In this document: positions 1 to 64,000 of the stretch, in pieces
How positions within the stretch are numbered: the first letter of the stretch is position 1
Layout: the number at the start of each line of letters is the position of its first letter
NCBI GenBank assembly: GCA_965202585.1
Contig: OZ241827.1
Span: forward strand, 21,576,001-21,640,000
Origin: Thalia democratica
Taxonomy: Eukaryota
Direction: 5' to 3'
DNA: 64,000 bases
The notes under the pieces: model-generated
The model's database searches: none
The model's input: only the letters and a program-made list of their open reading frames with translations
Told to the model about the DNA's origin: nothing
Program-made: the position numbers and the translations under genes

Positions 1-1419
1 TAATTGAAGCCCTGTGTTTCAGCAAAGTATATGAAATAGTCAAAGTTTTGTAGGAAAAATATTTTGAATTTAAAATTACTTTATTGAGTTTAAAAAAAAA
101 AGTTTTTTTCATAACTGTTGTCATAATCTTACTTTTTGCATCAGCCGTTGTATATGCACTGAAAGACAAGAGATGCCTAAACAAAAGAAGCGAGTTTGTA
201 TCGTCTTGTAGACATATAAAAAAATCGCTTTTAAAGTTTAACAAGTTTTAATTTCATCTTAAAATAACCTAAATTTCAATTTGCATCTTAATTTTACCTT
301 TATCTCTTTCAATTATCTGTCCTAATATATAGTTACTCACTGAAGTTATATGAATTTTTGCTAGTTTATTGTCGATTGGTGAATTAGCTTTTGCACAAAC
401 CGTTTTGCATGATTTTTGATAGTTTCAAAATTACGTCATAATCTATTAATGCAAAAATTTTAACTTTCATTAGTGATTTTGTTTTGTGCTTTATTTTAAA
501 CTTGTTTTAAAGCTGATGAGTGAATAGTCACGAAACTCGAGTTCTTTGAGTTTTGCATCTTTAAATAAACCTTTTTTTAATAACAAAGCCCTCTAGGTGG
601 GCTCAGTGTGGAAAATTTAATTTATTAAGTTAAATAACTTAATTCTATATATATATATATATATATACATGAAAATAGAAAACAAATAAATATACTTGGT
701 CAGTTTTTTAATTTATTTTATATAGATTTTTTAAATACTTAATTTAGTTGAGTTCTTAATTTTTATAATCATTTTAGTTGAGCTTTAATAAATAAAAAAA
801 TAATTTTAAATTAAAATTTCATAGCATTTGAAATTTTTACCATTTTAGCTGATTCTTTATTTTTGAAATGTTTATGTTAACCACAGCAGTTTACCCACTT
901 TTGGTTTCTAACACATGCATTTTAACTTCTCCTTACCTCTTCCGTACAGAGCTGAAATGCGACTTCAAAACTATTCAAATGACTTTCTGTCTCTTCCTCG
1001 TAGATTTCGCATTTTATTGTGCCTCCTATGTACTCGTTCATAAAGCCTGACGACTTGGTTATGTCGTCGTGGATAGTGCAGTTGTTCGACAAGAATTCTA
1101 ATGCCACTGATCTGTAAAACACGTAACATAGCAAAACATTGAAAACTAAAAAAACTAAAAGTTGGTGACGAACTATAAAAATATTTTTAATGCCGGGAAG
1201 TTTTTGAACAACATTAACTTACTCCCAAGTGTCAAATTGTAATATATGCATAAAATGGGCCAAGTTTTTCTTCACCGTTGCCTTGTCGGTTGCCTTGGGG
1301 TCGTTGTAGCGCGGAAACTGACCCTTCACCCACCAATATTCGAATACCTCCCAGCCTTCGTCCTTAACTTCCAAACTTTCAACAGTGCCCTGCAGCAGCA
1401 AGAAACCGAAAACAGCCAT
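1..1419 (-). CDS. Partial multi-exon gene of unknown family, running off the left edge
   Basis: Exons 1419-1223, 1111-937, 592-502 and 204-<1 have GT/AG boundaries with consistent phases (0/2, 2/0, 0/1, 1/open). They give one open frame: MAVFGFLLLQGTVESLEVKDEGWEVFEYWWVKGQFPRY...SVALEFLSNN...RALLLKKGLFKD...DTNSLLLFRHLLSF. The true 5' end is uncertain and no family was recognised. Confidence 0.6.
646..667. repeat. (TA)11 microsatellite
   Basis: Direct reading; lies in an intron of the left-edge gene. Confidence 0.9.
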
Positions 1420-2532
1420 CTGAAAATAGCAGTTGTTTTATTGAAAGGCAGTTTTGATTTTATTTTATCAAATAAATTAGTTGATCTTATCTTAATGTTT
1501 GATAGTAAACAAAATTAAAACAAATTTATTGCAGAATGGCTAGCTTACTGCAAAACGTTTTTTACGCGATATTGATTTTTTTATGTTGTTTAATTAAAAC
1601 CATTTAGGTCTTTCTTTTTTAGTTTTAAGCCATTAGCTTAGAATTGTTATTTTATTATAGTTTGTTAATTTTTTTTTAATCATAAACTTAAAACTTAACT
1701 TTGATTTATATTAACTTTAAAACGTTTCACTTATAATACTACCAAAATCACATCAAACAGTCGACTAACCATAATTGTATTCATTTTGTTAATGTAGTAG
1801 TTTCCAATGCTTACAACGTTGTGAAAATGACTGCTTTAACTTCGATACCACTAGTTAAAGAAAAACATAAGGAAATAATTAAATATTAAAATTCAACAGT
1901 TGCACAATTAAAATAATTAACTTCCTTGTCACACTTAATTAAAAGCACAACTAAGTTATAAAAACATTACTCATAATAAAAATTTTACAAATTAGCTTAA
2001 ATTAACAGTTTTAAACATGTGATTGTTTTTGATATTTAAAAAATTTCTTAAAAATGAAACTAATTGCTTTATCGTAAACTGTAAAAAAATTATTTTTAAA
2101 CTTAATAATTACGTTTTTTTGAAGTAAAATTTTACTTAAATGTTTAAAAATTGAAAGCATCCAACATTATCTTTTACTCAATCAAACGGATTTTCTATTT
2201 ATTTCTCTAAGAATATGTTTTTTTAGAACTCACAACAAGCGCATAGTCCTTTTTATTCAACTGAATCAACAGCATTTTAAACCAGACTTTTTACTAGAAT
2301 ATGCTTGAATTGTACGAAAAGTCAGCAATGTTCGCCAACCATTTTGTGTTTTTTATAATGCTTTAAGTTTTATTTTTGTAAAGAGCTTTCAAAAAATTTA
2401 TTTTAAGGTAGTTAAACACTTTGTAGTTAAAAATGCTCAGAATAAATTTCAAATTTTCTTCGTTTAAAAATCAATAAAAGTGTTTTGAAATTTCATTTGA
2501 TAACTATTGAAATTAATTACTTTACTTAAAAC

Positions 2533-5532
2533 GCGGTAAAACTTTTTATGGGTAGTATTTTATGGGCACTATTTTAAGGGTAGAATTGCTGCAATCAATT
2601 CTGCCCATAACTTGATGTGATGTCGTTAAAATTATGGGTAGTATTTAGATATTGCTGCAATTAAATGAAAAATAAAATAATGTCTAGGCCTTGTATAAAT
2701 ATTATGAATAGTTTTTGGAGTTTTAAATTTATAAACAAATTAATTTAAATTAAAATATATACACATAAACCTATAGTTTGATTTATTTGTACATTTATTT
2801 AAATTATATTTTGTAAACTAACAGAAGTAGTGGCTAGACTTATTGAACGATTATGAATAATTTTCTTAATAATTAAGATTTAATAAAGAAAAATAATTGA
2901 ATATACTTAAAGCAATTGTATGGTTTATATTTTTTATACTAGCACAAGTAATGGCTTGGCATATTATAAATATTATCGATACTTTTTTTATTTAAGATTT
3001 AATAAAGAAAAATAGTTGAATATACTTAAACCAACTGTTTGGTTTATATTTTTTTATACTAGCACAAGTAATAGCTTGGCATATTATAAATATTATGGGT
3101 ACTTTTTTATTTATGATTTTATAAACAAAATTAAAAAAATAAAATTGAACACACATAAACCAATTGTTTTATTTATAGTTGTAAAGATGTAATTTGTATT
3201 TAGTAAACCTGAAGAAGTAGTGGTTTGGCCTTATATGTACTATTTTATGGGCACTATTTTATGTGTAAAATTTCTTCAATCAATTATGCTCATAATTTTA
3301 TGTGATTTAATTTAAATTATGGGTAGTATTTAGATGTTGCTACAATTAAATGAACAACAAAACACTGTCTAGGCCTTATATAAATATCATGGATAGTTTT
3401 TTAGTTTAACATTTAGAAACAAACAAATATAAAATATTTTAAATACACATAAACCAATAGTTTGATTTATATGTACATTTATTTAGATTATATTTTGTAA
3501 ACTAACAGAAGTAGTTGCTAGACTTATTGAAAGTTATGGATAGTTTTTTCATGTAATATTAATAAAGAAAACAAAACTTTAATACACTTAAACCAATTGT
3601 TTTATTTATAGGTATATTTATGTAATTTATATTTTTTTCACTAACAGAAGTAATGGCTTGGCATAGTACAAATATTTTGAATATTTTTTTATTTAAGACT
3701 TTATAAACAAATTTAGAAAATTAAAATTGAACACACATAAACCAATTGTTTGATATATAGTTGTATGTAAGCAATTTATATTTAGTAAACTTATAGAAGT
3801 AGTGGTTTAGCCTTATGTGTATTATTTTATGGGCACTTCTTTGTGTACAAATGCTTCAATCAATTATGCCCATAATTTGATGTGATTTAATTTAAATTAT
3901 GGGTAGTATTGAGATGTTGCTACAATTAAGTTGCTGCAATTAAATGAAAATCAAATACTGTCTAGGCCTTACTATAAGTGTTATGGATAGTTTTTGTAGT
4001 TTTGGATTTATAAACAAACAAATGAAAAATAACTTGAATACACATAAACCAATAGATTGATTTATTTGTATATTTATTTAAATTATCCTTTGTAAACTAA
4101 CAGCAGCAATGGCTAGACTTATTAAAAGATTATGAATAGCTTTATTATTTTATATTTTATAAAGAAAAAAAAACTTGAATACACTTATACCAATTGTTTG
4201 ATTTTTTGTTCATAGTTGATTTGTTTGGTTACAGTAACAGTGGTTTAGTCTAGATTTCAGCATTTTCTATTTGGTTATTCTTTGAACTATCTTTAAAGAT
4301 TACTATTTTGAATTAAGTTTAGAATACTGAAAAACTTGTTCAAATTCTGTAACTTAAATAATTTAACTTATAACATAATCTTTAACTCAACAAATAACTT
4401 TAACCTTTAACCTATTCTTTAAAAAATTTTTTATTAATCTGATAAAATCAAAGAAAATAAAATATTGTTTTTTTGCTTACAAATATTTATTGCCTTTTAT
4501 TATAAAAATTTTAGAGTAAAACAATTATTTAATTTTTAAATTTATTTACACTAAGGCAACAATGTTTCACCCCTTAGGAATCTTCAGGCCTGCAAAATAA
4601 AATAAACATAAGACGATGGATAACTAAAAATATTCAATAATGCAAGAAATTATAATTAAATTCAAATTAAATTAAAAAATGTATAATGTTATAACTAGAT
4701 AATTAATTAACAAAATTAAAAATCAATAATAATGAAAAAGACTTTTAAATTTTAAATATGATTTATACTTACAATAGCTGATTTGTTCTATACAAATTTA
4801 GATTTAGCTTATAACAAGACAAACAATTATCAAAACTTTAGAAACTAATATTTGAAAATAGAAGGAATTTCTTAGTCGTTGATATTATTAATGCTTAATT
4901 TTTAATAACATCTCACTATAAAAGTTAGTGTTTATTTTAAACTAAAGTTACATTAAAAAAACACTTTGCTGCTGACACTTTTACTTCTTTTAAAATTTCA
5001 TATCTTGTAAAAAAATTCAAAATATTTCATACAATACAAAATATATACAAATGTAAAAATTATATTTTCTTCAAAAAAATATGTTTTGTTACATTTTTTT
5101 TTTTTTTTATAATTAGAAATAAAAATTGCCGATATTAAAAACAAAAACAAAAAAAAATATTATAAGTGACACACTAATTTTTGAAGTGATTTAATTATTT
5201 AAAAAAACAAGCATTCATAAACTTAACTATAAGTAAATTTTTAACACTTAAAATACTAACGTAATATTTTCAATGTTTTGTTTTAGTCAGTATTCTTTAT
5301 ATTCCATAAACATAAATTTAAGTTTAACATTTTAGAGGCCTAGACAGTTTTTTTTTTTTGTTTACAAATGAAAAGTACAAGAATTTATTTCACTTAATTT
5401 CAGCAACTTAATTGCAGCAAATACTACCCACAATTTTGATGACATCACCTAAAATTAAGAGCATATTTAATTGCAGTAATTCTACGCATAAAATAATGCC
5501 CATAAAATACTACCCATAAAAAGACCTACCCC
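2533..5532. mobile_element. Non-autonomous foldback/MULE-like DNA transposon in intron 1 of copy C
   Basis: Long imperfect TIRs (about 2533-2690 vs reverse complement of 5337-5532). Duplicated target acttaaaacgc/ccttaaaacgc (7-11 bp depending on boundary). Internal tandem arrays and no transposase ORF. Copy A intron 1 has a single ttaaaac at the equivalent position. Confidence 0.75.
2545..4250. repeat. Tandem array of about 580-690 bp units with shorter subrepeats, inside the foldback element
   Basis: Marker ttttatgggcact recurs at about 2557, 3244 and 3826. The submotif aactaacagaagtagt..gct recurs within units. Confidence 0.8.
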
Positions 5533-8500
5533 TTAAAACGCTTGAAAAACTAAAGACACTTTCAAAGAAATAAAAACTGGAAAGTATTTCATTACTCTTA
5601 ATTTTTAGACAAATTTTGATTAGTCCTTATCTACTTTAAAGTATTATGTATAAACACCGGCTTAGAAACAGCTTTCTTCAAAACTACTTCAAGTAAACCC
5701 TATTCATGTTTTGAATGATTCCAGCAGATTTTTTGGAACCAGCAGTCAGAAACCATTAAAAGTTCAGCATGCCTGTAGGTTCGCAGTCGTCTGAAGTCAG
5801 TATTAAAAGTTGTTGGAGCAACGGGGACGTGAAATATCAGTTTGGACAACACAAAGAAGGCGCAGCTGTGTTTAGAAATAATCTTTGTAGTCTGATTGCC
5901 TCAATAGAAGCTTGCTGTAAGGGTTTGTCGGAAGAAAAGTGCAGAGATAAAAATTCTACACAATCTTCAGTCAGCTTGAGGTTATTTTTTAGAGTTGAAA
6001 ACTTGTTTAAGTAATAATAAAAAAGTATTTTTTTCGATATAGATTGCATAATTTAGTCAAACAAACCTTTAACCAATCAAGCATTTGAACTAAGATTTTA
6101 TTAGCTTCGATAACTTTTTAGTTTTATAAAACTTATTAAAAATTAACGGAAATTAATCTAGTGTATGAAATGTGGTAATTTTATGATGTTTGATAAAAAT
6201 AATGAAAATAATTGAAAAAACAAACAAAAATTGTTGTACCGACTCAAATTGATTTGCAGAAACGCCATTGGTCAATTTTAAACCAATCAAGCAACAGCAT
6301 GCTTTAAAGTCATATTCGAGCAAGGCAAAATTTTGCTTCGAAATATCGTGAGTTGTGATGATGAAGTTTTTTATTTAAATTTATGATCTTTTTTTTTAAT
6401 TTGAATACTTAGTGTATTAAATAGTTAAATAGCTTCAAGTTGTAATTTTTTTTTTGTTTTACAAAACTAAATGTTATCAATAATTATTAACTAATTTCTA
6501 AAAAAGTAGTATTGAAGTTTAGAAAAAGTCTTGTATCTCACAATTATTGTAAAAACCAATTTCAAAAAAAAAGTATTATTGAAAAAAAATCTAGCAGTGA
6601 ATTATTCAACTTAATGTCAACAAACGTTTGAAAAATTGACCAGTAAAATTTTCTCAAGCTCTTAAACGAACCATTAACAGTTGTTTAATATATTTATACT
6701 GCTTAGTCATTTTTAGCTTGTAGTAAAACGCTGTTAATAAAGACTGCTTGTTTAAACTCTTATAGTTTATTCAAACTTACAGTATTTCATTCTTTTTTGT
6801 TTATACAAAGTTGTGTCTTAAAAGTCTAAAATCGACCGTTGAAGCTAATTTGCACAAAATTAATAACAAATAGTAAATTTTCTAACTTACTGAAAAACCA
6901 GGGTCTTACTTTTCACTTTAAATCAATCGACGATATTCAAACCTACACCCGATGACTAAAGAATACTTCACTTCCCGTATCACCATGGTAACCGGTTGTC
7001 AGGGATGAGCAGTTAGGAGGTGCCCTCACCTTCGCAATACTTGTCAAGATCAAGATCTTGATCATTCAGGACTTGAATTTATTTTTAATTCAAGAACAAT
7101 GAATAAAATATTGTAGAATTGAGTATTTTTATTATAGACGTATAAGTAAATTTAAATTAGACCATATTAGTCTCATTTCGTTTAAAGATAATGTAAAGTT
7201 CAAAATACAGTATGTAAAACAAAATCGAATGTCAGTAACAACAATATCTAGGTTATTGTGATACCACAATAAAATTATTTTAAAGTTAATTTTTACTTTA
7301 TACAAAAAGTTGTAAGCGAAGTGTATGAAACAGTTTAAAAGACAAAAAAAAACAATTAGTCATTTTAGATTATATGTTGTTTTTTTTTTTTGTTATAAAA
7401 GAAACAGGAGGGAGTTATTAAAATTTTTAAGTATCAAAAAAAATAAAAAAAAAGCATCACTTTCAAAAAATTTAGAATACAAAAAAAAGTTTTGGATCTT
7501 TTATTACAATTATGAAATTCGTACACCTGGGAATTAGGGTTTTATTACTTTTGTTATTGGTAATAACGTCAAACTTAATCAAGTTTGTTTAAAATAAAAT
7601 TTTATTCAGTTAATTGTTGAACGTACTAAAGGAAACCGACAAAACGTTATAGTCTGAGTTCTAGTTTAATGTAAAGTTTTATTACGCTAAAGTACGAGTA
7701 GATTAATTTAAATATATTTTAATAAAAAGAAATGATAACTGAACTTTTATTTAAGTTTAAATTACATAAAATTGGCAAAAAACTTTGTAGAGCATTTAAT
7801 ATCTATATTGTTTGAAACGAGCTTTACATTTAAACAAGACTTTTAGTATTTTTTGATAAATTGTGTATATGTCAATCTTGTCAGTAATATCATTCATTTC
7901 GCTGTGTCGTTTCGACAACAAAATTTTTAACAAAGTCGATAACAATATTGTTTTATAAATTGTTTTTATTAACTGTGATATTGTAATTTGTTTTGTGCTC
8001 TTTTGAGGTTATAAACTCATAACAACATTGAACTTAAAATATTTAAATAATTACGAACAAAAATTAACCAAAAAAAAGAAATTTCGTATTACAATTTATA
8101 AATCAAAACAACTCTTTTAATGCACTACCTAATATATGTTTATTCGGAATATATGCTTAAAAAATAAAAATAAGTTTTGATTATTTCAGTGTAACACAGC
8201 GGATAGAGTTAGAAAAGAGCTTTCAGTTGCAAAAGTATGTTGCCAAGAGGGAAAGATTAGGACTTGCAGAGCATCTTGGTCTTACTGATGCACAGGTTTA
8301 AAATACAAAACAAAAATTTAAAAACAAAAGTCCATACAATTTTGTGTGTCGCTTATTATTTTTTGTTTGTGGTATATTTATCAAAGCTGTTTACTTAATA
8401 ACTAAATTTTACTTATTATCAAGTTATTACTTTTACAACTAGTCGGGAAGTTTAGTCTTACAATTTTGCTTTAAAATTATTTTAATTTTATTATTTTTTT

Positions 8501-11229
8501 TCCATAGTCCGTGAGTAGTGAATATTCATGGTAACAAACACAATTTAAAGAGTATTTAACAAACTTTATAAAACTTTAAATACATTTTATAAAATAGTGA
8601 GTAAACAATATTTATTTTTGTAAGAAAGTAAATGAAAAACTAAGTCTTATTAAGATACAAAATGTTCAAAAACGGATTTTAAATCAAAGTTTAAAAAATT
8701 TTTTTAAATACTTTCTAGGTAAGAATCTGGTATCAAAGTAGAAGAATGGAATAGCGGTTAGACAAAAAATTGTATTTTTAGACATTGAGAAAAAATTTCT
8801 GACTAATAATAAAAAATATTTTCATTTTTTAAAACAATATTTAAAAAGAAACATAATTGCTTGTTAGAAACTTTTGACAGATTTAAGAGTATAAAAAACA
8901 AGACAATAAAATTGTTATAAAAATACAGAACAAAAATACATAACAAGAAAACTTATGTTAGTATACTACACATTGTTGATAATTGAATAAAACTTTGTAT
9001 GAGTAATTATAACTACATTTTATAATTTTTTTATTCATTTTTACTGAAAAATTAACAGTTAAAACCAGTAAACAGTTAGTTAGTTAATAATTATAGATCA
9101 TTAGTATTTTTTCTGATCAAAATGTTTCATAACATTATTATTAATTTCATGTTAGTAGCTAATGAGTTTTTTTATTTCCTGACTTTGTACTGGTGCACTT
9201 TGTACAAATTTTTATAAACTATTTAGTAAAAAATTGCTTTATTTTAAAAATTGCTAGTAAATAATTAAAGTTTCTTAATCAGTTGTTTCGATTTAAAAAA
9301 GTATATAAAGTTTTATTATCAAGCCAATGCCTTTTTTTTTTTACTTCAATTTACTTCAAAAGTATTGTTTATTCATCATTAATATTTTTCTACGTATATA
9401 ACAAAATAAAACCACTATACTGAACTTTTGTATATGCAATAATGGTATTTTCTAGTTCATAAGTTAAGTAGAATAGGGTTTGGTTAACATTGATCAACTA
9501 TTTAAGTAAATACTAAAATAAACCACTTTGAAGTATTAAGTATAAAAAATTAAAGCTTGCTTAACTATTTTGTTTCTAAACAAGCAAGTTAATGAGAAAC
9601 GTCCACGATAAATCATAATCAGCTTGTTTTAGCAGAGAAAATAATTTATTAAGTCATAATAAATCACAAAGTTTAACAATTTGTAAAGCTGCCTGATTTA
9701 TTTAACGCAATGAAGACTTATACCGAATCAAATTATCACGTAAATTATTTTAATCCTAACCTAGACAAACAAGCTTAAGTTTTTTAAAAGTTTTAAATTT
9801 TCAAACAAAACCAATAAAAACACAATAAAAATCTAAGTTGAAATGTTTTTTGTTTCAATGTTTTTACTATATTAAATGTTAAACTAGTAAAAAAATAACA
9901 TCGTCATAAATAGTTTTTCATATTTAAACTTGTAAAGTTTGCTGCAAAAGATGCTATTTAAACGAAAAAACACTTTTATTGTGATAGTTCGATTTTAAAG
10001 TCTTTCTGTTGCATTTTTCAAAACAACTAGAATATTCTAAAGAACATTTTTGTGATTTTAAACATTAGACAAAATCTTAATACTAGAGTTTCAGAAAATT
10101 ATAAAAGCCTAATTACAAAATTTTTGACATTGATACTTCTTGTATAAACAGCTTAATTTGAAAATTTTAATGCGTTTTGTAAACAAGACAGGTTTTAAAT
10201 AACTATGATAATAAACTTTAAAGCGAAGCGTTACTGTATACATTTGTCTTAATTTAAATCAAATAAAGATAATTAGAACATACAATGTAATTACAGAAAA
10301 AATACAAAATTTTCAGCCTTTTTTCTATCTGTTTTCAATCTACTTGACATGATTTATTTAGTAAACAATTCAAATAAAATTGTTCAGTTTTAAATTAAAA
10401 GATTGACAATAGGTTGGTTATTACTTCCCAGGCGAGGGAAAAACAAAATTCACTTAATCGCTTAAAAAGCTATGTTATTTTTTTTACTTTTAAGGTCATA
10501 AAAATTAAGTAACAACTTAAGGAAAAAATGTTATGTTTTGAGACTAACTTGGTTTTTTTGATCAGGCGTTTAATAAGTTCCTAAAATTCTTTGTTTTGTC
10601 TAGCAAAATTTGTACATAAAAGACAGAGAGTCGATTTGTAGTTTTTTTTCTAAATTACGAGTAAAAAATAGTTTAGTTTAATATTTTTCTGTAGAATATT
10701 TTTAAAGTCTCAAGGATAAAACTTTTTTTTTAATTTAGCACATGTTTATTTATATTTTATACCGCTAAAAATAAACACTATTTGACGAACAAACTAACAC
10801 AACAAAGGCTATACTAGCTTTAAAATATGCTTCAACTAGTTTTGAGTAAAAGTTATAAAACAAAATAATAATTGCTAAAAATGCTTTATGCTTATAAAGT
10901 CGTACAGTGTTAATTTAGAAATATTTTTCAGATTAAAACTCTATAAGAAAGCCTTTTTAGATAAGATTTATAATTACTTTGTTTTTCTTTGTAAAAAAAG
11001 TTAGAGTTAAAAAAATTTTGTGTCATGAAGTACTTTGTTTTAAAACAAAACTTAATTTAAACACCTAGACTGCATAGTTGTTATCTTAGCATTTTATATA
11101 CTAACTATAATTAAATGTTCAGTAAGAAACTTCTCATTTCAAAACAAAACATTTTGATGTTCTTAAAACTTCATAAATTTTAAAAATATACTAAAACTAC
11201 TCCATGATTTAGTTACTTAAATTTTGTTA

Positions 11230-11600
11230 GATTTTCAAAGAAGTTGTAAGAAATGCTAGTTTTAAACAAAAGCTTACAAACTGCACAGTATTGTTAAAAG
11301 CTAAAATAAATGCAAATTTTTCATTGTTGCATAAATCACATGTCACCAATAAACGTGTTGCCGCTGAAAATAAAGTATAAATTGTGTGAGTGTGCCATAT
11401 TTGCTTTATTGTTTGCAAAACAATAGTTGTGACAGCCGCCGTTTTTGAATAGATAAAACATTTGAACTAGTTCAAATAAGTTGTGTTAATAGAATCAAAC
11501 TGTTATAAGAAAATCTGTAGGAAGTATGCCAATTGCCATAGGCTTGTTACACAATTGAAAGTGTTTGCAAAAAATGTGTGGCTATTGCTAGTCAAAACGA
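11230..11600. promoter_or_regulatory. Candidate distal cis-regulatory block upstream of Hlx-A
   Basis: Near-identical inverted copy at about 41395-41830 while neighbouring DNA is diverged; several AACAAT/ATTGTT (Sox-type) words. Function is inferred. Confidence 0.35.
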
Positions 11601-11919
11601 AGTACATCAGCATTATTGCCAAACATGCTATTTAAGATAAATATAGTTAAAGTTTTTAAAATATTTTTATTAACCATAATAAGCTTTTGAACAATTTCTA
11701 AAGCACCCAGTTGAAGATTATTAAATAAAAATAATCGATTATATCTATAACCTTTTTCTTTTAAAACTTAAATAAAAAAGGTTTAATTTTGACATCAAGA
11801 ATTTAATTCTATTGCTTACTATAAACAGGTAACTACATTTAAGATGAAAAGGAAACGTTTTAGCAACCACAGTTAGAAAAATGGTTAAACAAAGTTTAAC
11901 TTGATGTTGAGTTTTGTTC

Positions 11920-11960
11920 ATTCAGAGTAATTAATCTTGGCTGCTTGTCACTTACGACTA
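11920..11960. promoter_or_regulatory. Candidate conserved TAAT + TGTCA element
   Basis: gtaattaatcttggctgcttgtcacttac. Inverted homologues at about 41040, 26031 and 45656. Confidence 0.4.
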
Positions 11961-12769
11961 CAGTCAATTCAACTTTTATATCTCGTGATTTTAAATAGAT
12001 GTTTTTCATATTGATTACTAAGTAAAGCAGTTTATGCAAAAATAAGTATTTATGTCCTTTTAATTTTCGAACTAGTTTAAAAAAACGATACGTTATTGGA
12101 GTTTTAAAGACAACACATAAAACCTAGTAATCGACAATCTGTCTAAATTATAAAAATTTTATGTTAAAAATTTTCAGTTTAATTTGTTTTATGTCGCTAT
12201 ATTTAAAATTACTTTAGGAAAGTAAATTTAAGTTTAATTTTTAAAACGAAAACATACACTATGGTATACTGAAAACTTATTTATTGTAATTGTAGTTTTA
12301 TAACTTCTTAATATAAGTATAATTAAATTATTTACAATGTTTAACTTTAAATCGTTTTTTAAGTCTTATGTTTTTTGGAAGCTTATATTGAGTTGCTTCA
12401 AATTTTTTGCAGCTTTCGCTTTTATAAACTAAAAAAAATTAATTTTCTAAATTTAAATGTTGGTTTCAAAATATAAGCAAAAGGAACTTTTGTAATTTGT
12501 TGTAATTCAAATTATAAAATTGTTTAATTGTTAGGAAATTTTGATTGAAAGATAATATGTATTTAATCATTATGTTAATAATTCTGTATTATTCTCAAAC
12601 AATAAGGTAGTTTTTTTTTCAAAAACGTATAATTATAGTAACTGTTTTTATAAAAAAATGAAATCCATCATATGTTCTTACTTTTTGTATTTAAATTTCT
12701 TTATTAGTTTAATCATATTGATTTTCAAAAGTGCACAATTAGAATTGTTTATTAATTAAAAAAAAAAAG

Positions 12770-13340
12770 TTTTTATTGAAAATAAGTTTTGATTCAACAA
12801 ACTTTATACACACACGATGATTTATTAGCTTAAGAACAAATTTGTGATTCAGTTTGAACTGACATATTCTGCGAAGCCATTCAAACGCGCTGATGATAAA
12901 TCGAAATTAGAACAATGTACATAAGGGATTGAATTGTAAGTTGTTCGATTGTATTAAACTATAAAAGGACGGAAGTAAAAAAAAGCTCAACACTTTAAAC
13001 AGAGCTGATTTTTTTAGTATTTAAAATTTAGTCTTCATTGCAAAAGAAGTTTGAAATCGTATAAAAGCTTGTTGTTAACTTTTTACATTGCGGTAGATTA
13101 GATTTCAATTAATCATCGCGGCTTGAAAAGTAGCAAGTGTCAACTTTTTGTTGCTAAGCAACAAGGCCGTTGCAGGAAACAAATGCTTGATTTTATTGTA
13201 CTCAGAAGTGACAAATTATTTTCTCGAAAACTTGATGCAAGTTCGAATAAACATTTACTGAATTATTTTTCCCCATTTTTTTTTTTTTTTTTTTAAATGG
13301 AAGTTAAGTTTAAGTAATGAATCAAACAGAACAACATTTG
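12770..13340. promoter_or_regulatory. Candidate enhancer conserved in four copies
   Basis: Near-identical inverted copy at 39305-39900. Older homologues at about 24490-24880 and 43440-43860 keep the cores GGAAACAAAT and TGACA.ATTATTTTC. Confidence 0.5.
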
Positions 13341-14219
13341 CTTTTTCAATTAACTGAACTTATTTGAGTAATTTTTTTAAGTGAATAAAAAGAAAAGAAA
13401 AAAACTGTGATTATGAAATAAGACAAGGCTGTTAATTAAAAATGAGATTATTCTAAAGTAAATTTTCTTAGAATAAATTTAAACACTATGGTAATAATCG
13501 AAAATAATTTAAAGATGGAGTTTTTTTTCTTAACGACTTTAAAAGAAATAGTTTTATAGAGTTTTTATTTAGTTTTTGTTTTTACGATAAAAATATTTAT
13601 TTTATTTTTTTATTTGAACATTTGTTCAACAGAAACAATATGTACAGCAAAAAAATAAAACTTTGATCTATAACTGCTTAACACTAAAATGCAGTCAAAA
13701 TCAATCTAATAAAAGCGAGTGAATGATAAAGATTGACTATATATGTTATTGAGCAACATTTTAATTTACATAGCCTTTTTTCGTTTCTCAAATCTTCAAT
13801 GCATATTTTATTTTATTTACATTAGTATCAATGGTATTTAAACCAGTTGTATTTTTTAAAAGCTGAGCAAAAAAAATGTCGTTTTTTACTAAACGGAAAA
13901 GTATCAGGTAGAATAAGCTTTACTTTGAAATCAATAGCTTGTTTTTATTAAAAGCTTTCTTTACAAATTCAGTTCATAAAAAAGCTTACTTAGTACAATT
14001 ATAACCATTAACACTAACTTCAAATCAGTTGGAATTTAAAAATTTAATTATAAAAAAAATTATTTTTATCTAAAGTTGGTAAAGTCTTATATATTTGCAA
14101 ATAAAAGTTAGTTTATACAAATTAGTAGTTATCCTCAAGTAAGACCATATTAAAAAAGATAGTTTGTATTGCATAACTTTTAAGTTTTTGTTTTACTTAT
14201 TGACAAGAAATCTTATAAA

Positions 14220-14360
14220 AACGAGATAGTGATATCACCAGATAAACAGTTTACTTTTTTTTTGCATTCTCAATATTACTGCAGATAAACATTAATTGAG
14301 TCATGTTTGTTTTTTGCTTCTAGATATTCGTGAACGCAGTCAATACCGGTATTTCCGAAG
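14220..14360. promoter_or_regulatory. Candidate proximal element with GATA words and an AP-1-type TGAGTCA
   Basis: GATA at about 14225, 14231, 14241 and 14284; TGAGTCA at 14297-14303. Homologous site at 38371 and 23513, mutated at 42432. Confidence 0.35.
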
Positions 14361-14843
14361 TACTTTATTTAAACACAGAATTGTGAAAGCAGTTCTTTGG
14401 TATTAGTTCTAAATGTTTAAATTTTTGCTTGTTTTTCATATAACACTAAGACTTGTTTCTATTTAATAATCTATTGTTTTCTTACCTTAGAAGTTTGTTT
14501 AACTTATACTTTTAGTTACAATAAATATTTTGTTTGTAAATGGTAAAATGTATATTGATGGTTAGAAAACAAATGTTTCATTTTAAAACCTTTAAACACT
14601 TTTAATTATAAGTAAGTAGTGATGAATTTAGAGCTTATGCTTTAACCTTCATATTTTTAATTTGCACTAAAAATTTTTTTTTTGACCTTTTTATCTGCTT
14701 TATTTTAACGTTTTGCCTTAAGAAAATTTACCTGTCATATTTTTTTTTTTCAAGCATTTTAATCGTGTAGAAAATTTTTCGGTTTCTTTTATTTTAACTG
14801 AATAAACAATGAATTAACAAAATTCAGATTTAAAACTCACGCA

Positions 14844-17800
14844 ATGAACAAGTCAATGACCAATCACTACAATACAAGCAGCATGATTGACCCGAATTTT
14901 TACAAGCACATGCTTGAGTTCAATGAAAAGTACAAGTCGGCAATGTTCGCCAACCAGGTAATTTTGGTCTCAGACCTGCAGATTTTTAAAAGCTCGTTTT
15001 TGTTTTTTTGTAAATGTAAGTTAAGAAATTTTTTAACAACAGTTTTTTTACTAAACTTAGTTTTTGATGTTTGAAATTAACACTAATTTAAGTTTTAAAC
15101 TTTTCTTACTACATTAAAACAGTTAAACAAAATCACTTCAGTTATACTATAGTACTTGAGATACTTCAAGTTAATCTAACTAAAACAAAATGTGCAGGTT
15201 AAAAACATGTTACCAACCGGCGTGTTGGATACAAAAGAAACTCACACAAACGTCGCAACGAAAGCCAACAGCAACACAAACAACTTCAGCATAGAAGCCA
15301 TTTTGGGCATTAAGCCATCGGCGTTGAAAAGCAACTCTCCCCCAACTGAGACTGTGTACCAAAAAGATAGCGTAAAGGTAGCAAAAGAAACCAACAAAAC
15401 AAAACCCGTAGAAAAAGCGACGACTTTTCAAAACACGGGTAAAAGCTACTCGTATTTTCAGACAGAAGTAGAAAGAAGGCCAACGAATGCTTTTAATCCT
15501 GAGATCAGGAACCCGTCGAAGCTCAGGATGTCTGTGGATTCTCAGTCGTCTGATGCGAGCATCAAAAGTCACTCGAATAATAGCCAGCTGAGATCTCACA
15601 TAGATGTAGCGGCCGCGTTTCAGAACAAACTTTACAACCAGATCGCTTCCATGGAAGCTCACCGTAAGAGCTTGATGGACATGAATTTGAAAGGTTTGGC
15701 GGGAGAAAGAAATTTTCAGAAAATTTTCGGAAATTGTAAGTAAAGTTTTAACATTTTTAGCTTGTGTTACAGTTAAAACAATAATTTATACTATTAAAAA
15801 GTATTTTTTTTTAATCTTTTGACTTATACTATTAAAGTGGTTATGTTTTACAAAGAACAAAATGATATTTTGAAAAAAAAATCTTAATCATTAAATTCTA
15901 CTTAACAAATTGTAGACCCAGCGTTGCCGACTCAAAGTGATTTGCAGAAACGCTATTGGTCAATTTTAAACCAATCAAGCAACTGTCAGCTTCAAAACCA
16001 TTTACGAGCTTGGCAAAGTTTTACTTCGAAGTATCGTGAGTTGTGATGATTCAGTTAAAATACTTTTTTATAACTTACGATTTTTGTTATTTGAACACTT
16101 TGTACAGCATAAAATAGCTTTTAAAATATAAAATATATTTTTTTACAAAACTAAAGGGCGAAGTTTTGCTACAAAATATCGTGATTTGTGAAGATTCAGT
16201 TCAGATTTAAATACTTATGCAAAGTACTTGTTTATTTTAATCAACCACTTTAAGAAGTTAGAAAAATGTTTAAATAAAAAAAAGATATGTTAAGATTATA
16301 GGTATTTCATTTTTTTAGATAAAAAAATGCTTTGTTTTTATATTCGGATGGTACTGTAAAATTCCAGTATTTTTAAGTTAATAAAACCTTTCTAAAAATA
16401 AAAAGGCAAAAAAAACTTAAAAGATAAGGATTTAAAAACTTGTCAGCTATAAATCACTTTAGTGATTGACACCGGATGTTTTAAAAATTAACAATTAAAA
16501 GTTGTTTTAAAGTTTGTTAAGCTTACTCATTTTTAGTTTTTGTGTTTTCAATTTAATTAATAAATTGCAAGCGTTTAAAGGTTTAAAGAGTCTTTTTCTA
16601 AGACATATTAAAACAAATAAATAAATATTAAAAATGTGAAAAGCTAGCTACTTGCTTATTGTTAAAGAAATAGAATAATTAGTTTCTCAATTCATAACTG
16701 TTTTCATATGTAGATTAATTAATGAAGCCATAATTAAATTTGTTTAAAGTTTAGCTCTATCTGCTAAACCTGTTTTCATTTACAAAAATTCTTTATATTA
16801 TTTCACCAATTTTCCAAAATTAAACCAGATAATTTATAAGTTTATGTCATCATTATTTAAATCATTAAAATAATTTTGTATTTTTTGTATATATTCACTT
16901 CACAAATGTATAAAAAGTAATGTAAATGTCTACAGAGCCTCAACTCAAAAGTTTCGCTTCACCTCAGATCGTTCGACGAAATTCAAACCTACACCGGATG
17001 ACCTGTAAAATTTCCCCTCCCCCGTATCACCATGGTAACCGGTTGTCAGGACTGAGCAGTACGGAGGTATCCTCAACTTCGCAAGATTTGCCAAGATCGT
17101 CCAATAAGAAACGCAGAAAATGGAGCAGAACCGTTTTCAAGTAAAAAACGTTTAAATAATCATACAATTGTTCATAGAAAAAGAAGCATTGAGTATTTTC
17201 AACTTGTATATTTTTTCATAAGTTATTTTTAAAGTTAAAGTTTATAGGTGTAATCCGAAACCATCTGATATCGTATATATTTCGGGTAATTAGTTTAGGT
17301 TTTTATGTTTATTTTTATTTTAGCCAAGCTGTCATAAGATCTATTTAATTCTTAATTAGTTCATTCTTGTTTTAAAATATATTTTAATTGATCCCATGAT
17401 TTTTGTAATGAGATCAGATTTTTTGCGATTTTTCTTTAGATATTCAAAGTCAATTTCACTAACATAAGAGCCTACGCTTTGGTAAAATGAAACAAAGTAG
17501 AATAAGAAAATATTACTCTTTATGTACTGTAATTTTAATTAAACATAACAAATAAAATCAAGCCATGTAAGAAGCTTTTACTCAAGCTTCTGAGTACAAG
17601 TATTACAGCTTCTTGTTTTTATTTAAAAAAAAAACATACGCACGTTTTATAGTTTTAGTTGGTAGTTTCGAGTAAAACACTCATATAAACTGCAGCTGTA
17701 CAAGTTTTAAGAAAATAATTATGTATATACATTTTTTTATAAAATTTGTCCTTGGTAGTTATGAGTGTTTTTGTATTTTTAAACTGTTTGTTTAACTTAC

Positions 17801-19504
17801 GCAATGCTGTTTTAGAAATCAGCGTTCATATCAATCTGTATCATTTTTTGTGTTTAATTTTGTATTAACTGGTTACAAAAATAGAGCAGAAATAATAATA
17901 CATATAAATGTCTAGTTACTTTCAAAAATTTAAAAAAATTGATTAAGAAAACAGTTTTGTGAAATAATATTAAATTAAAACCGATTTTGAACAATTTAAA
18001 ACAGCGTATAAACACTTAAGGTAACTTAATATTTTAAAATATTGATATTTTGTTACATCTGTTACGGTGGTTTATTGAACAAAACTATAGTGTAGTATTA
18101 GTTTTAAAACTTTAATAAATATTATACAGAAATAAAAAACAAGGTTTTCACTAAAACTTAAGCAATCAAAATTAACATAACAGTTTTATGCATAATATTT
18201 GAAAAAATTACATTATACCATTTATCAGTTATAACTAATTTAAACTTAAAAGAGCTTAAAGTTATCAATGTTTTAAGAACTGCTGAAAAAACTTAAATAC
18301 GCCAAATTTTCATCATTAAACTTGGAATAAAACAATATCTAGTAATTTAACTCAATTAATGTCAATAATTGTCACTATTTATTTGCATTTAATCGGAATT
18401 TATTTTTTTATACTTAGCTTGAAGAAAAAACTTAAAGTTATAGGAAACCAATAAAAAGTTGTTGTCTGATTTGAAAACTTATTAAAACTATTTTAAACTG
18501 TTTTTGTATAAAGCAGAAACAAATTTAATGAAAAGCTTTTGAATAAAGTAAACATCGTTAAAAACAATAAAAGATAATTACAATGCCGTATAAAGTAAAC
18601 TAATATGCTTTGGAAAGTTAATAAACACCTTGATACAGATTTTTTTAATTACATCTTAATTTTTCTTTAATGACAATATTATGATGGCTACAAAGGTTTT
18701 TATTGATTTGTCTTTTAAAAAACAAGTCACAGCTTTTTATGTTATGCATTTTCTTTCAAGTATAAGTGGATTTTGATAGTTTTAAAGTTTTGCTTAGTTT
18801 TGTAGTAAAACTTTAGCATCCAGTTTAAAAGAAAAATATTTCAGCGTAACACAGCGGATAGAGTTAGAAAAGAGCTTCCAGTTACAAAAGTATGTTGCCA
18901 AGAGGGAAAGATTAGGACTTGCTGAGCATCTTGGTCTTACTGATGCGCAGGTTTTAATTTATTTCCATAAAATGTAATTTAAATACTCTTCTTAGTTAAT
19001 GGTTACTAGTAATAATATTGTATATTTATACACATATAGAAGTTTTTATACTGTAAATAAAATCACAACAAAAGAACATACGCAGTTTTTCCATAAACTA
19101 AGAGTCTATTTTATTGTTCTAAATCTTAAACTATTTTTTTTTGAAACGTTTTTATTTATTAAAAAGCTAATGTGGTAATTTGAAAAAAAAAGTTAGAACT
19201 TTACGGTAAAACAAAAAAAACTAATTCCCTGATAAGTATTAAATCAACATTAAAGTAAGTTAACTTTTGTAAAATTGTTTAAATTTGTCTACCGATCAAA
19301 CAGTTTTAAATGTGTTTATACAACTAATTAATATCTCAGGTGAGAATTTGGTTTCAGAACAGACGAATGAAGTGGCGTCAGGAGCAAAGAATAATTTTCA
19401 GACACTCAGGAAAACCGTCGGGAACCATAAGACCTGAAAGCAATCTACACCTGAGACCTGAATTAATTTCAAGTACGCGAAATAGAAACCATGTCTTGTT
19501 CTAA
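14844..19504 (+). CDS. Hlx: Hlx (H2.0-like) homeobox transcription factor, copy A, intact, 415 aa
   Basis: Exons 14844-14957, 15198-15735, 15916-16035, 16936-17140, 18845-18950, 19340-19504 total 1248 nt with consistent phases. Homeodomain [58 protein letters not shown] has Hlx-type WSRxVF, QKYVxK and LGLTDAQV. eh1 motif FSIEAILG at 15285-15308. Confidence 0.9.
18318..18469 (+). promoter_or_regulatory. Conserved intron-4 element of the Hlx copies
   Basis: Two TGTCA words, an ATTTGCAT octamer and ggaaaccaataaaa. Homologues at 33944-34095 (-), 30409-30542, 50805-50940 and weakly at about 7520-7660. Confidence 0.45.
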
Positions 19505-22500
19505 AAACAAAAAAAATCGTTTTTTTAATATATCGTTCTTGGGTTTTATTTCAACGGTGAGTATTTATTTATAAAACTTTTGAAAAGCAAACTTTAAAAA
19601 ATTAAACTAAATAGTAATTTAAACTATATAAAATTAATTAAATTTTTTCTAATATTTTAAAACAATTGCATAACTTCCCATAGTTTAAAATAATATTGTA
19701 TTTTATGTCTTTGTATATAAGTCATAGTCTAAAGATTTCTTAGTTATGTGCTTTAGTGTTATAATATATGAAATGAAAAAGTTTCATGTGTTAAATTTGT
19801 TCGTGTCAAGCTCTCTCACTTTAAACTTAAAAACTTTTTACTCAATGATTCTTTCCATGTAAATTTAAATCAGAGATGCTAAAGTGTTTTTCTTGTTTCC
19901 GAAAAGGTGCAGTTTATAATAGCACATCAAGCGTTTTGACTTTTGTTCTATTGTATTTAATTCTTATTATTAACCTTTTTACTCTAAAGTACTTATGAAC
20001 TACAAATAATTTTTTTAAATATAGTTTTGTGTCAAATCTGCTGCTATGTTATATTTTTTATATGTTTGTTAAACTGTAACTCGTCAATGTTTATTGTCTT
20101 AAAATTTTACATAAAGATTACTATATATTATTTAAACTTTTTAATAAACAAATTCATAGTTTTCTAAGTTATTATAAACTATAATATTTTATGGGTTTAA
20201 TTGAATTGTTCTTACTAATGTGACAAAAACAAGTATATTCAAGTTTAATTTTAATTTTTTTAATCCGTAATTTACTTATAATTTTTATGTGTGTATATTT
20301 TTTGATTAAATTTTCCTCGTAAACTATCTTGTGCAGAATACACATAAATTAACTCGAATACTTACAAGTGTAAGAACAAATAAATAAATAAATTTAAAAC
20401 ACACTAGTAAAACTTTTTATTAAATATACAAAACAAAGTATAAAAGTTTTAAAGATTTTTCACTAATTATAATACCTAAATTACCCAGAATTACGTTTAA
20501 ATAATTACTTCAAGTATCAATAGTTTTAACTATGCTTATTTGGTTTTGAACAATTTTAGTGTTCACCTCGTAAATAGGTTTCATTATTGCCGCATAAAAT
20601 AAAATTTTCTATAAGTTTTTACAAGTTGTAGGAGAAACAGATAAAATTAAAATTAAATTTTAGAAATATAAGGAAAAGGTTAGTAATTACAAGCTAGCAA
20701 CTTGTTGTTAGATCTTATCTTTAATATATAAGTACTTAAAACGTGATTTTAGCAATTTGTAAAAGAAGCATATGAAATAAACTGTATATGAGTAATAAAT
20801 CGAAGTTTTAAAACGTTTGGCGGCTTTAGCTACAAATTTTAACACGTTATTCAAATTTTTTGCTTATGAATGTCATAATGCATAAAAACTCATACCTGTA
20901 TGGCTTTCTTACTTCAAAACGAATATTTAAACCTAGAGTAGAGAATATAAAAATACGGTTTTGTTCTAAAAGCAAATAAATCATAATTGTTTAACGTAAT
21001 GAAAATTAAAAATATTGCATAAATTTAGTTTTAAAGTGTTTAATAACATTACTAAGCATTATGTTTAAATATATATTCTTATACTTACTTAAGTAAAAAA
21101 GGATTAGATAAGTTTATAAATACTTTAGTAGTTCATCTTATAGTTTTTGTACAAGTAAATACCAAATTTTATTGAAATCTGTTTTTTATTATCAATAAGA
21201 ATTTAGAATGTTTTTAGGTACGGTATTGTACAGCTAATGTTATGTATAATTTAGCAAATAAAAATAAAACAACTTTGTATAACTTTGTTAACTAAGTCTC
21301 GTTTATTATTGATGTTATTTAAAAGTTATTGGTTTTTATAAAACAAATACAACGATCAATAAAAAGGTTTAAATTTAAATGTGCACAGTCGTTTATTTCT
21401 TGTATTTAATTTACTGAAAATTAAAAGTTTAATACGCGTATAGAAATGGTTACAACGTATCCTAATATTTGAAAGCACTTTTAATTAATCATGTATAGAG
21501 ACTCGGAAGCTTTATGCAAACTTCTCTACTGATTTACTTAACAGTATTAGACTTCAATTAGTTATTACTGTTGTCACCAAAGCTATCTAGAAAATTAAGT
21601 TTTTTTTCTCAGACTTTATAGTTTACTAATTAAGACGATAGTATTGAAACTCGTATAAGTATTGATGTTTTTTAATTTAAAGTTGTAAAAAGAAAAAAAA
21701 AAGTTTAAGATAATTCATTAAGTTAGTAAGACAAAAAACTAAAAATATTTAAATACTATTAGTATTTAGGTTAAAATGAAATATTTTAAACAACAATTTT
21801 TACAAAAGTTACATAAGTATATCCTTTATGCGTTTATTACATAAGTTTAAAGAGAAGTACTTACAATTGTAAATCATCAACAGGAAATTAATTGCTTGAG
21901 AATTGTTTAAACACTGTTTTATACACTAATTATAATGGTCAAACATTTTATACACTTCTTAAAACTAAACAATTACAACTTATTACCGTCATCACAAGTT
22001 TCAGATAAATAAAAGTTAAACTAATGTTCTATACATAGTGAAACAAATAAATACGTTTTTTTTAACAAAGTTTTAACTAAAATTACTTAGAAATACACCC
22101 CTAAATTTAGTTAAATAGAAAAAAAAAACTGCTTAAAAGTTAAAAAGTTGTTCTAGAACATACAATTAGTTTTTCATATTTAAGACAATAAACTGCAACC
22201 ATACTTATTTTTGTCTTTTTTTAGTTTCACAGGGTTTTTATTTTGTCTCTTTGTTCACCTTTGTTTAAACACAGTATTTTTTGCCTAAAACTATGTATGA
22301 TTATTTTATTTTTTACAAGTATTATGTGCACTTAGTCTTATTTAGACTTTTTACTGTGTACAAGCCTTTTAGATCAGTTATGATATTAACTATTTTAAAA
22401 ATCATCAAACTTATTTTGATGTTTACACTTTATCTTAGTCATTTTAAAAGAATTAAAATGTCTATTTTTAAATAAAATAACTTTTATTTTGATTCCAATT

Positions 22501-23339
22501 AAGCGTTTTTGACTGATATTTAAGCTTTAAGGTGTATGGGACAAAATTTTTGTAAAATTTAAGTATTCCAAATACTACCGCATGATTATTTTTTCTTTGA
22601 ATCATATTGAATCATTACACTTCTTAAGCTTTTTTGTAGAAAAAAATTACACATTTACAGTACTTGCGACCTTAGAGTTAGCTGTTCAATAGGCTAAGTA
22701 GAGTTCACAAAAAACTAAATGTTAAACTGTTAAATTTGGCTTACAAGCAATAAAAAATACTGTGTATCAAAAGTTTATTAATTTTTAAATATTAATTTTT
22801 TTTTGTTATTCTATTTCGTATAACTAAATACTCTTGAGAGTTTTTTTTAATTTTGTTTCAATCAAAACGTGCAAAAAAAAAAGCAACAACGTTTATTATT
22901 TTTTTAACATTGGATTAAGTTTTATAATAATAGTTTATATGGTCTTACTAATTTAGTTTTAATATAATGCTGATGCAGAGTAAATAAGAGTAACAAGTTT
23001 TTTTTTGTTATTTATAAAACATGTTGGTTTCGAATGCAAAGTTATATTTACTAAAGCTTAAACTACGTAAATGACTAATATGTTATTTTAATATTTAATG
23101 AAACACAATTTTGAACTTTCACTATTTTTCGCAACTGCCGCATATCTTTGCACTTTTAACTTGTCTTTAGTTTGGAAATTTTAGTGGAAGATAACTGTTT
23201 TAAACCTCTTAGAAAGATAAGCTTATAAAAGTTTACACTTTAACAATGGCATTTCCGACAAAATTAAAGCTTTCTTGGTCATGCAAATCTTAATGTTTTA
23301 AGTTTATTAGATTTTTTAAATGACAATTAATTACAACTA

Positions 23340-23490
23340 ATTGTGATTGGAAGGGTTAATATAGTTTTTATAAACAGATTACCGAAACCAGATAGTTCGG
23401 GTCTGTTACGATTAAAAAAGAACTAAAACTCCGCAAATATTTCAAACTTTTTAATTTTTCCCTTGACCACAAAATGCCTGCCGACCCCTG
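23340..23490 (-). mobile_element. Solitary hAT-type transposon end
   Basis: Reverse complement reads caggggtcggcagg..., typical of hAT termini. It abuts atctagat (23491-23498), matching the NTCTAGAN hAT target preference. No partner end found; the left limit is approximate. Confidence 0.55.
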
Positions 23491-26400
23491 ATCTAGATGC
23501 AAAAAACAAACATGACTCAATTATTGTTTATTTAAATTTAAACTAAAACACTTATGTTTAAAGAAAAGCTGAAGACAAAAAATATTTATTGCTTATGTCA
23601 GGGAATAAAAAAGAAATTAGATGTATTAATCGTTTTTTTTTGTTAAAAAACTCGTAAACGATGTTTGTGACATAAAACAATTTTGTTCGGAGTTGCAAAA
23701 TATTATTCATATTATTGTATTAAAATATTTAAGTGATTTTAGATATTATTTTTTTTTAAATACTGAATATTAACAACATACAAATTTAATGACTATAAGT
23801 ATTATTGTATTAAAGTATAGTTCTACTTACTCGTTGCTCTCAATTACTACTTTATACCGAAAAGTTCTTTAATGAAGCTGTTGTTTTTTCTTCTTAAAAA
23901 ATTACAAGATTTAGCTTATTTCATTTAGAATATTATTAAAATAAAGAACCTACAAAAATAACCTTCGATTTAATGTCAATGATATTTTTTAAAATTTATA
24001 AAAAAATTCTGAAATAAAAACTTAATATGTTATAGGCTTGAAACAGTAGCTGTCGAATTTAAAACATTATTAATCTTGTTGACAAAATATATGCGCAAAT
24101 TGATTGAAAAATTGGAAAAACCAGATGTAAATAAAAAAGTCTAACATGATTATTACTGAATATTATTAAGTCGCGCGTTTAAATTTATTTTGACTGTGTT
24201 TTTATTGATTTAAACAGTATAATTTATCAAACCATAGAATAAGCTTTAACTTTTATACGTTATAGTTCAACCAAACTTAAAAATAACTTTCATATAGCTT
24301 GTTTATAAAACAATAAACAAGTATACATACTTTAAAAAAAAAAAGTTATTCAATTTTTATATGATAAATTAATTCAGTAGTTCAATTTCAATCAAAAAAG
24401 ATAAATTCAAAATTTTCAACTTTAATACTAAGTTAAATTTAATTTTTTTAAAGTTTTATTATATAACAGGCTCCTTAAGTACTAAAAATGACACTCAAAA
24501 TCAAAACTCAATCGTGATTTTGTCCGTGAAAATAATCTGTCATTTTAGTAAATCAAGAAAAGCAAATTTGTTTCCTTTAACAAGCAAGTAGCTAGATTAC
24601 AAACAAATGAAACTAGACACTTAGAAAACTACGGTGATTGATCAAAACTTAGTCAACCAAAAAAAATACAAACACAATTGAAAATTTTTTATGTAAAAGT
24701 TAGTCCATTAAAACTGTTGTTTAAAAAAATTAGCTCAACAATTTCGGTGGGCATTAAGTGTCATTTATAGATAGTAAACACAATCAACCATTTTTAGCCT
24801 TTATTCGATGCAAATTGAAACTCGATTTTTTTTGCATTGTCCTATTTTTTTTATTTTATCATCACTAATAGTTTTATACTTTGCTATGTCAATACGGATG
24901 TGTTTTTTATTTCAAATTTAGTACATACTCTTAATTACAAATACGATTGAAAAAAAACTATATTGTTATGCTAAAAAAAACAAATTTTAATTTTACTTTA
25001 ATATATTTTAAATTAAATAAGTTTATATATAGCTTACAAGTTTTATAAATGAATATATTGTTGATATATGTATTTTTGATGCATGCGTTTTTTTTTTTTA
25101 CTTTTTAGCATAGAAAAAAAGTTTACGAAATAAAAGAAGCAATTATTTTTTTTAGAAATAAATAAATTTTGAACAGTACGGATCAAACAAAACTATAAAA
25201 GTTAGAGTTGAAAACATCAAAGTTTTATTAGCTTAACAATTTTTAAACATTTATCTACGCAGCTAACTAAGTACCAAAACTTTTCTTAATTTTTTTATAC
25301 ATGTAAACAATATTTTATTTAAATTCTAAAAAGTAAAAAACTTACTTATAGTTTATGAAAAACTTCTACTTAACTAATAACTAAAAATAATAAAATTTTG
25401 AACAAGAAAGTAATAAAAACTATGCATTTAAAATTTATTGTCATCTAATATTGAATTATTTTTTGGAATACTGACATTTATTTTAAGTACTTTTAAACCT
25501 CTCATAGATGAAATCGTATAACTAAATGAATGTTACAGCAAAATTACTGTTAATTTTTGATAATTTATGACTATAAATAAATTTAAAAAATTAAAATCTA
25601 CAAGTTTGTACTAAAAAAAATATTAAAGTAGTTTGTTCGATTGTTCAAGTTTTTTTTAAACTTTAATGCATTTAACCGTCAGAAAAGATACTAAATATTC
25701 ATTAAAAAAATGTTTAATGTTATGTTTAAAACAATTATTCTTTAATACTTTGTCTATAGTCTAAAAAATAAGCAATCATTAAATTTAAAAATATCGGATT
25801 TAAGAAAGTTATAAGCTTTATCAAACTTTTTAGTTTATCATTTTTTCTAAAGAACATAAAAATAGTAGCAATTACTTTCAATATTTGTTGATGTGAAATA
25901 TTAACAAATAAAAATATAAAAGTTAAATAATCACAAGTGTAACAATTCAACGAAACACCAAATTAAAACTAAATAGTTTTTTTAATCCAAACATGCTATA
26001 AAAATGCAATAACTTAAGTTGTTAAGAGTGGTAATGACAGCTTACTAAGATTAATTGCTTTTAATCAACAAAGTCTGTTTGAAGTCATATGTTCTTTTTT
26101 GAAAGGCTTGTTTTTCTAAACTGTAGTTAGTTTTACATTTCCTTTTCATTACTTAAACTTTCGGGTTTATTCATTCAGAAAAAAGTAAAAATTTGAAACA
26201 CTTTTACTTAAATGCTGTCAACTCCTTCTATTCACGACAAACGATTGAAGCAAGTAACTTAAGTTTAGTAAACTTTTTATTGATCTATTTGATTCAAATG
26301 GGTGCAAACTCTAAAAAATTAATGCTTATAAAACTTTCAATTGAAAGTTTAAACGGTTTTCCGTGAATTTAGTATAAAGTCGTTTATTTGAATACAAGTT

Positions 26401-26584
26401 TGTCTCAATAATTTTTAAGCATGAATTGGTAACGGTTTTTATCAGAAGTTAAATCACTGAACTTAGTTGATACTAAATTCTTACTAACTGTTTATATAGC
26501 CTACTTAAAGTTTAAATATTTTTTTTTAGTAACTTTGTTTAAATTATACTCATTTTCTTTTCCCATGACCAATTTTATTTTATT

Positions 26585-26725
26585 AGTCTATAAATATTGA
26601 AATATGTAAAACTATTTATTAAAAATATATAAATATATAAAAGTCTATAAATATTGAAATATGTAAAACTATTTATTAAAAATATATAAATATATAAAAG
26701 TCTATAAATATTGAAATATGTAAAA
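26585..26725. repeat. 57-bp tandem repeat, about 2.5 copies
   Basis: agtctataaatattgaaatatgtaaaa... starts at 26585, 26642 and 26699. Not repeated in the paralogous block. Confidence 0.85.
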
Positions 26726-28749
26726 TAATTTATATAAAATATATTATTTTTATAAATTTTAAGACAAACTTTACAAATAAGCTTGCATTGCTATTCAATA
26801 ACTATTCAAAGTATGAATTTAATTGACCTTATTTATCTTTTTACATCTTTTTCTGTTTTTACTTTTACAAGGTTTCGCACAATCAGTTTTGTGTTTAACT
26901 AAAAACAAATACCATTGTGGTTTGCAAATGATACATTTGCGCATCATTTGCGCTAGTTCTACACAATTGCTAGATATAAACATTCTTTGATTTTATGAAA
27001 GTAGTTTTAAAATGTAGTTTTTATGCAAAAATTTTAAGCAAACTGTAATAAAAACAATCGATTGTCAGAATTTTTTTATATTAATTTGTTAATACAGTAA
27101 TCATATTTTATTGCCATCTAAAGTAGTTCGATAACAAAAAAGCTTACTTTTGATTTTGTTTCGCTATCTATTCGTAAAAATAGTTTAGAACATTAGCAAT
27201 AGTATCAGTCAATTTTTACAGAAAAATAAATCAATAATCGTTTGTTAAAAACTTGTATGTAATATTTTTTATCTACAAAGTTGTTTGGATTGCATAAAAA
27301 TATCTTTATGTATTTTTGTAAAACTTGTGAAGCTATTTCATTTTAATAGTTTTAAATAATACTGCTTTTTAAATACTTTTGTACTATTTAGCAAGCTATG
27401 TATATAACACTTTTTCTATTTAGCACAGTGTATAACTATAAAGTATAACTACAACAAACACTAGTTTTTTTTTGCAAACAGTATTTAGTGAAACTATAGC
27501 TATATGACAATTACGATTTAGAAAGTTTTTCCACTATCTATCCAAAAACTTCAAAACAAAAGTTCGTGAAAGTTTGTTTAAGATTAATTAAACAAACTTT
27601 TTTTTATTCTTCTTATAACTTAAACTAGACGTAACGATGTCTCATAGGAAATTATTAAATGTCTGCTTAAGAATAAGGAAAATGTTTTGTCTAAAAAAAT
27701 TTACACAAAAAAATAACTTAATGACAATGTAAAACGTCTAGTTCGTAACTTTTTTAATTACTTATTTATGTGGCAAACCAGTTCATTTGATTTTTCCGAT
27801 TACTTGGAAGCAATTAGCAGAAGTATTACTTATAAAACTTGGAAATTTTGAAAAACAAAAAGAAAAAAAAATAGATACTATGAAGTTCAGTTTGTATGAC
27901 TAAGTTGTTTTTTTAGCTCAAAAGAATTAGTTTGTTAGTTTTTGAGAAAGTTTCTGATCAAATTAATAAAATAATTTTTATCAAAATTCCGATTAAGTAT
28001 TTCATTCTTAATAAACATATATTCAGATATCTTTTTAAACAACACATAAAAGTTTAAATATTGTTTTTCTTTGTTTTTACGGTTAACAAGCTTTAATTGG
28101 CATAGTTTGTGAAAAAATATTGCAAAATTAAGATATACATGTTTGTCTTAAATCATCAACTTAAAAAACAATTCTAAAAATTTTAAAAACAGAAAAGTCA
28201 TTGGTTATGACTTTATTTAAAACAAAAATGGTGTTTAAAATGACGCTTTCATAAATTGTTCTTCCGCTTTTATGTGAGGTATGTTTTTAATAATTATACT
28301 TATAAAATACTCTTATAGCTTCAGTTATACTATGTAACGAATTACTAAAGTTTGTTTTTACATAATATACCACCTGTGTTGAATAAATATAAATTTTAGC
28401 AAATTAAGTTGTTCAGGTATATCAAATGAACAATTATAAATTGTCCTCAATTAAATTCAAAAAAACAAATCGTTAAGTTACATTAGCAATATAAAGCTTT
28501 AGCCAGTAATTTTTTTTTTTTGAATAAATTTTATGTAAGTATAATTTTGACAATCGACGTAAATTAAAGCTTGTTTATCGTAACCATAAAATTTTACTTC
28601 AAACGTATTTTTATTATTATTTAAAAAGTTTCCAATTATCTATTGATTTGATAAAGAATGAATAAAATAATAAAACGAAATGATTTACTTTCTTAAATAT
28701 AATGACTCCTCTTTTATCTGAAGTTTATTGTTTTTAACTTAAATGTGGA

Positions 28750-30545
28750 AAATTCAGACTCAAGTTCGCAACACTTTCATTAAACTGATCAATTTGCTTT
28801 TATCGACCAAAAGTTTTAACTAATTTATGAGCTGTTACAATTGTTTTTTTAAACTCACTAAAACAAAAACAAAAGCTTTTCTTATTAATCAGCATAAATC
28901 ACCTAAAAATTATTCAAAGATACAAATACTTTTGGAAAATAATTACATCTTTTAGAACTATACGAATCAGTTCTAATTGACTCGTACACATTTTTTTAAA
29001 ATAAAATTGCTTGCTTAAATTGGTAAAGTAAATTTGATTTGTTTCTTTTTCAATCGAAAATATTAACTTATCTAAAAAGATAATAACATTCAATATAAAA
29101 AGTCATAAATAAAAAGAAAATTTTTAAAAACAATATTTTTTAAAACAACATTTTCCAAAACTATTTTAAAGCTTTTTAGCAAAAATATCTAAATTTTATA
29201 ATTCTTTAATTTGTGGTTTATAAAAAATGTTAGTGTTTTATGTCCTTTTAAACTTTAGTTTTGTTTAAAATATTATAAACATAAAGTACTTAAGTTATTT
29301 TTGAAGTTCAAGTTTAACTTTTTGAAGTAATCTGGTTTTAAATTTTTTTTTACTAAATTACTATAAAATTATATAGTTTAAGATAAAAATTCTGATTTTT
29401 AAATTTAAAGTTTTGCTAAAATGCTTCATATCAGTTTTGATTGTTATCATTTATTTTTAAAATAGAAATTGGTATATTAGAATGTTGTTTAAGTTGTTAT
29501 AACTATTTTTTATTAATTTAAAAACTTTTTTAATAAAATCTGGCTCTTACCCTCCTCCTGTTACCATGAAAACTGGTGTTTTATTTATTTCGTAAAATTT
29601 TTAAAATTGTAGTTCAACTTGAAATGTTTATTCCAAAATCTTTACAGGCATTTTTTGCTTAGTTTTCCTAAACCAGAGGATGTAGACTGTAAGTTTCAAT
29701 AAAAAAAACATTTTGTTCTAAAGCTTAACTTAAAAAATTAAACTACAAATTAATCAAAGCTTTTTATTTTATAAAACAGTATTTTTGTCGCATCTGTAAA
29801 AAATTAAAAAACTGTTGGTTTGGATAACACAAAATTTTAATAGTTTTAATAAGTATTCTTTAGTATATGTTTTATTTTAAATTATTATAATAATATTAAT
29901 TGTAAGCCATTTTATTGCTGTATCAAAAACCTGTACTTGAATTGGATTATTTAAATTTGTGTTAATAGGTTTCTAAACGTAAACATTAACATTAGTGGAA
30001 AGTAACTATTTTTTTAGCCTTGAATTATTTTAAATCCTATACTTTTTAAATTCCAGAAACAGTTATAAGTTAAATAATTTGAAATAAAAAAAAAAACAAT
30101 CTATAAAAATGTGTGTAAAAATCAATGTTATAGAAGTATTATAGTTTAAAAGAAAGTTAAAAATATAATAGTAAATCATTAAAAAGAAAAACTGTTAAAA
30201 AAATTAAAAGTAAAAATTATTCTCTGGTTTAAATTTCATTTTTCTTTGACACCAAAGCAAGCGGAGTATTAAACATTAAGAATACTAACTAATATTTTGA
30301 TAAATATCACACTAATAACTACTTAAAAATAAAGAAATTCACCTACCAATTACAAGCGCTTCAATTAGGCTTAACAAATCATTAGTAGAACAAAGTTTAT
30401 ACTGATTAAAACTTGGAATTAAACAACAACGGGTCAATAAATGTCAATAACTGTCATTATTTATTTGAATTTGATCGGGATTAAATTTTTAATAGCCAAT
30501 TATAAAACAAAGTTTTGGGAAACCAATAAAATTCTTTTGTCTACC
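28750..30545 (+). pseudogene. Probable highly decayed Hlx relic (copy D)
   Basis: In correct order and orientation: weak exon-3-like sequence at about 28755, exon-4-like ccctcctcctgttaccatgaaaactggt at about 29530, and a clear intron-4 element at 30409-30542. No homeobox remnant recognised. Confidence 0.4.
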
Positions 30546-31283
30546 TAAACATTTATGTTGTAGTTTGTTGAAAAAACATTTTTTAAATTGTACAACTTTT
30601 AAAAACACTTTAATTTTAAAAAACTACATAATAGTATTGGCAGTGCTAAATTAAATATTAATATGTTTGTTTTAAAATATTTAAAATATATAATAGTTTG
30701 CGGTTCCCATTTACGATTCAATTATTAGTATGTAACTAATTTGCCTGGACAACAAACATTTTTTACTTGACTAGCTTATAAAAAACACACAAAAATGTTA
30801 CATTTAACGTTTTATTATTATTTAAAAGTGGGTGTATCCCACAAAAACCTGATAATGAAAACAGAAACAAGTTGAACTTTGCACGTTCTTTGAGTAAAAA
30901 TTGAAAATTAGTTTCATCATTTAATTGCATTAGGTAATTGTAAAAAATTTGCTTTGCTAAACTTCAGAGCAAATACTTCAAAGTATTTAGAAATAAAAAA
31001 ATAAGATAGATCAAATTTTATTATTTTTCTTATAAAATTTACTATTTTAAACAATTACAAACGAAAATAGTGTTTTTAGTTTGTTTATGCAACTTTTTTA
31101 ATATATTAGAAATTGTAAAAAGATAACAAAGTACTTCTTAGAAAGTAAATTCTACTTTTAAAAACATTTGAACGTTATTGGTATCAGTAAAATTTATAAA
31201 CTTTTAACGCTAAAAACAACTTCAAAGAGATACTACAAAAACCGCATAAAAAAAAGTTTTAAAACCAATCAAAAACAACAAAA

Positions 31284-31925
31284 CTACTCTACAGACTTTT
31301 CTTTTTTGCGCCTGAAAACGTTGGTCATCACCAGCATCACGTTCTTGCCTGGATATTTTACCACGTGATCGTTCACAACACGAGTCATTATGTCGTCATG
31401 ATCGTAGTCAACCGGAAGTCCGGAGTGGGTGACGCAACTCCGCGTTCTGTCGTCATCGCTAAATTGCTCTGTGACGTAATCGTCGCAAACTTCGTCGATC
31501 GTCCTGACGTCATCAAGGGACATTTGTGGATGCGGCGGTTGATTTTAGGTTTTAGGTAAATTCCCGTCTCGCCGTCGTACGTGACGATGACCAGGTTGAT
31601 TGGTAAATGGGGAGTTCGAAGCCGTTCACGCTGGAAACGTCTTGTTCAAAGCTTTTACTTTTTAACAACTTGTTTTTTTTATCTTTGGTCATCACCGAGG
31701 CCACATTGTCCACGAAATCAATTTCTTAATAAAACCGTCATCACTAATTTTAATAACTTCAGATCTAACAATGTCAACGTTTGGTTCATTGACATTCATC
31801 ATAGGTTGATATTCCAGTTTTTCATATGTAGCTAATGATTTCTTGAAATTTTCATTGAAATTATTGTCAATCACTAAACAATCACTATCGGTTTCACCCT
31901 TGTTGGAGATAATTCCACTTATTAG
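31284..31925 (-). CDS. Coding-like terminal exon of unknown protein, broken into three frames as assembled
   Basis: GC-rich island starting at an AG acceptor (tatag|cta). Adding one base to each of three short homopolymers gives a single 214-aa frame ending ...VKYPGKNVMLVMTNVFRRKKEKSVE*. No family recognised. Confidence 0.4.
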
Positions 31926-32401
31926 CTATACTGTATAAAGCAAAATAAATACTATTTTAATCAAGTATTGTCTGAATGTTGTACTAAATTACACTAAATA
32001 TGTATTTAATATTTTATTATCCCTTGACTGATGTAACGAATATTCAATGATCAAATTAACTGTGTCGCAATTTTTATTTTGTTAAAGAAAACAATTAATC
32101 TGTTTTTTTTTTACTTTTTAAGTTGTATTATTATGCCGAAAAAATTTCAATATAATAACAATTTACTATAAGATATTAAAATAGGAGAACCTTTGCTTTT
32201 TAATAAAATGAAAATAAAGTTTTAAAAAGGTTTATTTGTTTAGCTAGTTTTTGTTCTCCAATAACCTATTACATTAATATACTTTTAAAATATTTTGTAG
32301 TTTTTTTTTTGTTTTTTGTAAATTTACTTTTTAAAGATTTATATTTAACTACTTATCAATCAGATAAAACACATGACTGATATATCATAATGACGATTTT
32401 T

Positions 32402-35400
32402 TTAGAACAAGACACGGCTTCTATTTCGCATACTTGAAGTTAATTCAAGTCTCAGGTGTAGGTCGCTTTCAGGTCTTATGGTTCCCGACGGTTTTCCTGA
32501 GTGTCTGAAAATTATTCTTTGCTCCTGACGCCACTTCATTCGTCTGTTCTGAAACCAGATTCTCACCTGCGATATTAATTAGTTGTGAGCATTAAAAAAT
32601 TAAAAAATTAAAAAACATTCGACCAGTATATAAATCTAATCGTTTTTACAAAAACAAACTTTCTTTTGTTATTATTATACTGTTTATTGTGCAATATTGG
32701 ACTCAGACATCAAAAACTGAGCAACTCAAACAGGACACACAAGAAGAAAAATAAACTTATATTAATTTGTTTAATATAATAAGCAATGACTATAATAATA
32801 ATGAAGTAAATTGTTAGTCTGTTAAGGGGGAGGCGTAGGAAAATAAAAATATTTAATATTACGAATAGAAAAATGAAGGAATTAGTAGTTATTTTAGATG
32901 AGATAAATATCATAAAAAACTATTCGCTTATTTTTTTATATTACTTTTACTGGAAAGCTATTGAGTCTTACTGATATTTATACTGTTTAAATAAAATATT
33001 TTTAGTTTGAAGCTAAAATATTCCACCCTCTCACACGATACCACATCCTGTGGTAACTTGTTCCACATAGTCTTTGCTCTGAGCAAAAATTAACTTTGCC
33101 ACTGACTGTAGTTAAAACTATGTTTCAATATTATTTTTCTATCATTTATTCTTAACTGATATTATGTTTATTAAATATTATCTGATTTTTAGTTTTACTA
33201 GTTTCGCCGCAATGTTATAACTTTTTTTTTTGAAATAACCACATTTTCTTTTCAGAAAACAAAAAACGTTTCAAATAGAAAATAAGTTAACATATAGAAC
33301 AATAGTTTCTTAGTTTACAGAAAAACTGCGTATGATGTATTATTGTGACTTTATTTACTGTATCAAAACTTCTATATGTGTATGAACATACAACATTATT
33401 ACTAGTAATAATTAACTAAAAAGACTATTTTAATTATGTTACATTGTAGTAGAAATAAATTTAAACCTGTGCATCAGTAAGACCAAGATGCTCAGCAAGT
33501 CCTAATCTTTCCCTCTTGGCAACATACTTTTGAAACTGAAAGCTCTTTTCTAACTCTATCCGCTGTGTTACGCTGAAATATTTTTCTATTGAACTAAACA
33601 CTAATGTTTTACTATGAAATTAAGTAAAACTTTGAAACTATCAAAATCCACTTGTTTTTGATAGAAAATGCATAACATAAAAAGTTGTAACTTGTATTTT
33701 TTAAAAACAAATCAACAACAACCGTTGTAGCCATTATGTTGTTGCCAATAAAGAAAAATTAAGCTGTATTTGCAAACTTAACTGTATCAAATTGACTCAT
33801 TAATTTTCAAAAGCATATTAGTTTACTTCACACGGCATTGTAGTTTTCTTTTATTGGTTTTAACGATATTTACTTTATTTAAGAGCTTTTTATTTCATCT
33901 TTATATAAAATACAGTTTAAAATCGTTTCAAAAAGTTTTCAAATCAGTCGAAAACTTTTTATTGGTTTCCTATAACTTTAAGTTTTTTCTTCGATCTAAG
34001 TAGAAAACAATTAATCCCAATTAAATGCAAATAAATAGTGACAATTGTTGACATTAATTGAGTTAAATTGCCTGATATTGTTTTATTCCAAGTTTAATGA
34101 TGAAAATTTAGTGTATTTAAGTTTTTTAAACAATCCGTAAAACATTGATAGCTTTTAACCTCTTTTAAGTTTAAATTAATTTGAACCGATAAATGCTAAA
34201 ATTTCTTTTTTTTTAAGTAGTAAATAAAAAACTTTTGTTGTTAACTTTGATTCCTCAAAATTTATAAAAAGCTTGTTTTTTATTTACTGTATAACATTTA
34301 TTTAAACTTCGGAATTAGTAATACACTATACTTTACTTCAATAAACCGTTATAGGTGCAATAAAATATCAATAACTTAATAATATTTAGTATCCTTAAGT
34401 ATTTATACAATGCTTAAAATTGTTCAAAAGCCTTTCTAACTTATAACTATTTCACAAAACTGTTTTTCTAATCAAAATTTATAAATTATTATAAAATTAG
34501 TTAGACATTTTTATGTATTATTATTTAATCTTTTTTTAATAACAAGTTAACACAAAATTAAACAGAAAAAATAAGATAGGTATTTATAAAAGCTGATTTG
34601 TAAAACAGCATTGCGTAAGTTAAACAAACAGTTAAAAAATAAAATTCACTCATAACTACCAAGGACAAATTTTATAAAAAAATGTATATACATAATTATT
34701 TTCTTAAAACTTGTACAGCTGCAGCTTATATGAGTGTTTTACTCGGAACTACCAACTAAAACTATAAAACGTGCGTATGTCTTTTTTTGAAATAAAAGCA
34801 AGAAGCTGTAACACTTGTACTCAGAAGTTTGAGTAAAAGCTTCTTTCATGGCTTGATTTTATTTGTCATGTCTAACTAATATTACAGTATTATAAAGAGT
34901 AATATTTTCTTATTATACTTTGTTTCATTTTATTAAAGCATATGCTGCTATAGTAGTGAAACTGACTTTAAAATATAGAAAAAAAACCACAAACATCTGA
35001 TCTTATTACAAAAGTCAAGGGATTAACTAAAAAATACTTTAGAATAGTAAAGAACTAATAACAAACTAAATAGATCTTATAACAGTTTGGCTAAAAATAA
35101 GAAATATAGATGAAAACCTAAACTAATTACCCGAAATATATACGATATCACATGGATTTGGGTTACACCTACAAACTTTAACTTTAAAAAAAACTTATGA
35201 AAAGTTATATAAGTAGAAAAATACTCAATGCTTCATTTTCTTATGAACAATTGTATAATTATTTAAATGTTTTTTACTTTAAAACGGTTCTGCTCCATTT
35301 TCTGCGTTTCTTATTGGACGATCTTGGCAAATCTTGCGAAGTTGAGGACACCTCCGCACTGCTCAGCCCTGACAACCGGTTACCATGGTGATACGGGGGA

Positions 35401-37580
35401 GAGGAAACTTTACAGGTCATCCGGTGTAGGTTTGAATTTCGTCGAACGATCTGAGGTGAAGCGAAATTTTTAAGTTGAGGCTCTGTAGACATTTATATTA
35501 CTTTTTATACATCTGTGAAGTGAATATTTGCAAAAATTACAAATAGGTTATGACGGTTTAAATTATTATGACATGACCTTAATAAACTATTTGATTTAAG
35601 ATTATAGAATTAGTAAAATAATATTAGAATTTTTTATTGTTAAAAACATGTTTAGGAAATAAAGCTAAAATTCCAACAATTTTAATTATGGCTTCATTAA
35701 TTAATCTATATCTCAAAACAATTATGAATCGAGAAAATAATTAATCTTTTTTTTTTAAAGGCAAATAGTTAGCTTTTCACATTATTTAAAATTATTTAAT
35801 TGTTTTTTTTTTTGTCTAAACAAAATGCTTTTAAACCTTTAAATGTTTACATTTATTTTATAAAACTAGAAATGAGTAAGCTTAACAAGCTTTAAAACAG
35901 ATTTTAATTGTTAATTCTTAAAACATCCGGTGTCAATCACTTAAATGACTTATAGTTGACGAGTTTTTAAATTCTTATCTTTTTAAACTTTATTTGCCTT
36001 TTTTGAATGAATATATTTTATGAACTTTATATATACCGGAATTTTACAGTACTATCCGAATATAAAAACAAAAAAATTTTATATTTAAAAAAAATGAAAT
36101 ACCCGTTTTTTGACAAGTTTTCAATTTATTTACGCACTTTTTCAACTACTTGAGAAATTGGTTGAATAAAATGAACAAGTTCTTTGAATAAAAATTCAAA
36201 TTTAAACTGAATCAACACAAATCACGATATTTATAAGCTTAGTTTGGCCATTGAGTTTTAGAAAGTAAGATAACTTCATATTTTAAAAGCTATTCATTAA
36301 ATGTAGAAACTGTTCAAATAAAAAAAAATGTAAGTTATACAAAATATTTTAACTGAATCATCACAACTCACGATACTTCGAAGTAAAACTTTGCCAAGCT
36401 CGTAAATGGTTTTGAAGCTGACAGTTGCTTGATTGGTTTAAAATTGACCAATAGCGTTTCTGCAAATCACTTTGAGTCGGCAACGCTGGGTCTACAGTTT
36501 GTTAAGTAAAATTTAATGATTAAGATTTTTTTTTCAAAATATCATTTTGTTCTTTGTAAAACATAACCACGTTAATAGTATAAGTCAAAAGATAAAAAAA
36601 TAATTTAATAGTATAAACAAAAACAAAATTGTGAAATATTTTATGAAAAAAAAAATAAATAAAACTAAATTATTGTTTTAACTGTAACACAAGCTAAAAA
36701 TGTTAAAACTTTACTTACAATTTCCGAAAATTTTCTGCAAATTTCTACCGGCCAAACCTTTCAAATTCATGTCCATCAAGCTCTTACGGTGAGCTTCCAT
36801 GGAAGCGATCTGGTTGTAAAGTTTGTTCTGAAACGCGGCCGCCTCTTCTATGTGAGACCTCAGTTCGCTATTATTCGAGTGACTTTTGATGCTCGCATCA
36901 GACGACTGAGAATCCACAGACATCCTGAGCTTCGACGGGTTCCTGATCTCAGGATTAAAAGATATCGTTGGCATTCTTTCTACTTCTGTTTGAAAATACG
37001 AGTAGCTCTTATCCGTGTTTTGGAAAGTCGTCGCTTTTTCTACGGTTTTCTTTTCTTGGTTTCTTTCGCTACCGAGACGCTATCCTTTTGGTACACAGTC
37101 TCAGTCGGGAAAAAGTTGGTCTTCAACGCAAATGGCTTAATGCCCAAAATGGCTTCTATTCTGAAGCTGTTTTTGTTGCTGTTGGCTTTCGGTGCGACGT
37201 TTGTGTGAGTTTCTTTTGTGTCCAACAGGCCGGTTGGTAACATGTTTTGACCTACACAATTTGTTATGGTAGAAATTGTATAAGGTATTTTAACTAAAAT
37301 GTAATACAAATCCTTATTGTAACAGTTTTCCTGGACTTAGCAAGAAAGGTTTGAAACTTAAATGGTTATTTTAAAAGTGATTTAAATTTAGTGAAACATT
37401 AATTGTTAAAACATTTCTAAGACACAAAATAAAAACGAGCATTTAAAGTTATGGTGGTCAATTTACCTGGTTGGCGAACATTGCTGACTTGTACTTTTTG
37501 TTGAACTCAAGCATGTGCTTGTAAAAATTCGGGTCGATCATACTGCTTGTATTGTAATGATTAATCTTTGACTTGTTCAT
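32402..37580 (-). CDS. Hlx: Hlx-like homeobox copy B; two 1-bp deletions in exon 2 as assembled (young pseudogene or sequencing error)
   Basis: Exons 37580-37467, 37251-36719, 36491-36372, 35482-35278, 33572-33467, 32566-32402 mirror copy A. Exon 2 is 533 nt vs 538 nt in A: A5>A4 at about 37247, C3>C2 at about 37044, plus an in-frame 3-nt deletion. Confidence 0.8.
32990..33130 (-). mobile_element. CR1/L2-clade LINE ORF2 C-terminal relic in intron 5 of copy B
   Basis: Minus strand reads ...FLLRAKTMWNKLPQDVVSCERVEYFSFKL, resembling the WNxLPxxVV motif at the end of CR1/L2 ORF2. This intron is 900 nt in B vs 389 nt in A. Confidence 0.55.
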
Positions 37581-40500
37581 TGCATGAGTTTTAAATCTGC
37601 GTTTTGTTATTCGTTGTTTGATCAGTTAAAATAATATAAAAGAAAAACTAATTAGTTAACTAGAAAAGCTCAAGGCGTGTATAAAATTTTTAGAGTATAA
37701 CAGGACGATTAAAAAAATATATTAATTTAAAGCAAAGGGTAAAACTTATCTATAAAACCATCTAGTGCAAAATAAACTTATATGGATTTAAGCATAAGCT
37801 CTTTAAGCATAGCTGTTTATAATAAAAAGTGTTTATATGTTCTTAATAAAATACATGTTTTAGAAACATCGATGCATCTGTTAGTATCGTTTACCATTTT
37901 TAAACAAAACGTCGCTTGTAACAAAAAACATAAGGTAAACAAACTTAATGCAAAACGTTAAAATAAAGCAGATAAAAAAGGTCAAAAAAAAAATTTTTAG
38001 TGCAAATCAAAATTATGAAGGTTAAAGCATAAGCTCTAAAATCATCACTTCTTATAATTAAAAGTGTTTAAAGGTTTTAAAATAAAATTTTTGCTTTCAA
38101 CCATCAATATATATGTTTATACATTTTACCATTTACAAACAAAATATTTATTGTAACTAAAAGTATAAGTTAAACAAACTTCTAAGGTAAGAAAACAATA
38201 GATTATTAAATAGAAACAAGTCTTAGTGTTATATGAAAAACAAGCAAAAATTTAAACATTTAGAACTAATACTAAAAAACTGCGTTCACAACTTTGTGTT
38301 TTAATAAATTACTTCGGAAACACCGGTATTGACTGCGTTCACGAATATCTAGAAGCAAAAAACACAAACATGACTCAATTAATGTTTATCTGCAGTAATA
38401 TTGAGAATGCAAAACAAAAGTTAACTGTTTATCTGGTGATATCACTAACTCGTTTTTATAAGATTTCTTGTCAATAAGTAAAACAAAAACTTAAAGTTTA
38501 TGCAACACAAACTATCTTTTTAAAGATGGTCTTACGCGAGACTAACTACTAATTTGTTTTAATTAACTTTTATTTACAAATGTTTAAGATTTAACCAACT
38601 TTAGACAAAAGTGTTTTTTTTTTAATAAATTTTTAAATTGTTTTGAATTTATTTTTAATGGTTTTATATGTACTAAGTAAGCTTTTTTATGAGTTAAAAT
38701 TGATTATATCAAATAATTTTTAAAATTAACAAATCTATTGACTCTATAAGTAAACTCTCTTTGATTAAAAATTCGAGCTGTTATTTTTTCCGTTTAGAAA
38801 AAAAAACGACATTTTTTAACTAAACTTTTAAAATCTACAACTGATTTAAATAACATTGATACTTTTGTAAACAAAATAAAATCTGCTTTAGGTTTGAAAA
38901 AATTAAATATAAATTAAAGTGTTGCTCAATAACATATATAACCAATCATTATCATTCACTCGCTTTTATTCGATTTATTTTGACAGCATTTTACTGTTAA
39001 GCAGTTATAGATCAAAGTTTTTTTTTTTTTTGCTGTTCATATTGTTTCTCTTAAACAAATATTCAAAGAAAAAAAAAACATTTTTATCGTAAAACAAAAA
39101 CTAAATAAAAACTCTATAAAATTACTTTATTTAAAGTCGTTCAGAAAAAAAAACTCCAGCTTTAAATTGTTTTTGTTTTTTACCATACTGCTTATATTTA
39201 ATCAAATAAAAAACTTAAGAATAATCTCATTTTTAATTAACAGTCTTTTCTTGTTTCATAATCGCATTTTTTTTGCATCTTGTTATTTATTTAAAACATT
39301 TAATCAAATAAGTTCAGCTAATTGAGAAAGCAAATTTTATTCTGTTTGATTCATTACTTTAACTTAACTTCCATTTTCAAAAAAAACAAATAAAAGGGGA
39401 GAAAATAATTCAGTAAATGTTTATTCGAACTTGCATCAAGTTTTCGAGAAAATAATTTGTCACTTCTGAGTACAATAAAATCAAACATTTGTTTCCTGCA
39501 ACGGCCTTGTTGCTTAGCAACAAAACGTTGACACTTGCTACTTTTCAAGCTGCGATGATTAATTGAAATCTAATCTACCGCAATGTAAAAAATTAACAAC
39601 AAGCTTTAATACGATTTCAAACTTCTTTTGCAATGAAGACTAATTTTTAAGTACTAAAAAATCAGCTCTGTTTAGAGTGTTGAGCTTTTTTTTACTTCCG
39701 TCCTTTTATAGTTTAATACAATCGAACAACTTACAATTCAATCCCTTATGTACATTGTTCTAATTTCGATTTATCATCAGCGCGTTTGAATGGCTTCGCA
39801 GAATATGTCAGTTCAAACTGAATCACAAATTTGTTCTTAAGCATTTAAATCATCGTGTGTGTATACAACATTTGTTAAATCAAAACTTATTTTCAATACT
39901 AAGAAAAATGTTATTGATCTTTTTAACTATTAAAGATTTCTTTTTGTTTATTTTTAAAATCAATATGATTAAACTAAAAAATAAATACTAAAAGTTAGGA
40001 TCTATGTTGTTTTTTTATTTTTTAACGAAAATAGTTATTATTATGATAAAAATGTAAAAAAATCACCTAATTGTCTTCAGAATAGCATCGAATTACAAAC
40101 ATAATGATCAACTGCATCTTATAAGTATTTCTTGATTAAAATTTCCACAATAATTAAAAATATATATAGTTCAAATTACAAAAAGTTAAAAAAGCTCTTT
40201 TTGCTTATACTTTTAAACTAACAATCAAATTTACAAGTTTAGTTTTGTTTCAGTTTATAAAAGGGAAAGCTGCAAAAAATCTGTCGCAATTTAATATAAG
40301 CTCACAAAAAACATAAGACTGAAAAAACGATTTAAAGTTAAACATTATAAATATTTAAAGTATACTTTTTAATTAGTGTATTTCAATAACTGGATATTTA
40401 GGTTATCAAAACTATTTCAAAAAGCTATTCTTTTTTTTATGTTAAAGTCATTATAAACTTCTATTCAAAAAACTCTTTATCTTATTAAAGTTTCAAATTT

Positions 40501-43500
40501 TTTTAAACTTTATATAAAAGTCTAGTTTGACGTAATAAAAATTTTAGCTTTACTTAACTTTAAATTTAATAATTAGTATATCATATTTATGAAAAAAACT
40601 ACTAAACATTGAAGTATAAAATTAAAGGTACAAATTTCAGTCCGTTTAGTTTAGGGTATATTTTTTATTGTGTTTATTAAGTACATAAAGAGTATAAAAT
40701 TACAATTAACAATAAGTAAGTTTTAAGCGTATTATAGTGTATGTTTACATAATTAATTTAAAACTAAGTTTGTTATTATAAAGTAGTTTAAAATTTAGCT
40801 ACATAAAATAATTTACATTGAAAAATCTTAACGTAAAATTTTTATAATTTAGGCAGTTTGTAGATTACTAGGTTTTTGTGTATTGCTTTAAAACTCTAAA
40901 AACTTATCGTTTTATTAAACTAATTAAAAACGTAAAAGGACATAAATGCTAACTTATGCACAAACTGCTTTACTTAGTAATCAATACGAAAAACATCTAT
41001 TAGAAACCATAAATTGCAAAAATTGAATTAACTGTAGTCGTAAGTGACAAGCAACCAAGATTAATTACTCTGAATGAACAGAACTCAACATCAAGTTAAA
41101 CTTTGTTTAACAATTTTTCTAACTCTAGTTGCTTAAACGTTACCTTTTCATCTTAAAGTAGTTACCTGTTTATATTAAGCCATAGAATTAAATTATTGAT
41201 GTGAAAAATATTTGTTTTTTTTTCAGTTTTCAAAATTATAAGATTATAGATATACTCTGTTAAGTTTATTTAATAATCCTTAACTGGTTGCTTTACTAGT
41301 TGTTTAAAAGCTTATTTTATTTGGTAAAACTATTAAAAAACACTTTAACTATATTTATCTTAAGTAGGATGTTGGGTAATAACTGTTTAACGATATTGTA
41401 CTTCGTTCTGACTAGCAATAGCCACACATTTTTTGCAAACACTTTCAACTGTATTATGTTACAAGCCTATGGCAATTGGCATACTTCCTACAGATTTCGA
41501 CACAACTTATTTGAACTAGTTCATTTTTCTACCTATTCAAAAAAAAAAGCTGCTGTCACAACTATTGTTTTTACAAACAATAAAGCAAATATAGCACAAT
41601 CACACAATTTATACTCTGTTTTCAGCGGCAACACGTTTATTGGTGACATGTGATTTATGCAACAATGAAAAATTTGCATTTATTTTAGCTTTTAACAATA
41701 CTGTGCAGTTTGTAAGCTTTTGTTTAAAACTAGCATTTCTTACAACTTCTTTGAAAATCTAACAAAATTTAAGTAACTAAATCATGGAGTAGTTTTAGTA
41801 TATTTTTAAAATTTATGAAGTTTTAGGAACATCAAAATGTTTTGTTATAAAATGAGAAGTTTAAAAAAAAAATTTTAAGTACTTTTGTGTAAAGTTAATG
41901 CTTTTTAGTTTTAAAACACTAGTTGTTGGTAAAAAATACATTGTAGTTATAACTAAAAATATGTTTAATGTGCAAAATATTTAAAAATAAAAACTTAAAA
42001 TTAGCAATGAAAAGTATTAGGTTAAATACTGAGTCTTAGTTGCTGATTAAAATTATGCTTCTTTTTCAATGTAGTACACATAAATTGTTTTATTATTTTT
42101 GAAATCTTAAAGCAATGAAGTACCTTATACTAAAAGTACTTAAGCAAGCATTTGTATTGGTAAATAAAATAAATGAAAAGTCCATAAGTGTGCAAAAGTG
42201 ACTAAAAACTTAGCTTTTAGTCACTAATCCAGCTAATTAAAATAAAAGAAACAAATAGTGCTAACAAGTAAAAATAAACACTAAAATTTCAATAAAAAAT
42301 TATAACAACACCAAAATATTAATAAAAGTTTTATGAGTTTCGATACAAACATAATACTTTGAACAAGCCAACAATTTCGGAAACAACGGTTTTGAATGCT
42401 TTTACGAATATATAGAAGCAAAAAACAAACATGACTAAATAAATTTTTATTTAAATTTAAACAAAAAACTTATTTATACACTGTTAAAAAACTGTATATA
42501 TAAAACTTTGTTTGAATAAGCTAAAAACTGAATATATTTATTGCTCTTTTTAGTGAAGTATTTAAATAAACTTTTCAGATGTATTCACTGTTATATTTGT
42601 AAATAAATGTTTTACCCGTTATTTGTGTCACAAAACAATTTTGTTTAGCATCCCATAATATTATTTATTTCATTTTATTTAAGTATTTTAGTCATTTAAG
42701 ATACTAATTTTATAAAATAACTAAATATTAACAACATACAAATCTAATGACTATAAGTATTATTGTATTAAAGTATAGTTCTACTTACTCGTTGTTCTTA
42801 ATTACTTCTTTATACCAAAAAGTTCTTTAATGAAGCTTTTGTTATTTCTTCTGAAAAAAAATAAAAGTTTTAGCTTATTTCATTCAGAATAATATACTTG
42901 AAACTAAAATACCTACAAAAATAACCTTAAATTTAATGACAATTATGTTTCTTAAAATTTATTAAGTTTTGTGAACTAAAAAAAAAAATTTATAAGCTTG
43001 AAGCAGAGGCTGTCGATTTTAAAACATTATTAATCTTGTTTAGAAAATATATTCGCAAATTGATTGAAAAATTGGAAAAACCAGATGTAAATAAAAAAGT
43101 CTAACACAATTATTACTGAATATTATTCAGTCGCGCGCTTTAATTTATTTTAACTGTGTTTTTATTGATTTAAACAATATAGTTTATCAAACCATAGAGT
43201 AAGCTTTGATTTTTATACATTATTGTTCTACTAAACTTAAAAATAACTTTAGAATATTTATTTTACAATAAAAAAGTATATATACTTCTTAATAAAAACT
43301 TTAGTTAAATTTTTTTATGATAAACTAATCTAGTAGTTCTATTTCAATCAAAAAATTATTTCATAATTTTCAACTTTAGCACTAAATTAAATTTAACTTT
43401 TTAAAAAGTTTTATTATATAACATGCTCCTTAAGTACTAAAATTTGAATTCAAAATCAAAACTTAATCTTGATTTTTCCGTGAATATAATCTGTCATTTT

Positions 43501-44532
43501 AGTAAATCAAGAAAAGCAAATTTGTTTCCTTTAAGCAAGTAGCTAGATTACAAACAAATGAAACTAGATACTTAGTAAAATACGGTGATTAATCAAAACT
43601 TAGTCAACCAAAAAAGAAAATTAAAAACACAATTGAAAATGTATTATGTAAAAGACAGTTCATTAAAACTCTTGTTTAAAAAAAATTAACTCAATCATTT
43701 CGGTGGGCATTAAGTGTCAGTTTTTCTATTTCTGTTTCCGTCTATTCATAGATACTAAACACAATCAACCATTTAAGCTTTTAAACTGAAATTGAAACTC
43801 GATTATTTTTGCACTTTTTTAGTTTTTTTAATTATCATCACTGATCGATTCATACTTTGCTACGTTTTGTGTTTTTTTGTATCAAATATAGTACAGTATC
43901 TTGTTTGCAAATACAACTGGAAAAAAACTAAACTGTTACGTTAAAATAAACCAACCTTTTAATTTTAATTCAATAGAGTTTAGATTGAATAAGTTTATGT
44001 ATAGCTTACAAGTTTTAGAATGAAATTATTTTTTACTTTAAAGTATATAAAAAAAGTTTATAAATTAAAAAGTTAAAATGTTTTGCTTATAAAAAAAATT
44101 AAGCAGTCCTGATCAACGAAACTATAAAAACTTGAGTTAAAACATTAAATCTTTATTGGCTTAATAATTTTTGAATATGTTCTACGCAGCTAACTAAGTG
44201 TTAAAACTTTTCTTTATGCGTTTTTAAAGTAAACAATTTTTTTTAAATTCTAAAAAATAAAGGACTTAGTTGAATTTTATGAAAATCTTCTATACAACTA
44301 ATGACTTAAATAATCAAATTAAAAAAAAAAGTTATAAAAATGATATATTTAAAATTTATGATCATCTAATTATGAAGTATTTTTTGGAATAAGAACATTT
44401 ATTAAGTACTTTTAAAACTCTCATAGATGAAACCGTATAACTAAATGAATGTTACAGCAAAATTTCTGTTTATTATTGCTAGAGTTTATGACTATAAATA
44501 CATTTACAAAATAAAAATCTATAAGTTTGTAC

Positions 44533-45259
44533 CAGGGGCGTCGCGTGGGGTGTTGCACTGCCGCAATTGCACCACCTTAAAATTTTGTAAGAAAAAATTA
44601 AGTATCTATAACGTTTTCGTTATTTGTTAGAAGAAAATCGTTTATAAAACTCCAATTTAGAAAACGACCATTTTGCTAACTACACTGCCGCAAACTCTTA
44701 GCTGATTGCCGCAAATGAACTCAAAACAGCAAAATTTCTTCAAGAATTACCGCAAAATTAATATCTTGCGGTAAGTAAGCTAAGTTGAAAATTCCCTGAA
44801 ACAGTACAGGTTTAAGTATCATTCCACAAGTTATTATAAACAAAAAGTTAAAACAAAGCTAAGCAGATCACAGGCGATTCGAGCAGAAGCAACTCGAGAA
44901 GAAGCAACTCGAGAAGAAGCAACTCGAGAAGAGACAACTCGAGAAGAGGCAACTCGAGAAGAGGCAACTCGAGAAGAGGCAACTCGAGAAGAAGCAACTC
45001 GAGAAGAAGCAACTCGAGAAGAAGCAACTCGAGAAGGAGCAACTCGAGCAGAAGCAATTCGAGCAGAATCAACTCGAGCAGAGGCAACTCGAGCAGAAGC
45101 AACTCGAGCAGTAGCAACTCTAGCAGAGGCAACTCGAGCATAAGCAACTCTAGCAGAGGCAACTCGAGCAGGGACAACTTAAGTAGGGGCAAGTCGATCA
45201 CCTTAAACTCGGATTTTTTTTTCTGCACCACCTAAGAAAGATACCACGCGACGACACTG
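44533..45259. mobile_element. hAT-family MITE, 727 bp
   Basis: TIRs caggggcgtcgcgtgg / ccacgcgacgacactg. Perfect 8-bp TSD gtttgtac (44525-44532 and 45260-45267). Empty site with a single gtttgtac in the paralogue at 25604-25611. Confidence 0.92.
44874..45180. repeat. 15-bp minisatellite, about 20 units, inside the MITE
   Basis: Consensus gcaactcgag(a/c)aga(a/g), read directly. Confidence 0.92.
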
Positions 45260-47558
45260 GTTTGTACTAAAGAAAATATAAAGTACTTTATTCGATTAAT
45301 CAAGTTTTTGTTTTTGAAGCATAAATGTATTTAACCGTCAGATAAGATACTTAATGTTTAAATAGAATAAATTTAATGATATGTTGAAAGCAATTATTTT
45401 TTGATAAATGTCTAAAATTTTAAAAAATAAGCAGTAATTAAATTTAAAAGTAATGAATTTTAGGAAGTTATAAGCTTTATCAAATTTTGTAGTTTAAATT
45501 TTTTCTAAAGAACATAAAAGTAGCAATTACTTTTAATATTTATTGATTTGAAATATTAATAAATAAATAAAAATAAAATAATAAATTACAAGTCTAACCA
45601 TTTTTTTTTAATCCAAACATGCTATAAAAATGCAATAACTTAAGTTGTTGATAGTAATAATGACAGCTTACTAAGATTAATTGCTTTTAATCAACAAAGT
45701 CTATTTGAAGTCATATTTTTTGTTTTTAAAGGCTTGTATTGCTAAAAACTAGTTAGTTTAAAATTTCCTTTTCATTACTTAAGCTTTTGAGTTTGTTTAA
45801 GAAAAAAGTAAAAATTTGAAACACTTTTACTAAAGGCTGTCAAATCGTTCTATTGAAGCAAGTAACTTAAATTTGGTAAACTTTTTATAAATCTATTTGA
45901 TTTAAATGGCGCAAACTTTATAAACATTCATGTATATAGAATTTAAATTGAAAATTAAGTATTTTTCCGTGAATTTTAAAACAAGTAGTTTTATTTGAAT
46001 ACAATTTAGTCATTTCAATACTTTAACATTAATGTGTATGGTTTGGTATAACCTAACAACATTTTTATAATAAGTTAAACCACTTAGTTTATAGTAAATT
46101 CTCTATAAATTGTTAATATAGCCCACTAAAAGTTAGCAATTTTATATTTTCTGTGTGTTATACTTTGTTTCTACACTAAACTTATTGTGTATTTTTATAG
46201 CTTTGTTTATATTATGTTGATTTTACTTTCCCCTAATCCTTTTGATTTGATTACTCTGTAAAAACTGAATTCTGTAAAACATTTAATTAGAAACATATTA
46301 TTTTTTTATGATACGTTAGGGTTAGACAACCCATACAAATAAGCTTACATTGTAATTTCTATTTAAATAATGTATTGAAGTGACTTTTATTGTGTTTTTA
46401 CGTCTTTTTCTATTTGTATATCTACAAGGTTTGCACAATCAGTTTTGTGTTTAGCTAAAAATAAAGGTCATTGTGTTTTGCAATCAATAAAGTTGCTCTA
46501 CATTTTTGCTAGTTGTACACAATTGCTAAAATAAAATGTTTGTTTATTGTTCTTAGTACAGCTTTAAAAACAGAATGTATTTGTTAAGCAGTAATTTTGA
46601 GGAAACTTAAGGTCAACAAATGTTAATTGAGACTAGTTCATACAGTACTGTTACGCGTTTTTCTTATTTTATTGTTGTCCAAAGTAGTCAGATAACATGT
46701 TATTTTTTTGTAGTTTTATTAGCATTATCTATTCATAACATTATCTATTCTATTCTATTATCTATTCTATTTAGAACATTAAGTAATAGAATCAGACTAT
46801 TCTTACTAAAAAATCTACAAAATACGGTTGTTGAAACTTGTTTAAATACTTTTTTAGCTTCAAAATTGTTTAAATTGTACACAACCATTTTAAAGTATTT
46901 TGTAAAACTTTTGAAACCTTTTTACTTTAATAATTTCAAATGCTAATGCTTTTTATAATAATTTTGTATTTTTCATAAGACGAGTATATAACATTCATTT
47001 TAACTATGAAATATTACTAATTAAAACACTTTTTTTTTTGTAAACAGTATTTAGTAAAACTATAGCCAAAAATCAATAAGGCCTTAGAAAGATTTTTTTA
47101 AAACCTTAAAGTCCAAAAAAACAACTCATTATGTAAAAATTATATAAATTAAGTTATAAAGTTTAAATTCTAAATTAACTAGACGTAACGACGTATTTTA
47201 GGAAACTATTAAATGTCTGCTTCAGAAAAAAAAGAGACTTTTTTGAAGTAAAAGTACGCAAGAAAATAATTTATCACAATGTAAAACGATTAACTCGTAA
47301 CTTTTTTTAAGTGTTTTTATAAGGCAAGCCAAATTATTTAATTCTTCCGATTACTTGTAAGCAATAAGCTAAAGTATTACTTATAAAAATTAGAAAACTG
47401 TAAAAAAGTTACGCTAAGATATATTAAATTTTTTTTTTAAGTAAAAAAATAGGTATGATATTAATCTACTAAATATAAAGTTCTTACCAAAATAAAAACT
47501 TATTATGTCTTTTTTATGTTTCTGCGATAGTTTACTAAAATAAAAATAAAATTTTGAG

Positions 47559-47880
47559 CAGGGTTTTCCAAAGAGGGCCATATGGCTTCTTGAAGGCCAA
47601 AGGGGTCTCGTTAGTATAAAAGGGTCATAGGAGGGTTATGAAGCTATGATAGCAGATATTCTGAGATTGCCGATGAAGAGCAAAAAAACATTTTTGGCGT
47701 TATTAAGTGTAGTAACAAAACTTACTAAAAATAATTTTAAACTTACACTAGACATTCTGGAGTTGATGATTAAAAGAGAAAAAAAGGTCCTTGGCGTATA
47801 TAACATTAGTTTTTGGTGAGAGGGGGCCATAATTTTTTTAATTTGCTCTTAGGGGGCCGTACGACAAAAGTTTTGTGAAC
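47559..47880. mobile_element. Decayed hAT-like MITE
   Basis: Begins cagggttttccaaag and ends ...gggggccgtacgacaaaagttttgtgaac. GC-richer than its flanks and absent from the paralogous position in Y. The right TIR and TSD are not clean. Confidence 0.5.
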
Positions 47881-49029
47881 TTAACAATTTGATTAATTTC
47901 AATTTTTATATATTTCTCAGTACTTTGCCTAAAATAACAGGTTTTGTTAACTAAAATCATAAAATACTATGTAGTGCAATTTTAAAGACTTAATTTCTAA
48001 AAATTTTAACAAGTTAATTTAATGAGTTAGATTATAAAAAAGTTCTGCATAAGTTAATAAAATAAGTTCTATTAAAAATCTGCTTAGTCACATGTATCAA
48101 AAAAAAAAAGAGATAATCAAAATCATTTTAAACAATACTTCAACATTTGAAGAAACTTTTTACTTTTTTACAATAAACAATTTTTACAAGTATTTAAGTA
48201 CACATTTGCATGTACGACATTAAAAGTATTTACACTAAAAGCTAGAAAGAGCTTTTGCTATTAATTTATCTAAAAAAATATTTGTGTTTAAAATAATACT
48301 TTTAGTTATTTAAATTGTTATATTTTGTTTTATAAGAGGTAAACTTTAATTAAACAGTTATACTTAACAAAGTATTCTTATAGCTTTAATTTCACAATAT
48401 AATGGTTCATGAAAGTTTGTTTTTACTTAACATATAACTTGTGTAATGAATAATAAATACAAATGTCAACAAACTGAATTTAACGAAACACTTTTACAAG
48501 TTTACATTAATCAATCTATTTTTAACAACTCTGGTGATTTTTCTACAACATTGGCATTAAGTTAAGCGTAAATTTTAACTGTACTGTTTTACAAAGTTGT
48601 TTATTTAAGCTCTATAAGTTTTACTTTTATTTTGATCGATAAAAAAAGAATACAAACATTTTTAAAACTGGTTTCATGGAATACTAAGTTCATTAATTTA
48701 TACTTAAATTATGACTATAGTGATCAGATGAACAAAAATAAGTTGTTTAAACTGTATTTACTAAAAACTATTAACAATTCATTAATTAAGATTATAATAA
48801 TATAGTAGATTTAAGATAATACTTTAAGATTAATATAATGTTATACGATTTACGGAAATTACTGCTTGTTCACTTTAAATAAATTTTAAACACAAATATT
48901 TTTTTAATTCCAACCGGCTGTTTAATTTATAAAATATAAATATAACTAAATTTTAAATTTATATACAAACATAAGTATTAATTATTTTTTTTAGCTGGAG
49001 TTTATTGTTTCTAACTTAAACATGGAAAA

Positions 49030-50940
49030 CTCAGACTTAATTAAGCTATGTTTTAAAAAACTAATTAATAAGCTTTTATCGACTAGAAAATTTTAAGAAA
49101 TTTACGACCTCTTATAGAGAATTCATTTAACGTACTAAAATATGACAAAATAATTCTCTAATAATCAGTATCAAATCACCAAAACATTATAAAAGACAAT
49201 TTGTTTATTGAAAATGATTTTATCTTTATAAAAACTATATTGATAAATTCTAAATAACTCGTGCACATTTTTCCAAAACAAAAGCTTAAGTAGCTTACAA
49301 TTGAATTGACGCATTTTAAATCAATTAATTATCGACAATTTATTTGAAATTTATAATATTTCGTTAATTTTAATTTTAATAAGACTTCTCAATACGCGTC
49401 AGTTAGTAAAACTTTATTTTTTTTTTAAAGTTGTTTAGACTTTCCTTATTGTAAAAATAATAGTTTAAGGTATCGATTAATTTTTTACGTTTCATCTACC
49501 GTTTATAAAGTGTATTTTTAAATTATGTAGTTAATTTTAGATTTATATCTGTAGTAATAGTTTATCTGTAACGAAGCTATCTTGTTAAATTTAAAGCCAT
49601 ATTTCAAAGCCATATTTGTAAATAGAGTGTTATTTTTATAAATATATCTAAACTTTTAAAACTTAATAACGGTTAAAAACTTTAGAATTTAAATCTAACT
49701 TATAAACAAGTTAAGTTTTTTGTATCCGTTTAAGTTAAGTTTTTTGTTTAAAATACTTTAAACTGTAATAGATTTTATAATTTCAAGTTAAACTTTTCAA
49801 AGATTTTTGTTTTCTGTTATAAACAAGTCTACTTTGAATGGTATAAATCAAAACAACAAAGATTTTTCTAACGTAAAGTTTTGCTAGGTTGTATAACATT
49901 AGTTTTTATTATTTTAGTTTGATTTTAAAACTAACATTTCTACATGCAAAGTAAATAAAACTTTATTTTTAATTTAAAACTTTTCTAACAAACTCCGAAA
50001 TTTTCCTCATGTAACCACGGAAACCGGTTAGTGTAGTATTTCTTTAATAGCTTTAAATAAAACTTCGTTTAACTTTAGCTATTTAGTTCAATCAAACTTT
50101 ACAGGCATGTTTTTTTTTTTTTTATACTAGAAGATGCAAACAAAAAATTTTGATAAAAATAGAAAAAATTGTTCTGAAATTAAACTTTTATATATCAAAC
50201 TGCAAAATGATTTAAGCTTCTAAAAATATGAGAATTTGTTTTAAATCGCAACTGTATAAACTTAAAAATTGTTGGATTTAGTAACACAAAATATTGATGA
50301 TTTAAATAAATTATCTTTTAAAATAAATACTTATTAAAAATTTTAATTTTTTTTTTATTTTTTGACATTAACTCGAAATAACAAACCCGCATTTTACATG
50401 GCTATCTAAATTTTTCTTGTAAGATTTTTGTAAAATTGTTGTAACATCTTAGTAAAAATAACCACAACAATATAGTAAAAAAGTAGCCTGTTTAGTTACT
50501 TTAAATATTATAAATCTTAATACTTTTTGAATAAAGAGCTTTAAATAGAAGAAACAGCTTTTAAGATAATTAGTTTAATTTAGATTAATGACAAAACGAG
50601 TTTGAAAAGTTTGTGTAATAAACGATATTATTAAATTCTTATAGTTAAATACAAAAATTAAATATACTAAATAAAATCATTTATAAATTTGTTATACTAT
50701 CTAATATTATGATTAACATCATACTAATTAAAATTAAACAAAAATCTACAAATAACAGACACTTCAATTAGGTTTATGAAATCGTAACAAAATTCATACT
50801 GATTAAACTTGAATTTAAGCAACTTTTGGTTACTTAATTCAATCAAGTGTCAGTATTTGTCACTATTTATTCGCATTTGATCGGAATTAATATATAAAAC
50901 AGCAGAAAGTTTTGGGAAACCAACAAAATTATTTTGTCTG
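49030..50940 (+). pseudogene. Probable highly decayed Hlx relic (copy E)
   Basis: accacggaaaccggtt at about 50013 matches exon 4 accatggtaaccggtt at 14/16. Intron-4 element at 50805-50940. Confidence 0.35.
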
Positions 50941-53427
50941 CTTTTGTTAAAAGTTTTTGAACATCATTTTTGAATGTAAAATTTCTGGAAAACTTTTAAA
51001 TAGGTAAACAAAATTTATTTTACAAAAAGACGTACGTTACGTTAAACGTGTACCTTACAGCTTTAGACAAGATTTAGTTTTTTTTTTAAATTGAAAAATA
51101 GCTAATTTTTTATTGTGTTTAACAAAAGTTTTACACGCTTAGTTTATTGTTTAAGTTTTTAAAAAATTATAGGTTTATGTTATTATAAAATATATTTATG
51201 TCGTTTTTGCGTTTATTTAACTTAAATTATTTAACAAAACACCAAAAACTTATAAAAAAAATGTTATTCACCTTATTTTCAATATTTAGTGCGTACGTAT
51301 TAAAGTGCGTTCCATATTAATGTCATTACTGTACTTGACTGTCTATTCATTAAATTAAATATAAAGAAAATCTTAATTGATTCTTGTATCATACTTTTAA
51401 ATATTTACTAGATTAGTGTTATAAGTTTTTTGTCAAATGATGATAAAATTAAAGTAAACTGTATGGATAACAAACATTGACCACTTTACTACCTAATTGA
51501 ATAACACACAAAAATGTTGTAGCTAATGTTTTATTATTGTTTGAAAGTGGGTAACAAGTTTCACTTTGTAACAATTATGAATTTATTTTTTAAAGTGCAT
51601 AATGTAGTTGTAAGAATTGTGCTTTGCTCAACTTCAAAACAAAGTACTTGATAAAAGTTAGAATTGGCAAAACAGTTAGTTTTAAAAAGTAATTGCTATA
51701 TTTAGTAACTTAGTTTTTCATATAAACATAATTCAAAAAAAAAATTTAATTTGTTCCTACATACTTTAAAACATATCAAAAACTATAAAGTAGTAAAAAA
51801 ATATTTTTAAGAACACTATTTTATTTTATTTAAAAATCTGTAACTTTATTGGCTTAAGTAAATATATAACATTAAACATATTTTCAAAGAGATACTGTAA
51901 AAACCGCGACCAATACACAAACCCTTCTTGCTGATTGCGCCTGAAAACTTTCACCACAAGTATCACGCGGCGGTCGATTTTAGGTTTCTGGTAAATTTAC
52001 CTCTTTTATATTAGTTTCAAAACTTTTTTTAAGATTTTTTATAATTCTTAATATGTCTTGGTTTTAAAACTTCTACTTAAACTTACTTAATAAGTTTCAA
52101 TACAAATAAACCTTGCTTAATACAACTGATATGTTATTCTAACTGAATTTTTCGGTAAATGTATATAACCTGTATATTTTGTCTTTGCAAAAACATTTGA
52201 ACAAACTAAAGAAGCTTTTAAGTTTAAAAGTCTACTAGGAAATAATTTACGATGCAATACTCAAATATTAGAAAAATAACAAGTTGTATCTGTTGTATTA
52301 AAAGTTGAACAAAAAGCTTAAATATCATCGAGGCATCAACTTTACTGACAAATGTGATTTGTTTTTTTATAGTATAAAGTTTACTAATTTTTATGTCTAG
52401 AAGAATTTTAAACTTATACTGTTTTCCAAATACTTCGTCAATACTACACGCTCAAAGTTCACATACACTTACAATTGTTAAATTATTTTAGAAATTTAAA
52501 GTAGAATTTTTTTTTAAATATTGTAAAAATACATTTTGCCGAAACACTGCCTTACTAAAAAACTAACCTTTTGTATTTTATAAATTATTTTTGTAACATT
52601 TGAAACTTGTCATGCTTTCGATCACTAATTAGGAACTTGTCATAATAATAGTTATTATTTTAGATAAAGCATTAAATGAAATAAGAAGTTTTATTTGTCA
52701 GTCTGATTGTTTTTTAATTGCTTTTAATATAATAACCTATACAAGAAATTTTAAGAAGCTATACCACATTGTAAACATACTTTTTTCTAATTGTTTTTTT
52801 GAAAATTAAAGTTATGACTCATTTATCTTAAAATTATTTAGCATAAAAAAATTGTTATTTGATGTGAAAGTTATTAAGTAATTGTCAAATTTTTGAACAA
52901 CCTTTTTAATCATCTTTAAAAAAATAATAATGTTGAACATAAATTAAAATACTAACATAAAGTTTGTAAAAAAACAATTTTAACAAGTTATTGTTACTGT
53001 ATTTAACATGTTTAAGATTCAAATGCACATTAAATAAAAAAATCATAGACTTTTACATGAATATGTTGATTGTTTAATTTCAAATCAGGGTTTAAATAAA
53101 CGCTATAGCCACAATACTTAAAATAATAAAACAGAAGAAAATCAATTAGTTTTCATGCTAAACACAATTTTCTTTTTGTAACAAACAAAATTAAGCTTGG
53201 TCACACGCTTAACTTTCTCTTAAACACAGATAGATTCGTTTAAGAAACCAACTTTATTCAATTCAAAACAAATTTATGTATATCGATAGGTTTGGTGACA
53301 TTTTAGTGATAGACAAAAAATATTTTATAACAACAGTTTTTAGATGCAACTCTTAAACAACTGACTAATCTTAAACAAGAAGTTATTTGCGATAAAGGTC
53401 TACCACCATTTAAGATCCAGTATCAAC

Positions 53428-56400
53428 CTAATCATTCAACCATTCGACTAGTATTGGTTTGAAGTCAAAAACGTCTGGTTGTCCCTCGTGCTTGTCCGGG
53501 GCGTTTTTGTGGTCGGACCATTTGAAAGGTGGCACCTGGTCGTGTGTTGGTCCGCACTCGGCAACCATGCTTAAGTTACTGAAGAAAAATTATTATGATT
53601 AAAAAGTTTTGTTTTTGTTACTAACGCTTAGAACAAAAAATATCAGGCTATGATTTACCATTAGCTCAACTAAATAAAACATTACAAAAGAAAACAATGT
53701 AAACTCTTTTTTGAATTTTATGTTTGTTTTTTTAGTCTGCTCGGCTAAAACTTTTGAATACTACAGGTCACCAGAGTACGACAATCACTAAAGTAGTTTT
53801 TTAATTTTCTTTAATTTTTAGTCTGATTATACAGCTATTATTACTATTTTAATCTTATAGTCCTAATTCTTTAGTTTTAATCCTAGGCTCTAAAATAATA
53901 AAATGTTTATTTATATATAGGCCATCAACCTTGTTTGAATTTCATACCAAAGCAATCTATATTACAGTCGGAAAGAAATATTTTTGCAGTTTTTTATATC
54001 TTTTTACGATTCGTAAAAATTAGTAGAATAAAAAAAAGTTTAAAGTTTATTTGAAGATTGTTTAAATTCTAGTTTTTATGTTTTTTTTTCTATTTGTACA
54101 CAATGAAATCACAATTTATTGTTGTTTTTTAGAACAACAACATGCTTAAAAATAGTTTTTTTTTTATTCCACTATACGACGTGGTAGTTTTTAAAGTTAT
54201 TAAACATTTACCTTTAACTTTTACCTAAATTAATCCTTTTAATCAAAGAACTTTCATTTATTTTAAGAACCAATTTTTTTACTTTAAAAAGTCTAAATTC
54301 TTCTTAGTGTTAGTTTTTCATCTCAATTATATTTATACCAATATATATATATTAAACTAGTACAGCAACTTTAGTTATTCTTATCAAACAAACTTGTGCA
54401 AGTAACTGGTCACTTTGGCGTCGGTGGCGCCGAAGAGCTGTGACGTCAGTCCTCCGTACACGTCATTCAAATCGTACCTGGAAGCGATCGCGTTGCTCGC
54501 CCAACCACCTTGCAGCGGATCGTCTTTGTAGTCGTTCTTTCTGCAAAAAAAAATGGAATGGTGTACAAAAATTCGATAATTTATCAATTTTTTAGCCTGT
54601 CAGTTAATAATTAATATGAATAAATTGATGATTTTTTTCAAAACGACCTCTAAATAACATTTTTCTTTAATTTTTTTTGGAGAACAACAATGGTAGAGTG
54701 TAGTATAAATACAATTTGTTTATACACCGATTACAGGATCAAAAAAAATTAAGCTTCAAAAGAACATTATATGCGATTGTTATACAAATAAAAACTATTG
54801 TTATAACTAAACTTATATTAGACTTAAAATTGTATTAAGTTCTCCTTTTAGTGAACTTTATTTTGTAAAGAAACATTTTTAAAAGCTAATTTTTGTTTTT
54901 GTAATGCTTTAAAGCGTTGTTAAATAACAAAGTAGTACCTAATTACACAGTTTTTTAAGTAGTTATTTAAGTAAATATAAAAGTTATTTACTAACCTACG
55001 GTTTTTGCTAACTAATTATTATTACTAACTAAATATTTTATTTTGTTTAGTTGCAATTAGTTAGGTCGTTCACAATGCTATACACTTGTATACAACGTTT
55101 TAAAAAAGACAAACAAAAACTAGATCGTTAGTTCTGTAAAAAACAATTGTACGTTTTATATTAAGTCTACTCATTAACATTGTTTTGAATAGTTCAGAAA
55201 GTATACACAGTACACATACTTAATATACATAAAAGCACTAAATATTACATTACCTCATTAGTTTGAACATTTTTCTAACATCTGTCACATTCGATTGGTA
55301 GTGAGCAAATATTTTAGCCCTTGGTTTTGAATCGTAGCTTGATTTACCGTTTTTATCCAAGAAACCTCCTTCGCGCTGTACTTTTTCAAAGTAGCTGTTT
55401 AAAATAAATGAAAACACACTTACAAACTATTTTCAGTGTATAATAAAAAACAAGTTACAAAATATTTATATAACAAAAATAAAGGTTAAGTTTAACTTCA
55501 ACTACTTTTTATAGCTTTTAAATAAAGTGAAGTACTAATAAAATCAACGACTTTAAAAATTTTTAGCTTGAAGTTTTAACAAAAACTTGTTTAATGAAAG
55601 GCAGAAACTTTGCACAATTTTAATGTTAGCAATTTAGCAGCTACAAAGTAAACAAAAATATTGAAGCTATGAATAAAATATATTTGAAAATAAAAATACT
55701 CACGGATAGTTGTAACTTGGAAAGTATTTTTTTTCAACAAGTCTGTCACTCATATCTTTATAATGTACAAGACCTCTGAAAGCATTAAAATAGTGCGTTT
55801 TGAATAGAATGTGTAACATAAAACCAAATAACAAACTGTCTTTAAACAACATTTGTGAATTGAATAATGAGCTTTACAAAACTTTAAATTAGCTTAATTG
55901 TCTTTATTTACGTAAAAGAGTGGCTTCTTCAAATAAAGCACAACTAGAAACTTATACATATGTATGAACTTTCAAAAGTAAGCTCACGGAATTTGCTCGA
56001 GAACGTACAGCAGTCCATCGTTGTAGGAAGGTTTCCTCCCAGGAACGAACTTATTGTAATCAATTACCATCCATTGGTTATTGTACCTAATTAACCAAGA
56101 ATTAGCTCATATATTCAAAAAAACATTAGAAATAAAAGTTAATCAAATAACAAAAAAATAATATATTTAGACTTAATTAATACACAGAGTGTTCTATGCG
56201 CGGGGCAATGTTTTTGATTTTCTCCTAATAGTAAAGCTCTCTGTGCAGACATAAATAACATTATATAAAATAGTTTCTAAGATATAAGTTAATCAAAAAC
56301 TGGATGAAAAAATTAAATCAAAATAAATAAAATTTCAAACGTCCCGCTGTTGTGCCGCCGAAACACTTGGCACCACTCGGATCCGCTGGACGCCATCCTG

Positions 56401-59400
56401 TTGGCAACCAGGTTCCTCACCCACTCCAACAACCTCCCCCTGGCCCCCACGAAACTCTTCGCCCTTTCGTCGTTCCTGTTTCCAATCGTGGTTTCCATGG
56501 TCACCTTCGGGTAACACGAGTTTTTGTTTACAGAAACTAAAGCTGGTTCTTAAAACTAGTGCCAAATGTTTAAGGAGTTTTGAAAAAGCAACAGTTCCAA
56601 CATGCAGTTATGTTACAAATGCTCGTTCTCACCAGACCGGACGACATGATGTACCAGTCGTTGGATGAAAACAAATACCCAGGCTCGCTGTTGTAAGCCA
56701 CTTTGTTCCCTGCGTACTCAGTACCTGTGAACGTGATTTTGTAAGTGATGCTACTCATACATAAAAATTCCATGCTAAAACTCTATACGCCTTTGTATTT
56801 TATCGTAAGTAATAGTTTTTTTATGCACAAAACAAACTACTAACCTTCCAGCTCGCTTAAAAACACTTTTTTTTATTAAGGAGAAACAAACCGTCGTGTT
56901 TGGTGAAATGAAAGTGGTACTTCTTCATGATCTTCAGCATGGTCGAGTAGGGCCGCCAGGTGGCGTGACCGACCAGTAAATCGGTGAAATCTGGCAGAAG
57001 CTTGACCAGGGCCGAGCACTCGAGTGGGTTGGTGGGGAGGGAGTTTTCTGAAGACCTCCTGAAATTTGCGGGGCTGACGGCGAACAGAATTTCTTTTACC
57101 TCGTGATCGCTCGAAAGCTGGCTGTGATTGGTTTAAATTGCTCTCACATTGGGTGTTTAGTAAAGTTTTAGTAAAATTTCTAAATTCTATTTAAATTATT
57201 TTACTGCTAAATGTTATAAATAAAACTTTGTTTGTTTGATTGATTTTTTATTAACATTTGTATCCACTTAACTAACTACTTTAACTTTTATCAATTTAAA
57301 TGGACCCGTTATCGCTTGAGAGTTGGTTGATGTAGATTTAAATTGCGTTGAGTATAAAAAATGTTAGCAGTTGCAGAAGAAACTATTTTTGTTTTAAAAT
57401 CAGATAAAATATTAACTTTGTTAAGTTTCTAAAGTGAAATCTCGTTTATTTTATTAACCTTTTAATAAAACTTGAGCCTAAAATAATTTAAGGCTTTTGC
57501 GTGCATAAAAGTTTATTAAAAACTATGATACAGGTTTTGATGTTTTTTTTTTGTTTGTTACAGGATTTGATTACAATATTTGTAATATAAGTTTTTTTGG
57601 AATTTATTAGTATTTTTATTAAGTGTTGTGAGAAAAAAAAATATAATGATACTGTAAAAACGTACTAAGTTGAAATATTTAATAAATCGTAACAGGTTAA
57701 TGTTTTAAACTTGTTCTACTATCTCAGAATATAAAGTAATACTTTTCAACACATGAGTATGAAAAACTATCGCATAATGGAGTGGAACTAAAATATCAAT
57801 AACAAAAAATTCAGAGCATTAAAAAAAGAGTTTAAATTTTAATTATTAATGATTGCTTATTAAACAGTATAAAGATAAGTATATATTTATGCAAATTAAT
57901 CATATTCAGTATTTTAAGTAATCGTCTATATTTTTTTTACTTTAGAAAGTTTTTTATAAAAAAGTATAAAAAAACTTATACACATAATAATATGTTTTTT
58001 TTGAAAGTATTTTAACTCTTACCTAAATCCAAGCATTAATAATAAGAGCGGAGTATACATCAATGTAAATTAATTACATTCTATATTTTAGGTAACCGTC
58101 TATTTTTTTTTTAATTTTGGAGTTTTACATGAAAAAGTACAAAAATGTTTCTACACACAATAACATGTAATTTTTGTGAAAACGTTTAGACTAATACCTA
58201 AATATTAAGCAATAATGAACAAAGCTGAGTATACATTAATGCAATATATAATCACATTCTATACTTTAGGTTTTTTTTCTTTTTAGATTTTCATGAAAAA
58301 GTATAAAAAGTTTTACACACACAAAACGACATATTACTTTTTTGAAAACACTTTAAACTATTTTTCTAAACTAAAGCATGTATGCAAAAAAAACAAACTT
58401 TAAGTAAATACATAGGTATAAAAGATGTTTTATTTGTGCTAAGTTTACTACGTTTTTTCTAGTATTGATTATTTAAAAGTGCTTCATTAGTATAAAAAAG
58501 TAGCTTTTAAAACGTGTTTGCAAAATTGTTAAGTAAATTTGTATTGAAGCAGTTTCATATAAAGAGCTTGTTCGCAGTTCAACAACTACAAGTAAAGATT
58601 CAGTTTTCTTGTTTAAAAGAAACATGATAGTAAATTGTTTAAACTTGTTTAAAGTCACTAAATGTGATTACAATATAAATTTGGTACTTATTTTTGTGGT
58701 TAAAAGTTGTTTCTTAACTTAGATTATATACTCTGTTGTGTTTTACTTCTAAACAATAAAGTAAATAAAGAACATAAAAATGAGTTATATTTTTTTGCGT
58801 AAAAACAAAAAATCAGATTATTAAGAAAAAACAACTCTGTTCTTCAAGTTACATAAAATTTTATATATAAAATTTGTTTTTGTTTGAAAACTCAATAACG
58901 TTTTTTAATCATCAGAATAAAAGTTACTAGTGTGGTAAAATTTTGTTTTCTCAAAGAACAATGAGTTTGAAGAAGTACAAGTAAGCATTTAACTTTGTTA
59001 TTTTTGAAAACTAAAAAAGTTTTTAAGTTTTTATGCAGAATTTTCTCATAGTTATTAGCTTTTATACGTTTAAAAGTGCTTAAAAAACAAAATAAAATTA
59101 CTTTGTCAGCTAAAATTATATTAAATGTGTTTTAAGCTAAATAAAGCATGATAATTTGTTTTACCTTTTACAAGAGTAACCAACAACCTAACAACCAACA
59201 GAAAAAAAAAATTGATTAGATTAAATTATTTTTAGATTAAATATTTTAAATACTAATAATAGGTTTTACTGGAAACGATAAGTTTATCGTTATTTGTAAT
59301 AATTAAAAAGGTAAGTTTTTTTAAAGTTTATATGAGTAATTAATTATGTCATAACTTTAAAAAATAAAAAATATACCACTTTTTATTTAATATAATTCCA

Positions 59401-61444
59401 GCAGGAAATTTCATATAAAATAAATAAAGTACTAAATGTTAGATAAATAAATAACTGTTTTATTTGTTTTAAAAACATTTCAATTAGGTATGTTAAAATT
59501 ATTTTGTTTCTAAATAAAAACGTTAAGAAAGAAGCATGTTAATGGAAAAACTTAATCATAATTACATTTTACATTGAAAAAGCAATATATAACAAAATTT
59601 ATTTTTATTTTTATAGAAATTAAATTTAAGTGTTGAGGTTTGTATACATTTATTTAATGTCAAAGTATGTTTAAAACATAATACATTACATGTCTTTTTC
59701 TTAAAAGTAAATCCTGATAAGTAAAAAGTGTTATAAATTCTTATATGAATTTTTTTATTTTTTAATGAAAAATAAGGCTGTATGTTTTATGGCAAGAGAT
59801 CATCTGTTTTTTAAATTACTAATCTGAAATATTAATTGTCATCTTTAACTTTTTTGATGAATCAAACAACAAAAAATACATTTGTTTTTATATAAACTTG
59901 TTGAATAAACTATCTGGCATAAGAATAAACTTACTTATCGTGATAAATAAGTTAACTATAAGAATTAAGCCATAGTATTTGTATCTGTAACTTGTCTTTA
60001 GCTAGTCACATCTTTTTTGTACATGTATCATTATAACTAAACGAATAAGAAGTTCGTGCATAAACTATATATTTAATTGTTAATGGTAGAAAACGATGAA
60101 AATTTCTAAATAGTTTCCTGTATTCCTTCAAAATTTACGAAACTCACAATAATCCGTACGGGTCAATCCGTAGGCTCAAGTCTATATTTTCCTTTCCATT
60201 GTAACCGTCTTCTAAACCTTGTAATTGTAACAATATGAGACGGACCTAGGTAGTTAAAAAAATTACACAGTTATGTTGATCGTAAAAAACCACAAGTAAA
60301 ATAATAATTTTTATGGGTATGCCCAGGGTCAAAAACTTATTATTTACTACTTAATATTATTATTTTTTAACTAATGTACTTGCTGCCAGTAGTCACTTTT
60401 TGGGTTTTGATCGATCATACTGTACATGTAGTCCAAGTTTTCTCTGAAAAACCTCTTGAGACGAGGGCAGTTTTTCGAAACTTTGGGACAGTGACCTGTG
60501 TTTTAGTTCCTTGTAAGTAATAATTTTTTATTCTTATACATAATTAAACAAGAATAACTTTTTAATTAACAATTTTTCAGCTTGTATGGCTGTTCCGGAA
60601 AACTACTTTTGTTTTGTTTAAAACGAAAAAATTGACAAGCTTTTAAAAAAACTCTTTAGGCTTTGTTTCATACACAAACTTTTAAATTTAGGTGTTTTTC
60701 AAAACATGTTTGTAAGTTTTTGAGTATCGTTAGAAATTAAAAGTTATCTGTTACATTTATTAAAGTATAGAAACCTGATTTTGAGTTTTCAATTTTTTGT
60801 TTTATCAGGTTTTTTGTTAGTATTCCTTCCGCGAAACCAGCGACATAGGCTTGCATTGAATTGTTGAATTTTGAATTTGTTTTAATGTCAATAAAGGAAA
60901 ACCTTTGTAAAGTATAATAGAAATTACTAAAGTATTAACATTTTTCATACTTACTTATAATGTCTTCAAAAATCTTTTTTTAATTAAAGTAATATTTGTT
61001 TTTACTCAAATTCGTAAAATTTTAAGTCCTTTAAACTTTTAATTTTTTATTTGACTTCTATATTATTTATTTAAGAAAACCAATTTTTGTAGTATTTGTA
61101 TGTGTTTTATAATTGTTATGAAGAAAACTGAGTTTAAATGCCAAAACTATAGTATATAAAATCATTTTCTGCATATTAAAAAATCTTCAAAAAAAAAAGT
61201 AATTTTTATTTAAAAAACTTAACAGGTTAATTAACAAAGCTAACCCATTTTCTTTTATACTGTTTTTAAATGCAGCTCTTAAAATATCAGTTTTGCCAAA
61301 ATTATCTGTCAGTTTTGTTGTTTTGAATTGAGTTATTTTGTTTTGATGCACATCATGTTTGAACAAATATGTAGTCCATTTTGCATTACTATAAACTATG
61401 GTAAAAATTGAAAAAAAAAGTACTAAACAAGTTAGTATATTCAT
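53428..61444 (-). CDS. PLBD2: Phospholipase B-like 2 (lysosomal Ntn-hydrolase precursor), 545 aa, 12 exons
   Basis: Exons 61444-61245, 60902-60775, 60495-60380, 60245-60148, 57121-56892, 56724-56633, 56504-56341, 56086-55988, 55775-55704, 55394-55254, 54540-54394, 53578-53428 total 1638 nt with consistent phases. Signal peptide, then family motifs YWQQVRLILLQLQGLEDGY, CSALVKLLP..DLLVGHATW, ETTIGN, NSGTYNNQWMVIDY, PRAKIF, NDY..DPL, AIASRYDLN, GPTHDQVPPFKWS. Confidence 0.93.
57900..58380. repeat. Degenerate tandem repeat, about 3 units of about 175 bp, in PLBD2 intron 4
   Basis: Recurring cattctata.tttaggt, catgaaaaagta.aaaa and gagtatacat.aatg motifs. Confidence 0.6.
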
Positions 61445-61817
61445 TCTGTTAATAAAACATTACAGTTTTTAGTTTATGCTTTTCTAAACGTTTTAAAACA
61501 ACATATGCAAGTTTAATCTTTTGTTTATTTATCGCTACTTTTATATTTTTATTTGATTGTAACAAATTAAACTTATGAAAATATAAACTGAAAAACTTTA
61601 AACGCGTTTTTTAAAAAAGAAACAAATAAAAATGTATTAAATTAGCATGTAGATAAGTTTTATTAAGTATAAAAAAAAGTTTAAAAAAGTTGAAGAAAAG
61701 AATAGGTTGACTCTCTTGAGGTAGCCACAATACAATATTTCAACAGCAACATTTGAGCATCATACGCGTATACTTAATGCTACACTATTAAGAAAGGCAC
61801 TTGAATATGAAAAAAGC

Positions 61818-62303
61818 AAGCTGACGACCTAGTCAGCTTAGGGATTTTACAGTGTAAAGCTGTAATGAAAAAATCCCTAGACGTCCTAGCGGGTAGACGT
61901 CGTCAAGGCGGGCTGTGTGTTTTTGCTGGCATACAGGTTATAGCTGGAGTCGACGTGGCCGTCGATTCGAGCTGGAGTCGCTAGACCGCAGTTAGGCGGT
62001 TATAGGTTGTATAGCAGACCTCATTGAATAAGTAGCTAGGGAAGGTAAAGCGAGAGCAAGGCAGGTACCGTCCTAAGCAAGCCGTTGAGCATGAAAGCCG
62101 CTCTCTCGCAAGGCGTAGCAGTATATGAACGAGCTGTGACATGATTCAGCCCAGTTGAAAGTACGTTTGAGTGCAAAAAGTAAAGCATTTCTAGAGGTGA
62201 AGGTTCGGACGGGGCGACTGAAGCAGAGTAGGCGAGATACCAGAAATTGCGAAGCACTCAAAATGTAACTTGTAAAAAAGCGGCATAATCTCATGGTCGC
62301 TTT
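61818..62303 (+). ncRNA. Candidate large structured RNA of unknown class
   Basis: At least nine stems tile the interval, several with G-U pairs that work only on the plus strand. Transcription is not demonstrated. Confidence 0.35.
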
Positions 62304-62442
62304 CAAAGTCAGAGGTCAGTTGAAGCGAAATGTTTTGGAAGGGAAGCAGGAGGCTCGAGAAAATATTTGTAAAAGAGCGGGAGGTCTGTTTTTTGGAAAA
62401 ATTGTTGAAAATGAATTTTTGGGTTTTGAGAAGGGTCGAGGG

Positions 62443-62558
62443 AATATAGGAAGAAAAGTTGGAAAAAAATTTGAGCAAAAAAGCCGTCCGAATTCGCCCG
62501 CGGGCGAATTCGGACGGCTTTTTTGCTCAAATTTTTTTCCAACTTTTCTTCCTATATT
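62443..62558. repeat. Perfect 116-bp palindrome with no spacer
   Basis: 62443-62500 is the exact reverse complement of 62501-62558, checked base by base; centre ...aattcgcccg|cgggcgaatt... Confidence 0.97.
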
Positions 62559-63178
62559 TTTTTCAAAGGTGTTCGACGAAAGTCGGACGCCTTTTTTTTT
62601 ACCCAAAAATTTTTTAGGCTACCTCAAGAGAGTCAGAGTTTTTGCCTAGTAATGATTTTTTTTCAGTTCCACTGATGTCATAAGTTTTGAACGTTGCTGC
62701 CGAAAGGTTAGCATCGTTTTTATTTTACAAGTTCTTAATAAAGGTTGTTAAGGTTTTTGAAATTACAAATTGTCAATAGCCATATTAGAAAAATTTATAT
62801 TACTTTCGATACTTATAATAAATAAATAAAAAACTTAAGAACATGTATATATATTACTTATGCTGATAAGATAACAAATCCAATTGTACAATCAAAAACA
62901 AATTAAATTCGTATCTGTGCCTACGAACAACTATGTCAAAAAGAAAATTAAAAGTGTTGTTTTATAACTAAAAAAAACTTTTTAAAGCTGACACTTAATA
63001 AAGCAAACAGTTTCATTCAACATTGATACTTTTTAATAGTACTTGTATGAAGTTTTCTATACAATAAATAAAATTTTAAGTAGCAGGTATTTTGATTAAT
63101 TTAGTTAAAAGTTTATAATTCATTTAAATTTTTCTTAAAAATAAAATATCAGAGTTTAGTTTGTTAAATAAAACGACA

Positions 63179-63783
63179 AAATCGATAAAACCTTTTGTGT
63201 AGTTTTGAAACAAATAGTTTAAGTAAACTTTCAAAATCAATTTATCTGATTAAATAATGTGATTTAGTTCATTTAACATAACGCATAATTAAAGTGTAGA
63301 TAGCATTTAATTATATATGTAACTAAACATAAATCGATAAAATCTTTTGTGTAGTTAAGAAACAAATAACTTATGTAAACTTTCAAAGTCGATTTATCTG
63401 ATTAAATAATGTGATTTAGTTCATTTAACATAACGCATATTTAAAGTGTAGATAGCATTTAATGATATATGTAACTAAACATAATCGATAAAACCTTTTG
63501 TGTAGTTAAGAAACAAATAACTTATGTAAACTTTCAAAGTCGATTTATCTGATTAAATAATGTGATTTAGTTCATTTAACATAACGCATATTTAAAAAAT
63601 AGATAGCATTTAATGATATATGTAACTAAACATAAATCGATAAAACCTTTTGTGTAGTTAAGAAACAAATAACTTATGTAAACTTTCAAAATCAATTTAT
63701 CTGATTAAATAATGTGATTTAGTTCATTTAACATAACGCATATTTAAAAAATAGATAGCATTTAATGGTATATGTAACTAAAC
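63179..63783. repeat. Tandem repeat, about 152 bp x 4
   Basis: atcgataaaa starts at 63181, 63333, 63484 and 63636; units are nearly identical. Confidence 0.92.
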
Positions 63784-64000
63784 AGATTTTGTTTGAAACA
63801 ACTGTCATAGTCAAGATCTGAATTAATGATTAATAAAGACACCTCATATTTTCTAGAATATGCGCAAAAACTTAGTAGAAACATTAAATAATTAATTAAA
63901 ATAATTACAAAACATTGATTACTCCCACAACTGATTTCTGAATACAATTTAGCTTCGTTTTCTTTTTGCATGTTTTATTTGTTTAATTTTCAAATTTTAA

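Follow-up and report, generated by a model that had tools for sequence, protein, structure and literature searches.

An unusual repeat, best explained as rDNA-derived, beside PLBD2 exon 1 in the genome of Thalia democratica

Introduction

Pieces of ribosomal DNA (rDNA) also occur outside the rDNA arrays, as rDNA orphons or as repeats derived from the intergenic spacer (IGS), and are tandemly amplified there. In the rRNA genes of mammals, the 'Sal box' sites of TTF-I are located both close to the promoter (T0) and downstream, at the terminators. Mobile elements make use of rDNA as well. The 28S gene contains a universally conserved site, which I-PpoI cuts in eukaryotes other than Thalia democratica. 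In its usual form the site includes the I-PpoI recognition sequence CTCTCTTAAGGTAGC (PMC3597653, PMC2602781). R2, which is known from tunicates, and its deletion derivatives (SIDEs) are structured and dependent on rDNA transcription signals (PMC13188248). Pokey, a piggyBac element of Daphnia that has also been reported from Ciona savignyi, targets a TTAA in the 28S gene that is 4 nt away from the R2 site. Part of its sequence is derived from the rDNA intergenic spacer, and the element also occurs outside rDNA (PMC3315735). The Cassandra TRIMs of plants are non-autonomous and have kept a promoter derived from an rRNA gene host-like (bioRxiv 10.1101/2023.07.14.548913).

Here we describe a repeat, the cassette, which is located in a 64-kb window of Thalia democratica DNA (C2:21576001-21640000 of the 802-Mb genome; the window is this whole stretch). 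It shares with R2 and the SIDEs their structured nature and the likeness to rDNA transcription signals, and it contains the same 28S site as a short tag, a 19-mer that these elements interrupt in this genome. Unlike R2, however, the cassette is not in the 28S gene, its site is uninterrupted, it contains no R2 UTR sequence and its location is chromosomal. Pokey has true terminal inverted repeats (TIRs), duplicates TTAA and encodes a transposase, whereas the cassette has no target site duplication (TSD) and does not end at its repeats, and a search for a piggyBac transposase gave no hit; Pokey also needs TTAA, while the 28S site in Thalia democratica reads TTGAGG, with TTGA in that place. Cassandra has a 5S (Pol III) internal promoter in its LTRs, PBS and PPT sequences and TSDs, in contrast to the 45S-type leader sequence of the cassette, which has neither long direct repeats nor a TSD. 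The body of the cassette, unlike orphons, is absent from the rDNA unit, and its 28S pieces are tags of 19-23 nt and not gene fragments. A short motif that is found just ahead of the start region and again next to the terminators may be likened to the T0 and terminator sites, although this motif copies mature 28S sequence, does not stand at these positions in real rDNA and has a downstream copy that is optional. The cassette thus appears to lack the defining features of each transposon family compared, and belongs only to the broad class of rDNA-derived dispersed repeats: it contains 28S copies and a leader block, and is located on C2 outside the rDNA arrays. Of the cassette's roughly 1.1 kb, no more than about 130 nt are recognisable as rDNA.

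Results

The inverted repeat and its surroundings

A perfect 19-bp inverted repeat is present at positions 61708-61726 and 62617-62635 of the window, with arms that are 100% complementary and 890 nt apart, just as stated in a preliminary description made from the sequence. With up to three mismatches allowed, the 19-mer has just these two sites in the 64-kb window, and none of 100 shuffled sequences contained any match. The preliminary description had also remarked on the lack of a TSD, and correctly so: no direct repeat of at least 4 bp is located beside the pair in any register up to 6 bp from either end, and a TSD is likewise absent at the 19-mers of the other cassette copies inspected. Between the repeats the GC content is 40-52%, against about 20% outside, and the only open reading frames are short, overlapping and on both strands, none of them credible. 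This agrees with the cargo of structured nucleic acid, and not of coding sequence, that had been proposed, as the interior is GC-rich and dense in hairpins. Exon 1 of PLBD2 (61187-61444, minus strand), an open reading frame containing the signal peptide, is a neighbour of the cassette and not a part of it; its ATG is 263 bp from the left 19-mer, close to the 260 bp estimated before.

The piece bounded by the 19-mers starts with TG, ends with CA and has a purine-rich flank on its left. A solo LTR or LTR retrotransposon was considered on account of these ends and the purine tract, but a TSD is missing, direct copies do not occur in pairs at a distance of a few kb, and the sequence on either side is conserved, so this candidate was rejected.

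The 28S tags and the resident R2

One rDNA unit was assembled from C26 as a reference for comparison. It contains the 3' part of a 28S gene, a spacer with U5, U2 and spliced-leader RNA genes and two 5S genes, and then 18S-5.8S-28S. The rDNA arrays have a period of about 15.1 kb, and the identity of the 28S was confirmed by the Rfam LSU model. The 19-mer is present exactly in this genome's own 28S, inside a conserved stretch of 31 nt that has 252 hits in rDNA. The left 19-mer (61708-61726, plus strand) is a sense copy that matches the host 28S exactly at the R2/I-PpoI site, and the right one (62617-62635, minus strand) is an antisense copy of the left; we refer to them as the left and right 28S tags. 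In the copies on chromosome 7 the match of the left tag to 28S extends to about 23 nt, and this tag is nearly invariant among 20 aligned copies. The perfection of the repeats had been read as the sign of a young insertion, but as the 19-mers are exact copies of host 28S sequence, it dates nothing.

The right tag is more variable in its arrangement. It is inverted in the copies on C2, C7 and C779, direct in that at C1:93 Mb, doubled head-to-head at C1:41.9 Mb, decayed at C2:92.58 Mb and absent at C6:65.8 Mb. The two 19-mers decay independently of each other, without co-variation. A genome-wide search with the 19-mer, with alignment of the flanks, showed homology passing through both of them, between copies on different chromosomes and in every subfamily. 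Given this homology and the variable right tag, the 19-mers are not transposon ends, and the view that they are the termini of an element has to be given up. Among 100 places listed of 806, no pair of plus- and minus-strand 19-mers was found 2-10 kb apart, as a longer copy would have shown.

The same 28S site is occupied by R2 in some rDNA units. One 28S copy contains a 4295-bp R2, inside the 19-mer, between rDNA positions 92 and 99 (coordinates of the analysis). This resident R2 is intact, with an open reading frame of 981 amino acids comprising a zinc finger and an RVT_1 domain. Two further, irregular rDNA units contain a 1.5-kb, internally deleted R2 derivative at the 28S site. Insertion of the cassette into some 28S genes was considered and rejected, all three of the interrupted 28S sites sampled being occupied by R2 or its derivative. 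A blastn comparison of the cassette with the derivative, which holds both R2 ends, gave no hit at an E-value of 1e-3, and R2 3' ends are found on rDNA contigs only, apart from one fragment. With no UTR similarity and with R2 3' ends in rDNA only, a role of the cassette as a parasite or landing pad of R2 was also rejected. The cassette copies themselves are located on chromosomes and carry the R2 site uninterrupted. What looks like a 19-bp TIR without a TSD in this genome is a tag of host 28S sequence and not the mark of a new transposon superfamily.

Extent of the cassette

On the right, about 190 bp of flank are common to all subfamilies, with 70-85% identity up to a shared break near 62823-62826. 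Copies on different chromosomes are homologous over 80-290 bp on the left and, on the right, over lengths that range from 190 bp to more than 1 kb. An AT-rich stretch at 61626-61707 (plus strand), 85% identical over 81 bp to the copies on chromosome 7 (9.4 Mb), is a remnant of the upstream part of the cassette, and other subfamilies have 130-290 bp in common with the stretch left of the left 19-mer. Complete members contain 157-190 bp more on the left, up to a GTGCGTAC...GTGCGTAC motif, which is found neither in the window nor in the following 30 kb. This upstream GTGCGTAC motif brought a promoter of the snRNA type into consideration; it is absent from the rDNA unit that holds the U2, U5, spliced-leader and 5S genes, and the candidate was rejected. 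Past the right tag, the cassette continues from 62636 to 62826 (plus strand), with homology in all subfamilies. This is followed by an AT-rich right part (62824-64000, plus strand), which includes a 152-bp tandem repeat (63024-63930) and is common to the chromosome 7 copies only; the homology to these continues beyond the window, to at least position 64374 in coordinates continued from it.

The complete members at C1:93.2 Mb and C2:92.58 Mb share homology over 2.35-2.7 kb, past which they are unrelated. Complete members are discrete units of 2.2-2.7 kb. Their left boundary reads T(A/T)AGTGCGTAC... and is located 157-190 bp before the left 19-mer; homology is lost at this same boundary in five independent groups of loci. 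The right boundary reads ...GCTAGATCATTGTATTT, with the right outer end also given as ...CATTGTATTT. No TSD, poly(A) tail or simple-repeat tail is present at the outer ends of the complete units. The copy in the window is cut short and lacks both outer ends.

The rDNA-like head and the terminator-like hairpins

The head of the cassette (61736-61825, plus strand) is homologous to the turn from AT-rich to GC-rich sequence in rDNA, about 530 bp upstream of 18S. In a blastn comparison it is 83% identical to rDNA over 58 nt (E-value 1e-11), and an nhmmer profile made from 20 cassette copies matches rDNA positions 9773-9874, over about 90-100 nt, with an E-value of 2.8e-14. The 22-nt core of the head block has 462 hits in the genome, about 252 of them in rDNA. 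The head corresponds to the rDNA promoter or 5'ETS-leader region, and could be a transcribed leader and not a promoter. A second collinear match of the cassette, into the ETS, was not significant, and neither was the likeness to rDNA of the AT-rich sequence upstream, which was reached by 72 of 500 shuffled sequences.

Towards the other end, a terminator-like hairpin with a GAAA tetraloop is followed by a run of nine T (62568-62600, plus strand). Its folding energy is -19.9 kcal/mol on the plus strand against -12.0 kcal/mol on the minus strand, and its stem contains two G.U pairs. Elsewhere this hairpin and T-run are present in tandem, in two to six copies with a period of 84-101 bp. In the continuation past the right tag, a second GAAA hairpin with T-run is located at 62690-62722, with -13.3 (plus) and -8.2 (minus) kcal/mol. 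These hairpins are of the same build as the signals that follow 28S in rDNA, where a GAAA-tetraloop hairpin with a run of nine T comes right after the 28S 3' end and is followed by three more units of hairpin and T-run; folding of the rDNA hairpin, at -27.3 against -15.4 kcal/mol, favours the rRNA-sense strand. The higher stability of the plus strand, in these terminator-like hairpins as well as in the best hairpin of the body, is due to G.U pairs. In the copies at C2:92.58 Mb, the stems of the terminator have changed in sequence while their pairing has been kept.

The body and the palindrome

The non-coding body (61797-62442, plus strand; GC content 40-52%) has a mean column identity of 86% over 20 copies and no counterpart in the sampled rDNA unit. 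Its most conserved block (61820-61847, plus strand) contains a 7-bp hairpin and the foot of the next helix. This 28-nt block is found 147 times in the genome when up to three mismatches are allowed, and 99 copies have it exactly, whereas whole copies differ by 10-19%; gene conversion instead of selection could account for its conservation. A 14-bp hairpin at 61944-61975 (-21.9 kcal/mol on the plus strand against -15.9 kcal/mol on the minus strand) keeps its pairing between copies: one pair occurs as U-A, C-G or U-G and others vary through wobble pairs, with no A.C. For the consensus Watson-Crick stems as a whole, a strand-neutral count gave 43 G.U against 33 A.C variant types and many mismatches, and covariation of a whole-body RNA, weak in this count, was rejected. 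Conserved structure is therefore put forward for individual hairpins only, and not for a fold of 800 nt. Searches with Rfam 15 led to sub-threshold matches to miRNA precursors only, driven by the palindrome, and to no family; no tRNA or tmRNA is present in the stretch, and scans of metagenomes with the conserved blocks gave no match.

The body is followed by a perfect palindrome of 116 bp without a spacer (62443-62558), with arms of 58 nt that evolve together. The two arms (49-60 nt) have zero to two mutual mismatches in 19 of the 20 diverged copies compared, while between copies the palindrome differs by several substitutions and by the lengths of its A and T runs, each mirrored in both arms. 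No G.U pairs are tolerated. This pattern of co-variation points to homogenisation at the DNA level, perhaps by mismatch correction in a hairpin or cruciform or by regeneration of one arm from the other; selection on the arms at the level of RNA is less likely.

Copy number, arrays and local duplication

The 928-bp piece from the left to the right 19-mer has at least 40 full-length copies with 81-100% identity (40 scored of 547 candidates), and the family comprises roughly 150-210 copies. The sequence is thus multi-copy and not a single-copy stretch with chance repeats, and its copies do not fall into any known superfamily that has a normal TSD. Most are present once per unit of large tandem arrays, on C1, C2, C4, C5, C6 and C7, with a spacing of 20-45 kb; about ten are single loci. 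In public contigs under two organism labels, sequence matching 61672-62673 has a word depth 10-70 times that of its flanks, which is only a rough sign of repetition. A 313-nt contig under the second organism label crosses the left junction with two differences, which places the cassette at the same site there. A contig joint that skips 61679-62817 was considered as an empty site and not trusted, as it rests on 21 letters of low complexity.

The stretch from 50026 to 65111 is repeated about 29 kb downstream with 94% identity; in the DNA fetched downstream of the window, 100 N were left unfilled. PLBD2 exon 1 adjoins the cassette only in three local copies and one unplaced contig. The downstream repeat, together with the restriction of the exon to the local copies, indicates a segmental duplication and not an insertion. 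The window copy was triplicated passively, with about 15 kb of surrounding DNA including PLBD2; an insertion of the element upstream of this gene, as previously suggested, does not account for the three local copies. The junction of the local duplication is 11.7 kb away from the cassette, which makes the cassette a passenger and not a breakpoint, at least at this locus.

Discussion

The best-supported account of this stretch is that it is an unusual rDNA-derived repeat and not a cut-and-paste transposon. With moderate confidence, we regard it as one shortened member of a family of non-coding cassettes that is spread through the genome, composed of rDNA parts and a body that has no counterpart in the sampled rDNA unit, and organised as a miniature transcription unit in the style of rDNA. 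Judging from its anatomy, the cassette would be read from left to right, probably by RNA polymerase I. The product would be a structured RNA of about 0.8-1 kb, ending at the signals made up of hairpins and T-runs, and the 28S tags may be internal sites for protein binding or RNA pairing that bracket the unit. Some duplicative process would have brought the family to 20-30 loci, where it was then presumably multiplied passively in the large tandem arrays. The use of Pol I, and whatever roles the RNA or the tags may have, are read from the sequence. Should the leader block be the start of transcription, the left tag would occupy the place expected for the core promoter, which counts against a unit of this kind.

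A wider proposal, which we consider improbable, is that the cassettes are dispersed genes in the style of rDNA with two possible roles, as short Pol I units for a conserved structured RNA and as recombination hot spots that seed and maintain the many 20-45 kb arrays. The parts of such a hot spot would be the leader, the terminators as possible fork barriers, the self-homogenising palindrome and the copies of the R2 nick site, and the arrays would expand in the manner of rDNA arrays.

Other origins of the family were weighed against the reading as a miniature rDNA-style unit. One of them is an inert rDNA orphon. This would be a rearranged, functionless remnant of a former spacer variant, with promoter region, spacer, terminators and bits of 28S, that left the rDNA and multiplied solely through segmental and tandem duplication. 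Such an orphon would readily account for the single copy per array unit, for flank homologies that are nested as if by successive segmental duplications, for local copies that are plainly passengers and for the weak overall covariation. It does not sit well with a cassette that is better conserved than its flanks, with a 28-nt block so often exact in otherwise diverged copies, with terminator stems that keep their pairing and plus-strand polarity through changes of sequence, with the loss of homology at one left boundary in five independent groups of loci, or with the absence of the body from the present rDNA unit; we judge it unlikely. A little less probable still is a non-autonomous retroposon with a borrowed rRNA-gene promoter, copied by a reverse transcriptase encoded elsewhere, by R2 or by LINEs. 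The head resembling the rDNA leader or promoter, the discrete unit of 2.2-2.7 kb and the existence of 5'-shortened copies (L008, L018 and L019) fit such an element, reverse transcriptases are abundant (4142 RVT_1 candidates), an intact R2 is present, and Cassandra, with its 5S promoter, provides a precedent in plants (bioRxiv 10.1101/2023.07.14.548913). However, the outer ends have no tail and no TSD, and the last 200 nt are found beside cassettes only, so there is no LINE with a common tail; R2 itself offers no similarity in its UTRs, none of the three interrupted 28S sites holds a cassette, and its 3' ends are, but for the one fragment, confined to rDNA contigs.

Two kinds of DNA element are much harder to reconcile with the data. 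The preliminary description had proposed an undescribed, non-autonomous element with TIRs. That the sequence is repeated, non-coding, rich in structure and devoid of a TSD, and that it fits no transposon superfamily tested, still stands, but the TIR ends do not. A non-autonomous cut-and-paste transposon ending at the 19-bp repeats is very improbable in our estimation: the repeats are perfect, the pile-up of contigs (at least 85% likeness) rises and falls within the bins that hold them, and Pokey demonstrates that DNA transposons associated with rDNA exist (PMC3315735), but homologous flanks lie outside both repeats in every subfamily, without a TSD, the right repeat changes its orientation or is missing altogether in some subfamilies, the two decay independently and consist of host 28S sequence, and no piggyBac transposase was found with the piggyBac DDE profile, in a search in which the RVT_1 positive control worked. 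We give even less credence to a rolling-circle element of the Helentron or Helitron2 type (HINE- or DINE-1-like) as the driver of the amplicons. Such elements would explain the missing TSD, the 5' sequence that recurs inverted near the 3' side with hairpins after it, the internal tandem repeats, the left flank that mostly ends in T and the copies in tandem arrays. Yet the 19-mer is no 5' end, being 157-190 bp inside the left boundary of the unit, its inverted copy is host 28S sequence and optional, and the junction of the local duplication array is 11.7 kb off the cassette. A Rep domain was not found in the 802 Mb, where the PF14214 profile gave one candidate and none passing, against the 4142 for RVT_1, and is likely to be absent.

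As a miniature rDNA-style unit, the cassette, if transcribed, would be a rare case in animals of promoter and terminator signals of rDNA being reused for a non-ribosomal, multi-copy, structured RNA, in a cassette that is marked with the exact 28S sequence attacked by rDNA-specific mobile elements. It also provides a testable handle on two questions: how short perfect palindromes stay perfect, and why the genome of a pelagic tunicate is full of large tandem arrays.

Cassette-bearing arrays and the PLBD2 amplicon

Array units that carry the cassette, the rDNA-derived non-coding repeat, are grouped in blocks of opposite orientation on two chromosomes. Between 92.58 and 94.01 Mb of chromosome 2 (G000:C2), about 10 forward units are followed by about 16 reverse and then about 6 forward units, while at 93.22-93.42 Mb of chromosome 1 (C1), five forward units are flanked on either side by a single reverse unit. 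These alternating blocks suggest that the amplification included palindromic steps.

The local amplicon around PLBD2, the gene neighbouring the cassette in the window, is complex. In the window and the next 30 kb (L061-L063), a segment of about 15 kb containing PLBD2 (50026-65111) recurs at +29 kb, with blocks that are 92-95% identical, and a 3.3-kb PLBD2 segment, 53714-57037, recurs in inverted orientation at 74256-77579 (window coordinates, continued beyond its end). Directly to the right of the cassette lies a 152-bp tandem repeat of about six units (63024-63930), also present in the chromosome 7 copies of the cassette. Elsewhere in the window, and not connected with the cassette, about 8 kb of sequence is duplicated in inverted orientation (11127-19263 versus 33152-41862, 84-86% identity).

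A second repeat family of at least 1.7 kb, unrelated to the cassette, was found at L001, L002, L006, L007, L009 and L022-L024 (for example G000:C1:3278554-3281572). Its members contain a 28S-like patch of about 32 nt, located about 210 bp ahead of the end that they share; the patch includes the exact 19-mer copied from the R2 site of the host 28S gene. Tags of this kind are therefore not exclusive to the cassette.

The rDNA unit and its 28S target site

L066 and L067 (G000:C26:25001-40200) cover the rDNA unit, which has a length of about 15,085 bp. Its spacer contains U2, U5, two 5S genes and a putative spliced-leader RNA gene, in which ATTCTATTTGAATAAG, the 16-nt spliced leader known from Ciona, is followed by GTAAGT; five small-RNA genes, one of them spliced-leader-like, are therefore carried by the rDNA repeat.

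Inserted within 28S (L069, G000:C37:123400-129600; L068, C26:53000-59000; L074, C386:22900-24400) are an apparently intact R2 of 4295 bp with a 981-aa ORF and internally deleted, non-coding 1.5-kb derivatives, with a target loss of 6 bp. The 5' part of the derivative contains tandem hairpins of about 40 nt, the loops of which, TAAGGTAGC or TAAGGTGGC, show the 28S target core in its canonical form.

The usual eukaryotic 28S sequence at this site is TTAAGG, and all 252 matched 28S copies (for example L064/L065 and L067) contain TTGAGG. The substitution removes TTAA and alters the I-PpoI core. TTAA is the site used by Pokey-type piggyBac elements (PMC3315735), and the change may be an adaptation against them.

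Follow-up and report, generated by a model that had tools for sequence, protein, structure and literature searches.

In the window (the whole 64-kb stretch of DNA that was analyzed), an element of 928 bp was delimited at 61708-62635, measured between the outer edges of two 19-nt inverted repeats. These repeats are perfect, and a third occurrence of the 19-mer is absent from the window. The initial annotation had placed a hairpin-rich stretch at 61818-62303 inside an inverted-repeat element, and the perfect 19-nt inverted ends confirmed this placement. The following features were recognized from left to right:

61640-61707, plus strand: polypurine (A/G-rich) tract adjoining the left end of the element, with only slightly raised read depth
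61708-61726, plus strand: left inverted repeat, copying 28S/LSU rRNA in sense orientation
61727-61817, plus strand: AT-rich leader without excess structure (z +0.5 to +0.8), the most abundant left-hand part of the family
61818-62303, no strand assigned: GC-rich hairpin core of 486 nt, with nine local or domain-closing stems, no Rfam match and no ORF above 77 aa
62304-62442, plus strand: purine-rich spacer (66% A+G), unstructured, defined by composition and folding
62443-62558, no strand assigned: spacer-less perfect palindrome of 116 bp, with 58-nt arms that are 100% complementary
62565-62603, plus strand: terminator-like, bacterial-looking hairpin unit with a 10-13 bp stem and a GAAA loop, followed by T9
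62617-62635, minus strand: right inverted repeat, copying the same 28S stretch in antisense orientation
62636-62688, plus strand: family sequence past the right repeat, with the conserved spacer gagtttttgcctagta, a decayed hairpin unit (TCAGT/ACTGA) and T4

No convincing gene was found. The ORF listing contained no frame above 118 aa and none of gene size, a word search with the 77-aa frame of the element returned nothing, and exact-protein look-ups of two element ORFs gave no record. A tRNA/tmRNA scan was also empty. As for the criteria of a MITE or TIR element, inverted repeats, non-coding content and multiple copies were all found, and a target-site duplication at the repeat boundaries was not (AGGT on the left, GAGT on the right). 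A solo or terminal LTR was rejected: TG/CA ends and a purine tract are present, but the element lacks a duplication and the 61 kb upstream contain no further copy.

The palindrome at 62443-62558 is centered on GAATTCGCCCGCGGGCGAATTC, and its arms are 89% identical to 62580-62597 of the next hairpin unit. This likeness points to an inverted duplication of such a unit as the probable origin of the palindrome. In Rfam, it matched generic long-hairpin miRNA models, far below their gathering scores. A vector or bacterial origin was rejected despite the presence of GAATTCGCCC...GGGCGAATTC at the palindrome center, since BLAST against phage and plasmid sequences gave no similarity.

The surroundings of the element are repetitive at several scales. 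Tandem 152-bp units (about 4-5 copies, 93-95% alike) occupy 63024-63930, starting 390 bp right of the element, and at 44799-45242, about 30 tandem units follow one another every 15 nt. Moreover, we observed a large inverted segmental duplication (11108-19507 versus 32399-41881), whose arms are 79-98% alike, and a direct one with a spacing of about 19 kb (23491-26992 versus 42410-46548). They constitute a duplicated gene cluster that adjoins the element; the element itself is single in the window.

Folding of the hairpin core and searches for known RNAs

The nine stems previously read by eye in the core were all recovered (9/9), each at its position and each folding as drawn when taken alone. 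The minimum free energy of 61818-62303 was -160.5 kcal/mol, compared to -142.8 ± 5.5 kcal/mol for dinucleotide shuffles (z -3.2), and none of 100 shuffles folded as well. An independent repeat of this test on the plus strand gave a z of -2.9. Perfect inverted repeats were then counted with Watson-Crick arms only and a spacer of up to 100 nt: 14 of at least 6 bp were present, compared to 6.9 ± 2.6 in shuffles (4 of 500 shuffles reached 14), and 3 of at least 8 bp, compared to 0.43 (3 of 500 reached 3). The comparison with dinucleotide shuffles, which the initial annotation had named as a check, was thus passed by the core, and its hairpin density is real, at about twice the chance level. This excess was confined to the core, since the flanking element parts (61727-61817 and 62304-62442) gave z values of -0.3 to +0.8. 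The core is also distinct in composition, with 48% G+C compared to 22% in both flanks and about 25% in the whole window, and its CpG is not depleted.

It had been argued that G-U pairs existing on the plus strand only reflect selection on a single-stranded molecule. Such pairs are indeed found on the plus strand, but in statistical terms they count for nothing. Folded against its own shuffles with G-U allowed, the minus strand of the core gave z values of -2.9 to -3.35, and when G-U pairs were forbidden, the signal was kept or even raised (z -3.9 for the plus strand and -3.4 for the minus strand). The lower absolute energy of the plus strand results from its G/T-rich composition. Since the excess is equal on both strands and at least as strong without G-U pairs, the signal of the core is one of Watson-Crick, DNA-level complementarity. 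This is what any double-stranded, palindrome-rich DNA shows, and it speaks neither for nor against an RNA. A structure excess limited to one strand and aided by G-U pairs, the mark of a structured RNA, was not observed in the core.

Searches with covariance models gave a consistent picture. At gathering score, no Rfam family was found in the whole 64-kb window. With E values up to 10, cmscan searches of 2.2 kb and 0.74 kb on both strands left the core without a match, hammerhead, HDV-type and twister models included, and over 61700-62440 only two chance-level Rfam matches (14 and 13 bits) were obtained, with rRNA and snRNA models giving none. RNase P/MRP, group I/II introns and small ribozymes, which had been listed for an Rfam check, were all without a match in the core, and the loose likeness to P4/CR-V of RNase P that had been pointed out received no covariance-model support even at E values up to 10. 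An RNA polymerase III unit was rejected because of the T4 (61845-61848) and T5 (61920-61924) runs within the core.

The repeat family in public reads

Contigs of four public runs (X1, X2, X5 and X20) were aligned to 61300-63000 at an identity of at least 80%. In X1, the summed depth rose from about 300-700 in the left flank to about 7,000-23,000 within 61699-62667, with a peak of 57,600 at bin 62554-62610, and a similar profile was seen in X2 and X5. The 463 contigs of X1 covered a broad range of identities, with 91 at 99% or more, 90 at 95-99%, 147 at 90-95% and 135 under 90%. The earlier claim that the locus holds a mobile element was borne out by these data, which show it to be one member of a dispersed family with multiple copies and therefore mobile, at present or in the past.

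At the left end, contigs of three runs diverged from the window at 61707/61708 into different purine-rich flanks ending in T; where they crossed 61707, the letters of the tract were unlike those of the window yet A/G-rich, with GT or AT at the end. The purine tract may be part of the element, or it may be a preferred target. Past the right repeat, many contigs shared the same 16 letters and then another hairpin unit, with 62643 + T[T/G]CCTAGTA read before that unit, at a place where the window has a decayed unit (62656-62688 aligns weakly to the hairpin unit). The 19-mers may be subterminal, given that family sequence extends past the right repeat and that the left one is invariably preceded by a purine tract. 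With this arrangement, the element is perhaps something other than a simple cut-and-paste MITE.

Bin 62554-62610, which contains the GAAA-loop hairpin and T9, was the deepest in all four runs and represents the most abundant piece of the family. Joints going back 55 (from 62612 to 62558) indicated that the hairpin-plus-T-run unit is tandem in other copies. The leader bin 61756-61812 was about twice as deep as the core. Within the core, we observed deletion joints at 61859 to 62037, 61912 to 61995, 61912 to 62137 and 62058 to 62210, and further ones at 62231 to 62296, 62231 to 62342 and 62253 to 62389, most of these joints being found in single contigs with short sides. The core deletions, together with a left end about twice as deep as the core, argue against an indivisible 490-nt ribozyme that is needed for spread. 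The family is thus old and diverse, with deletion variants, and its conserved sequence extends past the right repeat.

Longer contigs carrying the flanks of this very copy at 85-95% identity were also present (record 8 of X2 on the left; on the right, record 6 of X1 and record 31 of X5), showing that the insertion is older than the local duplication or is present in a close relative. In X20, a marine metatranscriptome, contigs lay over 61813-62363. Since the depth of X20 mirrors the DNA copy-number profile, these contigs may stem from DNA carry-over, and they neither show nor exclude transcription of the core.

The window copy was further compared with the family majority at the best-supported differing sites. 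Eleven of these sites lie inside the element, 8 of the 11 within or beside the core. Changes at 61852 and 61913 strengthen a pair in this copy, those at 61946 and 61966 weaken the 13-bp stem, 62109 is polymorphic at a stem end, and 61981, 61982 and 61992 are unpaired. G-U pairs in the majority were plus-only at 61913 and 61946 and minus-only at 61852/61860, with no clear strand bias. The differences look like neutral drift, eight sites being far too few for an analysis of covariation.

The inverted ends and the conserved 28S rRNA site

Scanning metagenome contigs with the 19-mer returned 48 loci, half of which (24/48) are eukaryotic LSU rRNA genes in which the 19-mer is preceded by ...gggagtaacta and followed by aaatgcctcgtc; the Rfam model LSU_rRNA_eukarya matched L001, L002 and L004. 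None of the 48 loci shares anything else with the element. The left repeat is identical to LSU genes over 20 nt, through 61727, and the right repeat resembles 28S over 62614-62640, with 25 of 27 nt (92.6%) identical to many LSU loci. We take the 19-mer to be 28S positions -14 to +5 around the R2 insertion site (nick), and the 28S stretch at the element ends is a hot spot for rDNA-specific mobile elements. Most animals have TTAAGG at this 28S site. The element ends read TTGAGG, and the LSU loci retrieved show that this variant occurs in real LSU genes. The placement of the 19-mer agrees with the 28S letters upstream of R2 at 5' junctions (PMC3774820), and the target oligonucleotide of I-PpoI and I-Vdi141I, CTGACTCTCTTAAGGTAGCCAA, holds the 19-mer save for a central A/G (PMC2602781). 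Sequence identity marks the element ends as copies of a conserved 28S segment in which both the R2 site and the I-PpoI homing site lie. The sharpness of the 28S boundary at -14 was considered as a clue to cleavage by an R2 ribozyme; this clue was weakened by the right patch, which is 28S-like over 27 nt (-19 to +8).

Other copies of the element were not found in scans of viral contigs, and a scan of genome contigs gave one chance match only, in a fecal MAG. Two further arrangements of the 28S stretch were noticed among the metagenome contigs. An unrelated repeat family from another organism, with 40-47% G+C, was seen in L003, L011, L015, L016, L023, L029, L030, L033, L037, L038, L039 and L042. 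Most of these contigs (e.g., L023:1149-1232) have two direct copies of the 28S patch that are 62-69 nt apart; each copy starts at the same T (-14), the first one runs to about +15, and no long ORF is near. The AT-rich contig L025 (1-260 and 745-863) carries a 5S rRNA gene and, about 500 nt from it, at least four tandem 52-nt units, each with the 28S stretch from -14 to +14.

Origin and spread of the element

We conclude firmly that the element is dispersed, non-coding and multi-copy, with 28S-derived inverted repeats, and less firmly that it moves or moved as DNA. We assign a probability of about 0.5 to the full reading, in which the 486 nt represent the GC-rich core in one member of a dispersed, non-coding, 28S-ended repeat family that spread as DNA in an AT-rich marine animal. 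According to this reading, the family would consist of non-autonomous inverted-repeat elements whose spread as DNA, present or past, would depend on a trans-acting enzyme that recognizes the two 28S-like repeats. The hairpin core would be passenger sequence, acting at most in cis as DNA or ssDNA hairpins, and it would be neither a ribozyme nor a structured RNA gene; an ssDNA or DNA-level signal in the core is possible. The core might have been captured from a spacer of the host ribosomal DNA, which would account for its G+C content and its hairpins. We counted against the DNA-element reading that there is no target-site duplication, that no autonomous partner is known and that X20 contigs lie on the core.

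The alternative that survives best, although we consider it unlikely, is that the body is a copy of the host rDNA intergenic or external transcribed spacer with 28S tags, spread as an "orphon" or inside another element. The body would then comprise a promoter, a hairpin-rich spacer RNA and hairpin-plus-T-run terminators, and the stems would be processing or termination hairpins. Ends that are copies of 28S, a core of 48% G+C with undepleted CpG in a 22% G+C setting, and terminator-like hairpin-plus-T-run units in arrays are all consistent with this notion, as is ATATAGG at 62444-62450, at the left edge of the palindrome, a motif that presumably recalls, if weakly, RNA polymerase I start sites of insects and plants. 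Moreover, Pokey/mPok of Daphnia sets a precedent for a mobile element with rDNA spacer sequence (PMC10946416), and composition together with this precedent makes an rDNA-spacer origin of the element body plausible. However, the retrieved rDNA contigs, which are not known to be those of the host, share only the 19-27 nt patch with the element, the Rfam LSU and SSU models make no contact with its body, and the inverted orientation of the patches is left unexplained.

More doubtful is a rolling-circle, non-autonomous element of the Helentron type (HINE/DINE-1-like), in which the 19-mers would represent subterminal inverted repeats and the hairpin-plus-T-run unit a 3' stem-loop, with the many hairpins as ssDNA signals or captured cargo. 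In HINE elements, the subterminal inverted repeats lie at a distance of 2-4 nt from the 5' end and of 38-60 nt from the 3' end, and there is a 3' palindrome of 5-10 bp, a TT target and a set of central repeats (PMC4067079). The lack of a target-site duplication in our element would fit this scheme, as would the T directly before the left repeat, found in the window and in each of the three flank consensuses, the roughly 50 nt of family sequence with a small palindrome and a T run past the right repeat (to about 62688), and internal tandem units that vary in number. The repeats are, however, 19 bp and not 12-15 bp long, the left flank is A/G-rich and not T-rich, no Rep/helicase partner was seen, and Helentron biology predicts no rRNA-derived repeats.

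We regard as quite speculative the notion that the element ends are refreshed or recognized as copies of host 28S, with the core serving as a single-stranded scaffold, which would make the family a new kind of mobile element. Two routes could lead there: an R2-type or homing-type nuclease might cut both inverted sites and move the cassette, or a 28S fragment might prime replication and thereby provide each new copy with exact 28S ends.

Dependence on R2, as in the short internally deleted R2 elements (SIDEs), is improbable in our view. The core would in that case be an RNA bound by the R2 protein, with a 5' ribozyme and a 3' UTR-like fold, and the role of the 28S patches would be to anneal or prime at the target. 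The patch does span the R2 site. R2 RNAs of many species start within upstream 28S sequence, R2 5' junctions often have duplicated 28S pieces beginning TGACTCTC (PMC3774820), and SIDEs are structured RNAs of about 500 nt (PMC3414825). Nevertheless, both patches of the element are uninterrupted target sites and not split junctions, and they are inverted and not direct; the locus is not rDNA, and its flanks are AT-rich. Neither an HDV-like nor a hammerhead nor any other ribozyme model matched (at the 5' end, no Rfam HDV-type match was obtained with models that catch R2 ribozymes poorly), the structure is not strand-specific, and core-deleted copies occur in the reads.

Least credible of all is the main idea of the initial annotation, that the element carries a gene for a ribozyme or for another structured non-coding RNA with a function. 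In its favor are a fold z of about -3, with closing stems of 7 and 9 bp that act over a long range, terminator-like hairpins that bracket the plus strand and metatranscriptome contigs on 61813-62363. Against it are an equal structure excess on the minus strand and without G-U pairs, the lack of any Rfam match at E values up to 10 on either strand, T4/T5 runs in the core that would stop RNA polymerase III, internal deletions among the family contigs, and an RNA-run depth that mirrors DNA copy number, perhaps as DNA carry-over. With the failure of the candidate-ribozyme reading, bench effort on a self-cleavage assay of this copy is spared.

We found no account of non-coding repeats with inverted ends that exactly copy the 28S site of R2, Pokey and I-PpoI-type endonucleases. 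If these ends are what a nuclease or polymerase recognizes, the family would connect mobile elements specific to rDNA with spread across the genome, and it would provide a natural example of a cassette between "safe-harbor" sites. The family may also matter for local rearrangement, given the duplicated gene cluster that adjoins the element.

Among known systems, HINE/DINE-1 elements (PMC4067079) are similarly non-coding and high-copy, with T runs, variable internal tandem units and no target-site duplication. The layout of their short inverted repeats, one 5'-terminal and the other set back from the 3' end, together with a 3' stem-loop, may be shared as well. Unlike in these elements, the repeats are 19 bp long and are copies of 28S rRNA, and the left flank is purine-rich, whereas that of HINE is T-rich. 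Pokey and its MITEs mPok, piggyBac elements of Daphnia, spread at the DNA level and are associated with the 28S hot spot in question; they also occur at places other than rDNA, and rDNA spacer sequence has been recorded in their interior (PMC4912750, PMC10946416). Pokey targets the TTAA within the site and produces a duplication of it, whereas the element described here carries the site whole as its inverted ends. Membership in Pokey/piggyBac was rejected, TTAA being absent at both element boundaries and the patch reading TTGA.

The element shares with R2 and its SIDEs (PMC3414825, PMC3774820) the same 28S site, a non-coding, structure-rich part of about 0.5 kb and 28S fragments duplicated at the ends. 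In contrast, R2 and SIDEs interrupt the site, occur within rDNA in a single orientation and have an HDV-like ribozyme at their start; none of these traits was seen in the element. Finally, within CTGACTCTCTTAAGGTAGCCAA, the homing site of I-PpoI and I-Vdi141I at LSU position ~1925 (PMC2602781), the 18-bp specificity window of I-PpoI is nearly the same as the 19-mer. Unlike in I-PpoI homing, the element has neither an intron nor an endonuclease gene and its central base is G and not A; moreover, two intact inverted sites flank its cassette, whereas in homing one site is split by the intron.
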